This document shows positions 1 to 64,000 of a DNA stretch of 64,000 nucleotides, one piece after another. The translations under genes and the position numbers were made by a program. The notes beneath the pieces were generated by a model that did no database searches, was not told where the DNA came from, and saw only the letters and a program-made list of their open reading frames with translations. The stretch is from a bacterium (GTDB taxonomy: Bacteria; CG03). The stretch's first letter is position 1; each line of letters begins with the position of its first letter. The stretch is taken from contig JBDRRS010000014.1 in NCBI GenBank assembly GCA_043825615.1, positions 31,029 through 95,028 on the forward strand. Direction: 5' to 3'.

Positions 1-527
1 CGTTTGCGCGTGTGTCTATTTTTGAATGCCTCAAAGAAAAAACGGGCATTGATTTTAAGGGGAATCTCGGCCGTGACAATCTCCGCGCGCAGGCGGAAAA
101 ACTTGGAATCAGTTTTGAAAAAGATGCGCCGCCGGCTAAAATTTTCGAAAACATTTATGAAGAAGTCATCCTGAAAGATATGGGAATGCCGGTCTTTCTT
201 ATGGACTTTCCCGAGGAATTTTCACCTCTGGCGAAACCCCGATGCGGGACACCGATAGCGGAAAGGTTTGAGCTCTACATAAACAATATGGAAATTGCGA
301 ATGCTTATTCGGAACTGAATGATCCCGTCCGGCAGAGGGCGCACTTTGCGAGTCAGGCGGATGTCAGCGGGAAAGAACAGATAGACGAGGACTTTCTCGA
401 AGCCCTTGAATACGGGATGCCTCCGACAGGGGGGCTGGGAATAGGCATTGACCGTCTCATTATGGCGCTAAGCGGCAGTCAATCAATAAAGGATGTCATA
501 ATATTCCCGCAGCTGAAGAGCAGGTGA
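1..527 (+). CDS. lysS: Lysyl-tRNA synthetase, C-terminal part (5' end lies outside the window)
   Basis: Class II aaRS motif 3 region GMPPTGGLGIGIDRLIMAL...IIFP typical of LysS; the ORF runs off the window start. Confidence 0.85.
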   Translation, partial: FARVSIFECLKEKTGIDFKGNLGRDNLRAQAEKLGISFEKDAPPAKIFENIYEEVILKDMGMPVFLMDFPEEFSPLAKPRCGTPIAERFELYINNMEIANAYSELNDPVRQRAHFASQADVSGKEQIDEDFLEALEYGMPPTGGLGIGIDRLIMALSGSQSIKDVIIFPQLKSR

Positions 528-1741
528 GTTCCGCAAAACTGCAATTCTTTATTGCAAGAAGATACCTTTTTTCCAGAAGGAAAGAGGTTTTTCTTCTGAT
601 TTCAACGCTCATTTCCATTCTTGGAATAACAATCGGCGTCGCCGCTCTTCTTATAACCCTGTCCGTGATGAACGGGTTTCACACTGACCTGAAAAATAAA
701 TTTGTTTCAACCTCATCCCCGATAAATGTTCTTCTGCCCGCAACCTATAGCCGTGACGAGTGGACTAAACTGATGACGGAAATTTGCGGTGTAAAGGGCG
801 TTTCCGCTTGCGCGCCTTACGTTCTGAATCAGGCGGTTTTCACAAAGCGGACCCGTTCGCAGGGAATTGCCGTTAAGGGAATTGATACGGAAAAAGAAAA
901 GTCCGTAACGGCAATAAAAAATCAGATTACGGAGGGGAATTACTCGCTGGAAGGAGGTGAAATTTTTGTCGGGTCGGAACTCGCCAGGAGTTTCGGTCTC
1001 GGAGCGGGGGACAGCGTTTTCCTCACGCTGCCGCCTGCGGAAATGGCCGCTTTTACCGGCGGCCGTGTCGGGGAGTTTAAGATTGCGGGAATTTTCTCGT
1101 CGGGAATGTGGGAATACGACATGAACCTTGTTTATATAAACATTCGCCGGATGCAGCAGCTCTACGGGCTGGGGGACTCTATAACGGGCATTGAGGTTGC
1201 GCTTTACGATGCCGACAAAGCGGACAGTATTGCCGCTCTTATAAGGGAAAAAATGACGCACCGTTTGTGGGTGAGAACATGGAAGGAAACGAACAGAACG
1301 CTTTTTGCGGCTCTGGAACTGGAAAAGAAAATGATGTTCATAATTCTCTCGCTTATCGTGATGGTGGCGGTTTTCAACATAATTTCAAGTTTGCTTCTCC
1401 AGACGATAGAGAAAGTTAAGGACATAGGGGTTCTGAAAGCGGTGGGCGCGGACAGAAAATTCATAGAAGGTATCTTTGCTTTTCAGGGCCTGATAAACGG
1501 GACGTTCGGAATTGTTCTCGGGAACATCATTGCGGTTGTCGTCTGTGTTCTCCTCAAGAGATACCGCTTCATTGAAATCCCGGCAGAAGTTTATTATCTT
1601 GATAAACTTCCGGTAATAATGAGTTTGAGGGACTTTATTCTCGTGGATGCCGTGAGCATTATTTTAACTTTCTTCGCTTCGTTTATTCCCGCCCGGCAGG
1701 CGGGAAAAATCAGTCCGGCAGCCGCTTTAAAGTATGAATAA
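524..1741 (+). CDS. lolC: Lipoprotein-releasing system permease LolC/E (FtsX-like)
   Basis: 405 aa with an N-terminal TM helix, a large periplasmic loop and three C-terminal TM helices. GTG start overlaps the lysS stop. The lolD ATPase gene follows immediately. Confidence 0.75.
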   Translation: MSSAKLQFFIARRYLFSRRKEVFLLISTLISILGITIGVAALLITLSVMNGFHTDLKNKFVSTSSPINVLLPATYSRDEWTKLMTEICGVKGVSACAPYVLNQAVFTKRTRSQGIAVKGIDTEKEKSVTAIKNQITEGNYSLEGGEIFVGSELARSFGLGAGDSVFLTLPPAEMAAFTGGRVGEFKIAGIFSSGMWEYDMNLVYINIRRMQQLYGLGDSITGIEVALYDADKADSIAALIREKMTHRLWVRTWKETNRTLFAALELEKKMMFIILSLIVMVAVFNIISSLLLQTIEKVKDIGVLKAVGADRKFIEGIFAFQGLINGTFGIVLGNIIAVVVCVLLKRYRFIEIPAEVYYLDKLPVIMSLRDFILVDAVSIILTFFASFIPARQAGKISPAAALKYE

Positions 1742-2408
1742 TCTGCTTGTTTTTGAAAATGTGTGGAAAATTTACTCCGAAGGAACTTCTCTGGAGGTAG
1801 CCGCATTAAGAGACATAAATCTTGAAATAGAAAAAGGTTCCTTCACGTATGTTCTCGGGCCTTCGGGCTCCGGCAAAACGACGCTCTTGAATATTGCCGG
1901 TCTTCTTGATGCGCCGTCTAAGGGTCGGATCCTTTTTGCGGGCAGGGTCATCCACTCCGACGACGGCAGGGAGCGGGCGCGGTTAAGAAATTCTTCCATC
2001 GGTTTTGTTTTTCAGCAGCCGAGTTTCCTCCCGGAGTTTACCGCTCTGGAAAATGTTGTTCTTCCGGCTTTAATCGGCGGGCGGACGGAAAGCGCGGTTG
2101 TTCCGGAAGTCCGGAAAATGTTTCAGGAAATGGGTATGGAAAAACGTATGGAGCATTTCCCGGGCCAGCTTTCGGGAGGAGAGTTGCAGCGTCTTACAAT
2201 CCTGAGGGCTCTGGTAAATAAACCGGAGATTATTTTGTGCGACGAGCCGACGGGCCAGCTCGACGAGAAGAATGCGGGAATCGTGCTCGGCGCCATGGAG
2301 GAAATTTTTAAAAGATTCGGCGCGACTGTTCTTTTTGTCACTCATAATGAGGAATTGACGAAAATCGGAAAAAAAGTTATCAATTTAAGAAATGGCCGGA
2401 TTGTTTGA
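1734..2408 (+). CDS. lolD: Lipoprotein-releasing system ATP-binding protein LolD
   Basis: Walker A GPSGSGKTT, ABC signature LSGGELQR and a Walker B ILCDEPTGQLD. Start overlaps the permease gene stop. Confidence 0.8.
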   Translation: MNNLLVFENVWKIYSEGTSLEVAALRDINLEIEKGSFTYVLGPSGSGKTTLLNIAGLLDAPSKGRILFAGRVIHSDDGRERARLRNSSIGFVFQQPSFLPEFTALENVVLPALIGGRTESAVVPEVRKMFQEMGMEKRMEHFPGQLSGGELQRLTILRALVNKPEIILCDEPTGQLDEKNAGIVLGAMEEIFKRFGATVLFVTHNEELTKIGKKVINLRNGRIV

Positions 2409-2442
2409 ATGGAAATTCTTTATATTATAATAAGGAGATGAT

Positions 2443-3312
2443 ATGCTGAAAATTTTACTTGACGGTAAACTGGTTGACGAAAACGAGGCGAAAATTTCCG
2501 TTTTTGACCACGGACTTCTTTACGGCGACGGTGTTTTTGAGGGGATTCGCGCCTATTCCGGCCGCGTTTTCCGTCTGAAAGAACATGTGGACCGTCTGTT
2601 TGATTCGGCGAAAGCCATTATGCTGGATATCCCCGTTTCCGAAAAGAAAATGCTCGGGGAAATCCTTGCGACCATCAGGGCGAATTCTCTCCGAGACGCT
2701 TACATAAGGGTTGTCGTTACAAGGGGGAAGGGTGACCTCGGCCTCGACCCCGTGAAGTGCCCGCGCCCGACCTATTTCATAATAGCCGATAAGATTGCTT
2801 TATATCCGAAGGAATTTTATGAAAAAGGTCTTAAAATAGCCACGGTGAGTATCAGAAAAAATATTCCGGAGGCGATAAATCCGAGAATAAAATCCCTGAA
2901 TTACTTAAACGGCATTCTCGCCAAAATAGAAGGTCGGCAGCGCGGCGTTGAGGAAGCGCTACTTCTGAATAAAGACGGGTTTGTCGCGGAATGCACGGGA
3001 GACAACATTTTTATTGTTTCGCACGGTAAATTGATAACTCCGCATTATTCTGCCGGCGCGCTGGAAGGTATCACCCAGCAGGCGGTTATAGGTCTTGCCG
3101 GAAAAAATAAAATGGAAGTTCACAGAGAATTTTTCACAAGATTCTGTATTTTTACGGCGGAGGAGTGTTTTTTGACGGGAACGGCCGCGGAAATCATTCC
3201 GGTCATTGAGGTGGACGGGAGAAAGATAGGAGACGGGAAACCGGGAAAAATTACCCGCCGGCTGATTTCGGAATTCCGACGCCTTGTGAAGACGACAGGG
3301 ACGCCGATATAA
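2443..3312 (+). CDS. ilvE: Branched-chain amino acid aminotransferase (class IV PLP aminotransferase)
   Basis: 289 aa. The N-terminus ISVFDHGLLYGDGVFEGIRAY aligns with the IlvE signature region. Short-form class IV fold enzyme. Confidence 0.7.
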   Translation: MLKILLDGKLVDENEAKISVFDHGLLYGDGVFEGIRAYSGRVFRLKEHVDRLFDSAKAIMLDIPVSEKKMLGEILATIRANSLRDAYIRVVVTRGKGDLGLDPVKCPRPTYFIIADKIALYPKEFYEKGLKIATVSIRKNIPEAINPRIKSLNYLNGILAKIEGRQRGVEEALLLNKDGFVAECTGDNIFIVSHGKLITPHYSAGALEGITQQAVIGLAGKNKMEVHREFFTRFCIFTAEECFLTGTAAEIIPVIEVDGRKIGDGKPGKITRRLISEFRRLVKTTGTPI

Positions 3313-3391
3313 AATTTAAAATGCAGCAGCAGAAATTGCGCTGCCTGTTTTGGCCGTTAAGAATAGAAATGACATTGACGGGAATGTGATT

Positions 3392-3883
3392 ATGCTTTGT
3401 GATATCTGTCATCAGAAAGAGGCTGTCATACATTTTACCCAGATAGTAAACGGCGAGGTCACAAAAATGCACTTTTGCGAAGAGTGCGCTTCGGAACAGG
3501 AAATTTCCTTAAACGATCTGCCGGATAAGCCGTTTGACCTTCTGAGTAAATTCCTTTCCGCCCTGGCGCTGCCCGAAACTTTTACCGATACAAAATGTCC
3601 GACCTGCGGAAAGATGCTTTCCGAATTCAAAAAGGACGGCAAACTCGGCTGCCCCGAGTGCTGGAACGTTTTCAGGTCTGATATCGTTCCTCTTTTGAAA
3701 AAACTGCACGGCAAAACCCGTCAGAAAATTAGTTCTTCGGAGCCACCGCAAACCCGCGTCTCCGCAAAAGTAAGAGTTCTTCAGGGTAAACTGCAGGAGG
3801 CGGTGGAGAAGGAAGAATTTGAAGCGGCGGCAAAAATCAGGGACGAGATAAAAAATATAAAAAATGAAAAGAAAAAAACATAA
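3392..3883 (+). CDS. mcsA: Protein-arginine kinase activator McsA-like (zinc-finger plus UVR domain)
   Basis: CxxC...CxxC pairs (CDICH, CEEC, CPTCG, CPEC) followed by a UVR motif LQGKLQEAVEKEEFEAAAKIRDEIKNI. It sits directly upstream of mcsB. The longer ORF from 3350 is also possible. Confidence 0.7.
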   Translation: MLCDICHQKEAVIHFTQIVNGEVTKMHFCEECASEQEISLNDLPDKPFDLLSKFLSALALPETFTDTKCPTCGKMLSEFKKDGKLGCPECWNVFRSDIVPLLKKLHGKTRQKISSSEPPQTRVSAKVRVLQGKLQEAVEKEEFEAAAKIRDEIKNIKNEKKKT

Positions 3884-3901
3884 AAAAGTCAAAAAACAAA
3901 A

Positions 3902-4942
3902 ATGGTTTTAAGGGACTTTGCATCCAGAAGCTGCGAGTGGCTTGATTCGGACACATCATCGCCTTTTATTTCAACAAGAATACGTTTTGCGAGGAACATG
4001 GATGGATTTTTTTTTCCAAACCGCGCCGGCCATTCACAGCAGGCGGAGATAAGAAAACTCGCTTTTGAGAAAATAGGGAGACAAGAAAAATGGAAGAACT
4101 GTAAAAAAATTGCTCTTGAGGATATTGACATCACCGACAGGCGTCTTCTTCTGGAAAGACACCTTGCGAGTTATGACCTTGTGTTCACGGATAGAGTGGC
4201 GGGGCTTGTCGTTAATGAAAAAGAGTCAATGAGCATAATGGTGAACGAGGAAGACCATCTGCGTCTCCAGATATTCGGTCTCGGTTTCAATTTAAACGAT
4301 ACGTTTAATCTTGCCTCTTGCGTTTCAAAGGAAATAAGCGAAAATTTTGATTTTGCAAAACATCCCGAGTTCGGTTTTCTTACCGCCTGTCCTACGAACG
4401 TCGGAACAGGTCTGAGAATTTCGTTTCTGGCGCATCTTCCCGCTCTTGTAAGGACAAATCATATGGGGGAGGTGATTGATTCGCTAAGCCGCCTCGGGAT
4501 TGTTGTAAGGGGTTTCTACGGTGAGGCGACAAATCCCGTCGGAGATTTTTTCCAGATATCAAACCAGATAACGCTCGGGGTCTCCGAAAACGACATCATC
4601 GAGAAACTGACGGCAATTACTTCCGAACTCGAAGATGCATCGCAGAAGGCGGAAAACGAGCTTTTGAAAAAGAATAGAATTGAGATTGAGGACGCAATTT
4701 ACAGAAGTTACGGGATTATCCAGTATGCGAAGAAAATTTCCTACGAAGAATTGATGAGTTGCGTATCCGACATAAGGTTCGGTCTGAAAACAGGAATGCC
4801 TCTTCCCATCGGCGGAGACCGTCTGAACGACCTTCTCTTTCTGTCCCAGCCCGCTCACATAGAGGAAAGGGCCGGCAGAAATTTGCCCCCTCCTGAAAGA
4901 GATGAGGCAAGAAGTGAGTTCATAAAAGAAACGCTGGGTTAA
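3902..4942 (+). CDS. mcsB: Protein arginine kinase McsB (ATP:guanido phosphotransferase)
   Basis: Phosphagen-kinase active-site motif CPTNVGTGLR. 346 aa, the typical McsB length. Confidence 0.8.
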   Translation: MVLRDFASRSCEWLDSDTSSPFISTRIRFARNMDGFFFPNRAGHSQQAEIRKLAFEKIGRQEKWKNCKKIALEDIDITDRRLLLERHLASYDLVFTDRVAGLVVNEKESMSIMVNEEDHLRLQIFGLGFNLNDTFNLASCVSKEISENFDFAKHPEFGFLTACPTNVGTGLRISFLAHLPALVRTNHMGEVIDSLSRLGIVVRGFYGEATNPVGDFFQISNQITLGVSENDIIEKLTAITSELEDASQKAENELLKKNRIEIEDAIYRSYGIIQYAKKISYEELMSCVSDIRFGLKTGMPLPIGGDRLNDLLFLSQPAHIEERAGRNLPPPERDEARSEFIKETLG

Positions 4943-5042
4943 AATTCCCGCCACGGCATAAGGTATTGACTTAATTGTAATTATGACAGCAATTCTAAAA
5001 ACCAGTTTTTCACTAGACGAGAAATTTTTAACGGCGAAAAAA

Positions 5043-5175
5043 TGTCATTGCCCTCTGCAATCCAAAGGATTGCGAGGACTTGGTCCCGGGAATTCTCCGA
5101 ATTCCTCGGGGCGAGTCCGCCTAAGGCGGACGTGGCAATCTCGAGATTGCTTCGGCTGCGCCTCGCAATGACACT
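5043..5175. repeat. Intergenic palindromic repeat element, family R1 copy 1 (terminal inverted repeats TGTCATTGC...GCAATGACA, stacked internal hairpins)
   Basis: The 3' half ...CGTGGCAATCTCGAGATTGCTTCGG...CCTCGCAATGACAC is the reverse complement of the copy at 10080-10152. It contains the perfect palindrome GCAATCTCGAGATTGC and the hairpins GCAATCC/GGATTGC and GTCCGCC/GGCGGAC. Confidence 0.5.
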
Positions 5176-5330
5176 TCGTGTCATTTCTTAACGATTTTTT
5201 CACCTAAATTTCTCTATATCGTTTCAAAACTGATTTTTAGAACCAGTTATATGTTTCACTTAATTTTTACTTTGTTTTTTTGTAATCGGGTTTTTACGGT
5301 ACTTGATGAAATTTTGTTATAATTATTCTG

Positions 5331-7016
5331 ATGAAAGGCGGGAAGGTTCTTTTTTTATATGCTGTCTGCGGTATTTCGGGGCAGATTCTGTTTTTGTTTG
5401 CACCGTCTGCGGTCGGGGTATCCGGCTATTATGCTTTTGCCTCTGCCGGTTTTGTCTGCTGGCTCTCTGCCGCATTGATTTTTTTCAGAAAGACCTTAAA
5501 GCCCGGATTTAAAGAAACAAACGGGGAAGTACCGTTAAACCTGCCCTCCATTGCCCGCGGTTTCCGGCGCTGGCAGGCGGGGGCCGCTTTTCTGCTTATA
5601 ATGGCCTCGGCATTTTATTTCCGTATGCACAGGTTAGAGGAAGTTCCGGGCGGGCTGTGGTATGATGAGGCAATCAATCTTCTTGACGCCCGCTCTACCG
5701 CCGGCGGTGACATCAGGATAATATACAACTCGTACGGACATCCGCGTCAGCCGCTTTACATTTATTTCACGGCGCTGATAATAAAACTGATTCCGGAATC
5801 GCCTCTTGCTTTGCGCCTGTCAAGCGCGCTGTTTTCGGTCATCACGATTGCCGTGATGTTTCTGGCGGTCTCCGTGATGTTCGGATTCCCGACGGCATTT
5901 TTTTCCTGCTTTCTTTTCGCGACCTCATTCTGGATAACGGCTTTGAGCCGCACCGGTTTCAGGGCGGTGACAAGCCCTCTTTTTGAAATACTGCTTTTGT
6001 GGCTTTTTTATTCATGGCTTTCCGGAAAAAGAAAAGAAACACTTAATGCTTTTCTTGCCGGCGCCGTAACGGGGTTTGGCTGTTACACTTATCTTGCGTT
6101 TTACTCTCTCCTGATAACAGCGCCGGTTATTTTTTTATTTCTCGGTAAAAAACTGCGTTCCCCCTGCCGAAGCGGCGCGGCATTCACGTGCGCTTTGCTC
6201 ATCACGCTGAGTCCGCTTGTGTATCATTATTCAAAATATCCGGAGGATTTACTCAAAAGGGGCGCCGAGGTATCGGTTTTAAATTCTCCCGCTCCCGCCG
6301 CGGAGATTCTTAAAAATGTCCTCAAAACGGCCGCGGCATTTAATTTGTATACGGGCGGGAAACACCCGAGGTCTTTGCCGCCCGCCCGGGCTCTTTTAAA
6401 CTGCGCCGCCGGATTTCTTTTTATAACGGGTTTTCTTTGGGGCTTCGGAAAGAAAGGGAAGTACCGTCTTGTGTTTATTTTTCTGGCGGCTTCGCTTATT
6501 CCCTCGATATTGTCGTCCGGCGCGCCGCACCCTTTAAGGCTTGTCAATGCCGCCGTTCCGGTTTTTATATTGTGCGGCGCGGCTTTGAGTTCAATCTCCG
6601 GCAAACGGATTGTTAAAACGGCAGTTCCTCTTTTGTTTCTGTTGCTGTCTCTCGCCGGCGACCATCGCGCTTATTTCAGTGAATACGCGGAAAATCCCGA
6701 ACTCTGGTATGCTTTTGAGAAAGATGCCTGCGCCGCGGTTCCCTTTATTCTGGAAAAACAGAAAAGTTACAGTTTATATTTTTCAAAACGGTGGGAGAAT
6801 AATCCTGTTTTCCGGCTGGTGCCGGCTATCAAACACGAGGGCATAAGAAAGGACGGACGTTATGATATGGATAAAGCGCTGTTTTTGATATCGGGGTATG
6901 AAATACAGAATTATGAGTGGCTGAAGAAACGTTACCCGGAGTTAAAGTTATTCAGGCTCTGCGATACGGAAACCGGAAATCTCATCACCTGTATTTTCAG
7001 CAAACGCCCTTTGTGA
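5331..7016 (+). CDS. Polytopic membrane glycosyltransferase, GT39/GT83 (ArnT/PMT-like) family, putative
   Basis: 561 aa with about 11 predicted TM helices. A YDEA motif lies in the first periplasmic loop. An AT-rich promoter-like region lies upstream. Confidence 0.5.
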   Translation: MKGGKVLFLYAVCGISGQILFLFAPSAVGVSGYYAFASAGFVCWLSAALIFFRKTLKPGFKETNGEVPLNLPSIARGFRRWQAGAAFLLIMASAFYFRMHRLEEVPGGLWYDEAINLLDARSTAGGDIRIIYNSYGHPRQPLYIYFTALIIKLIPESPLALRLSSALFSVITIAVMFLAVSVMFGFPTAFFSCFLFATSFWITALSRTGFRAVTSPLFEILLLWLFYSWLSGKRKETLNAFLAGAVTGFGCYTYLAFYSLLITAPVIFLFLGKKLRSPCRSGAAFTCALLITLSPLVYHYSKYPEDLLKRGAEVSVLNSPAPAAEILKNVLKTAAAFNLYTGGKHPRSLPPARALLNCAAGFLFITGFLWGFGKKGKYRLVFIFLAASLIPSILSSGAPHPLRLVNAAVPVFILCGAALSSISGKRIVKTAVPLLFLLLSLAGDHRAYFSEYAENPELWYAFEKDACAAVPFILEKQKSYSLYFSKRWENNPVFRLVPAIKHEGIRKDGRYDMDKALFLISGYEIQNYEWLKKRYPELKLFRLCDTETGNLITCIFSKRPL

Positions 7017-7099
7017 AACTCTCGGGAGCCGGGCATTTTTGAAATTATCCTCTTTACAATTCAGGCAATAATTTGTCAAATAACTGCGGGTAGATAAAA

Positions 7100-7975
7100 G
7101 TGAAAACATTGCAGGAAATAATTCTTAAATTATCCTCTTTCTGGGGGGATAACGGCTGCGTGATTGCCGAGCCGTACGATGTGGAGAAAGGCGCGGGCAC
7201 TTTCAACCCTATGACTTTTCTGAAACTTTTTGACGGGAACAACTGGAGGGCGGCTTATGTGGAGCCGTCCCGCCGTCCGCAGGACGGACGGTACGGGGAA
7301 AATCCCTTCCGTCTTTACAAGCATTTTCAGTTTCAGGTGATTCTCAAGCCCGCGCCGAAAAATTCGAGGGTTCTTTACCTGAAAAGTTTAAAAACCATAG
7401 GGATTGACCTGAAGAGGCACGACATAAGATTTTTGGAGGACAACTGGGAGTCCCCCACCCTCGGAGCGTGGGGCAGGGGCTGGGAAGTGCGTCTCGACGG
7501 GCTTGAGATAACGCAGTTCACGTACTTCCAGCAGGCCGGCGGAATTGACCTTGAAATGATTCCTGTGGAACTCACATACGGTCTTGAGCGTATCGCGATG
7601 TTTCTTTCAAAAAAAAGGAATGTTTTTGATGTTGAATGGGCGCGCGGTGTTGATTACGGGGCGATGCGCAGGGAAGAAGAAAGTCAGTTCAGCAGGTATT
7701 ATTTTGACGAGGCGCCCGCACCTGACCTGCTCGGAATTTTTTCTTTTTACGAGAAGGAAACGGAACGGCTGATTTTTCTCTCTCTGCCGCTTCCCGCATA
7801 CGACTGTCTCCTGAAAATGTCGCATATTTTCAACGTTGTCGACGCAAGAGGAGGTTTTGACCACGCGACGAGAACGGCGTTCGTAAAAAAAATAAGAGGT
7901 TTCGCAGGCAGAATTGCGGCGTATGTAAAGGAAAATAAAGTATTTATGCCGAACAGTCGGTATCGAAAGGGATGA
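7100..7975 (+). CDS. glyQ: Glycyl-tRNA synthetase alpha subunit
   Basis: Strong GlyQ similarity throughout (WGDNGCVIAEPYD, RPQDGRYGENPFRL, FQFQVILKP, TQFTYFQQAGG). GTG start. Confidence 0.9.
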   Translation: MKTLQEIILKLSSFWGDNGCVIAEPYDVEKGAGTFNPMTFLKLFDGNNWRAAYVEPSRRPQDGRYGENPFRLYKHFQFQVILKPAPKNSRVLYLKSLKTIGIDLKRHDIRFLEDNWESPTLGAWGRGWEVRLDGLEITQFTYFQQAGGIDLEMIPVELTYGLERIAMFLSKKRNVFDVEWARGVDYGAMRREEESQFSRYYFDEAPAPDLLGIFSFYEKETERLIFLSLPLPAYDCLLKMSHIFNVVDARGGFDHATRTAFVKKIRGFAGRIAAYVKENKVFMPNSRYRKG

Positions 7976-8009
7976 AAAGAGCAAGTGTCGTATTGCAAGA
8001 CCTGACCCC

Positions 8010-10046
8010 ATGAAAAGGTCTGATTTTCTTGCGGAATTGTGCGTTGAGGACCTGCCGGTTGATATCCAGGAGGAGGCGTCTCAGAGGATGCTTCTTGCCG
8101 TCGCCGAATTTTTCAAGAAAGAGAAAATTTTATTTTCGCTCATGCGTTCTTTCTCGACGCCGCGACGCCTGGCGGTTTTGTTCTGCGGCGTGGCGCGGGA
8201 AATTCCGGAGGAGAAGACCCTTATAAAAGGTCCGCCCGCCCGCATTTCCTTTGACGGGAAAGATGAGCCCACCGAGACCCTTAACGGTTTTCTGAAAAAA
8301 TTCGCCGCGGATATCGCTGATATTCGATTGAAGGCCACGGACAAGGGTGACTATGTTTTTCTCGAAAAAAGGAAACCGGAGAGGAAAACGGAAGATGTAA
8401 TAAGAAATAATATCGCCGGTATTCTGGAGACCCTTAAATTCGGTAAAACGATGAGATGGGATAAGTATTTTTTTCCGCGGCCCGTAAGGAACATTCTGAT
8501 TTTATTCGGCGGAAAGCCGCTCAGGATTTCCTGTTTCGGCATAAATTCGTCGAAAGGTTCCCGCAATTTTTTTAATGAGGCAATTATGGTGAAGAGTCCT
8601 TCAATGTATGAAAAAACGCTTGAAAGGAAGGGCATTATTGCCGACAGGGATAAGAGAAGGGGCGCGATTGCCGCGGGTCTCCTCCGCGCCGAAAAAATAC
8701 TGAAGGCAAAAGCCGTGCCGGACGACGATTTACTCGCGGAAACGGCGGGAATCTGCGAGCGCCCCTGCGTATTTCAGGCGGAATTTGACAAAAAATTTCT
8801 TTCGATGCCTACGGAAATTCTTGGGGAAACGCTGAAGATCCATCAGAAATGTTTCTCGCTAACGTCATTAAAAACGCCGCGCAAGGTCATTAACAAATTT
8901 ATTTTTGTTACCGACGGCGTAAATTCAAACATCCCGGAAATAACCGCTAATTACGAAAGATGCGTGGAGGCGAGATTCGAGGATTCAAAGTTTTTCTGGG
9001 AATCAGACAAGAAACGAAAACTGCCGGATTTTTACCCGGAACTTAAAAGCATAGCCAATGTCGGAAAGTTCGGGAATTTGGCGGATAAGGCGGAAAGGGT
9101 CGTGCGGGACGCCGGGGAGATTGCTTCGGTTTATGCGCCTTCCATGAATGAGCGGGTTAAGAATGTTTCGAAACTTCTTTATTGTGATTTTCCGACGAGA
9201 ATTGTTTTTGAATTTCCACTGCTCCACGGGATTGCCGCGTCTTATCTGGCGCTCGCACAGAATCTGCCCGGCGCTCCGGAGGTCAGGAATGCGGTGACGC
9301 TTGAAGAGATTTCCGATGTCTCGGCGGTTTGCGGTCTCGCCGACCGGCTTAATACGCTGAAATCGTTTTTTTATTCAGGGGTGTCCGTGACAACTTCCTC
9401 TGACCCGTACGGTCTGAAAAAAACGGCGGATGAGATTTGCAGAATTTTTGTAACCGCGGGGATTTATTTTGATTTAAACAGGGTCTTTTCAATTGTTTTT
9501 GACGATGTACCCGACGATATCCGCAAAAAAGTTGCGTCTTTTCTGCGCGCCAGGTTCGTGATTTTTCTTACAAAGAAAGGAATTGCCCGCGATGAAATTG
9601 ATATGGCAACGGAAAAATTTGAAGTTCCGAAGAGGTGTTTTGATATCGCCTCCGCGGTCGGTCTATTGAGAAAAAAAGAAGCGGTCCTTTTTGAAAAAAT
9701 CATTCTTGCGTCCAAGCGGGCGGAAAACATTCTGAAACAGGCGGAAAAACTTGGTATAAAGATGGGTGTTTTGGACGATAAATTTCTCGACGCCTGCGAG
9801 GAGGTTAATCTTTTTCAGGCGCTCAAAAAAGTTGAGGAGGCCGTCCTGTCCAATTGCGGTAAAAATGATTTTGAGGGCGCTTTGAATTGCCTCTCGGAGA
9901 TTAAAGCGCCGCTCGATTCCTTTTTTGACGGGGTTCTTGTGATGGACAAAGACGAAAAAATCAGGGACAACCGCCTTGCGCTGGTTAAGAGAATTTTAGA
10001 CCTCTTTTCAAATTTCGGTAAATTTTCTAACATTGTAATTATGTAG
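8010..10046 (+). CDS. glyS: Glycyl-tRNA synthetase beta subunit
   Basis: 678 aa immediately downstream of glyQ, the usual beta-subunit length and position. Confidence 0.85.
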   Translation: MKRSDFLAELCVEDLPVDIQEEASQRMLLAVAEFFKKEKILFSLMRSFSTPRRLAVLFCGVAREIPEEKTLIKGPPARISFDGKDEPTETLNGFLKKFAADIADIRLKATDKGDYVFLEKRKPERKTEDVIRNNIAGILETLKFGKTMRWDKYFFPRPVRNILILFGGKPLRISCFGINSSKGSRNFFNEAIMVKSPSMYEKTLERKGIIADRDKRRGAIAAGLLRAEKILKAKAVPDDDLLAETAGICERPCVFQAEFDKKFLSMPTEILGETLKIHQKCFSLTSLKTPRKVINKFIFVTDGVNSNIPEITANYERCVEARFEDSKFFWESDKKRKLPDFYPELKSIANVGKFGNLADKAERVVRDAGEIASVYAPSMNERVKNVSKLLYCDFPTRIVFEFPLLHGIAASYLALAQNLPGAPEVRNAVTLEEISDVSAVCGLADRLNTLKSFFYSGVSVTTSSDPYGLKKTADEICRIFVTAGIYFDLNRVFSIVFDDVPDDIRKKVASFLRARFVIFLTKKGIARDEIDMATEKFEVPKRCFDIASAVGLLRKKEAVLFEKIILASKRAENILKQAEKLGIKMGVLDDKFLDACEEVNLFQALKKVEEAVLSNCGKNDFEGALNCLSEIKAPLDSFFDGVLVMDKDEKIRDNRLALVKRILDLFSNFGKFSNIVIM

Positions 10047-10079
10047 TGGTAATTCATGCGTAAAAGCTCAGTGAACGGC

Positions 10080-10152
10080 GTGTCATTGCGAGGGAATGAA
10101 ATGACCGAAGCAATCTCGAGATTGCCACGCCCTTCGGGCTCGCAATGACAAA
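10080..10152. repeat. Intergenic palindromic repeat element, family R1 copy 2 (inverted relative to copy 1)
   Basis: GTGTCATTGCGAGG...GAAGCAATCTCGAGATTGCCACG...GCTCGCAATGACA. A 12-bp terminal inverted repeat can close a long stem. It lies just after the glyS stop. Confidence 0.5.
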
Positions 10153-10192
10153 TAGGGTGTTTACTGAATTGCCTGATTCGGGGAGGAAATAA

Positions 10193-10924
10193 ATGGAATA
10201 TCCGGTAAATATTAATTCAAGGGAAACCGGCAGCAAAGCGCTGCTTAAGAAACTTCGCAGGGAAAAGAAAATCCCCGCGGTTGTTTACGGCTCCGATTTT
10301 GATTCAAGGGCAGTGTGGGTTGACGGGAAAGAAATTCTGAAAATTATTTCCCGCTCGAAAACGTCGGTTCTGGAACTGCATGACGGGGAAAAGAAAATAA
10401 AGGCGATTATAAAAGATATCTCGTACGAGCCCTTGACGGAAGAGATTAATCACATAGATTTTCTGACATTACAGGCAAAACACGAAGTGGAACTCAAAGT
10501 CCCTGTCAGAATAGTCGGTTCCTGCCCCGGCGTTAAGGAAGGCGGTGTTCTTGATTTTATCACGAGAGAATTAGAAATAAAAACAATTCCGGCGAAGATT
10601 CCCCAAGACCTGCAAATCGACGTTTCAGCTTTGGGAATAGGGCACGTGATGAAGGTCTCGGATATAGAAATTCCGGAGGGTATTACGGTTCTCACCCCCG
10701 GGGATACAATTTGCATTACTGTTAAGGCGCCGAGGAAGGAAGAGGAAGTTCCGGAGCCGGCCGAAACAGGTGAAGCCGAACCCGAAGTGGTAAAGAAGGG
10801 CAAGGAAGCCAAAGAAACGGAAGAACCCGAAGGAAAAGAAAAAGGAAAAGAAAAAGGAAAAGAGAAAGGGAAAGAGAAAGAAGAACCGGCGCCGGCAGGG
10901 AAGAAAGAGAAAAAGGGGAAGTGA
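10193..10924 (+). CDS. rplY: 50S ribosomal protein L25 / general stress protein Ctc with a K/E-rich C-terminal extension
   Basis: L25/Ctc N-terminal and beta-barrel domains. The C-terminus reads ...KEKGKEKGKEKGKEKEE..., a low-complexity tail. pth follows, the conserved ctc-pth order. Confidence 0.8.
   Translation: MEYPVNINSRETGSKALLKKLRREKKIPAVVYGSDFDSRAVWVDGKEILKIISRSKTSVLELHDGEKKIKAIIKDISYEPLTEEINHIDFLTLQAKHEVELKVPVRIVGSCPGVKEGGVLDFITRELEIKTIPAKIPQDLQIDVSALGIGHVMKVSDIEIPEGITVLTPGDTICITVKAPRKEEEVPEPAETGEAEPEVVKKGKEAKETEEPEGKEKGKEKGKEKGKEKEEPAPAGKKEKKGK
10832..10885 (+). repeat. 12-bp tandem repeat (GGAAAAGAAAAA-like, about 4 units) encoding the GKEK repeat in the L25 tail
   Basis: Direct reading: ggaaaagaaaaaggaaaagaaaaaggaaaagagaaagggaaagagaaag. 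Confidence 0.6.
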
Positions 10925-11463
10925 CGGCTGTTTTTGGTCTTGGCAACCCTCCATCTTATAACGGTACGCGGCATAACATAGGGCGGGAAATCTCGCTGAA
11001 TCTGAAAACCGGTCTTAAAAAAAAGAGGACAGGGGAGTTTTACGACTTATTCGGCATGGGGAAGAGGGGCCTGATTATGGGCAGAACCTATATGAATGAA
11101 TCGGGGCTGGCATTCGGCGATGCGGTTTATTCTTCGGGTCTGTCAATCGGGGATATTCTCGTAATTTGCGACGACATCAACATCCCTCTGGGAAAAATCC
11201 GTTACAGGGTTTCCGGTTCTTCCGGCGGTCACAAAGGTCTGAAATCGATAATTGAATGTATGGGGACGAGAAATTTTCCGCGTCTGCGAGTGGGAATCGG
11301 GAAACCAGACGCCAGTGATATTGACGTAAAGGACTGGGTTCTCGGAAAATTTCAGAAGGATGAAATTCAGGTGATTAAAAATGTTGTCCCTGCGGCGGAA
11401 GAATTCGTAATGGAGTATTGGGCGGGAAAATGGCCCGATGAAAATTTAAGTGTGCACATTTAG
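10921..11463 (+). CDS. pth: Peptidyl-tRNA hydrolase
   Basis: N-terminus FGLGNP...YNGTRHNIG, the Pth signature. GTG start overlaps the rplY stop. Confidence 0.85.
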   Translation: MTAVFGLGNPPSYNGTRHNIGREISLNLKTGLKKKRTGEFYDLFGMGKRGLIMGRTYMNESGLAFGDAVYSSGLSIGDILVICDDINIPLGKIRYRVSGSSGGHKGLKSIIECMGTRNFPRLRVGIGKPDASDIDVKDWVLGKFQKDEIQVIKNVVPAAEEFVMEYWAGKWPDENLSVHI

Positions 11464-11524
11464 CAGGCAGGAAATGACGTTGCCTTTTAGGGCAGCTCGC
11501 GGTCTTGCCGTCGGGGACGTTTTT

Positions 11525-11572
11525 ATGGAAGGGGACAGTTCTTTTCAAGACCTGTCCCCAACCATCAAGTTC
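11525..11572 (-). repeat. Hairpin-containing intergenic repeat, family B copy 1 (GGGGACAG...CTGTCCCC stem)
   Basis: GGAAGGGGACAGTTCTTTTCAAGACCTGTCCCCAACCATCAAG is the reverse complement of the repeat at 15121-15180 and 22663-22720. Confidence 0.5.
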
Positions 11573-11705
11573 ACTCTGGGTTCGCTACGGGCATTCTGCA
11601 AATCCCTCGCTCACACAGCCCCGCCTGCCAAGAACCGCTCGCTACAAAACAGCCCCGTCAGACAACGGTCATTTTTCCGCTATAGTAGAGGCATTAGAAA
11701 CTTGA

Positions 11706-12290
11706 ATGTTTAGGAAATTTAAGAAGAAAACAATTACGGGGCTTCTGGTGCTTATGCCTATCGGCATAACCCTGTACTTGTTTTACTTTCTGTTCCATCT
11801 GATAGCGGGATTTATGCTGCCCTTTGTTTTGAAAATTCCCTTTTTAAGAACATGGCCGCTGCAGGCGCATTACGTTTTGAGTTTTACTCTGGTAATTTTA
11901 ATACTCTGGTCCCTCGGGATTATTACCTCAAACATATTCGGGAGCACGCTTTTAAGGCTGGTTGACGGCATTTTTCTGAAAGCGCCGATTATCAATAAAA
12001 TTTATTTCACGATAAAGCAGATTGTTGATATTATCGCTACGAAAAAAACCGCTTTCAAACGGGTGGTAATGATAGAATATCCCAGCAGAGGAATAAAAAC
12101 CATTGCGTTTATCACGGGTGAAACCGAATTAGACGGGGAAAAACACTATTCCCTGTTTGTGCCGACGACGCCTAATCCGACGAGCGGTTTTTTTTGCATG
12201 GTTAAAGTAACGGATGTAAAAGAACTTGATATGGACACTGAAACCGCAATGAAAATGATTATTTCGGGAGGAATGCTGAAGCCCGGCTAA
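11706..12290 (+). CDS. DUF502-family membrane protein
   Basis: 194 aa. The N-terminus KKTITGLLVLMPIGITLYLFYFLF, two TM helices and a C-terminal soluble domain fit the DUF502 pattern. Confidence 0.55.
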   Translation: MFRKFKKKTITGLLVLMPIGITLYLFYFLFHLIAGFMLPFVLKIPFLRTWPLQAHYVLSFTLVILILWSLGIITSNIFGSTLLRLVDGIFLKAPIINKIYFTIKQIVDIIATKKTAFKRVVMIEYPSRGIKTIAFITGETELDGEKHYSLFVPTTPNPTSGFFCMVKVTDVKELDMDTETAMKMIISGGMLKPG

Positions 12291-12326
12291 ATTGACAAAA
12301 TCCGGGAATGTGGTAAAATTAAAGTT

Positions 12327-13472
12327 ATGCCGCTAAATATAAAGTCGGTTTTAAAAAACCTTTCTTCAGTCCGGCCCTCCGGAAACATTCTCGGCGTTGA
12401 TTTCGGCTCTTCTTCGGTTAAGATTGCCGCCCTGAAAAAAACGGGGGAGTCCTTTCAACTGGCGCACTGCGGCATTGTGCCGATGCCGTCGGGAGCGAAA
12501 GCCCTGATGGAAATGGAAATGGAAGAAAGAGCGGAACTTGTCAAAAGATTGAAAGATTTTCTTTCTTCCGCAAAGGTCAGGACGAAACCCGCGGGCGTTT
12601 CCGTTATGGGGAGTTCCGTTATTGTCAGGTACGTGAAGTTACCGAAAATGCCCGACGACGAACTCGCAAAGAGTTTGAGGTTTGAGGCGGAGGAGTTTAT
12701 ACCTTTCGACATATCGGACGTTTATCTTGCCGCAGAACTCATAAAGGATGTGGAGGAAGAGGGGCAGGTAAAAGCGGAATCGGTGCTTGTCGCCGCGAAG
12801 AAGGAAATCGTTGACGAGCGCATTGAATTGCTGAAGAATATAGGGCTTGACCCCGTGATGGTGGACGTTGACAGTTTTTGCGTCAATAATGTTTACGAAT
12901 ACTGTTTTCCCGCTTACAGGGACGAGAACGTAATGATTTTAAATATCGGCGCGAATATGACGACTCTGTCGATTTCGGACCATGGCGCGGTTAGAGTGGT
13001 AAGGGATGTGTCTTTCGGCGGGGGGTCTCTCAGCAAACTCGTGATGAGTGCCTTCGCCTGTGATTTCCCCAAGGCGGAGGCTTTGAAGAGACAGTACGGC
13101 ATTGTTCCCAGCACTGAACTTGAAACGATGTCCGAGGCGGAGACCGCCGAACAGGTAACGTCCGCTTTGATACAGAGTGTTGATGACCAGCTTCTTACGG
13201 AAATCCAGAGGTCGGTCGATTATTTTAACACGATTTCCACCGCGTCGGAAGGCATTAAAAAAATTGTTCTTTCCGGAGGCGGCGCGAATCTGAAAAATTT
13301 GGATAAGTATCTTGCCCGTCAGATCGACATCCCTGTTGAAATTTTCAATCCGCTGGATTTTATAAATCATCCGGATGATGCCGCCCTCGCGGAAAATGCC
13401 GCCGCTTTTGCGGTAGCGCTCGGGCTTGCAATGAGACAGGCAGGGGATTCAAAGTCAATAAGAGCGGTGTAA
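12327..13472 (+). CDS. pilM: Type IV pilus assembly protein PilM (actin-like ATPase)
   Basis: ILGVDFGSSSVKIAALKK matches the PilM/FtsA-like N-terminus. It begins a pilM-N-O-P-Q gene series. Confidence 0.85.
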   Translation: MPLNIKSVLKNLSSVRPSGNILGVDFGSSSVKIAALKKTGESFQLAHCGIVPMPSGAKALMEMEMEERAELVKRLKDFLSSAKVRTKPAGVSVMGSSVIVRYVKLPKMPDDELAKSLRFEAEEFIPFDISDVYLAAELIKDVEEEGQVKAESVLVAAKKEIVDERIELLKNIGLDPVMVDVDSFCVNNVYEYCFPAYRDENVMILNIGANMTTLSISDHGAVRVVRDVSFGGGSLSKLVMSAFACDFPKAEALKRQYGIVPSTELETMSEAETAEQVTSALIQSVDDQLLTEIQRSVDYFNTISTASEGIKKIVLSGGGANLKNLDKYLARQIDIPVEIFNPLDFINHPDDAALAENAAAFAVALGLAMRQAGDSKSIRAV

Positions 13473-13522
13473 TAATGAAAAGTATTGCGGGGAAAAACCC
13501 CGAAATTTCCGGCAGGGATTAG

Positions 13523-14098
13523 ATGCTCAGGATAAATTTACTTCCTTATGAAATTGAGAAAAAAGCGGCCGCGCGGAAACAGATTTTTCTCGCCTCTGTT
13601 GCAGGGGCCGTTGTTGTTTTTATAGTTGCAGGATGTTTTTTGATGAGGGTTGCGAAAATAGCGTCTCTCAAAAAGGAATCCAAAAAGGCCGACGCGGAGT
13701 TAAGCAGATACAATGCGGAGTTGGAGAAAATTCAGATTATCGAAAACCAGAAGAAGAGTTTGCAGACGCGGCTTAGTACCATTGACGGGTTAATGGCTTC
13801 GCAGCTGAATTACCCGAAGATGATGGAGGTTATGACGTTGCCCTCCGTTCTTCCCGCAAACGTCTGGCTTAAAACGTTTACCACGCGCGATGCCGGCCCG
13901 GAAGAAATAAGTTTTATTTTTGACGCCGAAGCGGCTGACAATTACGCCGTCGCCGATTTTCTGACCAATCTTGAAAAATCACCGCTGTTCGACAAAGTTA
14001 TCATCAGGGGTTTTACCGCCGGCTCCGGCCCGGCAGGAGAGAAAACAAGGGCATTAAATGTGAGTTGTATGTATAAACCCCAGAAGGGGAAACCCTGA
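13523..14098 (+). CDS. pilN: Type IV pilus assembly protein PilN
   Basis: 191 aa. N-terminal INLLPYE motif, a single TM helix and a coiled coil. Position after pilM. Confidence 0.75.
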   Translation: MLRINLLPYEIEKKAAARKQIFLASVAGAVVVFIVAGCFLMRVAKIASLKKESKKADAELSRYNAELEKIQIIENQKKSLQTRLSTIDGLMASQLNYPKMMEVMTLPSVLPANVWLKTFTTRDAGPEEISFIFDAEAADNYAVADFLTNLEKSPLFDKVIIRGFTAGSGPAGEKTRALNVSCMYKPQKGKP

Positions 14099-14119
14099 TG
14101 TTATGCGGAGCGGAATATA

Positions 14120-14671
14120 ATGGCTGAGGGAAAACCTGTCCCCAAGGAACAGAAGATATTTTTAGCCGTCCTCGGCCTCGTCGGTATTTTCATGTTTTAC
14201 AGCAAGGTCTGGAAGCCCCAGGGGAATAAAATAAAGGAATTCCAAAAAAATATTGAGGACACGAGAGATAAAATCAACAAGGTAAAAAAAGACATAGCAA
14301 GAATGAAACAGATAGAAGCGGAATTCGCAAAACTGAAACTGAAAGAAGCGGAGGTCGAGAAGAAACTGCCGAGGGAGGAGGAACTGCCTCAGATTATCAG
14401 GGATATAACGGCAACGGGTTCCGCCCACAATATCGAAATAGACAATTTAAGGATTGCCGCTGTTGTTCCGAAGGAGTTTTATGAAGAGCGCCATTACAAT
14501 TTTTCAATTTCGGCATCGTATCACAAACTCGCCCAGTTCTTTACGGATATCTGCCAGAAGGAAAGGATTATGACGGTAAAAGACCTGAAGCTTGCGCCTG
14601 CCGGCGGGGCTGAGCAAACCCCGGATTTACAGACGACGTTCACGCTGATTGTTTACACATACAAAGAATGA
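14120..14671 (+). CDS. pilO: Type IV pilus assembly protein PilO
   Basis: 183 aa bitopic protein with a coiled coil. Position between pilN and pilP/pilQ. Confidence 0.7.
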   Translation: MAEGKPVPKEQKIFLAVLGLVGIFMFYSKVWKPQGNKIKEFQKNIEDTRDKINKVKKDIARMKQIEAEFAKLKLKEAEVEKKLPREEELPQIIRDITATGSAHNIEIDNLRIAAVVPKEFYEERHYNFSISASYHKLAQFFTDICQKERIMTVKDLKLAPAGGAEQTPDLQTTFTLIVYTYKE

Positions 14672-15123
14672 AACTGAAATTTAAGACGGTAATTGTGATT
14701 TTAATTTTCTGCCGGTTGCCGGCGGCTTACGGAGAGGGCGAGCCCGGACCTACCCCTGACGCCGGAGAAAAAACAGAGGCAAAATATGTGTATCAGGGTC
14801 ACAAGAACAGGAATCCTTTCTGCAGGGCGGGGTCCGGAAGCGTTTCGGGTTATCAGGAAACACAGGGCGAAAAACAAAGCATTTCCGATTTTTGTCTGAC
14901 AGGCATTATGACCGACATATCCGGAACGAAATACGCGATTCTAACCGATGAAGTATCAGGGAGTTATATTTTGAAAAACGGCTGGCTGTATGATGCCGAA
15001 GGGAAAAGAGTTCCTTCAATAACGGGCACCGTCTTTGAAGAGCGGGTCATAATAATCATAGGCACGCGCATCAAAGAGCTGAAACTTCCCGAAGAAGATG
15101 AGTCCACGATAAAACTGGAATAG
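14668..15123 (+). CDS. pilP: PilP-like pilus assembly protein
   Basis: 151 aa with a signal peptide. Small secreted protein directly before the secretin gene, with overlapping start and stop. Confidence 0.5.
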   Translation: MKLKFKTVIVILIFCRLPAAYGEGEPGPTPDAGEKTEAKYVYQGHKNRNPFCRAGSGSVSGYQETQGEKQSISDFCLTGIMTDISGTKYAILTDEVSGSYILKNGWLYDAEGKRVPSITGTVFEERVIIIIGTRIKELKLPEEDESTIKLE

Positions 15124-15180
15124 TTGGGGACAGTTGATAGTTGGGGACTGGTCTTGAAAAGCCCCGTCCCCTTCCATAAT
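15121..15180 (+). repeat. Family B repeat copy 2: direct repeats TAGTTGGGGACAG x2 plus hairpin GGGGACTGG/CCCGTCCCC followed by a T-rich run. Candidate intrinsic terminator after pilP.
   Basis: tagttggggacagttgatagttggggactggtcttgaaaagccccgtccccttccataat. Confidence 0.5.
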
Positions 15181-15229
15181 TCCGGAAAATGTATTATAAT
15201 ATTGAAATATATTGTGGAAATGCAGGATA

Positions 15230-17041
15230 ATGAGAAATTTTAGAAGAAACGCGGTATTAGCCGTAGCGGTATGCCTTGTTTTTTTCTCTTCCCGTCTCCC
15301 GGCGCAGAACGGTCTTGAAAAAATCAGGAGCGTCAACGCCAGCGTTGATTCGGAAAAAAAGCTCTCGGTCGTTATAGACGTGACGGGACCGGTAAATTAT
15401 TACCTGTTTAAAGTTCAGAACCCTCCGCGTCTCGTGGCGGAATTTACAAGCGCTCTCATTGAAATTGAGAAAAAGGAAATAACGCTGGATAGGTCTTTTG
15501 TAAAGAAAATCCGCGTCGGGCAGTACAAAAGTATTCCTGTGGAAATTTCGCGGATTGTGTTTGATTTGATAACCGATGATGTTTTTTACGACGCTCTGTC
15601 GGTCGGTAATAAGATTTATATGACTGTTGCGGCCGCTCCCGAACTTGCAAAGGTGTCTGTTCCGGAGCCCGAGCCGAAACAGGCGCCGGTTTCAAAAAGA
15701 ACAGTGCTCTCCGGGAAAAAATCGATTGCGAGGAATATTCCCACGTCCGAACACAGAAAAAAGGTTGAGGAAATAAATGCCGCCGGTGAACCGGTGGCCG
15801 AAAAAGAAGAAGAAACGCCGCCGGAAGAAGATGCTTATGAGGCGACGATGGTAAAAGCGACGTACGGTTTTCTGCAGATAAGCAGAAAGCGCATTTCTCT
15901 GAACTTTCACGAAGCGGACATAAGAATGGTTCTCCGTGCGATTGCGGAACAGACGGGGGTGAATTTTATTTACGGTTCCGATGTTGAGGGAACCATAACC
16001 CTGAAACTCAAAGATGTCGCTTTTGACGATGCAATCCGGCTGATTCTCAAATTGTCAGGTCTTGTCGTGGAAAAGGAAGCGGACAATATTATAAGGATTA
16101 TTACGCCGGAAGAACTCAAAAACGAGAGGTCGAAAGCCATTCAGTTTACGAGGGTTATGCCTTTGAAATACACCATTGCCGAAGACATCAAAAAACAGCT
16201 GGACAAGATTAAAATTGAGGGCATCACCCCGATAATAGGGGATGACCCTCTCACGAACAGCGTTATCATAACGGCGAGTCCGCAGGGTCTTGAGAAATAC
16301 GGGGAACTGATTAGTGTTTTCGACGTAAAGCCGAGACAGGTTCTGATTGAGGCCTCTCTGCTTGAGGTTGATTATTCGGAAGGGCTTGACCTCGGAATCG
16401 CATGGGGTATGAGCAATTTTGACATTGATAAAAAGGGGCTTACCGGCTCGCTTGATTCGGTCGGCGCCGCGCAGACCGTCGGAACGGTCGGCGTGCCCGC
16501 TCTCACTTTTACCATCGGCGGCCTTTTGAATTCAAACCAGTTTAATGCGACGATAAATGCTCTTCAAAAGAGGAACAAGGCGAAGTTATTGTCAAGGCCG
16601 AAGATTGTGGCATTAAACAAAGAAAATGCAAAAATTGTTTCGGGGGAATCATTGCCTTATACGGAAACGACCATCGGCAGCGGCGGCGCTACGACGACCT
16701 CGACAAAATTCACAAGCGTTGGCGTGGAACTTACGGTCACGCCGACGATCCATTCCGAAGAATACGTGACTCTTGAAGTCAAGCCGAAAGTCAGTACGCT
16801 CAGGCAAATGCTCCCTGCTGGTCCGTGGACGGCCGAGAGGGAGGCAACCACGAAAGTTATGGTTAAAAGCGGTGACACCGTCGTGATAGGTGGTCTCATC
16901 AAGGAAGAGGACCTGAAGGCGGTAGAGCAGTTCCCTCTCCTCGGCGACCTTCCCATTATAGGTTATCTTTTCAAGCACCAGCAGGAAACGACAGACAGGG
17001 TCGAACTTCTGGTCTTCCTGAAACCGATAATTTTAGAATAG
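15230..17041 (+). CDS. pilQ: Type IV pilus secretin PilQ
   Basis: Signal peptide, AMIN-like N-domain and a secretin C-terminus (VVIGGLIKEEDLKAVEQFPLLGDLPIIGYLFK...ELLVFLKP). The longest ORF starts at 15212. Confidence 0.85.
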   Translation: MRNFRRNAVLAVAVCLVFFSSRLPAQNGLEKIRSVNASVDSEKKLSVVIDVTGPVNYYLFKVQNPPRLVAEFTSALIEIEKKEITLDRSFVKKIRVGQYKSIPVEISRIVFDLITDDVFYDALSVGNKIYMTVAAAPELAKVSVPEPEPKQAPVSKRTVLSGKKSIARNIPTSEHRKKVEEINAAGEPVAEKEEETPPEEDAYEATMVKATYGFLQISRKRISLNFHEADIRMVLRAIAEQTGVNFIYGSDVEGTITLKLKDVAFDDAIRLILKLSGLVVEKEADNIIRIITPEELKNERSKAIQFTRVMPLKYTIAEDIKKQLDKIKIEGITPIIGDDPLTNSVIITASPQGLEKYGELISVFDVKPRQVLIEASLLEVDYSEGLDLGIAWGMSNFDIDKKGLTGSLDSVGAAQTVGTVGVPALTFTIGGLLNSNQFNATINALQKRNKAKLLSRPKIVALNKENAKIVSGESLPYTETTIGSGGATTTSTKFTSVGVELTVTPTIHSEEYVTLEVKPKVSTLRQMLPAGPWTAEREATTKVMVKSGDTVVIGGLIKEEDLKAVEQFPLLGDLPIIGYLFKHQQETTDRVELLVFLKPIILE

Positions 17042-17623
17042 TTGACTGCGGAGCAAATTCGTCATGCGAAGATTCTCAGAAAATCGGGTCTTTTTTCCGA
17101 AGCTGCCGGGTTTTATCAGGATATTTTAAAAGAAAATCCTTCGGATAAACTTGCGAAACTCGGTTATGCGCAATGCCTTATTAAACAAGGCATTACGCCG
17201 CTGTTCTACAGGGCGGAGAAGGTGCTTTTTGAACTTATCGGAGAGGATTATCTTTTCCAGCAGGCGCATGACGAACTCATATTTTTGAGCCGCCGGCTCA
17301 ACCATCTGGGGAACCTCTCAAAGTACTATAACGAAAAACTAATGCAGTATCCTGCGAGAGATATTTATGAAGAGTGCCTGAAAAAAATTACGGGCGTCGT
17401 TTCTCTCGTCCTGCCGGTCCGAAAAAAGAAAAGGCTGCGGGCGCCTCTTATCGTAAAAGTTTTTTTTTACGGCGTGACGGTTTCCTTGTGTGTCGTTCTT
17501 CTGCTCGGCATTTTTTCCGCAAAATTCAGAAGTTTATTTTTCCCGTCTCTGCTGCTCATTGTTCTGTTTATCGGATTAGGTGTTTTTAATTATCTGAAAG
17601 AGAGTTCTTCTCCGCAGTGGTAG
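17042..17623 (+). CDS. Hypothetical TPR-like protein with a C-terminal membrane anchor
   Basis: 193 aa. Helical N-terminal half and two C-terminal hydrophobic helices. TTG start as annotated, with an alternative ATG at 17064. Confidence 0.4.
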   Translation: MTAEQIRHAKILRKSGLFSEAAGFYQDILKENPSDKLAKLGYAQCLIKQGITPLFYRAEKVLFELIGEDYLFQQAHDELIFLSRRLNHLGNLSKYYNEKLMQYPARDIYEECLKKITGVVSLVLPVRKKKRLRAPLIVKVFFYGVTVSLCVVLLLGIFSAKFRSLFFPSLLLIVLFIGLGVFNYLKESSSPQW

Positions 17624-18960
17624 TGTTACTCGGTCTTCTTCCCGCTGCATGCTTTTTTTCTTTTTTGTTCAATCTGTGGGCTGTTACTCTTTCCCTCGTT
17701 CTTTCCGTCCCGTTTATTCTCGGGAAGAGGGCACTGCCTAAGACCGCCCCGTATCTTTTTATTCTCATCCTGATAAGCGCCGTTGTCTCAGGTATTACGA
17801 AATTTCAGTTTAACAGTATGTCTTTCGTCCTCCAGGAAATGCTTTACCTGATATTTTTTATACTCGGATTTAATCTAAGAATTAAAAGCCGCCGGCTTCT
17901 GATTCCTCTTTCGGCTTTTCTTTTTATCCCTTTTGTTTACGCCGCCGGAAGCATCAATCCGAATATTGTTTCTTCTTTTACAGCGCTTCTGGTTGCGCTG
18001 CTCTGGCTAAGCGGCGCGCAGAAAGGCCTGAAATATATTTTCTCTTTTCTCGGTGTTTTTCTCATAATCAGTCACGGTTCTTATATCGCTCTTTTTGCGC
18101 TTTTCGCCGCATGGGTGATTGCGGCAAAAAGAAGGTTATGGCCTCTTATAATAATCTTTATTTCAGCGGCAACGTTTCTTAATGAGAATTCCGTCATTGA
18201 AAGAATCATCTGGTTTAAGAAGGGCTTTGACGTTTTTCTCATCGCTCCTTTCGGCACGGGTTTTTTCGGAATGAAATATTTTCTTGCGGGGACGGGGACT
18301 CAGAACACGGTTTTTCTGCATAGTTTTTTTCTGCAGTTTCTTATTGAGTGCGGGATTTTCGGTTTTGCGGTTCTTGCGGTTTTTTTTCTGAAACTTCTGA
18401 AATCGGCAGAAGGGGTTAATTACAGGTTTGCCGTTTTAACGGGCATAATTTTAGGTCTCCTTGATTATTCTTTTTACTATCCTGCCTGCGGAATGCTGTT
18501 CGCTCTGATTGCGGGTCTTGCCGCCCGAAGCCGCGAAAAAAACGGGGACGTTTCTGGTTTTTTTGTGGCGAAAACCGATTTTAAAATAGTCCTGTTCAGG
18601 GCTTTATTTTTTATGTCCCTCGCCCTGGCGGCCGTTATGTTTTTAAGTTCGAGAAATTTTGCGAAAGGAAATTTTGAGCTTTTTTCAAACCGTCCGCGGG
18701 AGGCGGTTAAGCAGTATGACAAGGTCTTCCGTTTTCCGAGATATCCGGCGGTTTTTTCGGCCCGCGCCGCAGCGCTCAGTATTATTTATGATGAAGACGG
18801 GAGCGTCTCTCTTGATGAATGTTTCGCCCTTCAGGAAAAAGCCCTTGCCGTTAAAGGTCCCGCATACGCTGATTTCCTCGCGGCAAAGCAGAAAAAGGAC
18901 ACCGGAAAACTCAGAGATTCCTGTATGAAAGTCCTTTTTCTTGAAGGGGCAAAACCGTAA
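17617..18960 (+). CDS. O-antigen ligase (Wzy_C) family polytopic membrane protein with a C-terminal TPR-like soluble region
   Basis: 447 aa with about 10-12 TM helices and a large loop typical of WaaL/PglL/TfpO-type enzymes. It follows pilQ directly. Confidence 0.5.
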   Translation: MVVLLGLLPAACFFSFLFNLWAVTLSLVLSVPFILGKRALPKTAPYLFILILISAVVSGITKFQFNSMSFVLQEMLYLIFFILGFNLRIKSRRLLIPLSAFLFIPFVYAAGSINPNIVSSFTALLVALLWLSGAQKGLKYIFSFLGVFLIISHGSYIALFALFAAWVIAAKRRLWPLIIIFISAATFLNENSVIERIIWFKKGFDVFLIAPFGTGFFGMKYFLAGTGTQNTVFLHSFFLQFLIECGIFGFAVLAVFFLKLLKSAEGVNYRFAVLTGIILGLLDYSFYYPACGMLFALIAGLAARSREKNGDVSGFFVAKTDFKIVLFRALFFMSLALAAVMFLSSRNFAKGNFELFSNRPREAVKQYDKVFRFPRYPAVFSARAAALSIIYDEDGSVSLDECFALQEKALAVKGPAYADFLAAKQKKDTGKLRDSCMKVLFLEGAKP

Positions 18961-19056
18961 GGAAGATTAAACTGAATTTTGCTATTCGCGATAAACGGCC
19001 AGTAAGGCATCTCCGCCGGCGATAATGCTTATGGCAAAACTTCAGGAATTAAAAAA

Positions 19057-20169
19057 ATGGCGAAAAATGATTTTAAAATAGTTGCGGCAGACGGGAAAGC
19101 CCGAGCCGGCGTTCTCGTGACTTCTCACGGCGCGGTTGAGACGCCTGTTTTTATGCCTGTCGGAACGCAGGCGACAATCAAAGGCGTGCCGCATGACATT
19201 CTTAACTGTCCGGTAATTCTTTCCAATGCGTATTATCTTTACCTCAAACCCGGCATTCAGGTGCTCAAAAAATTCGGGGGCCTGCACAAATTTATGAACT
19301 GGAAACATTCCATCCTTACGGATTCCGGGGGATTTCAGATTTTTTCTCTCGCGGCTCTTTTCAAAATTCACGAGGGCGGAGTTGAGTTCAGGTCGAAGTT
19401 CGACGGGTCCCGGCATTTTCTGACGCCCGCCGATGTCATTGACGTCCAGATTGCTCTGGGAAGCGACATAATGATGGTTCTGGACAGATGCGTGGAATAT
19501 CCGCAGCCGCTGGCAGTTATTGAACGCGCCGCCGCTCAGACGGTAAAATGGGCGGAGGAAAGCGTAAAGCATTTCGGAAGCCGCAAAACGAATCAGAAAC
19601 TCTTTGCGATTGTGCAGGGCGGGACGGATGCAGCTCTGCGCAGGAGATGCTCGGAAGAACTTTACGTTCTCCCATTCGACGGTTTTGCGGTAGGCGGCCT
19701 CGGCGTCGGTGAACCCCGGAGTTTAAGGAGAGAGGTTCTTGAAGAAACCCTCGGGTTTTTAGACCCGTTGCGCCCGCGCTACGTTATGGGGATGGGCCCT
19801 GCGGATGAGATATGGGAAGCGGTTGAGGCGGGCGCCGATATGTTTGATTGTGTGATGCCGACGAGAAACGGGAGAAACGGCCAGGCATTTACTTTCTCGG
19901 GAAAACTGAATTTGAGAAATGCGAAGTTCAAGGAGGACGAAAAACCGCTTGAACAGGGTTGTTCCTGCCCCGCCTGCCGCAGTTATTCCCGCGCTTATAT
20001 ACACCACCTCTTTAACGTGGGCGAAATGCTTGCCCAGACGCTCGCTTCTTTACACAACATAAATTTTATGTTAAATTTGATGAATTTGATTAGAAACTCA
20101 ATAAAAGAAAATGCCTTTCAAAAGGAAAAGAAGAAGTTTCTAAAGTTATGGAGGAATGATGCTATTTGA
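19057..20169 (+). CDS. tgt: Queuine tRNA-ribosyltransferase (tRNA-guanine transglycosylase)
   Basis: Strong Tgt similarity (VETPVFMPVGTQATIKG, LTDSGGFQIFSL, the zinc site CSCPAC). Confidence 0.9.
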   Translation: MAKNDFKIVAADGKARAGVLVTSHGAVETPVFMPVGTQATIKGVPHDILNCPVILSNAYYLYLKPGIQVLKKFGGLHKFMNWKHSILTDSGGFQIFSLAALFKIHEGGVEFRSKFDGSRHFLTPADVIDVQIALGSDIMMVLDRCVEYPQPLAVIERAAAQTVKWAEESVKHFGSRKTNQKLFAIVQGGTDAALRRRCSEELYVLPFDGFAVGGLGVGEPRSLRREVLEETLGFLDPLRPRYVMGMGPADEIWEAVEAGADMFDCVMPTRNGRNGQAFTFSGKLNLRNAKFKEDEKPLEQGCSCPACRSYSRAYIHHLFNVGEMLAQTLASLHNINFMLNLMNLIRNSIKENAFQKEKKKFLKLWRNDAI

Positions 20170-20470
20170 AACGCTTTTGTTCGCAGCCGAGGCGCCCGCC
20201 CAGGCGCCGGCGTCCGCTTTTACGGGATTTATGCCGCTGATACTGATTTTTGTCATTTCTTATTTTCTGCTGATAAGGCCGCAGCAGAAGCAGGCGAAGG
20301 AACACAGGAAAATGCTTGCCGCATTGAAAAAGGGCGACAGGGTTACGACTTCGGGCGGAATAATCGGAACGATTGTCGGGCTCGGAGACAAGGATATCGT
20401 CGTAAAGATTTCGGACAACTGCAATGTGAGTTTCGTGAGAGGGTCGGTTACCGCTGTTTTGAAAAATTAA
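20156..20470 (+). CDS. yajC: Preprotein translocase subunit YajC
   Basis: 104 aa. Single TM helix plus a conserved C-terminal region (GDRVTTSGGIIGTIV). Conserved tgt-yajC-secDF order. Confidence 0.8.
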   Translation: MMLFETLLFAAEAPAQAPASAFTGFMPLILIFVISYFLLIRPQQKQAKEHRKMLAALKKGDRVTTSGGIIGTIVGLGDKDIVVKISDNCNVSFVRGSVTAVLKN

Positions 20471-20478
20471 TATAAGAA

Positions 20479-21801
20479 ATGCCTAAGTCGCTGCAGTACA
20501 AAATTGTTTTTATCCTTTGCGTAATAGGTCTTGCAGTGTATATTCTGTTTCCGACTTTTGCATGGTATTCGGGGAAACACGCTCCCGGCGAGACCAGCGA
20601 CCGGAAAATTCTTAAACTGGGCCTTGACCTTCAGGGCGGGGTGCGGCTTCTGCTTGAAGTGGAAACTGATAAAGTTCCGCCCGATGAAAAAAAAGATGTC
20701 GCGGCGCGGGCTCTGGAGATTATAAGAAACCGCGTTGACCAGTTCGGCGTGTCGGAACCGCTGATTGTGAAGCAGGGCGATAAATGGATTGTGGTTCAGC
20801 TGCCGGGTATCAGTGAGCCGCAGAAAGCCATTAAAATCATAGGGCAGACCGCCCTTTTGGAATTTAAACTGGTCAGCGAAAGCAATGACTTTGAAAATGT
20901 CCCCGAGGGGTTTCAGACGCTTCCGCAGAAAGACGGCGGGCAGGTAATCGTACAATCAACGGCTGAGATCTCGGGTTCGGCTCTGAAGAACGCAAGGGTT
21001 GAAATAGGCGGCCAGTACAATATGCCGTACATTTCGCTTGAGTTCACGCGCGAAGGCGCAAAAAAATTCGCAAAAATAACGGGTGAGAATATAAACCGCT
21101 CCCTCGCCATCGTTCTCGACAATGTCGTTCAGTCGCGCCCCGTAATCCGGACGAGAATACCCGACGGCAAAGCGGTCATTGAAGGCGTTTTCAGCATGGA
21201 GGAAGCCGGGTATCTGGCGATTGTCCTGAGAGCGGGCGCTCTGCCTGCCCCCGTAAAAATAATCGAAAACAGGACGATAGGCCCGTCCCTCGGCAGCGAC
21301 TCAATAAGGCAGGGCGCTACGGCTGCTGCGGTCGGATTTCTTGCGGTCTGTATCTTCATGCTTGCGTATTATAAAAAAGCGGGTTTACTCGCCGATACCG
21401 CCCTGATATTAAATCTGCTTATACTTTCGGCGGTAATGATTATGATGAGAGCGACTCTGACTCTTCCCGGAATCGCGGGAATCGTGCTGACCATAGGAAT
21501 GGCCGTTGACGCCAACGTTCTTATTTTTTCAAGAATCCGCGAGGAACTGTCGGCTGGAAAAACGCCTCTCGTCGCCATTGATTCGGGTTACGAAAAAGCG
21601 CTAAAAACGATTCTCGACGCGAACATAACGACGCTGATCGCGTCGGGTTTTCTTTTCCAGTTCGGTTCGGGACCTGTCAAGGGCTTTGCCGTAACCTTGA
21701 GCGTCGGAATCGCAGCGAGTATGTTTACGGCTATTTTCGTAACGCACGCGCTGTGGGATGCCGCCCTTTTCGGCAGGCAGGTTAAGAAGGTTTCAATATG
21801 A
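20479..21801 (+). CDS. secD: Protein translocase subunit SecD
   Basis: 440 aa. Periplasmic domain plus the C-terminal 6-TM SecD/F core. Confidence 0.9.
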   Translation: MPKSLQYKIVFILCVIGLAVYILFPTFAWYSGKHAPGETSDRKILKLGLDLQGGVRLLLEVETDKVPPDEKKDVAARALEIIRNRVDQFGVSEPLIVKQGDKWIVVQLPGISEPQKAIKIIGQTALLEFKLVSESNDFENVPEGFQTLPQKDGGQVIVQSTAEISGSALKNARVEIGGQYNMPYISLEFTREGAKKFAKITGENINRSLAIVLDNVVQSRPVIRTRIPDGKAVIEGVFSMEEAGYLAIVLRAGALPAPVKIIENRTIGPSLGSDSIRQGATAAAVGFLAVCIFMLAYYKKAGLLADTALILNLLILSAVMIMMRATLTLPGIAGIVLTIGMAVDANVLIFSRIREELSAGKTPLVAIDSGYEKALKTILDANITTLIASGFLFQFGSGPVKGFAVTLSVGIAASMFTAIFVTHALWDAALFGRQVKKVSI

Positions 21802-22664
21802 GCGGGAAAATCGGGTTTATAGAGTTCAGGAAAAAGGCATTCTTAATCTCCGGGGCAATTGTGCTTTTTGCCGCGTACAACATTTTTCTCGGGAAGATAA
21901 ACTGGGGCATTGATTTTACCGGCGGAACGGTTGCCCAGATAAAGTTTGAAAAAAAACTCGCAATAACGGAACTCCGCGAGGCGCTGGCGGAATACAAACC
22001 GGTGATACAGGAGTTTTCAGGAGAGACCTCATACATTCTGAAGTTCTCCCAGTCGGAAGAAGAGCAGAATCTGAGCGCGGAAATAAAAGATAAATTAAAA
22101 GAAAAATTTCCGGAAAACGAAGTAACCATCGTGAGATTTGAAATGGTAGGCCCTGTCGTGGGGAAATTCCTCATAAATGCGGCTCTTTACGCTTTTATGG
22201 GGGCGCTCTTCGGAATTATCTTCTATGTCGCTTTGCGGTTCAAAGGAAGCATCTGGGGTATTGCGGCGGTTGTTGCGCTGATTCACGATATGGTTATAAC
22301 GTTCGGCATTTTGTGTTTCGCAGGCGTTACCGTTGACCTTATCGTCATCACGGGTCTTCTTTTTATTGCGGGTTATTCCGTGAACGATACCATCGTCATT
22401 TATGACAGAATCAGGGAAAATCTGAAAAAGGTTGAAAGAAAGAAAACTTCCGAAATTTTCAACGACTCGATAAAACAAACGCTTTCACGCACCCTGATAA
22501 CGTCGCTCACGACGGCTATTGTCGTTTTGTGTCTTTTCTTCCTCGGCGGTGAAATAATCCACAATTTTGCGGCGGCTGTCTTGTTAGGAATTGTCATAGG
22601 GACGTACTCCTCAGTTTTTATTGCGAGCCCGCTGGTTTACGGCGTGGTTGGGGACGGTTCATAG
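21798..22664 (+). CDS. secF: Protein translocase subunit SecF
   Basis: 288 aa with a SecF-type TM core. Start overlaps the secD stop. Confidence 0.9.
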   Translation: MSGKIGFIEFRKKAFLISGAIVLFAAYNIFLGKINWGIDFTGGTVAQIKFEKKLAITELREALAEYKPVIQEFSGETSYILKFSQSEEEQNLSAEIKDKLKEKFPENEVTIVRFEMVGPVVGKFLINAALYAFMGALFGIIFYVALRFKGSIWGIAAVVALIHDMVITFGILCFAGVTVDLIVITGLLFIAGYSVNDTIVIYDRIRENLKKVERKKTSEIFNDSIKQTLSRTLITSLTTAIVVLCLFFLGGEIIHNFAAAVLLGIVIGTYSSVFIASPLVYGVVGDGS

Positions 22665-22720
22665 TTGGGGACAGGTGATAGTTGGGGACAGGTCTTGAAA
22701 AGCCCTGTCCCCTTTCTTAT
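22663..22720 (+). repeat. Family B repeat copy 3: about three 17-bp direct units (the first degenerate: GTTGGGGACGGTTCA, then TAGTTGGGGACAGGTGA x2), then hairpin GGGGACAGG/CCTGTCCCC and a T-tract. Candidate terminator after secF.
   Basis: gttggggacggttcatagttggggacaggtgatagttggggacaggtcttgaaaagccctgtcccctttcttat. The first unit lies inside the secF 3' end. Confidence 0.5.
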
Positions 22721-22773
22721 ATTAGAGTTTACTTGCGACTTGAAATATTTTATAATTTCGCAGGGAGGGAATC

Positions 22774-23844
22774 ATGATAAAAATAATTGATAACGAAGAT
22801 AACCTCAGAGCAAAGATAAAAGTTATCGGGGTTGGCGGCGGCGGCTGTAACGCCATTAACAGGATGATTAAATCCAACATCAAAGGCGTGGAGTTTATCG
22901 CCGCCAATACGGATGCTCAGGCGCTGAGGCAATCGCTTGCGACGTATCGCATTCAGCTCGGGGAAGAAGGCACAAAAGGGCTTGGCGCCGGCGGTAATCC
23001 GGAGATCGGTAAAGAGGCCGCCGAAGAATCAAGAGAATTGATAAAAAAAGCGGTTGCCGGAGCGGATATGGTTTTCGTAACGGTCGGAATGGGCGGAGGC
23101 ACGGGAACGGGGGCGACGCCCGTTTTTTCAAGCATTGCCAAAGAGATGGATATACTGACTGTTGTTGTGGCGACAAAGCCGTTTAATTTTGAAGGCCCCG
23201 TAAGAATGAAACAGGCGGAAGACGGGCTGAAGAATGTTGAAGGCCAGGCCGACACGCTTTTGACGATTCCGAACCAGAAACTGCTGAACGTAATTTCAGA
23301 GGACACTCTCGCCGACCAGGCGTTTAACACCGTTGACGACGTTTTAAGGCAGGCGGTTCAGGCGATAACGGACGTTATAACTTCCGAGTCGGTGATAAAT
23401 GTTGATTTTGCCGATATAAAGACAATAATGAAAAATGCGGGCAGGGCTCTTATGGGCATCGGCGAGGGCAGGGGCGACACCCGCGCCGTTGACGCCATAA
23501 GACAGGCGATAACAAGCCCTCTGCTTGAAGATGTGTCGATAGCGGGAGCAAAAGGCGTGCTCGTAAACATTACCGGCAATCCAAAAAATCTTACGATGTT
23601 TGAAATATCAAAAGCCATGGAACTCGTTCACAAAGAGGTCTCCAAAAGCGTGCATGTTTTCTTCGGGCAGACATTTGACGACACTCTCGAAGAAAAAATC
23701 AAAATTACCGTCATAGCTACGGATTTCGAAAAGGGAAAAAGACGGCAGATGTCCGGTTCATCCGATACGTTTGTTCCGCCGCCCGAGGCGGAACGTCCGG
23801 ATGCGGTTGATATCCCGCCGGAATTAAGGAAAAAAGGGTTTTGA
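22774..23844 (+). CDS. ftsZ: Cell division protein FtsZ
   Basis: Tubulin signature GGGTGTG, N-terminus IKVIGVGGGGCNAINRM, and a C-terminal peptide tail. Confidence 0.9.
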   Translation: MIKIIDNEDNLRAKIKVIGVGGGGCNAINRMIKSNIKGVEFIAANTDAQALRQSLATYRIQLGEEGTKGLGAGGNPEIGKEAAEESRELIKKAVAGADMVFVTVGMGGGTGTGATPVFSSIAKEMDILTVVVATKPFNFEGPVRMKQAEDGLKNVEGQADTLLTIPNQKLLNVISEDTLADQAFNTVDDVLRQAVQAITDVITSESVINVDFADIKTIMKNAGRALMGIGEGRGDTRAVDAIRQAITSPLLEDVSIAGAKGVLVNITGNPKNLTMFEISKAMELVHKEVSKSVHVFFGQTFDDTLEEKIKITVIATDFEKGKRRQMSGSSDTFVPPPEAERPDAVDIPPELRKKGF

Positions 23845-23898
23845 TGGCCGCCACCCCCAACGGGGCAAGCCTCCCGCCGCCCTGATAAGGAAGAAGAT

Positions 23899-24984
23899 AT
23901 GGACGTTGACAAACTTTTTGAATTGATGCTCTCCCGCGGCGCTTCGGATTTGCACCTGAGGGCGGGGCTTCCCGCGGTTATAAGGGTGAACAAGCGTCTC
24001 GAAAAAGTTGAGATGGAGGCGCTGTCGGCGGAAACGATAAGTAATTTTATTTCGGGCATTCTTGACGAGAAGAGGAAAAACGAACTTGAAAGGAATCTCC
24101 AGTGCGATTTTTCGCATTTTATTCAGGGGGTCGGACGGTTCAGGGGCGCCGCTTTTTACCAGAAGGGGTCTCTCGGCGTTGTGTTCAGGGCGATTCCTGA
24201 TGCGCCTTCCGATTTTCGCGCATTGAACCTTCCGGAAATCCTTGAAAAAATCTGCCTGTATTCCAACGGCCTCGTCCTCGTGACGGGCCCGGCCGGCAGC
24301 GGCAAGTCAACGACTCTCGCCGCAATGATAAACCACATAAACGAAAGCAGGCGAGCCCATATCGTTACGCTTGAGGACCCGATTGAATATTTTTTTAAAG
24401 ATAAAAAATCGGTGTTAACACAGCGGGAACTCGGGATTGATATGATTTCTTATATGGATGCGCTGAAAAATATCGTAAGGGAAGATCCCGATGTTATCCT
24501 GATAGGCGAGATGAGAGATATTGACACGATTTCAGCCGGCATTTCCGTTGCCGAGGTCGGTAACCTCGTTCTTTCATCAGTCCACACGATAAATGCCTTT
24601 CAGACGGTCTCAAGAATTATTGATTTCTATCCCGTTGCGCACCAGAACCAGGTGCGCGGACAACTCTCCGAAATACTGCGGGCGGTCATTTCAATGCGCC
24701 TGATGCCGTCGAAGGACAGAAATTCTCTCGTTCCCGTCTGTGAAATTTTGATAAACACTGAAATTGTAAAAAAACACATAGCGGAGAACAACCTTTCGGA
24801 AATTTACGATGTTATGGCCAAGGGCTCGTATTACGGAATGCAGACATTCAACCAGGCGCTTGTGGGTCTCTGTCAGAGCGGTGTGGTAACGGAGGATGAT
24901 GCTTTGAAGGTCTCAACCAACCCCGAAGAATTCCGGCTTTTTATGAGAGGAATCGACACGACAACCGCTTCCACGGGCAAATAA
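23899..24984 (+). CDS. pilT: Twitching motility ATPase PilT
   Basis: 361 aa. Walker A GPAGSGKST and a PilT-type N-terminus LMLSRGASDLHL. Typical PilT length. Confidence 0.85.
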   Translation: MDVDKLFELMLSRGASDLHLRAGLPAVIRVNKRLEKVEMEALSAETISNFISGILDEKRKNELERNLQCDFSHFIQGVGRFRGAAFYQKGSLGVVFRAIPDAPSDFRALNLPEILEKICLYSNGLVLVTGPAGSGKSTTLAAMINHINESRRAHIVTLEDPIEYFFKDKKSVLTQRELGIDMISYMDALKNIVREDPDVILIGEMRDIDTISAGISVAEVGNLVLSSVHTINAFQTVSRIIDFYPVAHQNQVRGQLSEILRAVISMRLMPSKDRNSLVPVCEILINTEIVKKHIAENNLSEIYDVMAKGSYYGMQTFNQALVGLCQSGVVTEDDALKVSTNPEEFRLFMRGIDTTTASTGK

Positions 24985-25001
24985 AAAATTAGAAAACAAA
25001 T

Positions 25002-25694
25002 ATGCCGAAAATTGATGAGCCGGAATTTTTAGATTTGTCGCGTTATCTCGGGAAAGGAGTGTGTGCGGTTTTTTCGCTTTCCCGGGCGGGTGATATGAAG
25101 GATGAAAACATAATAAATGATTTCGTAAGACGGCAATTCGGAGACGCAGGACTAATCTACAGCGAACAGGTTCACAAAACGAATGTCTCGTGCGTTGATA
25201 TTCGCACAAAAATCCCGGTTCCGGATTCCGACGGGCTTATAACAAAGGACAGGAATGTTGTTCTCGGAGTTTTTACGGCTGACTGCATTCCCGTTTTTCT
25301 GTACGATGAGGTCTCGGGGCTCGCCGGGCTTTTGCACGCCGGCTGGAGAGGAATTTCCAAGAATTTTATAATTTCCGCAGTTGATTTTATTCAGAAAAAC
25401 AGCACTGTTTACGTTTCCTCTCTTAAGGTCGTAATCGGTCCGGGTCTGTGCGTCAAGCATTTTGAGGTCTCCGCCGAACTGGCGCATGTCTTCCCCGGAA
25501 TGTTTATCAGAAAGAAAAAAGAGAAAAGTTTTGTGGATTTAAAGAAAATAATAAAAAAGCAGTTTGTGGATTCAGGGGTACAGCAGGGGAACATCTATGA
25601 CGCGGGTCTGTGCTCGTTTGAAGAGAAAAATATCTTTTCCCTCCGGCGGGAGCAGACGGAAAAAAGAAACTGCGCTTTCATAAAACTGCTGTAA
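25002..25694 (+). CDS. pgeF: Peptidoglycan editing factor PgeF (YfiH/YlmD family, DUF152)
   Basis: Motifs TADCIPVFLYD and LHAGWRG. ylmD-type genes classically sit downstream of ftsZ. Confidence 0.75.
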   Translation: MPKIDEPEFLDLSRYLGKGVCAVFSLSRAGDMKDENIINDFVRRQFGDAGLIYSEQVHKTNVSCVDIRTKIPVPDSDGLITKDRNVVLGVFTADCIPVFLYDEVSGLAGLLHAGWRGISKNFIISAVDFIQKNSTVYVSSLKVVIGPGLCVKHFEVSAELAHVFPGMFIRKKKEKSFVDLKKIIKKQFVDSGVQQGNIYDAGLCSFEEKNIFSLRREQTEKRNCAFIKLL

Positions 25695-25747
25695 GTTGAA
25701 AAAAACAGAACTGAAAGTATCGGGATTTCAAAGGCATGTGCGGAAAT

Positions 25748-25775
25748 TTGACAAAAAAATTATTATTTGTAAAAA
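25748..25775 (+). promoter_or_regulatory. Putative sigma70-type promoter (TTGACA-N16/17-TAAAAA) for the large secreted protein gene
   Basis: tttgacaaaaaaattattatttgtaaaaattt lies about 10 nt upstream of the ATG at 25786. The leader is very short and no SD is visible. Confidence 0.3.
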
Positions 25776-25785
25776 TTTAAAACCA

Positions 25786-28743
25786 ATGAAAAGGTTTTGT
25801 GCCGGTTTGTTCCTGGGTCTTGTTTTTTTATTGTCAGCCAGGAGTTCATCCATGGCTTTACCATACCAAATTATGACAGCCAGCGTCGCCGTAATTGACC
25901 CCGCAGGGGCGGACCTTAAAACAACCACTCTTAAGTTTGAAGATAAAATTAGAATTTCAATAGAAGTAAAAGAGCACGATGGAAGCGGTTATAACATTCC
26001 TGCTGCCAGCGGTACGGCATGGGCGAATATAGGCAATGTATTAGAGGGGATTACTCTTTTTGATGACGGTCTTACCAGCACCAGCACCCATTCCGACAAT
26101 ACTGCCGGGGATGGAATTTATAGCACGATTTTATCTATTCCCGCCGGTATTACTGTTTCCGCCGGAGAAATTAAAACGTATTTTACTTCATCGGGTACTG
26201 TTTCGGCGGAGAATGACGGGTATCCGTTTGGTGTGGATACGAGCACTTCCAACGACATTTCAATAACCATAGATGCTACAAGACCGGTGGTAACCAATGT
26301 AGGGCTTTTGACTCTGCCGTACAACCCGGAGAAAGGTTATCTTAATATCAGTTACACATTGAACGAGGGATCCGTTATTCAGATAGAAATTTACCGCTCA
26401 TCATATACCCCTGCCAACCTTATCCGGAAACTCACGCCTCCACCGGCTATGTTCGGCGACAATTTCGTTACGTGGGACGGTCTGGATGATGAGGGTTATA
26501 TGGTCGGAACGCTCTTGAACGGTGTCATTAATGATTCAGGGTTGAACGGAAATCCGGACGGCGACTACAAGTGCGTGATAAAAGCCACCGACCTTATCGG
26601 GAACAGGGGCGAGGACTTAATCACAACCATCAAGGTCTCGACCGTTTTTCTTGAAGTATACGATATGACCGTTTCACCGAATCCTGTCACTCCTGATGAT
26701 GATAATGTTAATGATAACCCGAATTTTAATTTAAAAATGCTTCTCAGAGGAAGTACGCTTCAGCTTAACAATCTTGATTTTGATGTTGAAGCCAGCTCAT
26801 CACCGTATAACAGGCCTTACGCGCTTCTTGCGCTGAATATGTACTCGTCTGCGGGGGAAAGAATTGATACGCTTGAGCAGGACTTAACTGACGGTGATTC
26901 CGACCCGTTTCCCAATGACTGGCCGAATTATGTTTCAACTGTGCCGTCACCGTATCTCTGGTATCCTTTTTCGTTTCCGCTGGCGGGCAGCGCGGGTTTG
27001 CCTATATGGGCTGATGGCGATGGCGCTGATGGAAACGATTGGGATATTCTGGTTCCATTTGACAGGGTTTCAGGAACCACAGATGAATATGAAGCAATTT
27101 TCTCTGTCAGACACATATTTAAATCACCTCCGGATAATGGCACCTATATTGAAAGAGCGCAGTTTGAACTGGTTGCTGCGGACTGGGTAGTAGAAATTGA
27201 GGAAAAAACATATACTGTACAGGTTGGGAGTTGGACTTATTCCTATGAAAATTTCCCCTTTCAAGTTTGTCATGAAAAACCCGATTACACGCATTTCAGT
27301 CCTCTTTCCAATACGGTAGAACAGGTTTTTATAGTTGAGGACTCGCTGGCGGATGCCCTTGATTTTACGGCGCCGACAATTGTATTTACCGACCCTGGGC
27401 AGGATGAACAGAAACAGCAGGGCAAGGTTGATAAGGTATTTGCGTATTTAAATGACGGGCTCGGCGGTATAGGAGTGGATTTGGTTAATTCTGTCATATA
27501 TCTTAAAAATCCCCTCGGAAACAAAGTGAGCGGCACACAGACGAATGACGGAGCAAATAAAATTTACTGGAAACTTCCGGAAAATACGTATCTTGACGAA
27601 AGCGGAGTATATACCATTGTTGTCGAGGCGGTTGATAAGAGAGGAAATACCACAGGAGAGGTTGAATGCACATTTACTGTTATTGACACATTGCCGCCGT
27701 ATGTTGTAAGTACCAAACCCGAAGAGAATATTCTTAAGAACGGAAGTTTTTCTATGGGAAGCGCAGATATTGCCGAGTTTACAATTATCCTTTTTGATGA
27801 AGGCGTAGGTCTTGACGGAGCCAGAACCAAGCCGACCATGACTCTGGAAAAAGATGAAGCAGTGGTTGCAAGTTCAACAACATGGGTATCCAGCCCCAAC
27901 TCCGACAGTTTTACTCTTACGCCGAACAGCTTGCCGATAGCCGCGGGAAACTATGAACTCAAAATTACCGCTTATGATAAAAGTGGAAACGCCAAGGCGT
28001 TTTCATACCTCTTTACGGTTAGCGGCGTTGGCGCTGTTTATGTTTCTTACGGGGGGCTTACTTATATGACCCTTCCTGCCGGAACTACCATCTATAGCGG
28101 TGGAGTTTCAACAGAGTCTGTCAGTGTAAAGTCACCTCTGCCCGTCCTTACGAACTGGGATGAGGCGCATTTCGGGTCTGTCGGAGATGTAATTGATTTT
28201 GAGCCGGATAGTTTAAGTTTTTCCAAAACCGTAACTCTCACCATGCACTATACGGATGAAGATATTGCCAGCGTGTCTGACGAGAATGACCTGCTTATTT
28301 ATGGATATAGCGCCGCAGATGGATGGAGTTCATTAAGCGGAACTGTCGTTGATGCCGCAAATAATCGGATAAATCTGCAGATTAATTCCGGAACGACCCT
28401 CGCCGAAAGGTATATCGTGGGTTATATCCTCCCCCCAAGGGTCAGTTCCTTCACAGAAATGGTAAAAGCGTATCCCCAGCCGTCGAAAAAAGGTTCTATA
28501 ACTTTTGCGTATGACAAAGCGCTTTTTTCCGGTGAAGTCACGGAACAGGTTGAAATTTATACGATTTACGGCGAAAAACTTTGGGAAAGAACACAAAAAT
28601 CTAATCCCGCTTCCGGAGCAATTACATGGAATTACAAAAGTAATTATTCTGCCCTTGCCCCGGGTGTTTATATTTACAGATTGACAGTGTGGGATGCAAC
28701 AAAATCGTATGAAGCGGTGAAGAAAGCGGTGATATACAAATGA
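25786..28743 (+). CDS. Large secreted protein (about 985 aa) with a C-terminal T9SS type-A-like / FlgD-Ig-like sorting domain
   Basis: Signal peptide MKRFCAGLFLGLVFLLSARSSSMA. The C-terminal 80 aa ...GVYIYRLTVWDATKSYEAVKKAVIYK resemble a Por-secretion-tail. Ig-like repeat architecture. The longest ORF begins at 25696. Confidence 0.6.
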   Translation: MKRFCAGLFLGLVFLLSARSSSMALPYQIMTASVAVIDPAGADLKTTTLKFEDKIRISIEVKEHDGSGYNIPAASGTAWANIGNVLEGITLFDDGLTSTSTHSDNTAGDGIYSTILSIPAGITVSAGEIKTYFTSSGTVSAENDGYPFGVDTSTSNDISITIDATRPVVTNVGLLTLPYNPEKGYLNISYTLNEGSVIQIEIYRSSYTPANLIRKLTPPPAMFGDNFVTWDGLDDEGYMVGTLLNGVINDSGLNGNPDGDYKCVIKATDLIGNRGEDLITTIKVSTVFLEVYDMTVSPNPVTPDDDNVNDNPNFNLKMLLRGSTLQLNNLDFDVEASSSPYNRPYALLALNMYSSAGERIDTLEQDLTDGDSDPFPNDWPNYVSTVPSPYLWYPFSFPLAGSAGLPIWADGDGADGNDWDILVPFDRVSGTTDEYEAIFSVRHIFKSPPDNGTYIERAQFELVAADWVVEIEEKTYTVQVGSWTYSYENFPFQVCHEKPDYTHFSPLSNTVEQVFIVEDSLADALDFTAPTIVFTDPGQDEQKQQGKVDKVFAYLNDGLGGIGVDLVNSVIYLKNPLGNKVSGTQTNDGANKIYWKLPENTYLDESGVYTIVVEAVDKRGNTTGEVECTFTVIDTLPPYVVSTKPEENILKNGSFSMGSADIAEFTIILFDEGVGLDGARTKPTMTLEKDEAVVASSTTWVSSPNSDSFTLTPNSLPIAAGNYELKITAYDKSGNAKAFSYLFTVSGVGAVYVSYGGLTYMTLPAGTTIYSGGVSTESVSVKSPLPVLTNWDEAHFGSVGDVIDFEPDSLSFSKTVTLTMHYTDEDIASVSDENDLLIYGYSAADGWSSLSGTVVDAANNRINLQINSGTTLAERYIVGYILPPRVSSFTEMVKAYPQPSKKGSITFAYDKALFSGEVTEQVEIYTIYGEKLWERTQKSNPASGAITWNYKSNYSALAPGVYIYRLTVWDATKSYEAVKKAVIYK

Positions 28744-29747
28744 CAAAAAGAGAAATTGAGAAAATAAAAATTAAGAGATTAAGGGGTTCTATTTCCCCCT
28801 TTAGTAAAGGGGGATTAAGGGGGATTTTCGCTTTACTTTTCACGTTTACCGCTTTACCCTTCACGCTTTACGCAGGCGGGGAGGGGACGACCGCCGCCCA
28901 GTTTTTAAAAATTGCGTTAAACCCGCAAATAGAAGGGAAGGGCGGAGCCGGAGTCGCTTCTTTTAACGACGAAATTTTTTACAATCCCGCTTCAATTTCA
29001 AAAGTAAAGAAAGTCAGCAGCCGGGCGGGCTACGTCTCCTGGTTTGAGGACATTTCCAAGGCGAATGTTTTCTGCGCGGTTCCGCTGGGGCGCAGCGACT
29101 GGAAACTGGCAGGCGACCTGTCATATTTTAAAATCGGGGGGTTAAAGTCATATACGAGTGCGACGGATCCGGGGACAGGGTTTGACAGGAACAGCGCCGC
29201 TTTTTCCGTCGGAGTCGCCAGAGGTGGAGATAAGGTTTCTTTCGGTCTCGTGATAAAAGGAATTTCCGAAAAATACGATGCTGAAAGCGGCTCCGCTTTT
29301 GCGGCTGATGCGGGAGTGATTTTTTCTCCGGCGAATAATATTTCTCTCGGATTTTCCGTCCAGAATTTCGGAACGAAACTTGGAATATCGGATGTTGAGA
29401 AAAAACTGCCTGAAAATAAAAAATTGGGAATATGCTTAAGGCCCGCCGGGATTCTTGAGTTGAATTTTGACATTGATATGCCGTCTGATTCCGATAACCG
29501 CAGTCATTTCGGCGCGGAAATTGAATTTGCGAAGAATTACTTTTTGAGAGCCGGCCAGCAGACATTCGGGGAAATCAGCGGGGCGACTTTCGGTTTCGGG
29601 ATGAAATTTCCCGCTTCTTCACGCTCTTCATGGAGGGGTTCTCCAGCTGTCGGCGAAAGCGAAAACATGATATCGGTGGATTACGGTTATCAGAGCAATC
29701 CGGAATTTGACGCCATTCACAGATTTTCCGTCGGCGTTGAATTTTAA
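28740..29747 (+). CDS. Outer-membrane beta-barrel protein, FadL/PorV-like or PorP/SprF-like, translationally coupled to the upstream gene
   Basis: ATGA start/stop overlap. Has the N-terminal motif QFLKIALNPQIEGKGGAGVASFNDEIFYNPA. Alternating amphipathic strands, and the C-terminus ends in F. Confidence 0.5.
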   Translation: MTKREIEKIKIKRLRGSISPFSKGGLRGIFALLFTFTALPFTLYAGGEGTTAAQFLKIALNPQIEGKGGAGVASFNDEIFYNPASISKVKKVSSRAGYVSWFEDISKANVFCAVPLGRSDWKLAGDLSYFKIGGLKSYTSATDPGTGFDRNSAAFSVGVARGGDKVSFGLVIKGISEKYDAESGSAFAADAGVIFSPANNISLGFSVQNFGTKLGISDVEKKLPENKKLGICLRPAGILELNFDIDMPSDSDNRSHFGAEIEFAKNYFLRAGQQTFGEISGATFGFGMKFPASSRSSWRGSPAVGESENMISVDYGYQSNPEFDAIHRFSVGVEF

Positions 29748-29769
29748 CTTCCCTCCCTCGTATTTTTAG

Positions 29770-29970
29770 ACGGGTAACATTTTTTACCAAATCAAAAATA
29801 AGATACTCAGTTTAGGAACCGAACCAAGACCTTCCTGTTGTGAAAAACTAACAAAAAAAGAAGGGTATTGCATCAGGGTCAGAAACTTCAGAATTCTCTA
29901 CAGAATCGACGACAAGAACAAAGAAATTTTTATCTACAGGGTCAAACACCGGCGGGAAGTATATAGATAG
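29770..29970 (+). pseudogene. RelE/ParE-family toxin remnant (C-terminal half only, no start codon)
   Basis: The translation ...KKEGYCIRVRNFRILYRIDDKNKEIFIYRVKHRREVYR* matches the conserved RelE/ParE C-terminus. There is no ATG/GTG/TTG in frame after the upstream TAG, and no antitoxin gene upstream. Confidence 0.45.
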
Positions 29971-29992
29971 GTCTTTTCCGGGATAATGCTGA

Positions 29993-30400
29993 CTAACCCA
30001 TATCTCTTATGAAGGTTAGCATGCTTTTTTCAAAATCTTCCAACAATTTAAAGTGCGAATTCTTTATCTTACCGTAGATTTCTAAAGCCTGCTGCGCATC
30101 GTAAATATGAGATGTTTTGTTTCTATCTTCCAGCATGTCTATCCATCCCTGGCCGTCTTCAATCATTTTTACCTTGAATGCCTCTTTTATTATCAGGCGG
30201 GGCGTCTCTGATTCAATGCCGGCGTGATTTAATACTGCTTTGGAAAGTTTCCATGCCAGCTCAAACGTGAATTCAAACCTTTGAATTGTTCCGTCAGCCA
30301 CAATGCTGCCCTTAGATAAGTCCTCTCCGAGGGCTTCTTTTAATCTTGCTAAAGCATTTTTGAAATCCGAATAAATTTCATTAATCTTTTCTATGCTCAT
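29993..30400 (-). CDS. hepT: HepT-like toxin (nucleotidyltransferase substrate-binding protein, HI0074 family)
   Basis: 135 aa all-helical protein of the HI0074 type. Overlaps the upstream MNT gene by 20 bp. Confidence 0.65.
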   Translation of the reverse strand: MSIEKINEIYSDFKNALARLKEALGEDLSKGSIVADGTIQRFEFTFELAWKLSKAVLNHAGIESETPRLIIKEAFKVKMIEDGQGWIDMLEDRNKTSHIYDAQQALEIYGKIKNSHFKLLEDFEKSMLTFIRDMG

Positions 30401-30728
30401 AAATCACGCTCCCTTTTGCTAAAATATTTTTTATTAATTTTTCTTTTGTAATTGCGTAAAAATTAATGACATCAAACTTTAAAGGTATTTTCACATCTTC
30501 GTTTAAGGTATGCTTTATTATGTTAAAATCCCTATCCGACCACCCCTTTGCAAAAACGGCTATATCTATATCCGAGGTTCTTTTAAAAATTTTTGTCGTT
30601 CTTGAACCGAATAAAACTATTTTCTCTGCTTTTTTGTATGATAAAATTATTTTTATTATTTGTTCCGCAACAGCATTATCCACGCCGTTAATTACTCTTC
30701 CCGCGTTATTTTGTCTGTTATTTGTCAT
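30381..30728 (-). CDS. mntA: MNT-type minimal nucleotidyltransferase antitoxin (HI0073 family)
   Basis: GS...DIDIAVF nucleotidyltransferase motif (GSRTTKIFKRTSDIDIAVF). 115 aa. Paired with the HepT-like gene. Confidence 0.7.
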   Translation of the reverse strand: MTNNRQNNAGRVINGVDNAVAEQIIKIILSYKKAEKIVLFGSRTTKIFKRTSDIDIAVFAKGWSDRDFNIIKHTLNEDVKIPLKFDVINFYAITKEKLIKNILAKGSVIYEHRKD

Positions 30729-32487
30729 CTGTCATCTTCTTTTGTGCCTGTTTCAGCAGTTTTTTTACGCTTTTGTCTTCGGGGTCAATTTGCAACGCTT
30801 CTTCCGCCAGTTTTATTGCCTCTTCGTATGATTGGCGGTCCAATTTCTGCTGTATCTTTCTTTTCAGTAATCTGATTTCGGCTTCTTTTTCTCTTTTCAA
30901 GCGCTGTTCCTGCGCGCGTATATCCGCCTTTTTCCGGTTATCAATTTCCGTAAGCAGCGATTTGGCTATTTTGTTTTCAGGGGCGATGTTAAATATTTCC
31001 GCAATTGTTTGAGTTGATTTGACATAGTCCTTACTTCGGATATATTTGCGCGCATCTCTTATCAGATTCCTGATTTCCTCGGTTCTTTTCCTCTCCAGTT
31101 CCGCTTCTTTTTTCGCTTGCAGTTCTTCTTCGGACACAGGCGTTTCTTTTTTCATATCAATTTCTTTATTTTTTTCAATATCCCTGAGCAGCGCTCCGGC
31201 CTGCCTGTTTTTCGGGTCGCTCTTGAGGATTTCCGCAATTGTTTCAGCCGCTTTTTCGTAGTCCTTGCTTCTTATAAGTTTGCTGACATCCCGTATTAAG
31301 TTCCTTATTTCAGCGGTTCTTTTTTTCTCCAGTTTTTCCGCTTCTTCCTTTTCTTTTTCCTTTTGCTGTTTTTTCAGTTTTCGGGTTTCCCTGTCCGAAA
31401 GGATTTTATTGATTTCATCATCGCCGATCGTTCTGCCGAACCGGCAGAGAAAAGAAAAATAATGACTCGAAAATCCGCCGCCCATATTCAGAGGGAAGGT
31501 ATATGCGTAATCAATCTGCACTGCTTTGGTGAAGTTGCCGAAAATATTTTGGAAGCAGAAACCTGCGGAAAAGAAGTCGGGGCTTATGCCGCCCCTTAAC
31601 CCGAAATTGCGGAAGAACGGCCAGGTCTCCATAGAGAGGATGTAATTCAGCCGGTCGGAAGTTCTCAGGTAAGAAGCGTTTCTGTAATCGATTTCCAGAT
31701 GGAAAGTCGTATCGTACAGCCGTAGGAATCCTTTTTTATTTAACGCAATTCCGCTTTTGAAAACGAGCGGCACGGCGTCTTTTTCTTTCAGCCCCACGTC
31801 GGCGGGCAGCAGGTTCTGACAGCAGATGCCCACGTTAACTGAATCAAATTTCAGCAGGACTCCTCCGTCAACCGTAAAAGCGTTTTTTGAAGTTCCGCTT
31901 TGAAGGACAGGGTCGGCCGCCGTATATTTATCTTTGTAGGAATATTCATGCCCGAGCAGTTTCAGATTGATTCCCCAGAACGCTTTTTTAAGAGAGAGAA
32001 TGTATGTTGACTCGGAATAAATATCCGAAAGGGAAAGAATATTGCTTCCTGCGCCGAGGATTCCGTATTTGACAGGGATGTTAAAAGCGAGTATATTTTG
32101 TTTCAAAGAATCGTCAAGCGATGAGAGAAGGTTGTTATAACCGGCTCCTGCCTCTATCCTTTTAACGCCGGGCACTCTTGCGGGGTTTGAAAAAATTGAC
32201 AGGGCGTCCCCGTCCATTGCGACGTTGCCGCCGGCGAGGGCCGCCTCCCGCGCGTTTGAAAAGGGCTGGTTGAAAGCCGCATGGGAATGGGATATTAAGA
32301 TAATAAACAGGAAAAAGATTACACTTAATTTCCCGATTCTTGTTACGGGCAGCGGAGCTGCCTGCCGGAGACGCTCACGTGTGCGTCTCGCTCCGGCAAT
32401 CCTGCGGGCATACTGTAAAACTCCTCGGATTGACGGCTCCGTCAGGCACCATCCGCAACCCGGAAGATACTCACATGTTTTTTTCAT
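30718..32487 (-). CDS. Outer-membrane beta-barrel protein (FadL/PorV- or PorP/SprF-like) with a long C-terminal coiled-coil/TPR-like extension containing a tandem duplication
   Basis: N-terminal motif NAREAALAGGNVAMDGDALSIFSNPA. The ATG at 32487 forms an ATGA overlap with the stop of the giant upstream gene. The longest ORF extends to 32592. The C-terminal 250 aa are K/E-rich with two copies of an approximately 55-aa unit (...EIRNLIRD..K.IRSKDY.K...TIAEI...). Confidence 0.5.
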   Translation of the reverse strand: MKKTCEYLPGCGWCLTEPSIRGVLQYARRIAGARRTRERLRQAAPLPVTRIGKLSVIFFLFIILISHSHAAFNQPFSNAREAALAGGNVAMDGDALSIFSNPARVPGVKRIEAGAGYNNLLSSLDDSLKQNILAFNIPVKYGILGAGSNILSLSDIYSESTYILSLKKAFWGINLKLLGHEYSYKDKYTAADPVLQSGTSKNAFTVDGGVLLKFDSVNVGICCQNLLPADVGLKEKDAVPLVFKSGIALNKKGFLRLYDTTFHLEIDYRNASYLRTSDRLNYILSMETWPFFRNFGLRGGISPDFFSAGFCFQNIFGNFTKAVQIDYAYTFPLNMGGGFSSHYFSFLCRFGRTIGDDEINKILSDRETRKLKKQQKEKEKEEAEKLEKKRTAEIRNLIRDVSKLIRSKDYEKAAETIAEILKSDPKNRQAGALLRDIEKNKEIDMKKETPVSEEELQAKKEAELERKRTEEIRNLIRDARKYIRSKDYVKSTQTIAEIFNIAPENKIAKSLLTEIDNRKKADIRAQEQRLKREKEAEIRLLKRKIQQKLDRQSYEEAIKLAEEALQIDPEDKSVKKLLKQAQKKMTDDK

Positions 32488-35400
32488 TTTGCTATGACGA
32501 CAGCGCCGTTCTTTGTGACGCCGTCTTTTTCCACCCGGTATATGTATATGCCGCTTTCGGCGGTTTTTCCCTCTTTGCTTTTGCCGTACCACCGGGGCTC
32601 GTCCGTTATTTCCTTTATTATTTTGCCGGAGAGAGAGTAAATCGTTATTTTGAACGGCTTGTTAAGGCCGACGAATTCAATGTAATCGTTTATCCCGTCG
32701 TTGTTGGGCGTAAAGATTTTTCTTTTCGGAAGATAGTCGGGAAGCCCGAAGGTCTGATTGCTTTTTAACGGGAAGACGCCGAACAGACCCAGATTGTAAA
32801 TGTTTGCGGAAATCGTATCGGAAGAGGTGTTGACTTCTCCGCCGAGGTACCGCCAGTTGAAACCGTCCCAGTAAAAAATTCCGAGGTCTGTTTCATCACT
32901 CCCGCTTTTGTCTTCCTGCCCGTCGCCGTCAAAGTCAAAATAAATCAAAGTTAATTTTACCCCGTCGGAAAAGTTCTCTGATGAGGAAAGCGAGGTTTTT
33001 TTATCGAGAAGCGCCCTGCTTGTTCCCGTCGCAGCGGGGTTTGTCCCTTCTTCAAGTTGAATTCCGTAAACGGCTTTTCCGGAGTTCAGTGCGCTGTTGA
33101 TGTGCGGGTTATCAGTTCCGGCGTGATTTTCACCGGCGGTGGAAATTTTTATTTTGAGCGCCATAGCGTCTTTAACCGCGCCTGCGGGAAAGACGATGTT
33201 TATTCTGGAGTCCCCCAGAATTTCAACGTTCTTTCCGGTGGATGTAATCTGCTCGTACTGGTATGCTCTTATGTCAATTCCGCTCTGTTTTCCGGTTACG
33301 TTTCCGGTACTTACCACGAGCGAAAAGAACCCTTCGTTTCCGAAAATTACTTCGCCTTTGAAGGTGTGCGTGCCCTGGTCAGCGGCGGTAAATTTATAGT
33401 TCCCGGGTAGTTCTGCGGCGGTGTCGGTCGAACTGAAATTTATCCAGTCGGTATAATTTACGGCAATGCCGTCGGGATTTCTGCATTTTACTGTTACGCT
33501 TGCGGGAACCCCCGCTAAAATAGGGGAAGGGACGCCTGATACGTCAAATGATGTCGGAATATATATGCCGTATGGGGCAGCCACCGACGCCTGATTGGAA
33601 ATAGATGAGGTGGAGAAGCAAAATTCAACGCTGTCAATTGATTTTACGGCGAAATAGTAGGTAACGCCCGCCGTCAGGCCGCTTACGGTGAAGTTCTCCG
33701 TTCCGCCCGGCGCGGCGGGAATAATGCTGTTGCCGATTTCCTGCGAGGAGTTCCACCACAGCGTGCCGTCGCCGGTGGAATTGAAAGTGGCGCGGCGGAT
33801 TGAGTACTCTTTCACTGAGTTGCTTAAAGGCAAATCCGCAGGGGCTGTCCAGGAAAGATGCACTCTTCCGTCATAAGAACTGTCCGGCAGGGCGGAAAGG
33901 GAGGTTATCGTTTCGGGCGGCTGTGAATCAAAATAAAACTGGACCTGGAAACTGAAATAATTATCATCCGTGTCATAAGCGGCAGCGGTTAATGTGTAAG
34001 TCGACCCGGAAACCCAGTTTGAGGAATCAAAACCGTAAGACCAGTTCGTCGTTCCCGACGTCAAAACGCTTGTTGATATAACTGTCCAGCCGGAATCGCT
34101 CCAGTAAGTAGTTCCGGCGCTGATGGTCAGAAGGACTTTTTTTATTCCGGTGTAGGCGTCCGTAGAAGTTCCGCTGATAACATCCATGAAACCGTATGAC
34201 TTGTTTTCAAGGGGGAAATTTATGTTTCCCGCGGGGGAACTGATGTCAAGCGTCCTTGCGGCTGCGACGTTGGAATTTGTGGAAACGTTTCCCGCCTCGT
34301 CAATCGTCCAGACGGAAAAGTAATATGTCGCCTGCATGACCAGACCCGTAACGATTTTCAAGCACGGGTCTCCGGGCGAGACGGCGCTGGTCGGGATTTC
34401 AATTTCATAAACGGTTGAAGCCCACGGCTTTGACTGCTCGGTTGAATAATCGATTCTGAAACTGCTGCCGCCGGGTAAAATTTCGGACATTCCGTTGTCC
34501 CCGGGCGCCGACCAGACGAGTGAAATTTTTTCGGGCTCGCCGAGCATAGCTGCCGCGAGGTCGCCGACGGCGAGCGGCGAGACGACGTCGGGGGTTTTCG
34601 TTGATGTGCTGTTTGATATTTCCGACCAGTTGTATGCTTCGTCTCTCGTCCAGAGACGGAAATGATAAGTCGTATCGTCCGCAAGACCCGTGATTATGCG
34701 GGTTTGAAGGTCCCTGGGATTGACGTTGTTTGTCGTTATGGATACCTGACAGGAAGAAGTTGACCAGGAAACTTCGGAGAAAGTCGAGAGCTGGATTTTA
34801 AACTCTGCCGAAAAACCTCCCGTTGTACCGTAATTGATGTAATCGTCGTCTCCCGGCGCGCTCCATGAGAGTTCTATTGACGATGAAGAGCCCTGAACCT
34901 GAAAAGAATTGAGAGAGGTAACATTCCCCGGCGCCACGAGGTCAGGCGGCGCGGCGACCGTCGCGCCGTTGGACAGTTCGCTCCAGTTCGGGACTTCGTC
35001 GGCTGTCCAGATATGGAAATAATAAGTAGCGTTGGGCGTAAGCCCCGTAACAGTGTGCCGGATGACGGTTCCCGGGTTAACGCCGGATGTGGAAATGGTT
35101 ATTGCTGCGGAGGATGTTGACCACACGACTCCCGCCCAGGTTGACTTCTGGATTTTGTATTCGCTCCCCGGGGGAAGAGCGCCTCTTGTCCCGTTATCGC
35201 CGGGCGCCGTCCAGACGAGGTCTATTTCGCCTTCATAATAGCCCCGGGTTCCGGTAAGGGTCGTTATCTTATTCGGCGGGTTCAGGTCAAGCGTTTTTGT
35301 TGAGGTTGTATTTGAGTATTCTTCGGAGATGTTGCCGCTTTCATCGTAAGTCCAGAGGACAAAATAATATGTGGTGTCGTCCGTAAGACCTGTGATTATT

Positions 35401-37796
35401 TTTTCCTGCGCATCTCCCGGAAAAACGGACGAAGTGGATATGGCCACCTGCGCCTCCGATACGTCCGGCGTAAACGCGGAGGAAGTAGAGTGCTGGATTT
35501 TGAAGACCGCCGAAAATCCGGTCGTTGAACCGTAGTTGATATATTCATCGTCTCCGGGGGCGCTCCAGTTGAGTTTTATTTCGGTGGAAGAACCTGAAAC
35601 CTGATATGAGGCGAGCGCGCTCACTGTCCCGGGCGCCGTAACGTCAATCTGAGCCATTGCGGTTGTCCCGTCGGACAGAAGGGAAACGTTCGGGACCTCG
35701 TCTTCCGTCCAGATACGAAAATAATAAGTCGCCCCCGGAATGAGTCCCGTCAGGGCCAATGACTCGGATTTCCCGAAATCCGTATTCTCAACCGGAATCT
35801 GAGTTTGCGCATCAGCCGTTGACCACACAACCGAAAAGTCCGTTGAGCGCTGGATATAGTACTGCCCGCGTATGATTGACTGCATTGTTGCGTTGTCCCC
35901 GGGGGCTGTCCAGGTTAAGTTAATTTTTCCTTCGGTTAAGCCCGTTTCCGCCGATAAGTCCGAAATTTTTGAAGGGCTGACGTTGTCTGCAGCGCTTGCC
36001 GCATCTGCCGCGTTTGCCGGCGGTTCTATTACGCTTTTGTTGCTGACGTCGTCCACTGCCCGGAGAAGAAAGTAATAACTTGTGGAACTCAAAAGATAAA
36101 TGCTTTTTTGCTCCGCCCCGCCAGGGGAAAGAGGACTCCATAACTGCCCGTATGAGGCGGATGCGTTCCACCAGTTGCTTCTGGCTGCACCCGGCGGCGC
36201 CTCTGTCGAGTATTTCAGAGTGTAATAGGCGGCTTTCCCGCCTGCGGTTGCGTCTTCGTGCGGAGCAATCCAGGTAAGTTTTATTTCGTCGGGGTTTTCG
36301 CCGGTCAGCGCGGAAAGGGTTGTTATTGATTCGGGAGCGATGCTGTCGGGGTCGCCTGTCCGCTGAACATAAATATCGCTGACCGTTGTTCTTTCATCCT
36401 GCCAGCAGATTATTGCTCCGCTTAGACCGTCGTCGGTAATCTGTGGAAACTTCTGATATCCTGCCAATGCCGCACCCGAAGAAATCAACGTCCCTGAATA
36501 TTCTTCCCCCCATGGCAGGTTGCCGTCAATATCATATTTTTGGGTGTAAATGTCGCCGTTGTCCTGCCAGCAGATTATTGCCCCGCCTGTTTCTTCCGGA
36601 ATTATTTTTATGTTCTCCTGCGTTCCGGTCCGGTTACAAACCGCTATTCCAAGATTGTTTCCCGGATTCCATACAGGCAAACCGTCGGAGCCGAACCTTT
36701 CGCAATAAATATCACCGATAGGGAGGTCTTCGTTTTCGAAGTCCCTCCACGCAATAACCGCCGAGCCGGCTGCTTCGCCTTTTACGATAACGGGCTCCAT
36801 CTGATGAAGACCGGCATTGCATACGATTGAGCCGCCCGCTTCCCAGAGGTCGCTTCCGTCGGTTCCGTCAAGACGCTGGGCGTAAATGTCGTAAAGGTCG
36901 TTTGAATCCCTTTCCTGCCAGCAGAGCAGGGCTCCCCCCGCTCCGTCTTCCGTCATTTCAACGTCGGGAGTGTAGTCGGGGGGTTTATCCCCGTTTGTAT
37001 TGGAGAACACCTGTTTCTCGCCCCAGACGGTCACGCCCGTTGAGTTAATTCTTTTGGAATAAATATCCCAATACCCGTCAGCGTCTCTGTTGTCGTGCCA
37101 GCAAATTATCGCTCCATTATTGTTGTCGCTTATGATGACAGGATAATTCTGGAAATTCAAATCGCTGCAGACGGGAATGCCGTTATCCGTCCATTCAGGA
37201 GTTCCTCCTCCCGTAATTTTCTGGGCGTAGATGTCCTCGCTTCCATTTCTCTTATCGACCCAGCAGATTATTGCGCCCCCCGCGCCGTCTTTGACAATTC
37301 CGATTCTGTATTTATCGAATGTGGCGTCGGTTGTAATGTTCGTAAACGTAGAAATTGCGATTCCGTTAGCTGTCCACTGAGGGTTTCCCGAAGAGTTAAG
37401 ACGCTGGCTGTAAATGCCGTAATATGTTCCGTCTCTTTTGTCCCACCAGGCAATTATTGCCCCTCCCGCATCATCGGAGACAATTGCGGGTTTTAACTGG
37501 TCGTTGGATGCGTTTGAGACGGCAACGCCGCCCAAAGACCACTTTACGGTTCCTTCCGTATTTATTGCCTGCGCGTAAATATCCCAATACCCGTCAGCGT
37601 CTCTGTTGTCGTGCCAGCAAATTATCGCCCCGAGCGTGCCGTCGGAAATAATTTGAGGATAGTCCTGACGGTATGCCTCGGTTGACAGAGCGACGCCTCC
37701 CGCCGTCCAGATATTCTGACCGGCGGCAAAACAGAGAGCAGATGTTAGATACAGGATGCAGGATAAAAAAACAGAAAGACAGAAGGTCTTTTTCAT
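32484..37796 (-). CDS. Giant secreted repeat protein (1770 aa): eight propeller-like WxDxR...DIYAQ repeats, seven FN3-like modules, and a C-terminal CHU_C / T9SS type-B-like sorting domain
   Basis: Signal peptide MKKTFCLSVFLSCILYLTSALCFA. Repeats GGAIICWHDNRDADGYWDIYAQ x8. FN3-like modules each with (L/W)TAPGD(N/D). The C-terminus has FTPNNDGINDYIEF...GIYIYRV, like the gliding-motility C-terminal domain. Confidence 0.65.
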   Translation of the reverse strand: MKKTFCLSVFLSCILYLTSALCFAAGQNIWTAGGVALSTEAYRQDYPQIISDGTLGAIICWHDNRDADGYWDIYAQAINTEGTVKWSLGGVAVSNASNDQLKPAIVSDDAGGAIIAWWDKRDGTYYGIYSQRLNSSGNPQWTANGIAISTFTNITTDATFDKYRIGIVKDGAGGAIICWVDKRNGSEDIYAQKITGGGTPEWTDNGIPVCSDLNFQNYPVIISDNNNGAIICWHDNRDADGYWDIYSKRINSTGVTVWGEKQVFSNTNGDKPPDYTPDVEMTEDGAGGALLCWQERDSNDLYDIYAQRLDGTDGSDLWEAGGSIVCNAGLHQMEPVIVKGEAAGSAVIAWRDFENEDLPIGDIYCERFGSDGLPVWNPGNNLGIAVCNRTGTQENIKIIPEETGGAIICWQDNGDIYTQKYDIDGNLPWGEEYSGTLISSGAALAGYQKFPQITDDGLSGAIICWQDERTTVSDIYVQRTGDPDSIAPESITTLSALTGENPDEIKLTWIAPHEDATAGGKAAYYTLKYSTEAPPGAARSNWWNASASYGQLWSPLSPGGAEQKSIYLLSSTSYYFLLRAVDDVSNKSVIEPPANAADAASAADNVSPSKISDLSAETGLTEGKINLTWTAPGDNATMQSIIRGQYYIQRSTDFSVVWSTADAQTQIPVENTDFGKSESLALTGLIPGATYYFRIWTEDEVPNVSLLSDGTTAMAQIDVTAPGTVSALASYQVSGSSTEIKLNWSAPGDDEYINYGSTTGFSAVFKIQHSTSSAFTPDVSEAQVAISTSSVFPGDAQEKIITGLTDDTTYYFVLWTYDESGNISEEYSNTTSTKTLDLNPPNKITTLTGTRGYYEGEIDLVWTAPGDNGTRGALPPGSEYKIQKSTWAGVVWSTSSAAITISTSGVNPGTVIRHTVTGLTPNATYYFHIWTADEVPNWSELSNGATVAAPPDLVAPGNVTSLNSFQVQGSSSSIELSWSAPGDDDYINYGTTGGFSAEFKIQLSTFSEVSWSTSSCQVSITTNNVNPRDLQTRIITGLADDTTYHFRLWTRDEAYNWSEISNSTSTKTPDVVSPLAVGDLAAAMLGEPEKISLVWSAPGDNGMSEILPGGSSFRIDYSTEQSKPWASTVYEIEIPTSAVSPGDPCLKIVTGLVMQATYYFSVWTIDEAGNVSTNSNVAAARTLDISSPAGNINFPLENKSYGFMDVISGTSTDAYTGIKKVLLTISAGTTYWSDSGWTVISTSVLTSGTTNWSYGFDSSNWVSGSTYTLTAAAYDTDDNYFSFQVQFYFDSQPPETITSLSALPDSSYDGRVHLSWTAPADLPLSNSVKEYSIRRATFNSTGDGTLWWNSSQEIGNSIIPAAPGGTENFTVSGLTAGVTYYFAVKSIDSVEFCFSTSSISNQASVAAPYGIYIPTSFDVSGVPSPILAGVPASVTVKCRNPDGIAVNYTDWINFSSTDTAAELPGNYKFTAADQGTHTFKGEVIFGNEGFFSLVVSTGNVTGKQSGIDIRAYQYEQITSTGKNVEILGDSRINIVFPAGAVKDAMALKIKISTAGENHAGTDNPHINSALNSGKAVYGIQLEEGTNPAATGTSRALLDKKTSLSSSENFSDGVKLTLIYFDFDGDGQEDKSGSDETDLGIFYWDGFNWRYLGGEVNTSSDTISANIYNLGLFGVFPLKSNQTFGLPDYLPKRKIFTPNNDGINDYIEFVGLNKPFKITIYSLSGKIIKEITDEPRWYGKSKEGKTAESGIYIYRVEKDGVTKNGAVVIAK

Positions 37797-37867
37797 CGGA
37801 AGTATTCAGTCAAACACGTCATCTATTTCATGGTTTTTCAATACTCAGTGCTCAGTGCTCAGTACTC

Positions 37868-39076
37868 TTACCATGAAGGTCCAAGTTCTTTCCAGGAAAC
37901 CTGTTTTATATTAAGTTCGGTTGTTTCAACCTGCAGGGCTATAGCTTCATTATAATAAATGGATGTACCTCCCATACCACCTGCAACCCCTATAGCCTGA
38001 ATGCACCCATTTATAACAGGCGACCCATTTGCCGATATAGTCCCCCCCACATAAATAAACCCTTCAACAGCAATTTTTGCAGGTGTAAAATGGTATTGTG
38101 GGTAGTCAGGATTTGCCGGGCTTGCAAAATTATTAGTCCAATACTGCTTTGCGCTCTGTAACGGCGCAACAACTATGTCCTTTTGATATTCATCTTCCGC
38201 ATTATCAGGGATGTCTGCATAGTATGTACCCTTGCCGCTGCCGTTTAAGTACAGATTTCCTTTTACAATAAGAGTCCCCACAAGATAAGAATTTTTCAAT
38301 TCGCAATTACCTTCAATATAATACACTGTTGGTTCATCTCCGTGGGTATCTTCTATGGCATTCGGCGTTTTAATATTATGGTCACCAGCCCAGTAGGTGC
38401 CGGTGGTTGTGGCTTTCGCTAGATAATAAGGAAAGTTTATTCCCGGAGGCGACTTAACACTGCTATCATGCGCCCAATACTCAATATTATCAGTATCGGG
38501 AGGAGTACGTCCGATGATGTCTCCTCCTGCATACTTCATGGGGAAGCAGTCCTGGGGATCTGCAGTTATATTTCCGATTGACTTTATCGGGCCCCAGTGC
38601 ACCTCTATATTACCTCCCATGTTTATAGTCGGCGCTGATATAGCCGCTTCAACCGCCGCGTGTTTAACTATCAGTTCAATTACTCTCACTTCGTTCGTTG
38701 AGGAGTCCCTTCCTCTTCCTATGATTTTTCTTTCGGTTTCCTCGGATGTTATTGAAATTACAATCTTATATGTGCCCCCTGCAATGTCTTCATAGACAAT
38801 ATCATTATTGTAACCGGCCACGGTTCCTTCGGCAAAGGAATCCCATACATCCTTTGATTCCCGCAATTTCCACAGGCCCCTGTCGGTGGCTGCCTCCGCA
38901 AGATGAAAAGCGGTTGTCGAACGCTTGTGTTTTGTCGTCATTTTTGTCTCATGACGCAGTAAATTAATAAGATTCGGCAGATACACCAGAAGGACGAGAA
39001 TAATAATCATTGCGAACACTAACGTCTGACCTTTCCGGGAATTGAACATTTCTTTTAAATTACTACGTTTATTCAT
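37868..39076 (-). CDS. PilX-N-domain minor pilin-like protein
   Basis: N-terminus RKGQTLVFAMIIILVLLV resembles the PilX N-terminal hydrophobic segment. 402 aa. It follows two prepilin-type genes on the same strand. Confidence 0.5.
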   Translation of the reverse strand: MNKRSNLKEMFNSRKGQTLVFAMIIILVLLVYLPNLINLLRHETKMTTKHKRSTTAFHLAEAATDRGLWKLRESKDVWDSFAEGTVAGYNNDIVYEDIAGGTYKIVISITSEETERKIIGRGRDSSTNEVRVIELIVKHAAVEAAISAPTINMGGNIEVHWGPIKSIGNITADPQDCFPMKYAGGDIIGRTPPDTDNIEYWAHDSSVKSPPGINFPYYLAKATTTGTYWAGDHNIKTPNAIEDTHGDEPTVYYIEGNCELKNSYLVGTLIVKGNLYLNGSGKGTYYADIPDNAEDEYQKDIVVAPLQSAKQYWTNNFASPANPDYPQYHFTPAKIAVEGFIYVGGTISANGSPVINGCIQAIGVAGGMGGTSIYYNEAIALQVETTELNIKQVSWKELGPSW

Positions 39077-39082
39077 CTATTG

Positions 39083-39595
39083 CTAATTCATTATTCTTAC
39101 AATCTGAACGGATAATTTTGAAGTTCTTGTTTTTTCAGCGTAGGTTTTTTGTTCCAGGCAAAGCCCGATGTTTACCGATGCATCATCACCGCTCTCAACG
39201 GTCGCGAAAGAAATCACCCTGACGTTTTCACCGAGTTCCTTTCCCGCTCCGCCATCTTTAGACCAGTAGAGTTTTAAGCCGCTCTGGTAGTATGAATAAG
39301 CGCTCCCGTTTATGTGAGTGAAATCTATTTTACTGCAGGGAGGGTCGTCGGCTGAATTTCTGCTGATTGTTATTGTTCCCGCCTGCGCCTGCCGCAGGGG
39401 TCTGTTTATCAAATAAAGCATTCGTCTTGCGCCTTCCTGAACGTTTATCCTCGCTGAGTTCTGCCGCCAGGTCCTGAAACCCTGAAAGAACATTTGCCCC
39501 AGAACCAGAGAGATAATTCCGATTATTGCCGTTGTGATGAGCGTTTCAATCAGAGTTAAACCTTTACATTTTTTCATTTGCTTGCTCATGGCCAT
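39083..39595 (-). CDS. Type IV pilin-like protein (prepilin-type N-terminal cleavage/methylation domain)
   Basis: N-terminus KGLTLIETLITTAIIGIISLV has the class III signal motif G-(F/L)TLIE. 170 aa. Confidence 0.65.
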   Translation of the reverse strand: MAMSKQMKKCKGLTLIETLITTAIIGIISLVLGQMFFQGFRTWRQNSARINVQEGARRMLYLINRPLRQAQAGTITISRNSADDPPCSKIDFTHINGSAYSYYQSGLKLYWSKDGGAGKELGENVRVISFATVESGDDASVNIGLCLEQKTYAEKTRTSKLSVQIVRIMN

Positions 39596-41463
39596 GTAAA
39601 ATTAACCTGAGCGGTTGTGCCGACGGTCAGGTCTGCTGTTCCAGGGTCGTCTCTTGTTGTTGTCGTTCCGTCCCACGAGTCGTTTATTTCCGTGTACCAT
39701 GCGTAAACGTTATATGTATATCCCACCCGCGCCTTTATTTCGTATTCCCCTTCAGTGTGACTTATTCCGCCGTAGTTACCCGCTGCTCCGACGTTCATAT
39801 CAGGAGGAGGGTCGCTGATTGTGCCTGTTGAAGCAATTATAAGAACCCCTGTTGTAATCGGTTCGCCGGTGTCCGTAACATTTCCGCTGATATAACCCCA
39901 TGCGCGGGTTATGGTAAAATCACAACCGGAGGCGTTTCCTCCTTTGACAACTACGGTGTTCACGCTTGCAGGGATTGAAACATCTTCCGCGTCCTTAATC
40001 GGCGCTACTGTGTAAGGATTCCGGGTAAATAACCCCATTTGCGTCGGGAGCTGCGTGATTTCATAATAGCCGTCCGCATCGGACAATCCAACGCCTCTTT
40101 CTATGAGGGCCTTGTCAACCGCTCTGACGACCATTCCGGGAAGTTTGTCAACGCCGCCTGCGGTGTAAACGGTTCCCGAAATTTTGCCGGCAGGGTAAAT
40201 TCTCATCTCGTCGGCCTGAACGTTCTGCCCTGCGGAAACGTCAACGTTTGTTGTATCTGTTGTATAACTCGGGTTATCGCCGCCCGGGTTTGCCGTGACG
40301 GTGATATCGGTGCCCGCATCAACGTTTTCAATTGTATAAGACCCTGTGGTTTTTGTAAAACTTTCGCTCCCCCCGCCGCTGACCCTAATGTCCTTGTGGT
40401 CGCCGCTGTCGTCCTTGAAAACCAATCCGGAAATACTCCCTGATGTGGCATCGGTATCCAGCAGGATGTCGTAATATACCCGCTCGTCTACCACTTCAAC
40501 AACAACCGTTGTGCTTCCGGAAAGATCAAGAGGGGTTCCTGTCGTTGCAAATATTGTCCAGGTTCCCGTTGACACCTCAAGAAGTTCAAAATACCCATTT
40601 ACATCTGAATCATCGGAAACTGATGTCTCGTCATTGCAGGTAATTGTTGCGAAGGGGACGGTTGCGCCGTCGGTTAAGCCCCCTGTTGATATTATTACAT
40701 AACCCTTTATTTTTCCTTTTCCCAGTGCTGTCAGGTCAAGTTTAAAACCACCCGCAATGTCAATATCAATATTTACCGTATCCCCTTCGGTTACTGCATA
40801 TGGATTGTTAGGGGCTGCTTGCTTTGAGAAATAACCTTTCTTTGAGGCATTCAGGTTCCAGTCGCCGGTTGAGACCTTTATTTCATAGTCGCCGTTCACA
40901 TCGGTTGAAGCCGACCAATTCGGATTTTCAACAACATATACCGTCGCCGCCATAATTGCGCCTCCGCCCGAAGCGTTCCGTACTCTCCCCGTTATTGTTC
41001 CGCTGAGCGGCGCCCTGTCGGGGTTCTGCCGCAGGTTATAAATGGTGACGGTTTTGGCATTTTCGTTTTCCGTCCAGGTTACTTCAACTTTTATTCTTTT
41101 CAAACCCTCATCGGGGTCGGCGGCGTCTATAACTTCAATGTCTCCGCCGGGTGTTTCTCTTACTTTTCTCACGGTTACATAGCGGGTAAAATCCTTTCTT
41201 TTAACGGTGTAAGTTACCGGAGGATAATAAACGGTGTCATAGTCGGGGATTGTTGTGGTCGTTACGTAGAGACGGGGGTAGGTGAGTTTTTTCAGCGTTT
41301 CCACTTTCTCGTGGGCGATGTTTACCGCGATTGTCTTGTTCTGCGTGCGGATTAAGCCGGTGCCTATTCCCATAAATCCTTTTGTCAGCGCCAGGAAAGC
41401 GATGGACACAATCAGTACGGTGATGACGACTTCAATCAGCGAAAAACCTTTATTGGGTTTCAT
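39586..41463 (-). CDS. Large minor-pilin-like protein (625 aa) with a prepilin N-terminus and carboxypeptidase-regulatory-like beta-sandwich repeats
   Basis: N-terminus KGFSLIEVVITVLIVSIAF. Internal GxxRNASGGG...TDVNGDYEI-type Cna/CarboxypepD_reg-like segments. SD aggaag lies 5 nt before the ATG. Confidence 0.6.
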   Translation of the reverse strand: MKPNKGFSLIEVVITVLIVSIAFLALTKGFMGIGTGLIRTQNKTIAVNIAHEKVETLKKLTYPRLYVTTTTIPDYDTVYYPPVTYTVKRKDFTRYVTVRKVRETPGGDIEVIDAADPDEGLKRIKVEVTWTENENAKTVTIYNLRQNPDRAPLSGTITGRVRNASGGGAIMAATVYVVENPNWSASTDVNGDYEIKVSTGDWNLNASKKGYFSKQAAPNNPYAVTEGDTVNIDIDIAGGFKLDLTALGKGKIKGYVIISTGGLTDGATVPFATITCNDETSVSDDSDVNGYFELLEVSTGTWTIFATTGTPLDLSGSTTVVVEVVDERVYYDILLDTDATSGSISGLVFKDDSGDHKDIRVSGGGSESFTKTTGSYTIENVDAGTDITVTANPGGDNPSYTTDTTNVDVSAGQNVQADEMRIYPAGKISGTVYTAGGVDKLPGMVVRAVDKALIERGVGLSDADGYYEITQLPTQMGLFTRNPYTVAPIKDAEDVSIPASVNTVVVKGGNASGCDFTITRAWGYISGNVTDTGEPITTGVLIIASTGTISDPPPDMNVGAAGNYGGISHTEGEYEIKARVGYTYNVYAWYTEINDSWDGTTTTRDDPGTADLTVGTTAQVNFTWP

Positions 41464-41785
41464 TTTTACTTCCTGCTATAATTATACAACGAAAAGCCCT
41501 AAATGAAAAGCCGCAAAAGTTATAGCGCCCGTTGTTCCCACTTTGACAAAGGGGTTTTGACAAGGGTCGGGGTCAGGGCAATGGGGGAGTTTACATAATC
41601 AAGATTATCGGGCAGATTCTTTGATTCTTATTAAGAAATTATAAAGCGCAGTAAATTTGTCAGTTTCCTATTATTTCATTTAGACCGTCAATAACTTGGG
41701 CTAATTCCTCTGATTGCACTCTACCCATTCTCTTACCAATTCGTTCCACGGAAAGTATTCGAATTAGCCCAACGAATTTCTCCCC

Positions 41786-42028
41786 TCAGTATTTTGGCCA
41801 TTTCTTTATTTCCTCGGATAGACCTTCTTCAGCCATTGCCTTCTCGAAGGATGGATCGAGTTTAGCGCACTCTCTGGATAGACGGTTGCGTTCCATTCGT
41901 TCCAGCTTTTCCCGAACAGCTTCCTGAATTGCCCGGCTCCGGTTAATAAAAATATGTTCCTTGACGAGTCTATCCAAGCATTCTACCGTACCCCGCTCCA
42001 TACTGATTGCAATTTTAGCGCTATTCAT
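41786..42028 (-). CDS. Ribbon-helix-helix (CopG/ParD-like) DNA-binding protein, orphan
   Basis: 80 aa. The N-terminal beta-strand-helix-helix pattern (KIAISMERGTVECLDRLVKE...SRAIQEAVREKL) fits RHH. No intact toxin partner. It lies upstream of the pilin-like operon. Confidence 0.55.
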   Translation of the reverse strand: MNSAKIAISMERGTVECLDRLVKEHIFINRSRAIQEAVREKLERMERNRLSRECAKLDPSFEKAMAEEGLSEEIKKWPKY

Positions 42029-42157
42029 AAGACCCCCTCTTTCCCCGGTACTACCATTATCATACCGCGAATTTTATCAAGTGTCACGGCGAGCGACGGG
42101 TGGTAGCTGGGTATAATCGCTAAAATTCCAGAGAAACCCCTGCGCTGAATTCCGGAA

Positions 42158-44083
42158 TTAAAATTTAAGCGAAATTCCCCCTGTAAAACTCCTCAAAGAG
42201 GCAGGGTAATAAGTTCCGGAGTATGCGCTTTCGCAGTATTGTTTGTTCCCGACGTTTTTTACCGCGAGAAAGATTTCTTCGTTGTTCAGCGTTTTTGTAA
42301 TTTTCATATCGACAACCCCGTAACCCGCAAGTTTGTTTTTCTGAACATAATCGCTTCCGAAAAATCTGTCGCTTATTCCGTTAGCGCTCATATTTATTTT
42401 TAAATTCCCGGCCGGTCTGATTCCCAACTTGATACCGCATTTGTGCTTCGGGACAAGAGGTATATCTTTTCCGTCATAAACGCCCGATTCGAATTCCCCG
42501 CGGGTGTATGAATAAGACAATGAGGCGTCCAGCAATTCATTAAAAGCGCGCCCGAAATTCAATTCCGCGCCGTTTCTTATCGTGGGGGAAGGGTAATTTT
42601 CGTTTAACCAGGAGATATTGTTGTAATAAATTTCATCCTTGATTTTATCGTGAAATACGGAAACATAAGCGTTAAAATCACTTCCCTGGTATTTTAATCC
42701 CGCCTCTTTTTCGGTGTTTTTCTGGGGTAGAAGCGCCGGATTATAGGCGCCCCAGGATACATATTCGTCGCTGCGGGGCATTCGGAATGCTCTGGAAAAC
42801 CGCAGGTAAAAGTTCAAACGGGAAGTTAAAAGAAATCCGGCGCCCATATTCAGCGCCCGCAGGTTTTCGGCATTAGTATAAGATTTTCCTGCCGATTCAT
42901 CATCGATGGATTGTTTAAAATTCTCCCTTCTCCCGCCGATATCAATCGAAAACGGGTGAAAGAATAAACCGATTTTAAGAAAGGCGGCGTTGTTTTTTCT
43001 TTTCACATTCTGATCGTCATTTGCAACTGTGGGGGCTAAATTCTGCTCAATGGGCCTGACGTTATAGAATGTATCGTAAATTTCTCCGCCGCCGAGAGCC
43101 GTAAGCGTTTTGTCCGAATACTGAAATTTTTGTTCTCCCGAAAGAGAGCGGGTGTAATGATTTTTATAACTCGGCCAGGAATCCATAAAGCTCAAAGCGT
43201 CCCGCATCGTGAAGGAAACATCCGTAATTCCTTCGATATTTCCAATGCCGTATTTGGTGCTGAAAATGGAATGTAAATCTCTGGTTTTGCCGTAATCCTC
43301 GGGAGTGTAGGTTTTTTTTAAGTCCTTTTTTTCCCAGTCCGCCTGCAGAATGTAACCGGGCAAACCGTATCTGTCCTGGTGCATTTGCATAAACAAATTC
43401 CAGGGAAGAGTGTTTTGCCGGTTTTCAATCTGTCCCGACATATTAAGCGATTCTACCTGATTGTTGTCGCGGAAACCCTGATTGAATCTGTGAGAAAAGT
43501 TCATGAAATACGCCAAATCCCCATCCTGTCCGTCGATGCCGAACAAAGAATCGGCGCCTTTGAAACTTGAATATGAAAAACCGAGCCGTTTTTCTTTTTT
43601 GGAAGGTGTTTTTGTAATAATATTTATTACCCCGCCCGTTGCGCCGTCTCCGTAAAGGGAACTCATCCCCCCGCGTATTATTTCCACTCTTTCCACGCCG
43701 TTGAGAGAAATCTGACTCAAATCAACATTTGATATATCCGCGTTGTTGAATTTTCTTCCGTTGATTAAGATTACGGAATTCATCGCGGCGGCTTCCCCGT
43801 AACCTCTTATATCAACGCTTGATTTTACCTTGTTGCCGGTCACATCCTGAATAAAAATTCCTGCTTCGTATTTTAAAAGCTCGGCAATGTTGTCTGCTGA
43901 GGAGTCCTTAATTTCATCGCTGTCTATAACCGTTATGCTGTTCGGAGATTTAAAAGATTCTATCTCCCATCCTTTTTGGGGAGTAACGACAATCGTTCCG
44001 AGGTCGCCGAGATAATCGCCGGCGAAGCCGGCGCCCGAAAGAAACAGAAACAGACCCGAAAAAAGTAAAAAAGTTTTCTTCAT
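42158..44083 (-). CDS. btuB: TonB-dependent outer-membrane receptor (BtuB-like cobalamin receptor)
   Basis: Signal peptide MKKTFLLFSGLFLFLSGAGFA, a TonB-box/plug region, a 22-strand barrel length, and the C-terminus ends in F. A cobalamin-riboswitch-like leader lies immediately upstream. The longest ORF extends to 44182 across the leader. Confidence 0.75.
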   Translation of the reverse strand: MKKTFLLFSGLFLFLSGAGFAGDYLGDLGTIVVTPQKGWEIESFKSPNSITVIDSDEIKDSSADNIAELLKYEAGIFIQDVTGNKVKSSVDIRGYGEAAAMNSVILINGRKFNNADISNVDLSQISLNGVERVEIIRGGMSSLYGDGATGGVINIITKTPSKKEKRLGFSYSSFKGADSLFGIDGQDGDLAYFMNFSHRFNQGFRDNNQVESLNMSGQIENRQNTLPWNLFMQMHQDRYGLPGYILQADWEKKDLKKTYTPEDYGKTRDLHSIFSTKYGIGNIEGITDVSFTMRDALSFMDSWPSYKNHYTRSLSGEQKFQYSDKTLTALGGGEIYDTFYNVRPIEQNLAPTVANDDQNVKRKNNAAFLKIGLFFHPFSIDIGGRRENFKQSIDDESAGKSYTNAENLRALNMGAGFLLTSRLNFYLRFSRAFRMPRSDEYVSWGAYNPALLPQKNTEKEAGLKYQGSDFNAYVSVFHDKIKDEIYYNNISWLNENYPSPTIRNGAELNFGRAFNELLDASLSYSYTRGEFESGVYDGKDIPLVPKHKCGIKLGIRPAGNLKINMSANGISDRFFGSDYVQKNKLAGYGVVDMKITKTLNNEEIFLAVKNVGNKQYCESAYSGTYYPASLRSFTGGISLKF

Positions 44084-44094
44084 CTTTTCCTCCT

Positions 44095-44215
44095 GCGAAG
44101 ATACTTCCCAGGATAAGCAGTGGACCAGGCTCGTCCGCACGAGGCGGAAATTACTGTTGCGCGGCAGCGCCCCGAATCTCACGGAGACTTCCCCTACCTA
44201 TCCGGCTAAACAGAA
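44095..44215 (-). promoter_or_regulatory. Cobalamin riboswitch-like leader upstream of btuB
   Basis: The - strand reads ...GGGGAAGTCTCCGTGAGATTCGGGGCGCTGCCGCGCAACAGTAA...GAGCCTGGTCCACTGC..., matching the conserved GGGAAG / GGTGA-AATCC / GCTGCCCCCGCAAC-GTAA / B12-box AGCC-GG---CTGC blocks. Confidence 0.65.
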
Positions 44216-44247
44216 CTAGTCAATTCTACTTGCTTTATTAAAATCAC

Positions 44248-44427
44248 TCAATAGACATTTTTGGACATAGATGTCCTGCCTGTAATTCTTGAGACCTGCC
44301 TGACGGAAAGGCCGAATTTTCCGGCGATGACTTTCAATAATTTTCCCTTTTTTCTCAACAGTATTATTTCCTTGTCCCGCTGCGCCAGGTAATGCCTGAA
44401 AATGTTATTAAGTTTCTTTTTGTTCAT
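44248..44427 (-). CDS. Small hypothetical HTH-type protein (60 aa)
   Basis: MNKKKLNNIFRHYLAQRDKEIILLRKKGKLLKVIAGKFGLSVRQVSRI has a sigma-70 region-4-like HTH. The ATG lies 1 nt after the btuD stop. The longest ORF (to 44547) overlaps btuD. Confidence 0.3.
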   Translation of the reverse strand: MNKKKLNNIFRHYLAQRDKEIILLRKKGKLLKVIAGKFGLSVRQVSRITGRTSMSKNVY

Positions 44428-44428
44428 T

Positions 44429-45190
44429 TCAAAAAGCGGGCAGTACCGACCATGCTTTCCCGTGCGGCTTTGAAATTGCGACTTTTGTTTCGTAGAGGAA
44501 AGAAATTTTTTCTTCGGTGAGTTCGTCTCTGTCCGTAATTTCGGCAATTTTTCCGTTTTTCAGGAGGATGAATTTCTCGGCGATATTTACCGCATCGTTC
44601 AAGTCGTGAAATGTTATGACGAGTGTTTTTCCGCCGCTCTTTTTAAGTTCCAGAACTTTCCGGAAAAATTTTACCCTGTGACGGATGTCCAGATGTGCGG
44701 TCGGCTCGTCCATAAGAATTATATCGGTGTTTTTCGCAATAATCTGAGCGAGGACGCACCTCTGCTTCTGCCCCGTTGAAATCTCATTTATTTTTCTGTT
44801 CTTTATTTTCGAAATATCCAGCGCTTCCATTGTCTTTTCGACGATTTCCGCGTCCTCTTCGCTTCCCCAGAAATGCCTGTTCACCGCAAACCTGCCCATC
44901 TCAACGAATTCACTGACGCTGAATTCAAAGGGAATGAAGACCTCCGACGGCGAGAATGAAACTTTTTTTGCGGTTTCTTCCGTTTTCATTTTAAAAATGT
45001 TTTTCCCGTCTAAAAATATCTGCCCGCTGTGGAACGGGATGTCGGCGAGAAGCGAGCGGAGGAAGGTCGTCTTGCCCGAAGCGTTCGGACCTATCAGCGC
45101 GTAAATCAGGGAGCCGCCGATTTTGCAGGCAATGTCGTTTAAGACGAAACTTTTGCTGTATCCTGCTGAAAAATTTTTAACCTCAATCAT
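44429..45190 (-). CDS. btuD: Cobalamin/iron-siderophore ABC transporter ATP-binding protein
   Basis: Walker A GPNASGKTT, signature region, Walker B ILMDEPTAHLD. The ATG at 45190 forms an ATGA overlap with the btuC stop. Confidence 0.75.
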   Translation of the reverse strand: MIEVKNFSAGYSKSFVLNDIACKIGGSLIYALIGPNASGKTTFLRSLLADIPFHSGQIFLDGKNIFKMKTEETAKKVSFSPSEVFIPFEFSVSEFVEMGRFAVNRHFWGSEEDAEIVEKTMEALDISKIKNRKINEISTGQKQRCVLAQIIAKNTDIILMDEPTAHLDIRHRVKFFRKVLELKKSGGKTLVITFHDLNDAVNIAEKFILLKNGKIAEITDRDELTEEKISFLYETKVAISKPHGKAWSVLPAF

Positions 45191-46107
45191 TTTTTTCCAT
45201 AAAGCCAGATAAAATACGGCGCGCCGACGAGAGCGGTGATAACCCCTACGGGGATTTCCATCGGGTAGAGAATACTCCGGGCAAGAATGTCCGAACAGAT
45301 TAGAAGACACGCTCCGGTGGCGCCGGAACTTATGATTAAAAATCTGGCGTCCGCGCCTGTAAATTTCCTCGCAATGTGGGGCGCCATGAGCCCGACGAAG
45401 CCCACTGTCCCTGAGATGGAAACGGCCGCCCCGACGAGGAGGGAGGCAATGATAAGCAGGTTTTTGGACGATTTGTTAAAGTCAATTCCGAGCTGGCGGC
45501 TGAGCCCGTGTCCGAAAGAAACGGCGTTCAGGATTCTCGCGTTAAGAAACAGGCCCGCCGAAAAGATAACTGTTATAAAAGCGGAAGTTACAATGAGTGA
45601 AGTGTTCGTTTCGCTCAGGTCGCCCATCATAAAGTACAAAACGGAAAACGCCTCTTTTCTTTTCAGGGTGATAATCAGTATGACGAGAGCGGAGAGAAAA
45701 AAATTCAGCGCCACGCCGGAAAGGATGAGGGTATTTCTTGAGAGGAACTTTCCGGAAATTCTGAGGACGATGTAAACCGCAAGGCAGGAGGAAAGACCGG
45801 CTGTCAGGGGGTAGATTACGCCTGTCCGCGCAATGCCGAACAGAATCAGCAGCGCAGTGCCGAGAGCCGCTCCCGAAGAACTTCCGAGCAGGTATGGGTC
45901 CGCCAAGGGGTTGGAGAAAACCATCTGAAAAGCAACCCCTGCCTCCGCCAGAGCGAATCCGCAGATTCCGGCGACGAGAATTCTCATCAGCCGGATTTTC
46001 ACGATTTCAGGCGCAGGCCACCCGCCGGCGGTTAAGGAAATGAGGGCGGAAACAGCGACAGCAAGGGCGCTTATTACCAGAATTTTAAAAAATTTACTTT
46101 TTTGCAT
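45187..46107 (-). CDS. btuC: FecCD-family ABC permease (BtuC-like)
   Basis: 306 aa with about 9 TM helices of the FecCD fold. It lies between the binding-protein and ATPase genes. Confidence 0.8.
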   Translation of the reverse strand: MQKSKFFKILVISALAVAVSALISLTAGGWPAPEIVKIRLMRILVAGICGFALAEAGVAFQMVFSNPLADPYLLGSSSGAALGTALLILFGIARTGVIYPLTAGLSSCLAVYIVLRISGKFLSRNTLILSGVALNFFLSALVILIITLKRKEAFSVLYFMMGDLSETNTSLIVTSAFITVIFSAGLFLNARILNAVSFGHGLSRQLGIDFNKSSKNLLIIASLLVGAAVSISGTVGFVGLMAPHIARKFTGADARFLIISSGATGACLLICSDILARSILYPMEIPVGVITALVGAPYFIWLYGKK

Positions 46108-46990
46108 CGGGCGTACGCAAGTAAGGCGGAGACGGTTTCTTTTCGGTATGTTTTTCCCCCAGTAATTTTGAGATGCGCCATCTGATTTCCCACATTCCCT
46201 CCACGATGCGGGGTCCGGGTCTTACGAGAATATCGGGGTTCGTCATAGAAATTATTTTTCCCCCGGAAAAAAAAGGATAAATCGAAAGGAATTCCTGAAC
46301 GGAAGTTCCCGTCAGGAGAATGAAGTCGGGTTTTTTCTTTATGAGCCACTCGACATTTATCTGCGGATAACTGTGAGGAAGAGTGCACACGTTCCGCAGC
46401 CCCAGCGTTCGGCACACGGAACTTAAAAAAGTGGGTTTAGAAGCGGCGATGAGCGGTTTGGAGCAGACCTCTATGAATACCGTTTTATTTTTTATTTTGG
46501 GAATCTGTTTAATTTCGCCCTTCATTTTCAGAAGGAGTTTTTCCGCATTTTTCTTTTCCCCTATGATGGTTCCTATCTCTGAAATTTGCTTAAAAAGTTC
46601 GTCAACGGTTTCCGGGTGGTAAATTCTTATCTCGTAACCGAGATTTCCGAGAGACCGTAATACTTTTCCCTGGCCGGGCCCTGCCGCAAAAATTTTTGTG
46701 GGTTTCAGCAGGATTATTTTTTCGATTGACGGGAATGAAAAGTCGCCGACCCGCTCTTTTCCCGAAACCTCCTTCGGCCAGTTGCAGAAATTTGTGACGC
46801 CGGCAAGGTTTTTCTCGCCTTTGAGAGCATAAATTATTTCGGTTACCGCCGGGGACAGTGAAACAATTCTGAGTTTTTTCGGAGTTTCCCGCCGTCCGCA
46901 GGATATTGCCAGCAGTAAGAGAATAAATGGAATAAATGGTAAAGGAATAAATGGGGTCAGGTCTTGCAATGCAACATTTATTTTTTTCAT
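46094..46990 (-). CDS. btuF: Periplasmic cobalamin/siderophore-binding protein (BtuF-like, class III SBP)
   Basis: IVSLSPAVTEIIYALKGEKNLAGVTNFCNWP matches the BtuF/FhuD N-lobe. A cobalamin riboswitch-like element lies in the leader. Confidence 0.7.
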   Translation of the reverse strand: MKKINVALQDLTPFIPLPFIPFILLLLAISCGRRETPKKLRIVSLSPAVTEIIYALKGEKNLAGVTNFCNWPKEVSGKERVGDFSFPSIEKIILLKPTKIFAAGPGQGKVLRSLGNLGYEIRIYHPETVDELFKQISEIGTIIGEKKNAEKLLLKMKGEIKQIPKIKNKTVFIEVCSKPLIAASKPTFLSSVCRTLGLRNVCTLPHSYPQINVEWLIKKKPDFILLTGTSVQEFLSIYPFFSGGKIISMTNPDILVRPGPRIVEGMWEIRWRISKLLGEKHTEKKPSPPYLRTPDAKK

Positions 46991-47021
46991 AAAAATAAAA
47001 AGCCCGCATCAGGCGGGCTTA
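46991..47021 (-). terminator. Hairpin AAGCCCGCCTGATGCGGGCTT plus U-tract immediately 5' of the btuF start codon. Putative riboswitch expression platform (attenuator) or RBS-sequestering stem.
   Basis: Direct reading on the - strand: aagcccgcctgatgcgggctttttatttttATG. Confidence 0.4.
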
Positions 47022-47104
47022 CGGGAAACTTATATCCTTCACCGCCGTTAGAGGATTGACCTCTAATGGGGCATGGGCCTTTCGCTTCCACCTCCCGCGA
47101 GGAA

Positions 47105-47180
47105 AAAAAATTTCTGCAGGTCTCCGGGCTTTAACCGTTGCGGGGCAGCGGCCGGTTTTCACGGCGCTTTCCCTGCAAAA
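47105..47180 (-). promoter_or_regulatory. Compact cobalamin riboswitch-like element in the btuFCD leader, with a TTGACA-N18-TAAAGT promoter-like sequence just upstream (about 47181-47215)
   Basis: - strand: GCAGGGAAAGCGCCGTGAAAACCGGCCGCTGCCCCGCAACGGTTAAAGCCCGGAGACCTGC carries all the core blocks, including the B12 box AGCCCGGAGACCTGC. Confidence 0.55.
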
Positions 47181-47357
47181 ACACTTAACTTTACAAAAAA
47201 ATATTTTATTCTGTCAACGGGCGGGGAGGCCTCTGGGGGGGGTACCCCGCACCACCGGAAAGCCATCCGCCGGATAAACCCGTTGTGCTTGGCTGCAATG
47301 ATTAATATCCAAACAGACGGAGTGTTTACAAGAAAGGGCCTTTCGGGATTTTGCCTC

Positions 47358-47414
47358 TTGACAGGATTTTGTTTTCAAATTATAATATTACCAAAGCGGT
47401 AATTTTGGTAATTA
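47358..47414 (+). promoter_or_regulatory. Sigma70 consensus promoter (TTGACA-N17-TATAAT) followed by the inverted repeat ATTACCAAA-N8-TTTGGTAAT. Candidate Rrf2 operator.
   Basis: ttgaca 47358-47363 and tataat 47381-47386. Inverted-repeat arms 47387-47395 and 47404-47412. SD ggagg 47418-47422. ATG 47428. Confidence 0.5.
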
Positions 47415-47427
47415 ATGGAGGCGGGTA

Positions 47428-47874
47428 ATGAAACTTTCTACGAAAGGGCGTTATGGAGCCAGAGCAATGCTGGAACTGGCGCTTAATTATGAAAAGGGTA
47501 CTATGCTGCTTCGGGACATTGCCCATAGACAGGAAATTTCGGAAAGTTATCTTGAACGAATGATGACCGCTTTGGTTTCTGCCGGTTTGGTAAGAAGTTT
47601 ACGCGGACAGCATGGAGGGTTTATTTTAGCAAAGCCGCCGGGCGAAATCAGGCTGAGTAAAATAATTCAGGTTGTGGAGGGTTCGCTTTCTCCGTCTCCG
47701 TGCGTTGACGACCCGAAGCTGTGTAAACGGGTTAATATCTGTGTTACCCGCGATATATGGAGGAGGTTAAAAGAAGCAATGGCAGATATTCTGGATTCAA
47801 TAACTTTGAAGGATATGGTGAATATGCAGAAGAATAAGTGCGCGGGATTAGATGAGCAAATGTATTATATTTAG
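47428..47874 (+). CDS. Rrf2-family transcriptional regulator (CymR/IscR-like)
   Basis: MKLSTKGRYGARAMLELAL...LRDIAHRQEISESYLERMMTAL is the Rrf2 wHTH. It sits upstream of cysK, as CymR does in Firmicutes. Confidence 0.75.
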   Translation: MKLSTKGRYGARAMLELALNYEKGTMLLRDIAHRQEISESYLERMMTALVSAGLVRSLRGQHGGFILAKPPGEIRLSKIIQVVEGSLSPSPCVDDPKLCKRVNICVTRDIWRRLKEAMADILDSITLKDMVNMQKNKCAGLDEQMYYI

Positions 47875-47976
47875 AAAAAAGAATGACGGAGATGGAGCCG
47901 CCGGCGGCGGGTGAAGAGCACAATCAGGGGCCCTATTGAGTCGAGCAGGCACGAATTAAGTATAGAAGGGGGAAGT

Positions 47977-48903
47977 ATGGCGAAAATAGCGGATAGCGTT
48001 CTTGGTTTGATTGGAAACACCCCGCTGGTCAGGTTAAGGAAAATAACTGCCGGCGCAGGAGCTGAGATTGTCGGGAAACTTGAATTTTTCAATCCCTGCG
48101 GGAGTGTGAAAGACCGTATCGGCGTGAGTATGATTAATGAAGCGGAAAAGCAGGGCTTACTAAAAAAAGGTTCCGTGATTGTCGAACCGACCAGCGGTAA
48201 CACCGGTATTGCGCTTGCTTTTGTGTGCGCGGTTAAGGGATACCGTTTGATTCTTACAATGCCGGATACGATGAGCATTGAGAGGAGAACGATGCTCAAG
48301 GCATTTGGCGCCGAAATAATTTTGACTCCCGGCAGTGAGGGAATGAAAGGGGCTATTGATAAGGCCGGAGAAATTACAAAGAAGAACAGCAAAGCATTTA
48401 TGCCCCAGCAGTTTAAAAATCCCGCCAATCCCGAAATCCACCGGAAAACCACTGCACTGGAAATCTGGAGGGACACGGACGGGAAGGCGGACATTCTTGT
48501 TTCAGGCGTGGGAACCGGCGGAACAATTACAGGGATAGCCGAAGTAATAAAAAAGAAAAAGCCGGAATTCAAAGTTATTGCCGTTGAACCGGCGGATTCA
48601 GCGGTTCTTTCCGGCGGCCCTGCGGGTCCGCACAAGATTCAGGGAATAGGCGCCGGTTTTATCCCGGATGTTTTGAACAGAGAAGTTATTGATGAAATAA
48701 TAACGGTTGAAAATGAAGATGCGATAGAAACCGCGAGGAAACTCGCAAAAGAAGAAGGGATATTTGCCGGAATTTCCTCCGGAGCGGCTGTTTATGCGGC
48801 AATAAAAATTGCCGGACGAAAGGAAAATAAGGGAAAACTGATTGTTGTGATTCTTCCCGATTTAGGAGACAGGTATTTATCGACGGAGGTGTTTAATGTT
48901 TAG
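47977..48903 (+). CDS. cysK: Cysteine synthase A (O-acetylserine sulfhydrylase)
   Basis: IGNTPLVRL, the PLP-lysine region NPCGSVKDR, and [10 protein letters not shown]. The longest ORF starts at 47911. The ATG at 47977 has SD gaaggggga. Confidence 0.85.
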
Positions 48904-49014
48904 AAGTAAAATTATCATGGCGAGATGGAACAGCTTATGGCTGATGCGATGCCCCGTATGGGGCCAAGCGACAGGGGATTACAGACGAGTGAGAAAGTAT
49001 AAAGGAGTATAAAA

Positions 49015-50223
49015 ATGGCGAAGACGATTTCCGAAATAAATGAAAAAATAAAGAAAGGTGAAGCGGTTGTATTAACTGCCGAGGAGATGACGGACTTTGT
49101 AAGTAAAAAAGGGGCAAAGACCGCAGCGAAGGAAGTGGACGTCGTAACAACAGGGACATTCGGCCCGATGTGTTCCAGCGGGATGTATCTTAATATAGGA
49201 CATTCCAAGCCGAAGATAAAACTGGGGGGAGGGTCCTGCACACTTAACGATGTTCCGGCTTATTGCGGTTTTGCCGCAGTAGATATTTATCTCGGATGCA
49301 CGCATCTGCCCGACGATGACCCGCGTAACAAGGTCTATCCGGGCGAATTCAAGTACGGCGGAGGTCATGTGATAGAGGATTTTGTCGCCGGCAAGGATAT
49401 CAAGCTTATTGCCGCGGCGTACGGCACTGATTGCTATCCAAGAAGGAAACTGGAGACATTGATAAACATCAAGGATGTAAATGAGGCTGTTCTTTTCAAT
49501 CCGCGGAACGTATACCAGAATTACAACGTGGCGGTCAATTTAAGCGACAAAATAATTTACACCTACATGGGCGCGCTGAAACCGAATCTGGGTAATGCAA
49601 ATTACTGCAGCGCCGGTCAGCTGTCGCCCCTGCTGAACGACCCTCTGTACAAAACTACAGGAATCGGAACAAAGATTTTTCTCGGCGGCGGCACCGGTTA
49701 TGTTGTGTGGCAGGGAACCCAGCACAACCCGACTGTCAAAAGAAGGGAAAACGGCGTCCCGGTATCTCCCGCAGGAACGCTTGCCGTTATCGGGGATTTG
49801 AAAGAAATGTCTTCCGAATGGCTTAAAGGAACAAGCATGTTCGGTTACGGTGCAACTCTTACGGTGGGAATAGGCATACCCATTCCGATAATCAACGAGG
49901 AAATTGCCGTATACGCGGCAGTTAAAGATGATGACATTTTTGCTCCGATTGTTGATTACAGCGAAGCGTATCCAAATGCAAAACCCGGGAATTTAGGCGA
50001 GGTTTCTTACGCCCGGTTGAAGAGCGGAAAGATTACTGTTCAGGGGAAGGATGTCGCAACAGCTCCTCTATCCAGTTATTCAAAAGCAAAAGAAATTGCG
50101 GAGATTTTAAAAGAGCGGATAAAAAAAGGGCAATTCTTATTGACTGAACAGGTTGCTTCTATTCCCGGACCTGACTCAGGACTGAAATTCAAACCGCTTA
50201 AGGAAAGACCGCTGGAGCAGTAA
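49015..50223 (+). CDS. DUF39 / COG1900 protein (homolog of the methanogen L-aspartate-semialdehyde sulfurtransferase for homocysteine biosynthesis)
   Basis: 402 aa. The conserved DUF39 core has multiple Cys (GPMCSSGMYLN, GGGSCTLNDVPAYCGF). A NIL-ferredoxin partner gene is immediately downstream. Confidence 0.65.
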   Translation: MAKTISEINEKIKKGEAVVLTAEEMTDFVSKKGAKTAAKEVDVVTTGTFGPMCSSGMYLNIGHSKPKIKLGGGSCTLNDVPAYCGFAAVDIYLGCTHLPDDDPRNKVYPGEFKYGGGHVIEDFVAGKDIKLIAAAYGTDCYPRRKLETLINIKDVNEAVLFNPRNVYQNYNVAVNLSDKIIYTYMGALKPNLGNANYCSAGQLSPLLNDPLYKTTGIGTKIFLGGGTGYVVWQGTQHNPTVKRRENGVPVSPAGTLAVIGDLKEMSSEWLKGTSMFGYGATLTVGIGIPIPIINEEIAVYAAVKDDDIFAPIVDYSEAYPNAKPGNLGEVSYARLKSGKITVQGKDVATAPLSSYSKAKEIAEILKERIKKGQFLLTEQVASIPGPDSGLKFKPLKERPLEQ

Positions 50224-50224
50224 A

Positions 50225-50632
50225 ATGGTTACCGAACGAATTGTATTGAAATTTCCGAAGCGTGTGGTTGACCAGCCTGTCATATGCCGTCTGGTAAAAG
50301 AATACGACCTTGAATTCAACATCCTCAAAGCTTATATTACACCGCAGGAAGAGGGTCTAATGGTTCTGGAACTGAAAGGAGAGGATGAAAACTACAGGAA
50401 AGGAATAGATTATTTGAAGGGCACAGGCGTGAAAGTTCAGTTGCTGAGCAGTGATATAATTCGCAATGACGCAAGATGTACCCATTGCGGTGTTTGTATA
50501 TCTGTATGTCCGACAGGCGCGCTGGTTATTGATTCTGTTACCCGCAAAGTTCGTTTCCATAATGAAAAATGTATTGCCTGCGAACTCTGTGTTCCCGCCT
50601 GTCCGGTGAGAGCAATGGAAGTAAGTTTTTAA
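50225..50632 (+). CDS. NIL-domain plus 2x[4Fe-4S] ferredoxin protein (MA1822-like partner of DUF39)
   Basis: 135 aa. Two CxxCxxCxxxCP motifs (CTHCGVCISVCP, CIACELCVPACP) after an N-terminal NIL-like domain. Start lies 2 nt after the DUF39 stop. Confidence 0.65.
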   Translation: MVTERIVLKFPKRVVDQPVICRLVKEYDLEFNILKAYITPQEEGLMVLELKGEDENYRKGIDYLKGTGVKVQLLSSDIIRNDARCTHCGVCISVCPTGALVIDSVTRKVRFHNEKCIACELCVPACPVRAMEVSF

Positions 50633-50638
50633 TTTAGA

Positions 50639-50947
50639 GTGGACATCCTGGAAAAAATAGCAGAACTTAAAAGTCAGGGGAAGAAAGGGGCATTGGCTAC
50701 AGTGGTTGACACGAAGGGTTCAACGCCCAGGAAAGCCGGCGCAAAGATGCTGGTTTTGGAAGACGGAACCTTTTCAGGTTCCATTTGCGGGGGTTGTGTC
50801 GAGGCGGAGGTTTATCAGGAGGCCTGCCGGGTATTGAAAGACGGAGAGCCGAAAGTATTAGAGTTCAAACTTAACGAGAGAGAAATGCCGGAAGAAAGCG
50901 GTTTGATTTGCGGAGGAATAATGAAAATATTTATTGAACCGATATGA
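50639..50947 (+). CDS. XdhC/CoxI N-terminal-domain-only protein
   Basis: 102 aa. GALATVVDTKGSTPRKAGAKMLV...GSICGGCVEAEV matches the XdhC_CoxI N-domain. GTG start. Confidence 0.5.
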   Translation: MDILEKIAELKSQGKKGALATVVDTKGSTPRKAGAKMLVLEDGTFSGSICGGCVEAEVYQEACRVLKDGEPKVLEFKLNEREMPEESGLICGGIMKIFIEPI

Positions 50948-51702
50948 GAGGGGGAAATAAGATGCTTAAAGACAAAATTCTTTTAGGGAAATCCGGAGAA
51001 AATGTTGCGGAGCTTGTAGAAAAGTTGAATTTTGCCGAGAAGGTTGAAAGGTCTCTTGAATTAATAGATGCTGCTTATAAGGAATTCGGCGACGGGCTCG
51101 TTGTGGCGAACAGTTTAGGAAAGGACTCAAGCGCAGTCTGGCATCTTGCAAAAAGAGTTAGTCCGAAAATAAAAGGATTTATTGTTACAACACGTTTTAA
51201 ACCGGACGAGACAAAACAGTTTATGAAAGAAGAAGTCGGCAGGTATTCCGAATTAAGGGTTTTTAAAAATGATGAAGAAGTTCCCGAAAAACTTTATGAA
51301 ACCGACCCTGACCGCTGCTGCGATATTCTAAAAGTCAAACCCACCCGTCAGGCAATCGAAGAGATGAATGTAACCTGCTGGGTCACAGGTCTCAGATGCA
51401 CCGAGGGAAGAACCAGAACGGACTTTAAAGAAGTTGAAGAGAGGGATAAGGGGCTTCTTAAACTTAACCCGATTCTCATCTGGTATGAGCGGGAAATATG
51501 GCAGTATCTGGCTCTGAACAGAGTTATTGTCAATCCTCTTTATGCGAAGGGCTACAGATCTCTTGGATGCGCTCCGTGCACAAAAATTACATCCGGCATA
51601 GATGAGCGTGCAGGCAGATGGGTTAATACAAGCAAGTGCGGGGGAGAATGCGGAATACACACTCAACCCCTGAAGACAAATGTGGACGGTGACGGGATTT
51701 GA
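50944..51702 (+). CDS. PAPS/APS reductase-family protein (CysH-like, PP-loop ATP-pyrophosphatase fold)
   Basis: PP-loop-like SLGKDSS and a C-terminal Cys cluster (RSLGCAPCT...CGGECG). 252 aa. Confidence 0.65.
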   Translation: MRGGNKMLKDKILLGKSGENVAELVEKLNFAEKVERSLELIDAAYKEFGDGLVVANSLGKDSSAVWHLAKRVSPKIKGFIVTTRFKPDETKQFMKEEVGRYSELRVFKNDEEVPEKLYETDPDRCCDILKVKPTRQAIEEMNVTCWVTGLRCTEGRTRTDFKEVEERDKGLLKLNPILIWYEREIWQYLALNRVIVNPLYAKGYRSLGCAPCTKITSGIDERAGRWVNTSKCGGECGIHTQPLKTNVDGDGI

Positions 51703-51708
51703 TGGTAA

Positions 51709-52677
51709 ATGGTGAAGTATAGTTTTCTTACATTGCTGGTAATCCTGTTTGCAATGAATATGGGCGGCAGCGGTATTGCGCCTTCTTTTGCGGCAAGTTA
51801 CGGCAGTAAAATAATTAAGAAGAAATTTGCCGTAATTCTATTTACAATATTTGTATTTCTGGGAGCGGTTACAGTCGGCAGAAATGTCGTTAAAACTTTA
51901 AGCAGCGGCATAATATCACCGGAATTTATTAATTTTGATGTTGCGTTAATCATAATTCTGTCTGCAACATTAACTCTCGCTCTGGCGAATTTCCTGAGGA
52001 TACCGGAATCCACAAGCATGGTAACAGTCGGAGCGATAGTAGGAACCGGTGTATTTTTCGGCAATGTCCATTTGAAACTTTTGTACCGGATGCTGTTGCT
52101 ATGGATTACTTTTCCGGTCGTATCATATTTTTTAACATACTGGCTGTATAAAATAGTCTATCCGCCTTCTAACAGGAATTTATGGATTTATGAAAAGTTC
52201 CTTATAAAAGAGAAAAATTTCAGAATATTCACCATAATTGCGAGCTGTTACGGCGCATTTGCCGTCGGAACGAATAATGTCGCCAATGCAATAGGGCCTC
52301 TGGTCGGCGCTGAACTTGTAACTCCTTCTATGGGATTATTGCTGGTTACTCCGTTTCTGGGGCTTGGAGGTCTTCTCTTTGGAAAGAGAACGATTGAAAC
52401 CTTCAGTAATGAAATTGTTCCTCTGGGAAATATTTCCGCGCCCTTGATTGTATTTGTTACCGGAACTCTGCTTATTTTAGCATCGGCTCTCGGCTTTCCT
52501 TATCCGTATGTGCAACTTACTGCATTGTCTATTTTAGCAATCAGCAGCGTCAAAAACGGATATAAACATACAATGCGCCAGAACGTGGTCAGGAAAATCT
52601 TCAAAATATGGGCCGTCACTCCTTTGTTTTCCGCAGGCCTGGCGTTTTTGCTTCTAACAATATTTTTCAGGAGATAG
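51709..52677 (+). CDS. PiT-family anion permease (phosphate/sulfate transporter, CysP-like)
   Basis: 322 aa with about 9 TM helices. The N-terminus NMGGSGIAPSFAASYGS and the internal repeat GTNNVANAIGPL are PHO4/PiT signatures. Confidence 0.65.
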   Translation: MVKYSFLTLLVILFAMNMGGSGIAPSFAASYGSKIIKKKFAVILFTIFVFLGAVTVGRNVVKTLSSGIISPEFINFDVALIIILSATLTLALANFLRIPESTSMVTVGAIVGTGVFFGNVHLKLLYRMLLLWITFPVVSYFLTYWLYKIVYPPSNRNLWIYEKFLIKEKNFRIFTIIASCYGAFAVGTNNVANAIGPLVGAELVTPSMGLLLVTPFLGLGGLLFGKRTIETFSNEIVPLGNISAPLIVFVTGTLLILASALGFPYPYVQLTALSILAISSVKNGYKHTMRQNVVRKIFKIWAVTPLFSAGLAFLLLTIFFRR

Positions 52678-52679
52678 AA

Positions 52680-53480
52680 GTGATATATTTAGAGAAAAAA
52701 CAGTTCAGCCGGATGATAGAACATTGTCAAAAAGAGTATCCTAAGGAGGCATGTGGAATTCTTGCCGGGAAAGCTTGTCCTGAGCGGGGCCGAAGGGATG
52801 AAAGGGTATCAAAGGTGTATAAAATGGTTAATACCTCGGAGAAACCTGAAATCTGTTATTTTATGGAACCTAAAGAGCAATTAAAAGTATTTAAAGAAAT
52901 GCGTCGGCTCGGTGTAGAGATGTTAGGAATATATCACTCTCATTCGGAGACTTTAGCCTATCCGTCAAAACGGGATTGCGAAATGGCATTCTATCCTGAA
53001 GCATCTTATGTGATCGTTTCGTTACAGGATTTTAATAAACCTGATGTGCGGGCTTTTAAAATTATGGAAGATAAAATTGATGAGGAACAAGTTGTGGTGA
53101 GAAAAAACATTCTTTTTGTCTGTGTAGAGAATTCATGCAGGAGCCAGATAGCAGAAGCGATAGTTAATAATCTTCACCGGCAGAAATTTGTCGCTTACAG
53201 CGCAGGCTCAAAGCCTTCCGGCGCCGTGAATCCGTTGGCAATAGAAGTAATGAAGGAAATAGGAATCGATATTTCCGGGCAAAAAAGCAAGGGCTTTGAT
53301 ACAGTCGGAGATATAGAATTTGACTATGTAATAACCATGGGCTGCGGTGATTCTTGCCCTGTTTATCCTGCAAAAGAGAGTTTTGACTGGCAGATAGATG
53401 ACCCGAAGAATAAACCAATAGAGTTTTTTCGAAAGGTGAGAGATGAGATTCAAAGAAAAATTCAGGAGTTGTTAAAATGA
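52680..53480 (+). CDS. Fusion protein: JAMM/MPN+ metalloprotease (Mec+/CysO-cleaving type) plus an LMW-PTP-family arsenate reductase (ArsC, thioredoxin-coupled type) domain
   Basis: JAMM motifs EACGIL ... HSHSETLAYPSKRD. The C-terminal half aligns with B. subtilis-type ArsC (FVCVENSCRSQIAEA, TMGCGDSCP, FFRKVRDEIQRKI). GTG start has SD aggaga 6 nt upstream. The longest ORF begins at 52608. Confidence 0.65.
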   Translation: MIYLEKKQFSRMIEHCQKEYPKEACGILAGKACPERGRRDERVSKVYKMVNTSEKPEICYFMEPKEQLKVFKEMRRLGVEMLGIYHSHSETLAYPSKRDCEMAFYPEASYVIVSLQDFNKPDVRAFKIMEDKIDEEQVVVRKNILFVCVENSCRSQIAEAIVNNLHRQKFVAYSAGSKPSGAVNPLAIEVMKEIGIDISGQKSKGFDTVGDIEFDYVITMGCGDSCPVYPAKESFDWQIDDPKNKPIEFFRKVRDEIQRKIQELLK

Positions 53481-54631
53481 ATTTTATTCTTTTAGGGATT
53501 AGTCATAAAACCGCTCCGGTAAAAGTGAGGGAGAGATACTCATTTTCTAAAAAGCGGCTTTCAGAGACTTTGATTAGATTATCCAGGAATAAAATGATAG
53601 ATGAAGTGGTGCTCCTTTGCACCTGCAATCGAACAGAAATATATGCAAACACACTTGCCCGCCGCGACTTGGCAGGCGGGGATTTTACAGATGCGGCGAA
53701 AAAATCTTTATACAGCGAATTACGCCGTGCCTGCCGGCAGGCAGGAACTACGAACTACCCCACGACTTCGCTTAGGGCAGGCGAATTACAATACTTTTAT
53801 TTCCTGCAAAACAAGGATGTGATCAAACATCTTTTCAGGGTTGGTGCAGGTCTTGATTCTCAGGTTATTGGAGAAAGCCAGATTCTGGGACAGGTGAAAA
53901 ATGCATATTTCCATGCAAAAGAACTGGGAACAACAGGGAAATATTTCTATAAGCTGTTTCAGAAAGCAATAGAAGCAGGCAAGATTGTACACAGGACAAC
54001 TAAAATATCTGAGGGGAATATTTCTATTGGTACTGTTGCATTGAGGATGGCTGAGAATTTATTGGGAACTTTGAATGGAAAGAAGATTTTGATAATTGGA
54101 ACAGGAAAAACCGGCGAATTAGCAGCTAAATATCTGGCAGATAGAGGAATATCCGGATCCTTTGTTGCTAATAGAACCCATGAAAAGGCAATAGAACTCG
54201 CAGCAAAAATTGGCGGCAGAGCAGTCGGATTTAATAATCTGAAAAATGAAATTAAAGATACAGACATCATTATCAGCGCCACAGCCAGTCCGCATTTGAT
54301 TTTGAAAAAAGAGATGATTAGAGAGATTATGAGTCTTCGCAGAAAACCTCTTTGTTTAATGGACCTGGCATTACCGCGTGATATAGACCCTGAAATAAAA
54401 TGTATTAATAATGTGAGTTTGTGCAATTTAGATGACTTTAATTTAATAATTGAAGAGAATTATAGAAAAAGAGTTCAAGAGGCAAAAAAAGCAGAAGAGA
54501 TTATAAAAGAAGAGGTGAAAAAATTTTGGAAATGTCTAAACGAACCACGAACAACCCCTCGACTTCGCTCGGGGCAGGCGAATTACGAACCACGGTTAGA
54601 ATCGGCACCCGTCCGAGCCGGCTTGCTTTAA
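53477..54631 (+). CDS. hemA: Glutamyl-tRNA reductase, with an in-frame repeat insertion and a repeat-derived C-terminus
   Basis: Active-site region VLLCTCNRTEIY, then HLFRVGAGLDSQVIGESQILGQ, and the NADPH-binding ILIIGTGKTGE. There is about 17 aa of extra sequence between the catalytic Cys region and the HLFRV block. Confidence 0.8.
   Translation: MNFILLGISHKTAPVKVRERYSFSKKRLSETLIRLSRNKMIDEVVLLCTCNRTEIYANTLARRDLAGGDFTDAAKKSLYSELRRACRQAGTTNYPTTSLRAGELQYFYFLQNKDVIKHLFRVGAGLDSQVIGESQILGQVKNAYFHAKELGTTGKYFYKLFQKAIEAGKIVHRTTKISEGNISIGTVALRMAENLLGTLNGKKILIIGTGKTGELAAKYLADRGISGSFVANRTHEKAIELAAKIGGRAVGFNNLKNEIKDTDIIISATASPHLILKKEMIREIMSLRRKPLCLMDLALPRDIDPEIKCINNVSLCNLDDFNLIIEENYRKRVQEAKKAEEIIKEEVKKFWKCLNEPRTTPRLRSGQANYEPRLESAPVRAGLL
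53745..53789 (+). repeat. Intragenic 45-bp repeat, copy 1 (inside hemA, in frame)
   Basis: gaactacgaactaccccacgacttcgcttagggcaggcgaattac. Flanked upstream by a second gcgaattac at 53716-53724. Confidence 0.45.
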
Positions 54632-55260
54632 AGCAGGCGGAGGAAGCAGCGGAGATGTTGAATGATTGTGAAATCAGGTTTGAGGTAAAAACATATAATA
54701 CTTCAGGAGATATGGATAAGACCACTCCGATTTCAGAAATTGACGGGTCTGATTTTTTTACGGACTTTCTTGAAAAAGCATTATTAAACGGTGAAATAGA
54801 TATAGCCGTGCATAGCGCTAAAGATTTACCTGATAAAATATCCGACGGACTGGTTATTGCTGCTGTAACCAGGTCAATAGACCCGTATGATGTGTTAATT
54901 TCCAAAAACAATTTAAGTTTAAGCGAACTTCCAAATGGCGCAAAAATCGCAACAAGCAGTATTCGGCGTAAAGAGCAGTTAAAAAAATACAGACCTGATT
55001 TTCAGATTCTGGATATTAGGGGCAATATTGAGGAACGTTTAGCAAAATTGGATAACAGTAACCTGGACGGCATTGTAATTGCCGCCGCCGGATTAATCCG
55101 TTTAGGTCTGGAAAACAGGATAACTCAAAAGATTCCTTTTGAAATTCTTGTGCCTCACCCTATGCAGGGAGCGCTGGCAATAGAGACACGTAAGGATAAT
55201 GAAGAAATGATTAACAGGGTGAAAAAACTGGACACAAGACATATTGAGAAGAAAAGATGA
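54526..55260 (+). CDS. hemC: Porphobilinogen deaminase (hydroxymethylbilane synthase)
   Basis: IGTRPSRLALKQAEE core, 244 aa. The N-terminal 20 aa are encoded by the repeat element. The start is ATG 54526 or 54532. It overlaps the hemA 3' end by about 100 bp in another frame. Confidence 0.8.
   Translation: MEMSKRTTNNPSTSLGAGELRTTVRIGTRPSRLALKQAEEAAEMLNDCEIRFEVKTYNTSGDMDKTTPISEIDGSDFFTDFLEKALLNGEIDIAVHSAKDLPDKISDGLVIAAVTRSIDPYDVLISKNNLSLSELPNGAKIATSSIRRKEQLKKYRPDFQILDIRGNIEERLAKLDNSNLDGIVIAAAGLIRLGLENRITQKIPFEILVPHPMQGALAIETRKDNEEMINRVKKLDTRHIEKKR
54542..54595 (+). repeat. Intragenic 45-bp repeat, copy 2 plus a partial third unit (spans the hemA 3' end and the hemC 5' end)
   Basis: gaaccacgaacaacccctcgacttcgctcggggcaggcgaattac followed by gaaccacgg. 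About 40/45 identical to copy 1 in the same orientation. Confidence 0.45.
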
Positions 55261-56633
55261 AAAAAGGTAAAGTTTATTTAATAGGAGCAGGCCCGGGTGA
55301 CCCGGGTTTGATTACCGTAAAGGGATTAGAGATTTTAAAACAGGCAGAAGTTGTAATTTATGATTATCTTGTGGATAAGACAATTTTGAAATATGCAAGT
55401 CCAACGGCAGAGTTGATATGCGCTGATGAATTAGATAGGGAAAGATTTAGCATAAATAAGATAATGGTGAAAAAAGCAAAAGCAGGAAAAAGAGTTGCGC
55501 GTTTGAAAAACGGGGACCCTTTTGTCTTTGGAAGGGCAAATGAAGAGATTGAAGCGCTGAGTAAAAACAGGATAGAATTTTCCGTGATTCCGGGAGTTAC
55601 TGCTGCAAATGCTGCCAGTTGTTTTAGCGGGATACCTTTAACAGCAAGAGGCGTTTCGTCAAATGTGGTATTTGCAACCGGTCATGAAGACCCTAAAAAA
55701 AATAAAGGTTTTATTAACTGGAAGAACATTGCTCAGGCTGATACCATTGTTTTATACATGGCAGTAGAAAACTTGCCTCAAATTACTCAAAAGTTGCTCG
55801 TATCAGGAAAGAAAATAAATACACCTGCAGCAGTTATTTCCGATGTGAGCAGGATTGGCCAGAAGATTGTTACAGGTGTTTTAAAAGATATTTCAAACAA
55901 GACAAAAGCAGAAAAAATATCTGCTCCTGCGATTGTAATTATCGGCGATGTTGTGAAAAAAGAAAGGAATTTTAACTGGTTCGGTAAAAACAGGAAGATA
56001 CTTTTTACAGGGCTTTCTTCGGAGAGGTTTTTTGAAAAAGGCATAATTTTTCATCTTCCCATGATTGAGATTAAACCTTTGAACGATTATAATGAGATGG
56101 ATAAATGGATTAAAAAGATAAATACTTTTGACTGGATTGTTTTTTCGAGCAGATTTGGAGCGCTTTATTTTTTCAGGAGATTATTAGGCCAGGGTTTTGA
56201 TACCCGTGTATTAAATGGAATAAAAATTGCGGCCATAGGAAATTCAACTGCTGGCAAATTAAGAGAATACGGCATCATTGCGGACATAATTCCGAAGCAG
56301 GAGTCGTCTTCCGGTCTGCTTGGGGAGTTGAGAAAATTAAACATTGCTGGTGCAAAGATTTTTCTGCCGCGCTCGGATATTGCTGATAAAGGTTTGACCG
56401 AAGGCTTAAAAAAGTTTGACGCTGTTGTTTATTCCTGTGTGGCTTACAGGAATGTTATGCCTGAAAATCTGCCGGACATGGACTTTGACTTTTTTGATGA
56501 GATTATATTCAGCAGTCCTTCAGCGGGAAGAAATCTTATAAAAAGATACGGAAAACCGCCGGAAAGAATCAGAATAAGAGCGATTGGTTCTGTGACCGGA
56601 AAGGAATTGAAAAAATGGGGTTTATCCGCTTAA
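55257..56633 (+). CDS. cobA: Uroporphyrinogen-III C-methyltransferase / uroporphyrinogen-III synthase fusion (CobA-HemD)
   Basis: The N-terminus VYLIGAGPGDPGLITVKG is the SAM-dependent tetrapyrrole methylase signature. The C-terminal 230 aa are HemD-like. Confidence 0.8.
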   Translation: MKKGKVYLIGAGPGDPGLITVKGLEILKQAEVVIYDYLVDKTILKYASPTAELICADELDRERFSINKIMVKKAKAGKRVARLKNGDPFVFGRANEEIEALSKNRIEFSVIPGVTAANAASCFSGIPLTARGVSSNVVFATGHEDPKKNKGFINWKNIAQADTIVLYMAVENLPQITQKLLVSGKKINTPAAVISDVSRIGQKIVTGVLKDISNKTKAEKISAPAIVIIGDVVKKERNFNWFGKNRKILFTGLSSERFFEKGIIFHLPMIEIKPLNDYNEMDKWIKKINTFDWIVFSSRFGALYFFRRLLGQGFDTRVLNGIKIAAIGNSTAGKLREYGIIADIIPKQESSSGLLGELRKLNIAGAKIFLPRSDIADKGLTEGLKKFDAVVYSCVAYRNVMPENLPDMDFDFFDEIIFSSPSAGRNLIKRYGKPPERIRIRAIGSVTGKELKKWGLSA

Positions 56634-57589
56634 GCCGTTTAAGAAGAAAAGAATCTTTACGGAAACTGGTTCAGGGCATCCGGATTTCTGTAAAAGATTT
56701 TGTTCTTCCTGTCTTTGTCCTTGAGGGGAAAAACAGGAAAGAGGAAATTTCCTCTATGCCCGGGGTCTTCAGGTTTTCCCCCGACAATTTAATAAAGGAA
56801 ATAGAAGAAGTGAAGAAATTGGGTATTATTGCAGTTCTTCTTTTTGGTGTCCCTGAAGAGAAAGATGAAAAAGGTTCTTCAGCTTTTGATAAAAATGGAA
56901 TTGTACAAAAGGCGGTTAAAAAAATAAGACAGGAATTCCCTGACATGGTATTAATAACCGATGTGTGCCTCTGCGGTTATACTTCCCATGGACATTGCGG
57001 CATAACAAAAATTAAAAGTTGCATTATTGACAATGATGCTACTTTGAAAATCCTGTCAAAAATTGCATTGTCGCACGCACAAGCAGGCGCTGATATTGTT
57101 GCTCCCTCGGCAATGATGGACGGACAGGTAACGACAATAAGAGAAACGCTGGATAAAAAGGGTTTCAAAGATGTTGCCATAATGGGATATTCCGCAAAAT
57201 ATTCTTCAGGGTTTTATGGCCCGTTCAGAGAAGCTGCGCAATCGTCACCTCATTTCGGAGACAGAAAAAGTTATCAGATGGATTATCATAATGTAAGGGA
57301 AGCTTTGAGAGAGGTGGAAGCAGATATAAAAGAGGGCGCTGATATTGTTATGGTAAAACCGGCTCTAACTTATTTGGATGTAATAAAGACAGTAAAGGAT
57401 AATTACGGGATACCTCTTGCAGCCTATAATGTGAGCGGAGAATACAGCATGGTGAAAGCCGCTTCTATGCAGGGTTGGCTTAATGAAAAAAAAGCGGTAT
57501 TGGAGATATTGACTTCGATTAAAAGAGCAGGCGCAGATATTATCATAACCTACTGGGCAAAGGATGCAGCAAAATGGCTAAGAAAATGA
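56615..57589 (+). CDS. hemB: Porphobilinogen synthase (delta-aminolevulinic acid dehydratase)
   Basis: Cys-rich zinc site DVCLCGYTSHGHCG and active-site Lys regions. 324 aa. Confidence 0.85.
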   Translation: MGFIRLSRLRRKESLRKLVQGIRISVKDFVLPVFVLEGKNRKEEISSMPGVFRFSPDNLIKEIEEVKKLGIIAVLLFGVPEEKDEKGSSAFDKNGIVQKAVKKIRQEFPDMVLITDVCLCGYTSHGHCGITKIKSCIIDNDATLKILSKIALSHAQAGADIVAPSAMMDGQVTTIRETLDKKGFKDVAIMGYSAKYSSGFYGPFREAAQSSPHFGDRKSYQMDYHNVREALREVEADIKEGADIVMVKPALTYLDVIKTVKDNYGIPLAAYNVSGEYSMVKAASMQGWLNEKKAVLEILTSIKRAGADIIITYWAKDAAKWLRK

Positions 57590-58896
57590 ATAAAAGACTA
57601 TTTAAAGAAGCGGAGAAGCACATACCGGGCGGAGTGAATTCTCCTGTAAGGGCGTTTAAAGCAGTCGGTGGAACCCCCTTGTTTATTAAAAGGGGAAAAG
57701 GTTCGAAAATTTATGATGTTAAAGGAAGAGAATATATTGATTATGTGATGTCATGGGGCGCATTGGTCTTAGGACATGGTCATCCTGAAGTAATCAGAAA
57801 AGTCAGAGCCGCCCTTGTAAACGGAACAAGTTTCGGCGCTCCTACGCAGATAGAAACGGAACTGGCAAAAGAGATTTGTAAAGCATATCCTTCAATTGAA
57901 AAGGTACGCCTGGTAAATTCAGGCACAGAGGCGTGCATGAGCGCTGTAAGGCTGGCAAGAGGTTATACGGGAAGAGCAAAAATTATTAAATTTTCCGGTT
58001 GTTATCACGGTCATGCTGATTATCTGTTGGTTCAGGCAGGTTCAGGCATGACAACATTTCGTTCAACGAGTTTGGGGGTGCCAAAAGATTTTATCAAGTA
58101 TACTTTTGTTCTGCCATATAATAATTTAGATGCAGTTGAGAAAACAGTAAAGAAGTATCACAAAGATATTGCCTGTATTATTATAGAACCGATTGCAGGG
58201 AACATGGGCGTTGTATTGCCGGAAGGGGATTTTCTGCAGGGTCTTCGTGAAATTTGCGACCGGTATAAAATAGTCCTTATTTTTGATGAGGTGATTACGG
58301 GCTTCAGAGTTGCTTATGGCGGGGCACAGGAAATTTATAGAGTAAAACCTGACATAACCTGTCTTGGAAAAATTATTGGCGGAGGATTGCCCATAGGAGC
58401 ATTTGGCGGGAATAAGGAAATTATGGATAATCTTTCTCCCGGGGGAGATGTATATCAGGCAGGCACATTATCAGGCAATCCTGTTGGTGTAACCGCCGGT
58501 CTTACAACATTAAAAATTCTTTCCACAAGAAAAGTATACGGTTTACTTGAAAAAAAAGCCGGACTTCTTTGCAAAGGGATTGAAGAAAATATAAACAAGA
58601 CAGGAGTAAAAGCCGTTATAAACAGGGCGGGTTCAATGTTTACAATATTTTTTACAAATGAGAAGGAAGTTTGCTATTATAAAACAGCGGCACGGTCAAA
58701 TACCGGACACTATGCACAGTTTTTTCATGAAATGCTGAAACAGGGGATTTATCTACCTCCGTCACAGTTTGAGTCCTGCTTTGTTTCTATTGCGCATACA
58801 GAAGCTGATATTAAAAAAACAATAAAAGCGTCTTTAATGGCATTTGAAAAATATAAGGTCGCCTCTTCGGCGACCTGCCGGGGAGGCAGGAGGTAA
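57574..58896 (+). CDS. hemL: Glutamate-1-semialdehyde 2,1-aminomutase
   Basis: Class III aminotransferase PLP fold. HemL N-terminus GGVNSPVRAF and the FDEVITGFR PLP region. Confidence 0.85.
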   Translation: MAKKMNKRLFKEAEKHIPGGVNSPVRAFKAVGGTPLFIKRGKGSKIYDVKGREYIDYVMSWGALVLGHGHPEVIRKVRAALVNGTSFGAPTQIETELAKEICKAYPSIEKVRLVNSGTEACMSAVRLARGYTGRAKIIKFSGCYHGHADYLLVQAGSGMTTFRSTSLGVPKDFIKYTFVLPYNNLDAVEKTVKKYHKDIACIIIEPIAGNMGVVLPEGDFLQGLREICDRYKIVLIFDEVITGFRVAYGGAQEIYRVKPDITCLGKIIGGGLPIGAFGGNKEIMDNLSPGGDVYQAGTLSGNPVGVTAGLTTLKILSTRKVYGLLEKKAGLLCKGIEENINKTGVKAVINRAGSMFTIFFTNEKEVCYYKTAARSNTGHYAQFFHEMLKQGIYLPPSQFESCFVSIAHTEADIKKTIKASLMAFEKYKVASSATCRGGRR

Positions 58897-58897
58897 A

Positions 58898-59752
58898 ATG
58901 GCGGAATATGACATTAAACAATTGAAAGCCGGCGGATTTATGAAACAGAAGGGGAAAGATTTATTCTCAGTCAGACTCCGCATTGTCGGAGGTTTCGTTA
59001 AAAGTGCGCAGCTTCCCAAATTGCAGAAAATCGCTGATAAATACGGACGCGGTTATATTCATCTCACCACCCGTCAGGGAATTGAAATTCCCCATGTGCA
59101 TTTTAAGGATTTTGAGAATGTGAAAAAAGAATTAAAAGAAGCAGGTCTGGGAATTGGCGCCTGCGGCCCTCGCGTCAGGACAATAACCGCGTGTCAGGGA
59201 AAGGCCTGTTCCCACGGACTCATTGACAGCCAGGAGCTTGCCGGGCATATTGATAAAATATTTTTCGGCAGCGCCGGGCTGCCCCATAAATTTAAAATAG
59301 GTATTACAGGTTGCCCGAATGCCTGTATTAAGCCGCAGGAAAATGACCTTGGCATTATGGGAATAATAAAAAAAGGTTTTGATAAGAATCTGTGTAATTA
59401 TTGCGGATTGTGCGCGGAAGTCTGTCCTGTGAAAGCAATAAAAGTTAGTGAGGGAAACATTGAATACAATGAAAAAAAATGTATAGGCTGCGGGGAGTGT
59501 GTTTTTTCCTGTCCTACTTGTGCATGGAGAAAAGATATGGAAGGTTACAGGATATTTGCAGGCGGCAAGATGGGCAAGTTTCCTAAACTGGGTTTTCCGC
59601 TTTTTGATTTTTACAGGAATTTAGACGAATTGTTAAATATCATAGAAAGACTGTTTGAGTTTTATAAGGAACAGGGAATAAAAGGAGAAAGATTCGGAGA
59701 CACAATAGACCGGCTGGGAATAGAGTATGTTAAAAATAAGTTGAGTGTTTGA
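58898..59752 (+). CDS. Small nitrite/sulfite-reductase-like sirohaem-[4Fe-4S] protein with an extra ferredoxin-type 2x[4Fe-4S] insert
   Basis: NiR/SiR ferredoxin-like half-domain plus [16 protein letters not shown]...GCPNAC (sirohaem-coupled cluster) and [12 protein letters not shown] / [14 protein letters not shown] aggagg lies before the ATG at 58898. The longest ORF begins at 58844. Confidence 0.55.
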
Positions 59753-59763
59753 GGAGGAAAACA

Positions 59764-60906
59764 ATGGCAATAAAGATTTTAATTAACGGTAAAGAAGAGG
59801 AATTGGAGAAAGAGATGGAAGTTCTGGAGGTGCTTAAGAAAAAAAATATCCGGCCGGAAGTGGTAACCGTAGAGTTGAATAAAAAGATAATAAATAGTAA
59901 AGATTATCAGTCAACCCTGCTTAAACAGGGTGATGTGCTTGAGTTTGTCTTTTTTATGGGAGGAGGCCGGAGCAAAATGCCCGATGAAGTTGCCGGTAAT
60001 GTTCTGGAATTGGTAGGAAACACGCCTACGGTAAGATTGAACAGGATTGTTGACAAAGAGTGCGCGGAAGTTTATGCCAAGCTGGAATCTTTTAATCCGG
60101 GCGGCAGTGTCAAAGACCGTATTTGCCTTTCTATGATTGAAGATGCGGAAAAGAAAGGAAAATTGAAGCCCGGCGCAATAATCGTTGAACCGACATCGGG
60201 AAATACAGGAATAGGCCTGGCAATGGTGTGCGCGGTCAAGGGGTATAAATGCATTCTGACAATGCCGGAATCAATGAGTCTTGAACGGATATTTATATTG
60301 AAATCTTACGGAGCAGAGGTTGTTTTAACGCCGTCTGCCGAAGGAATGCAGGGAGCGATAAAAAAAGCGGAAGGGATTATTAAAAAGACCCGGAACAGTT
60401 TTATGCCGCAGCAATTTAATAATCCGGCTAATCCTGAAGTACACCGCAGAATCACTGCAAAAGAAATACTGGCGGTTCTCGACGGCAAACTGGACGCTTT
60501 TGTTGCCGGCGTAGGAACAGGCGGAACGATTACGGGAGTAGGCGAAATCCTTAAAAAGAAAAACCCGGATATAAAGATAATAGCAGTTGAACCTTTAACT
60601 TCAGCAGTGCTGTCCGGTAAAAGCGCCGGTCCGCATAAAATTCAGGGGATTGGCGCAGGTTTTATTCCGGAGGTTCTAAACCGCAAAATAATTGATAAAA
60701 TCATTACAGTGGGTGACAAGCAGGCTTTTGATATTGCGAGGCGGCTGGCCAGAGAAGAAGGTTTGTTAGTAGGTATTTCTTCCGGGGCGGCGGTCTTTGC
60801 CGCGCTTAAGACGGCAAAGGATTTAGGGGCGGGGAAAAGAGTGATTGTCATCCTGCCTGATACGGGAGAAAGATATTTCAGTATGGAGCAGTATTTTACT
60901 GCCTGA
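59764..60906 (+). CDS. Fusion: ThiS/MoaD/CysO-like sulfur-carrier domain (ending GGG) plus cysteine synthase (CysM/CysK-type PLP enzyme)
   Basis: The N-terminal 70 aa form a beta-grasp-like domain [12 protein letters not shown]...[17 protein letters not shown]. The linker [10 protein letters not shown] comes next, then the full OASS fold ([27 protein letters not shown]). This fold is about 65-70 percent identical to cysK at 47977. SD gaggagg. Confidence 0.65.
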
Positions 60907-60920
60907 TAGGGAGTAAAGAA

Positions 60921-61166
60921 ATGAATGATATGAAGATTGACGGGAAGCTCGACCTGCGGGGTGTAATTTGTCCGATGAATTTTGTTAAAACAAAACTCAA
61001 ACTTGAAGAGATGCAGCCGGGGCAAATTCTTGAAGTGATACTTGATGACGGTGAGCCGGTTAGAAATGTTCCGCGCAGTGTAAAAGAAGAAGGGCATAAG
61101 ATTGTCAAAGTGGAAAGACTTGAGAATGCCTTCAAATTGCTGATTAAAAAATCTACGGAGGTTTGA
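60921..61166 (+). CDS. tusA: TusA-family sulfurtransferase
   Basis: 81 aa. CPxP motif LRGVICPMNFVKTK at the N-terminus of the TusA two-layer fold. Confidence 0.65.
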   Translation: MNDMKIDGKLDLRGVICPMNFVKTKLKLEEMQPGQILEVILDDGEPVRNVPRSVKEEGHKIVKVERLENAFKLLIKKSTEV

Positions 61167-62399
61167 ATGTCTTTTGTTAGAGGACTAAAATGCAGAGAAT
61201 GCGGCAGAAAATATCCTAAAGAACCGATTTATGTGTGCGAGTATTGTTTCGGCCCGTTGGAAGTGGATTATGATTATTCAGGAATAAAGAAAAAGCTAAA
61301 CAGAGATTTGATTGTTTCACGCCCCAAAAATCTCTGGCGTTATCGTGAATTGCTGCCTATCGACGGCGACCCGGTGGTTGGTCTGCAATCAGGTTTTACA
61401 CCGCTGATTAAAGCGGATAATTTAGCAAAAAAATTAGGAGTGAAGGAGTTATATGTCAAAGATGATTCGGTGTGTCATTCGACTCTTTCTTTCAAAGATA
61501 GAGTGGTCTCGGTTGCTATCTCTAAAGCAAAAGAATTCGGCTTTGATACTGTTGCCTGCGCTTCCACGGGGAATTTGGCAAATGCCGTCTCCGCGCAGGC
61601 CGCTCAGGCAGGCATGAAATGTTTTGTTTTCATACCTGCGGACCTGGAATCAGGAAAAGTAATTGCTTCGCTGATATATGCCCCGAGGGTTATTGCAGTC
61701 GAGGGAAATTACGATGAAGTGAACCGTCTTTGCACGGAAGTTGCAAATAAATACAAATGGGCATTTGTTAATATCAATATACGGCCTTATTATGCCGAGG
61801 GCTCAAAAACTTATGTTTATGAAATTGTTGAACAGCTTGGCTGGCGCGCGCCGCGCCACATTATTGTTCCGGTTGCGGGAGGGTCTTTGCTTTCCAAAAT
61901 CTGGAAAGGCTTGCAGGAGTTTCAAAAATTAGGGCTGATTGACGAATTTAACACAAAAATTTATGCTGCCCAGGCGCATGGCTGCTCTCCTGTGGTTACG
62001 GCGATTAAAGAGAACAGCGAAATTATCAAGCCGGTAAAACCAAAGACAATTGCCAAATCTTTAGCCATCGGGAATCCTGCGGACGGATACTATGCTTTTA
62101 AGACGGTTATGGAAAGCGGCGGCTGGGGGGAGGAGGCAACCGATGCAGAAATAGTTGAAGGGATAAAACTGCTTGCTTTAACCGAGGGAATATTCACTGA
62201 AACAGCAGGAGGCGTTACTGTTGCCGTAGCCAAAAAGCTTATTGCTCAGGGGAGAATTCCGAAGGATGAGTCAATAGTTATTTCGATTACAGGCAACGGG
62301 TTAAAGACACAGGAGGCGGTAGCGGGCAAAACAGGGGAACCGGTAAAGATAAAAGCGAATATAGATTCTTTTGAAGAAACAGTCCAGGTAAAAGGATGA
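61167..62399 (+). CDS. thrC: Threonine synthase-family PLP enzyme with an N-terminal zinc ribbon
   Basis: CRECG...CEYCFGPLEV zinc ribbon. PLP-lysine context SFKDRVV. 410 aa. Confidence 0.7.
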   Translation: MSFVRGLKCRECGRKYPKEPIYVCEYCFGPLEVDYDYSGIKKKLNRDLIVSRPKNLWRYRELLPIDGDPVVGLQSGFTPLIKADNLAKKLGVKELYVKDDSVCHSTLSFKDRVVSVAISKAKEFGFDTVACASTGNLANAVSAQAAQAGMKCFVFIPADLESGKVIASLIYAPRVIAVEGNYDEVNRLCTEVANKYKWAFVNINIRPYYAEGSKTYVYEIVEQLGWRAPRHIIVPVAGGSLLSKIWKGLQEFQKLGLIDEFNTKIYAAQAHGCSPVVTAIKENSEIIKPVKPKTIAKSLAIGNPADGYYAFKTVMESGGWGEEATDAEIVEGIKLLALTEGIFTETAGGVTVAVAKKLIAQGRIPKDESIVISITGNGLKTQEAVAGKTGEPVKIKANIDSFEETVQVKG

Positions 62400-62403
62400 A
62401 AAT

Positions 62404-64000
62404 ATGGATTTAATTCTTCGGTGGTTTCAGAGCAATATGGATATTATTTTTTTTATTTACGGAACAGCCTTTGTCGCGCTGGGAATTGCGGTTTTGGTTC
62501 AGCCGAAAAAAGACAGCGAATTTAAGTTGGCCGGAATTTTATGGCTTTTAGCCGGATTCGGTATAACTCACGGCTTAAATGAATGGCTGGACATGTGGTC
62601 AATAATTAAAGGCAGTCATCCGGTTTTAGATATGGTCAGATGGTTTGTACTTGTCATTTCCTACTTTTTCTTATTTGAATTCGGCAGACGGCTTTTCAGA
62701 ATAACCGGGCAGAAATGCCCTGTGTGGCGGCAAAAAAGCGCGAATGTTTTTATCCGGCAGCTATTACCGGTTATTGGATTTTTCATTCTTATTACAGGGT
62801 TTATATCCGCCGATTTCTGGAAAACGGGAAGCATCTGGACAAGATATCTGCTGGGTTTTCCCGGAGGCCTTTTAATCGGCTTCGGTTTCTTTTTCTATTA
62901 TGAGTGTGAAAAAGAAACGCTGAGGCCGCTCAAAGTAAAAAAGCATTTTCTTGTCGCAGGTTTGACATTCGTTACTTATGGTATTTTAGGGGGATTGGTT
63001 GTGCCGAAAGGAAATTTTTTTCCTGCCAACTGGCTCAATACCGATTCATTCTGTTTGACGGCGCACATTCCGGTACAGGTTTTTCGCGCGGTGTGCGCGG
63101 TGCTCGCCGCATGGTCCGTGGGCGGAATGCTTAAAATATTCAACTGGGAGCAAAGGAAGAAAATTCAGGACGCTTTCTTAATGAGAGAAAGAATAACCGA
63201 GGGAATTGGAGAAGGTATTCTTTTAATTGATAAGGACTTTAAGATAATCTGGGCGAATAAAAAAATCAGGGATGTTTACGGAGATGTAATCGGAGATTAT
63301 TGTTATCATGCAACTCATAAAAGAAATACGCCCTGTCAGCCGCCAAACGACCCCTGTCCTCTATTAGAGGTTTTAAAAACAGGTAAACCCCGGACATTTC
63401 TTCATACGCATCTTGATAAAGAAAATAATCCGGTATTTTTTGAAACTAGCGTTTATCCTGTGAGAAATGGAAAAGGTGAAATTACCGAATTTGTTCATTT
63501 AGCAAAAGATGTAACAGAAAGAGTAAAATTAGAAGAAACCATTAAAAGTATTGGTAATCCTTTAATTGTTACGGATCCAAAGGGGAAGATAGTTGTGGCA
63601 AACCGCCTTGTCCTTCATTTGCTTGGATATAAGGAAGAGGAAATTTTTGGTAAATCTATAGGAAAGATTTTTACAGAAGAGGAAGAAGAATTACAGCAAC
63701 TGCTTCATCGTCTCAAACTTGATATTCTTTTAGAATCGGGTTCTGTCCGGAATTTTGAAACAAAGATTTTTACAAAAGAGAAAAAAGAAATCCCTGTTTC
63801 TTTAAGAGCTTCCCTGGTGAAGCGAGAAGGAAAACTTGTAGGGTTTGTCTGCGTTTTCGGAGATTTAAGAGAAATAAGAAAATTACAGGAGCAGCTCATT
63901 CAGACGGAAAAACTGACGTCACTGGGAATGTTAGTCGGCGGCGTCGCGCATGAATTGAATAATCCTCTCACGGCTGTTCTCTCTCTCTCCCAGCTCATTT
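62404..64000 (+). CDS. Sensor histidine kinase with an N-terminal polytopic membrane domain and tandem PAS domains (3' end beyond the window)
   Basis: Manual translation of the open frame (it has no stop, so it is absent from the ORF track). It runs MDLILRWFQSNMDIIFFIYGTAFVALGIAVLV ... PAS (GILLIDKDFKIIWANKK...) ... PAS ... H-box LVGGVAHELNNPLTAVLSLSQL at the window end. Confidence 0.6.
   Translation, partial: MDLILRWFQSNMDIIFFIYGTAFVALGIAVLVQPKKDSEFKLAGILWLLAGFGITHGLNEWLDMWSIIKGSHPVLDMVRWFVLVISYFFLFEFGRRLFRITGQKCPVWRQKSANVFIRQLLPVIGFFILITGFISADFWKTGSIWTRYLLGFPGGLLIGFGFFFYYECEKETLRPLKVKKHFLVAGLTFVTYGILGGLVVPKGNFFPANWLNTDSFCLTAHIPVQVFRAVCAVLAAWSVGGMLKIFNWEQRKKIQDAFLMRERITEGIGEGILLIDKDFKIIWANKKIRDVYGDVIGDYCYHATHKRNTPCQPPNDPCPLLEVLKTGKPRTFLHTHLDKENNPVFFETSVYPVRNGKGEITEFVHLAKDVTERVKLEETIKSIGNPLIVTDPKGKIVVANRLVLHLLGYKEEEIFGKSIGKIFTEEEEELQQLLHRLKLDILLESGSVRNFETKIFTKEKKEIPVSLRASLVKREGKLVGFVCVFGDLREIRKLQEQLIQTEKLTSLGMLVGGVAHELNNPLTAVLSLSQLI

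Follow-up and report, generated by a model that had tools for sequence, protein, structure and literature searches.

Cysteine synthesis through a protein thiocarboxylate was reportedly described in Mycobacterium tuberculosis by Burns et al. in 2005, as a pathway formed by CysO, CysM and Mec+. A methionine pathway of Wolinella succinogenes, comprising HcyS, HcyD, HcyF and a sulfite reductase, is said to have been described by Krishnamoorthy and Begley in 2011. In eukaryotes, polyubiquitin and ubiquitin-ribosomal protein fusions are processed by deubiquitinases. The genes of the CysO-CysM-Mec+ pathway correspond to operon types 4c and 4d of Iyer et al. 2006 (PMC1779556), where type 4e is defined as a sulfur-assimilation neighbourhood of Ubl, JAB, E1 and SirA genes. 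The fusions listed in the same paper are ThiS-ThiG, MoaD-MoaE and sulfite reductase-ThiS; a fusion of ThiS with cysteine synthase is not among them. In our search of open-access papers no description of a ThiS-cysteine synthase fusion was found; as negative evidence this is weak.

Cleavage of a linear carrier-enzyme fusion by a JAMM protease is already documented for MoaD-MoaE. In MoaX of M. tuberculosis, a MoaD-MoaE fusion, cleavage after Gly82 is required (PMC4326299). According to a passage of PMC8832034 that cites Yang et al. 2018, the D. radiodurans JAMM protein DR0402 cleaves the natural linear MoaD-MoaE fusion DR2607, exposing the glycine. Linear SAMP fusions are cleaved by HvJAMM1 and PfJAMM1 whatever follows (PMC8832034). 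A thiocarboxylate route to homocysteine involving MetO, MetM, Mec and MoeZ is ascribed to Streptomyces in a passage of the GapMind 2026 preprint citing Hasebe et al. 2024, and the same passage has Mec maturing the carrier MetO.

We analysed a bacterial DNA stretch of 64,000 nt (the window), which encodes a fusion of a ThiS-type carrier with a cysteine synthase. The window features whose coordinates are given below are all on the + strand. The fusion ORF (59764-60906) extends from the ATG at 59764 to the TGA at 60906 and encodes 380 amino acids. It has its own ribosome-binding site, a Shine-Dalgarno box GAGGAGG read from the sequence 6 nt 5' of the ATG (59751-59757), which overlaps the stop codon of the preceding sulfite reductase gene. 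Firstly, residues 1-68 (59764-59967) form a sulfur-carrier domain of the beta-grasp type, ThiS1, ending in EFVFFMGGG; the GGG is internal in the primary translation product, and the domain, if released, would have a predicted mass of 7796 Da. Secondly, there is a linker RSKMPD (R69-D74, 59968-59985), delimited by alignment, with the proposed JAMM site between G68 and R69 at its 5' edge. Finally, residues 75-380 (59986-60906) form a CysK-type cysteine synthase domain, as seen from TIGR01139, the PDB matches and the catalytic motifs.

The carrier domain is recognised by Pfam ThiS (PF02597; residues 5-68, E 1.7e-10, 41.7 bits with a cut-off of 22.5, profile positions 1-76 of 76) and by NCBIfam TIGR01683 thiS (65.1 bits, cut-off 37.45, positions 1-64 of 64), and the C-terminal GG of the latter profile falls on G67-G68. 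The AlphaFold2 model of residues 1-74, based on 32 sequences, has a mean pLDDT of 89.8 and the b-b-a-b-b-b topology. Its best PDB matches in Foldseek are the ThiS structures 3CWI (TM 0.78/0.83), 1TYG_B, 1F0Z and 1ZUD. In the full-length model (31-sequence alignment, pLDDT 75), the pLDDT of residues 63-71 at the junction is below 50, which suggests a flexible junction.

The synthase domain matches PALP in Pfam (residues 82-366, E 8.8e-80). It scores 459.9 bits with the NCBIfam cysK model TIGR01139 (cut-off 350.95), whereas the scores with the CysM models TIGR01138 (302.3 bits, cut-off 394.2) and NF008735 (286.3 bits, cut-off 413) are below the thresholds. The closest PDB relatives are of the CysK/OASS-A type, 2EGU and M. 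tuberculosis CysK1 2Q3B, and no CysM chain occurs among the 60 PDB matches listed. The PLP lysine K117 (SVKDR), the TSGNTG loop T144-G149 and the GTGGT loop G251-T255 are invariant in the family alignment, and the C-terminus is specific for the clade. CysM is the type known to accept a protein thiocarboxylate, and the assignment of the fused synthase to CysK rather than CysM argues against a thiocarboxylate route.

The fusion is real, intact and conserved, and its architecture and orthology, as described here, are practically certain. The earlier note had read this ORF as a ThiS/CysO-like carrier ending in GGG and fused to a cysteine synthase. The profile scores above the cut-offs and the predicted fold, which it had proposed to model, confirm a true beta-grasp carrier domain fused in frame to an intact enzyme of the O-acetylserine sulfhydrylase type. 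Its carrier domain stands, but the length of 70 aa is replaced by 68 aa up to the GGG. The domain is present in the orthologs, and the start of the ORF lies upstream of the GGG; an internal start at M72 is possible and would leave the ThiS domain in place.

The database search suggested in the same note yields at least 120 homologues that are fused in the same way; they belong to Omnitrophota, Ratteibacteria, WS2 and Caldiserica. The best 120 matches of the full protein, from Omnitrophota, WS2, Caldiserica and "bacterium Unc6", are 68-100% identical to it, are about 379 aa long and all have the ThiS and PALP domains; the named ones among them bear the label "cysteine synthase" or "cysteine synthase A". 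Fused forms among the GTDB species representatives belong to Omnitrophota and Ratteibacteria; the single-protein contig scan of genomes reached close relatives only and is a taxonomic sample, not a census.

Since close relatives have split forms, and since the database contains obviously frameshifted fragments (for instance, P0121-P0123), one could suspect that the genes are really separate and that the fusion is an artefact, be it an error of sequencing or assembly, the loss of a stop codon or a wrongly called start. This is extremely improbable. An independent assembly, the Logan contig L001, which runs 7.1 kb past the window end, agrees with the window at 100% identity across 14,237 nt, NCBI, JGI, ENA and Logan all contribute fused homologues, and the reading frame is continuous with both domains intact. 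The identical second assembly, the number of fused homologues and the ORF's own ribosome-binding site rule out both an artefact and a mis-called start.

An exhaustive search with the 68-aa domain produced many free-standing relatives. The closest of them share a common motif and end at GGG followed by zero to five residues (N, E, R, IH, YL, IQV, SRS, VTRG, NEQL and others), and in more distant ThiS proteins the GGG is the very end. Wherever the neighbouring DNA is visible, the free-standing ThiS1 genes are situated directly upstream of a cysK gene of the same clade. In locus L006, ThiS1 ends in YYMGGGIH and is followed by AGGAGG and then by the ATG of a 311-aa CysK with the matching clade C-terminus. 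The ThiS1 genes of L005 and of the Endomicrobia loci L009-L011 stop after MGGGN, with a spacer of 59 nt in the latter, and in L012 and L013 the ThiS1 and CysK ORFs overlap. In other split loci ThiS1 ends in MGGG (L087), GGG and 16 further residues (L088) or GGG and four further residues (L089).

The best 120 matches of the CysK domain alone are 51 fused and 69 unfused proteins, 73-100% identical to it and interleaved by similarity. The C-terminal signature ERYFS is present in 63 of the 69 unfused CysKs, whereas the housekeeping paralogue has DRYLS. The stand-alone CysK encoded at 47977-48903 (TIGR01139, 480.6 bits) adjoins a gene for an Rrf2 regulator. It had been called a close paralog with 65-70% identity to the fused CysK, but the BLASTP identity is slightly lower, 63% (192/304), as compared to 73-85% for ThiS-partnered CysKs of other phyla. 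The ThiS-partnered CysKs are thus an old clade separate from the CysK at 47977, and these identities speak against a recent duplication of the latter. By comparison of the loci, ThiS1 and CysK form a conserved gene pair in which fusion or splitting has occurred repeatedly, and the fused protein is one of its states. Because of this, and because the partnered clade is old, the history of recent duplication plus fusion suggested in the earlier note has no support.

The ORF is the fused form of an adjacent ThiS1+CysK gene pair residing in a JAB-E1-TusA-sulfite-reductase module. The conserved module consists of (Rrf2), PAPS reductase, (ATP sulfurylase), PiT permease, JAB/JAMM, (hem genes), sulfite reductase, TusA, ThiS1+CysK, a ThrC-like enzyme, ThiS2, ThiF and a small NIL protein; the contigs that carry it include Omnitrophota-like, Latescibacteria and Nitrospirae ones. 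The upstream part of the module in the window encodes a PAPS/APS reductase and a PiT (PHO4) permease (50962-52677, Pfam and gene calls), which are retained in L002-L004 and L087-L089. The next gene (52680-53480) encodes a JAB/JAMM metalloprotease fused to an LMWPc/ArsC-like domain (Pfam Prok-JAB 3.4e-25, LMWPc 1.6e-25) with an intact E...HSHx7SxxD motif; the earlier note had already placed a JAMM protease gene in the locus. This protein is the candidate protease for both processing and cysteine release. Its gene is not adjacent to the fusion, being about 6.3 kb upstream, and a JAB protein with an intact HxHx7SxxD motif is encoded in all eight related loci that extend far enough upstream.

The genes hemA, hemC, cobA/hemD, hemB and hemL (53477-58896, ORF translations and Pfam), for siroheme precursor supply, are inserted between the JAB gene and the gene for a small siroheme sulfite reductase (58898-59752; NIR_SIR and two [4Fe-4S] domains, AsrC-like; Pfam, NCBIfam and gene call). 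The position of the sulfite reductase next to the ThiS1-CysK pair is kept in related loci, and it is the probable source of sulfide. Downstream of the fusion there are genes for a TusA/SirA-like sulfurtransferase (60921-61166, Pfam TusA 1e-24), conserved across related loci, and a ThrC-like PLP enzyme that has a zinc ribbon at its N-terminus (61167-62399; PALP and a NinF-type zinc ribbon in Pfam). The latter gene always precedes ThiS2-ThiF in relatives, and by analogy its product may be a MetM-like partner of ThiS2 in homocysteine synthesis. No O-acetylhomoserine sulfhydrylase was seen in the region examined. No E1 gene was found among the ORFs of positions 1-62400. The contig L001, however, contains a ThiF gene just past the window end, at equivalent coordinates 64943-66040 and about 4 kb downstream of the fusion; its product has only the Pfam domains ThiS and ThiF and no rhodanese.

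It is probable, the chain being taken as a whole, that the JAB protein frees the carrier from the fusion and that the carrier serves in a thiocarboxylate route to cysteine. The ORF would encode a precursor in which the ThiS-type carrier is translated in one polypeptide with its partner cysteine synthase. The JAB/JAMM protein encoded in the locus would cut it between G68 and R69, leaving a CysK of about 33 kDa and a 68-aa carrier (7.8 kDa) whose C-terminus is a Gly-Gly-Gly carboxylate. The freed carrier would be adenylated by the E1-like ThiF and converted to a thiocarboxylate by sulfide from the adjacent siroheme sulfite reductase, by TusA persulfide, or by both. The thiocarboxylate would then attack the O-acetylserine-derived aminoacrylate on the CysK domain, with formation of ThiS1-Cys after an S-to-N acyl shift. 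The JAB protein would also release cysteine and recycle the carrier, as in the CysO/CysM/Mec+ pathway. The distance of 6.3 kb to the JAB gene and the position of the E1 gene beyond the window count against this mechanism.

Cleavage after the GGG, which the earlier note had suggested, is the reading best supported by comparison, given the split orthologues, the invariant GGG, the variability of the linker and the presence of another GG-fusion in the genome. The junction reads MGGG in 88 of the 90 fused sequences and GGGG in the other two, but this conservation is weak evidence taken alone, as most family members are 68-85% identical, and thus the argument for cleavage rests mainly on the split orthologues. 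The GGG is kept in all 31 free-standing relatives. On the other hand, the residue directly after the GGG has 11 different identities across the fused homologues, and the distance from the last glycine to the conserved GNTP motif varies between 12 and 24 residues. Since many free-standing ThiS1 orthologues carry tails after the GGG that require trimming, a protease would be needed anyway, and we infer that the fusion is tolerated for this reason.

The same observations bear on the possibility that the ThiS domain is never cleaved and acts as a permanent docking or regulatory module tethering CysK to the E1, the sulfite reductase or TusA, while ThiS2 is the carrier or CysK operates on free sulfide. 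Such a role would agree with the ordinary CysK type of the synthase, with the presence of the second carrier and with Iyer et al. 2006 (PMC1779556), who argued for a possible non-carrier role of N-terminal Ubl domains in fusions with ThiF. However, it does not account for the free-standing orthologues that end at or just after the GGG directly upstream of the orthologous CysK, nor the GGG that stays invariant while the linker drifts, nor the constant co-occurrence of the JAB gene. We consider it unlikely.

If JAB-dependent release of the carrier is correct, one may still ask whether both halves act in one pathway. Glycine codons of the junction form a Shine-Dalgarno-like sequence GGAGGAGG, and 10 nt after it comes the ATG of M72, in frame (59959-59979, read from the sequence), which is a possible internal start for free CysK. 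In that case the cleaved ThiS1 could serve in synthesis of the thiamin thiazole or in other thiolation, CysK could be made mainly from M72 and use sulfide, and the fusion would be a remnant of translational coupling. The carrier indeed scores above the cut-off as ThiS of the thiamin type (TIGR01683), its best structural matches are thiamin ThiS proteins, and a role in thiazole synthesis is possible; a linker methionine is kept in 26 of the 88 fused homologues. However, the other 62 have none, and the genome contains other small ThiS genes, beside ThiI, NadA and MnmA. ThiS1 invariably adjoins or is fused to this CysK clade within the sulfur-assimilation module, and neither thiG nor thiH occurs in the annotated related loci. 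Because of this strict pairing and the absence of thiG and thiH, we argue for a shared function, and regard independence of the halves as quite unlikely.

The second fusion involves the other carrier. ThiS2, a MoaD/Urm1-like protein of 91-97 aa, is a usual member of the module in relatives. It ends in SIIPAIAGG before the stop codon in L002, L003 and L088, and has two to six extra residues in L087 and L089. Here and in L004, however, it runs straight into ThiF, with SIIPAIAGG immediately followed by NGFSEEQIERYSRQI. Judging from the free and GG-terminated forms of the relatives, ThiS2 could work here only if it is cut out. The ThiS2-ThiF fusion thus independently suggests that processing after GG is routine in the lineage. 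A JAB protein fused to the LMWPc/ArsC-like domain was found only in the two examined genomes with the ThiS2-ThiF fusion; with n = 2, the link between these two fusions is only a lead.

It is also conceivable, if rather far-fetched, that uncleaved ThiS1-CysK and ThiS2-ThiF are inactive pro-forms and that their cutting by JAB acts as a regulated switch, which the ArsC/LMWPc-like redox domain of the JAB protein might gate. This would parallel the inhibition of archaeal SAMP1-MoaE that is relieved by HvJAMM1, and sulfur assimilation would be switched on post-translationally by a bacterial "deubiquitinase".

Comparison with the described systems shows which parts of the preferred mechanism, release of ThiS1 by JAB followed by a thiocarboxylate route, have counterparts. 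As in the CysO-CysM-Mec+ pathway, one sulfur-assimilation context contains a GG-tailed beta-grasp carrier, a JAMM hydrolase and a PLP sulfhydrylase with the CysK/CysM fold, and the proposed chemistry is the same. However, the carrier is ThiS-type and 68 aa long, whereas the mycobacterial one is CysO/MoaD-type with about 93 aa; by score, the synthase is a CysK rather than a CysM; the rhodanese domain present in MoeZ is absent from the E1, and TusA is found instead; and the carrier and the synthase are in one polypeptide. ThiS1-CysK should not be counted as a member of the mycobacterial system, although it most likely works in a similar way.

The components of type 4e of Iyer et al. 2006, namely a ThiS/MoaD-like carrier, JAB, a rhodanese-less E1, SirA/TusA, PAPS reductase and sulfite reductase, are all present in the window and L001. 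With this type and with the HcyS/HcyD system the locus shares a carrier that would need C-terminal trimming by a JAMM protein. Unlike in these systems, the partners are CysK and a ThrC-like protein rather than O-acetylhomoserine sulfhydrylase, there are two carriers, and what would have to be cut off is an entire enzyme of 312 aa and not one residue. The similarity to MetO/MetM, that is, a ThrC-like enzyme adjoining a MoaD-like carrier (ThiS2) and E1, with a JAMM protein needed for carrier maturation, concerns the neighbours (61167-62399 and ThiS2-ThiF) and not the ThiS1-CysK fusion.

The fusion itself resembles MoaX and DR2607 in that the carrier precedes its partner enzyme, GG is situated at the junction, and split orthologues exist elsewhere. 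For those proteins cleavage after the glycine is required for activity, and in Deinococcus it is performed by a JAMM protein, whereas the cleavage of ThiS1-CysK is inferred; moreover, the pair here is ThiS with the PLP enzyme CysK and the product is cysteine, rather than molybdopterin. In ubiquitin precursors, too, a beta-grasp protein is an N-terminal fusion freed by a cut after its C-terminal Gly-Gly. However, the protein freed here would be a sulfur carrier and not a protein modifier, and it is fused to the very enzyme that it would serve.

All components, as well as the logic of a fusion cleaved by a JAMM protein, have precedents, and there is no new principle. If the cleavage is confirmed, ThiS1-CysK would be the second natural class of JAMM-processed bacterial carrier-enzyme precursors, after MoaD-MoaE, and cysteine synthesis from protein thiocarboxylates would reach beyond actinobacterial CysM to ordinary CysK-type enzymes. 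The ThiS1-CysK family covers at least five candidate phyla or lineages. Such fusions should arise easily: if trimming by a protease is required in any case, the loss of a stop codon costs nothing. With the invariant GGG and any residue at P1', the family is a clean natural substrate for studies of prokaryotic JAMM specificity. A carrier-dependent route would have been missed in metabolic reconstructions of Omnitrophota, Elusimicrobiota and related groups, since the fused proteins are annotated only as "cysteine synthase A".

The sole match in an Rfam scan of the whole window is a cobalamin riboswitch, which is unrelated to the fusion.

The sulfur-assimilation locus contains a perfect sigma-70 consensus (TTGACA-17-TATAAT, 12/12; window positions 47358-47386, plus strand), situated a short distance ahead of the gene for the Rrf2 regulator at 47428. 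Since all genes from this region to 62399 lie on the plus strand and are separated by short gaps, the gene arrangement suggests that the sulfur-assimilation genes form a single long transcription unit. On the minus strand, a cobalamin riboswitch (RF00174, 49.4 bits; 47098-47213) precedes an operon encoding a substrate-binding protein, a permease, an ATPase and a TonB-dependent receptor (42158-46990).

The gene at 61167-62399 (plus strand) is annotated as threonine synthase and encodes an N-terminal zinc ribbon. In the loci of relatives, genes of the second sulfur carrier ThiS2, the E1-like enzyme ThiF and NIL always follow this zinc-ribbon gene. The ThrC label is likely a misannotation, the product probably being a thiocarboxylate-dependent homocysteine synthase of a MetM-like kind (MetM being the ThrC-like partner of the carrier MetO in Streptomyces). 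Upstream of the PAPS reductase gene, the region 49015-50947 (plus strand) encodes HcyBio, which is a homocysteine biosynthesis enzyme of the COG1900 type, together with a NIL-ferredoxin and a short protein of the XdhC_CoxI family; a second, methanogen-type homocysteine route within the same island is possible. A complete hemA-hemC-cobA/hemD-hemB-hemL block (53477-58896, plus strand), presumably serving siroheme supply, is inserted between the gene of the candidate processing protease JAB/JAMM and that of sulfite reductase. The same insertion was found in four contigs of relatives (L002, L003, L005, L006).

Just beyond the window end, in the overlapping Logan contig L001 (15180-16277, equivalent to window positions 64943-66040), ThiF of the same genome carries the MoaD/Urm1-like carrier ThiS2 (...SIIPAIAGG) as an in-frame fusion. 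Among relatives, ThiS2 is free in L002, L003 and L088 (91-92 aa, with the terminal GG followed by the stop codon), has 2-6 residues beyond GG in L087 and L089, and is again fused to ThiF in L004. The JAB/JAMM protease is itself fused to an LMWPc/ArsC-like domain (52680-53480, plus strand; CX5R motif CVENSCRS). This fusion recurs in L004, and both genomes also have the ThiS2-ThiF fusion; JAB is unfused in six other relatives (132-158 aa).

Within the ThiS1-CysK fusion gene, the GGG codons (GGAGGAGG) read as a strong Shine-Dalgarno-like motif, with the ATG of M72 in frame 10 nt downstream (59959-59979, plus strand). A methionine is retained in the linker of 26 of 88 fused homologues. Internal initiation at M72 might be an additional source of free CysK.

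Unusual architectures (DUF454-ThiS-CysK, ThiS1-TusA C-terminal fragment, ThiS-NIL) were observed in proteins of relatives (P0004 and P0006, 514 aa; P0144; P0168). In L004, DUF454 is encoded by a separate upstream gene. Some of the unusual architectures may be gene-calling or assembly artefacts. Downstream of ThiF, L001 (16270-20406) encodes NIL, a ThiI-like protein, NadA, NifU and MnmA, along with two further small ThiS proteins of 78 and 65 aa. This gene cluster adds to the sulfur-relay and thiolation functions and brings carriers of its own.
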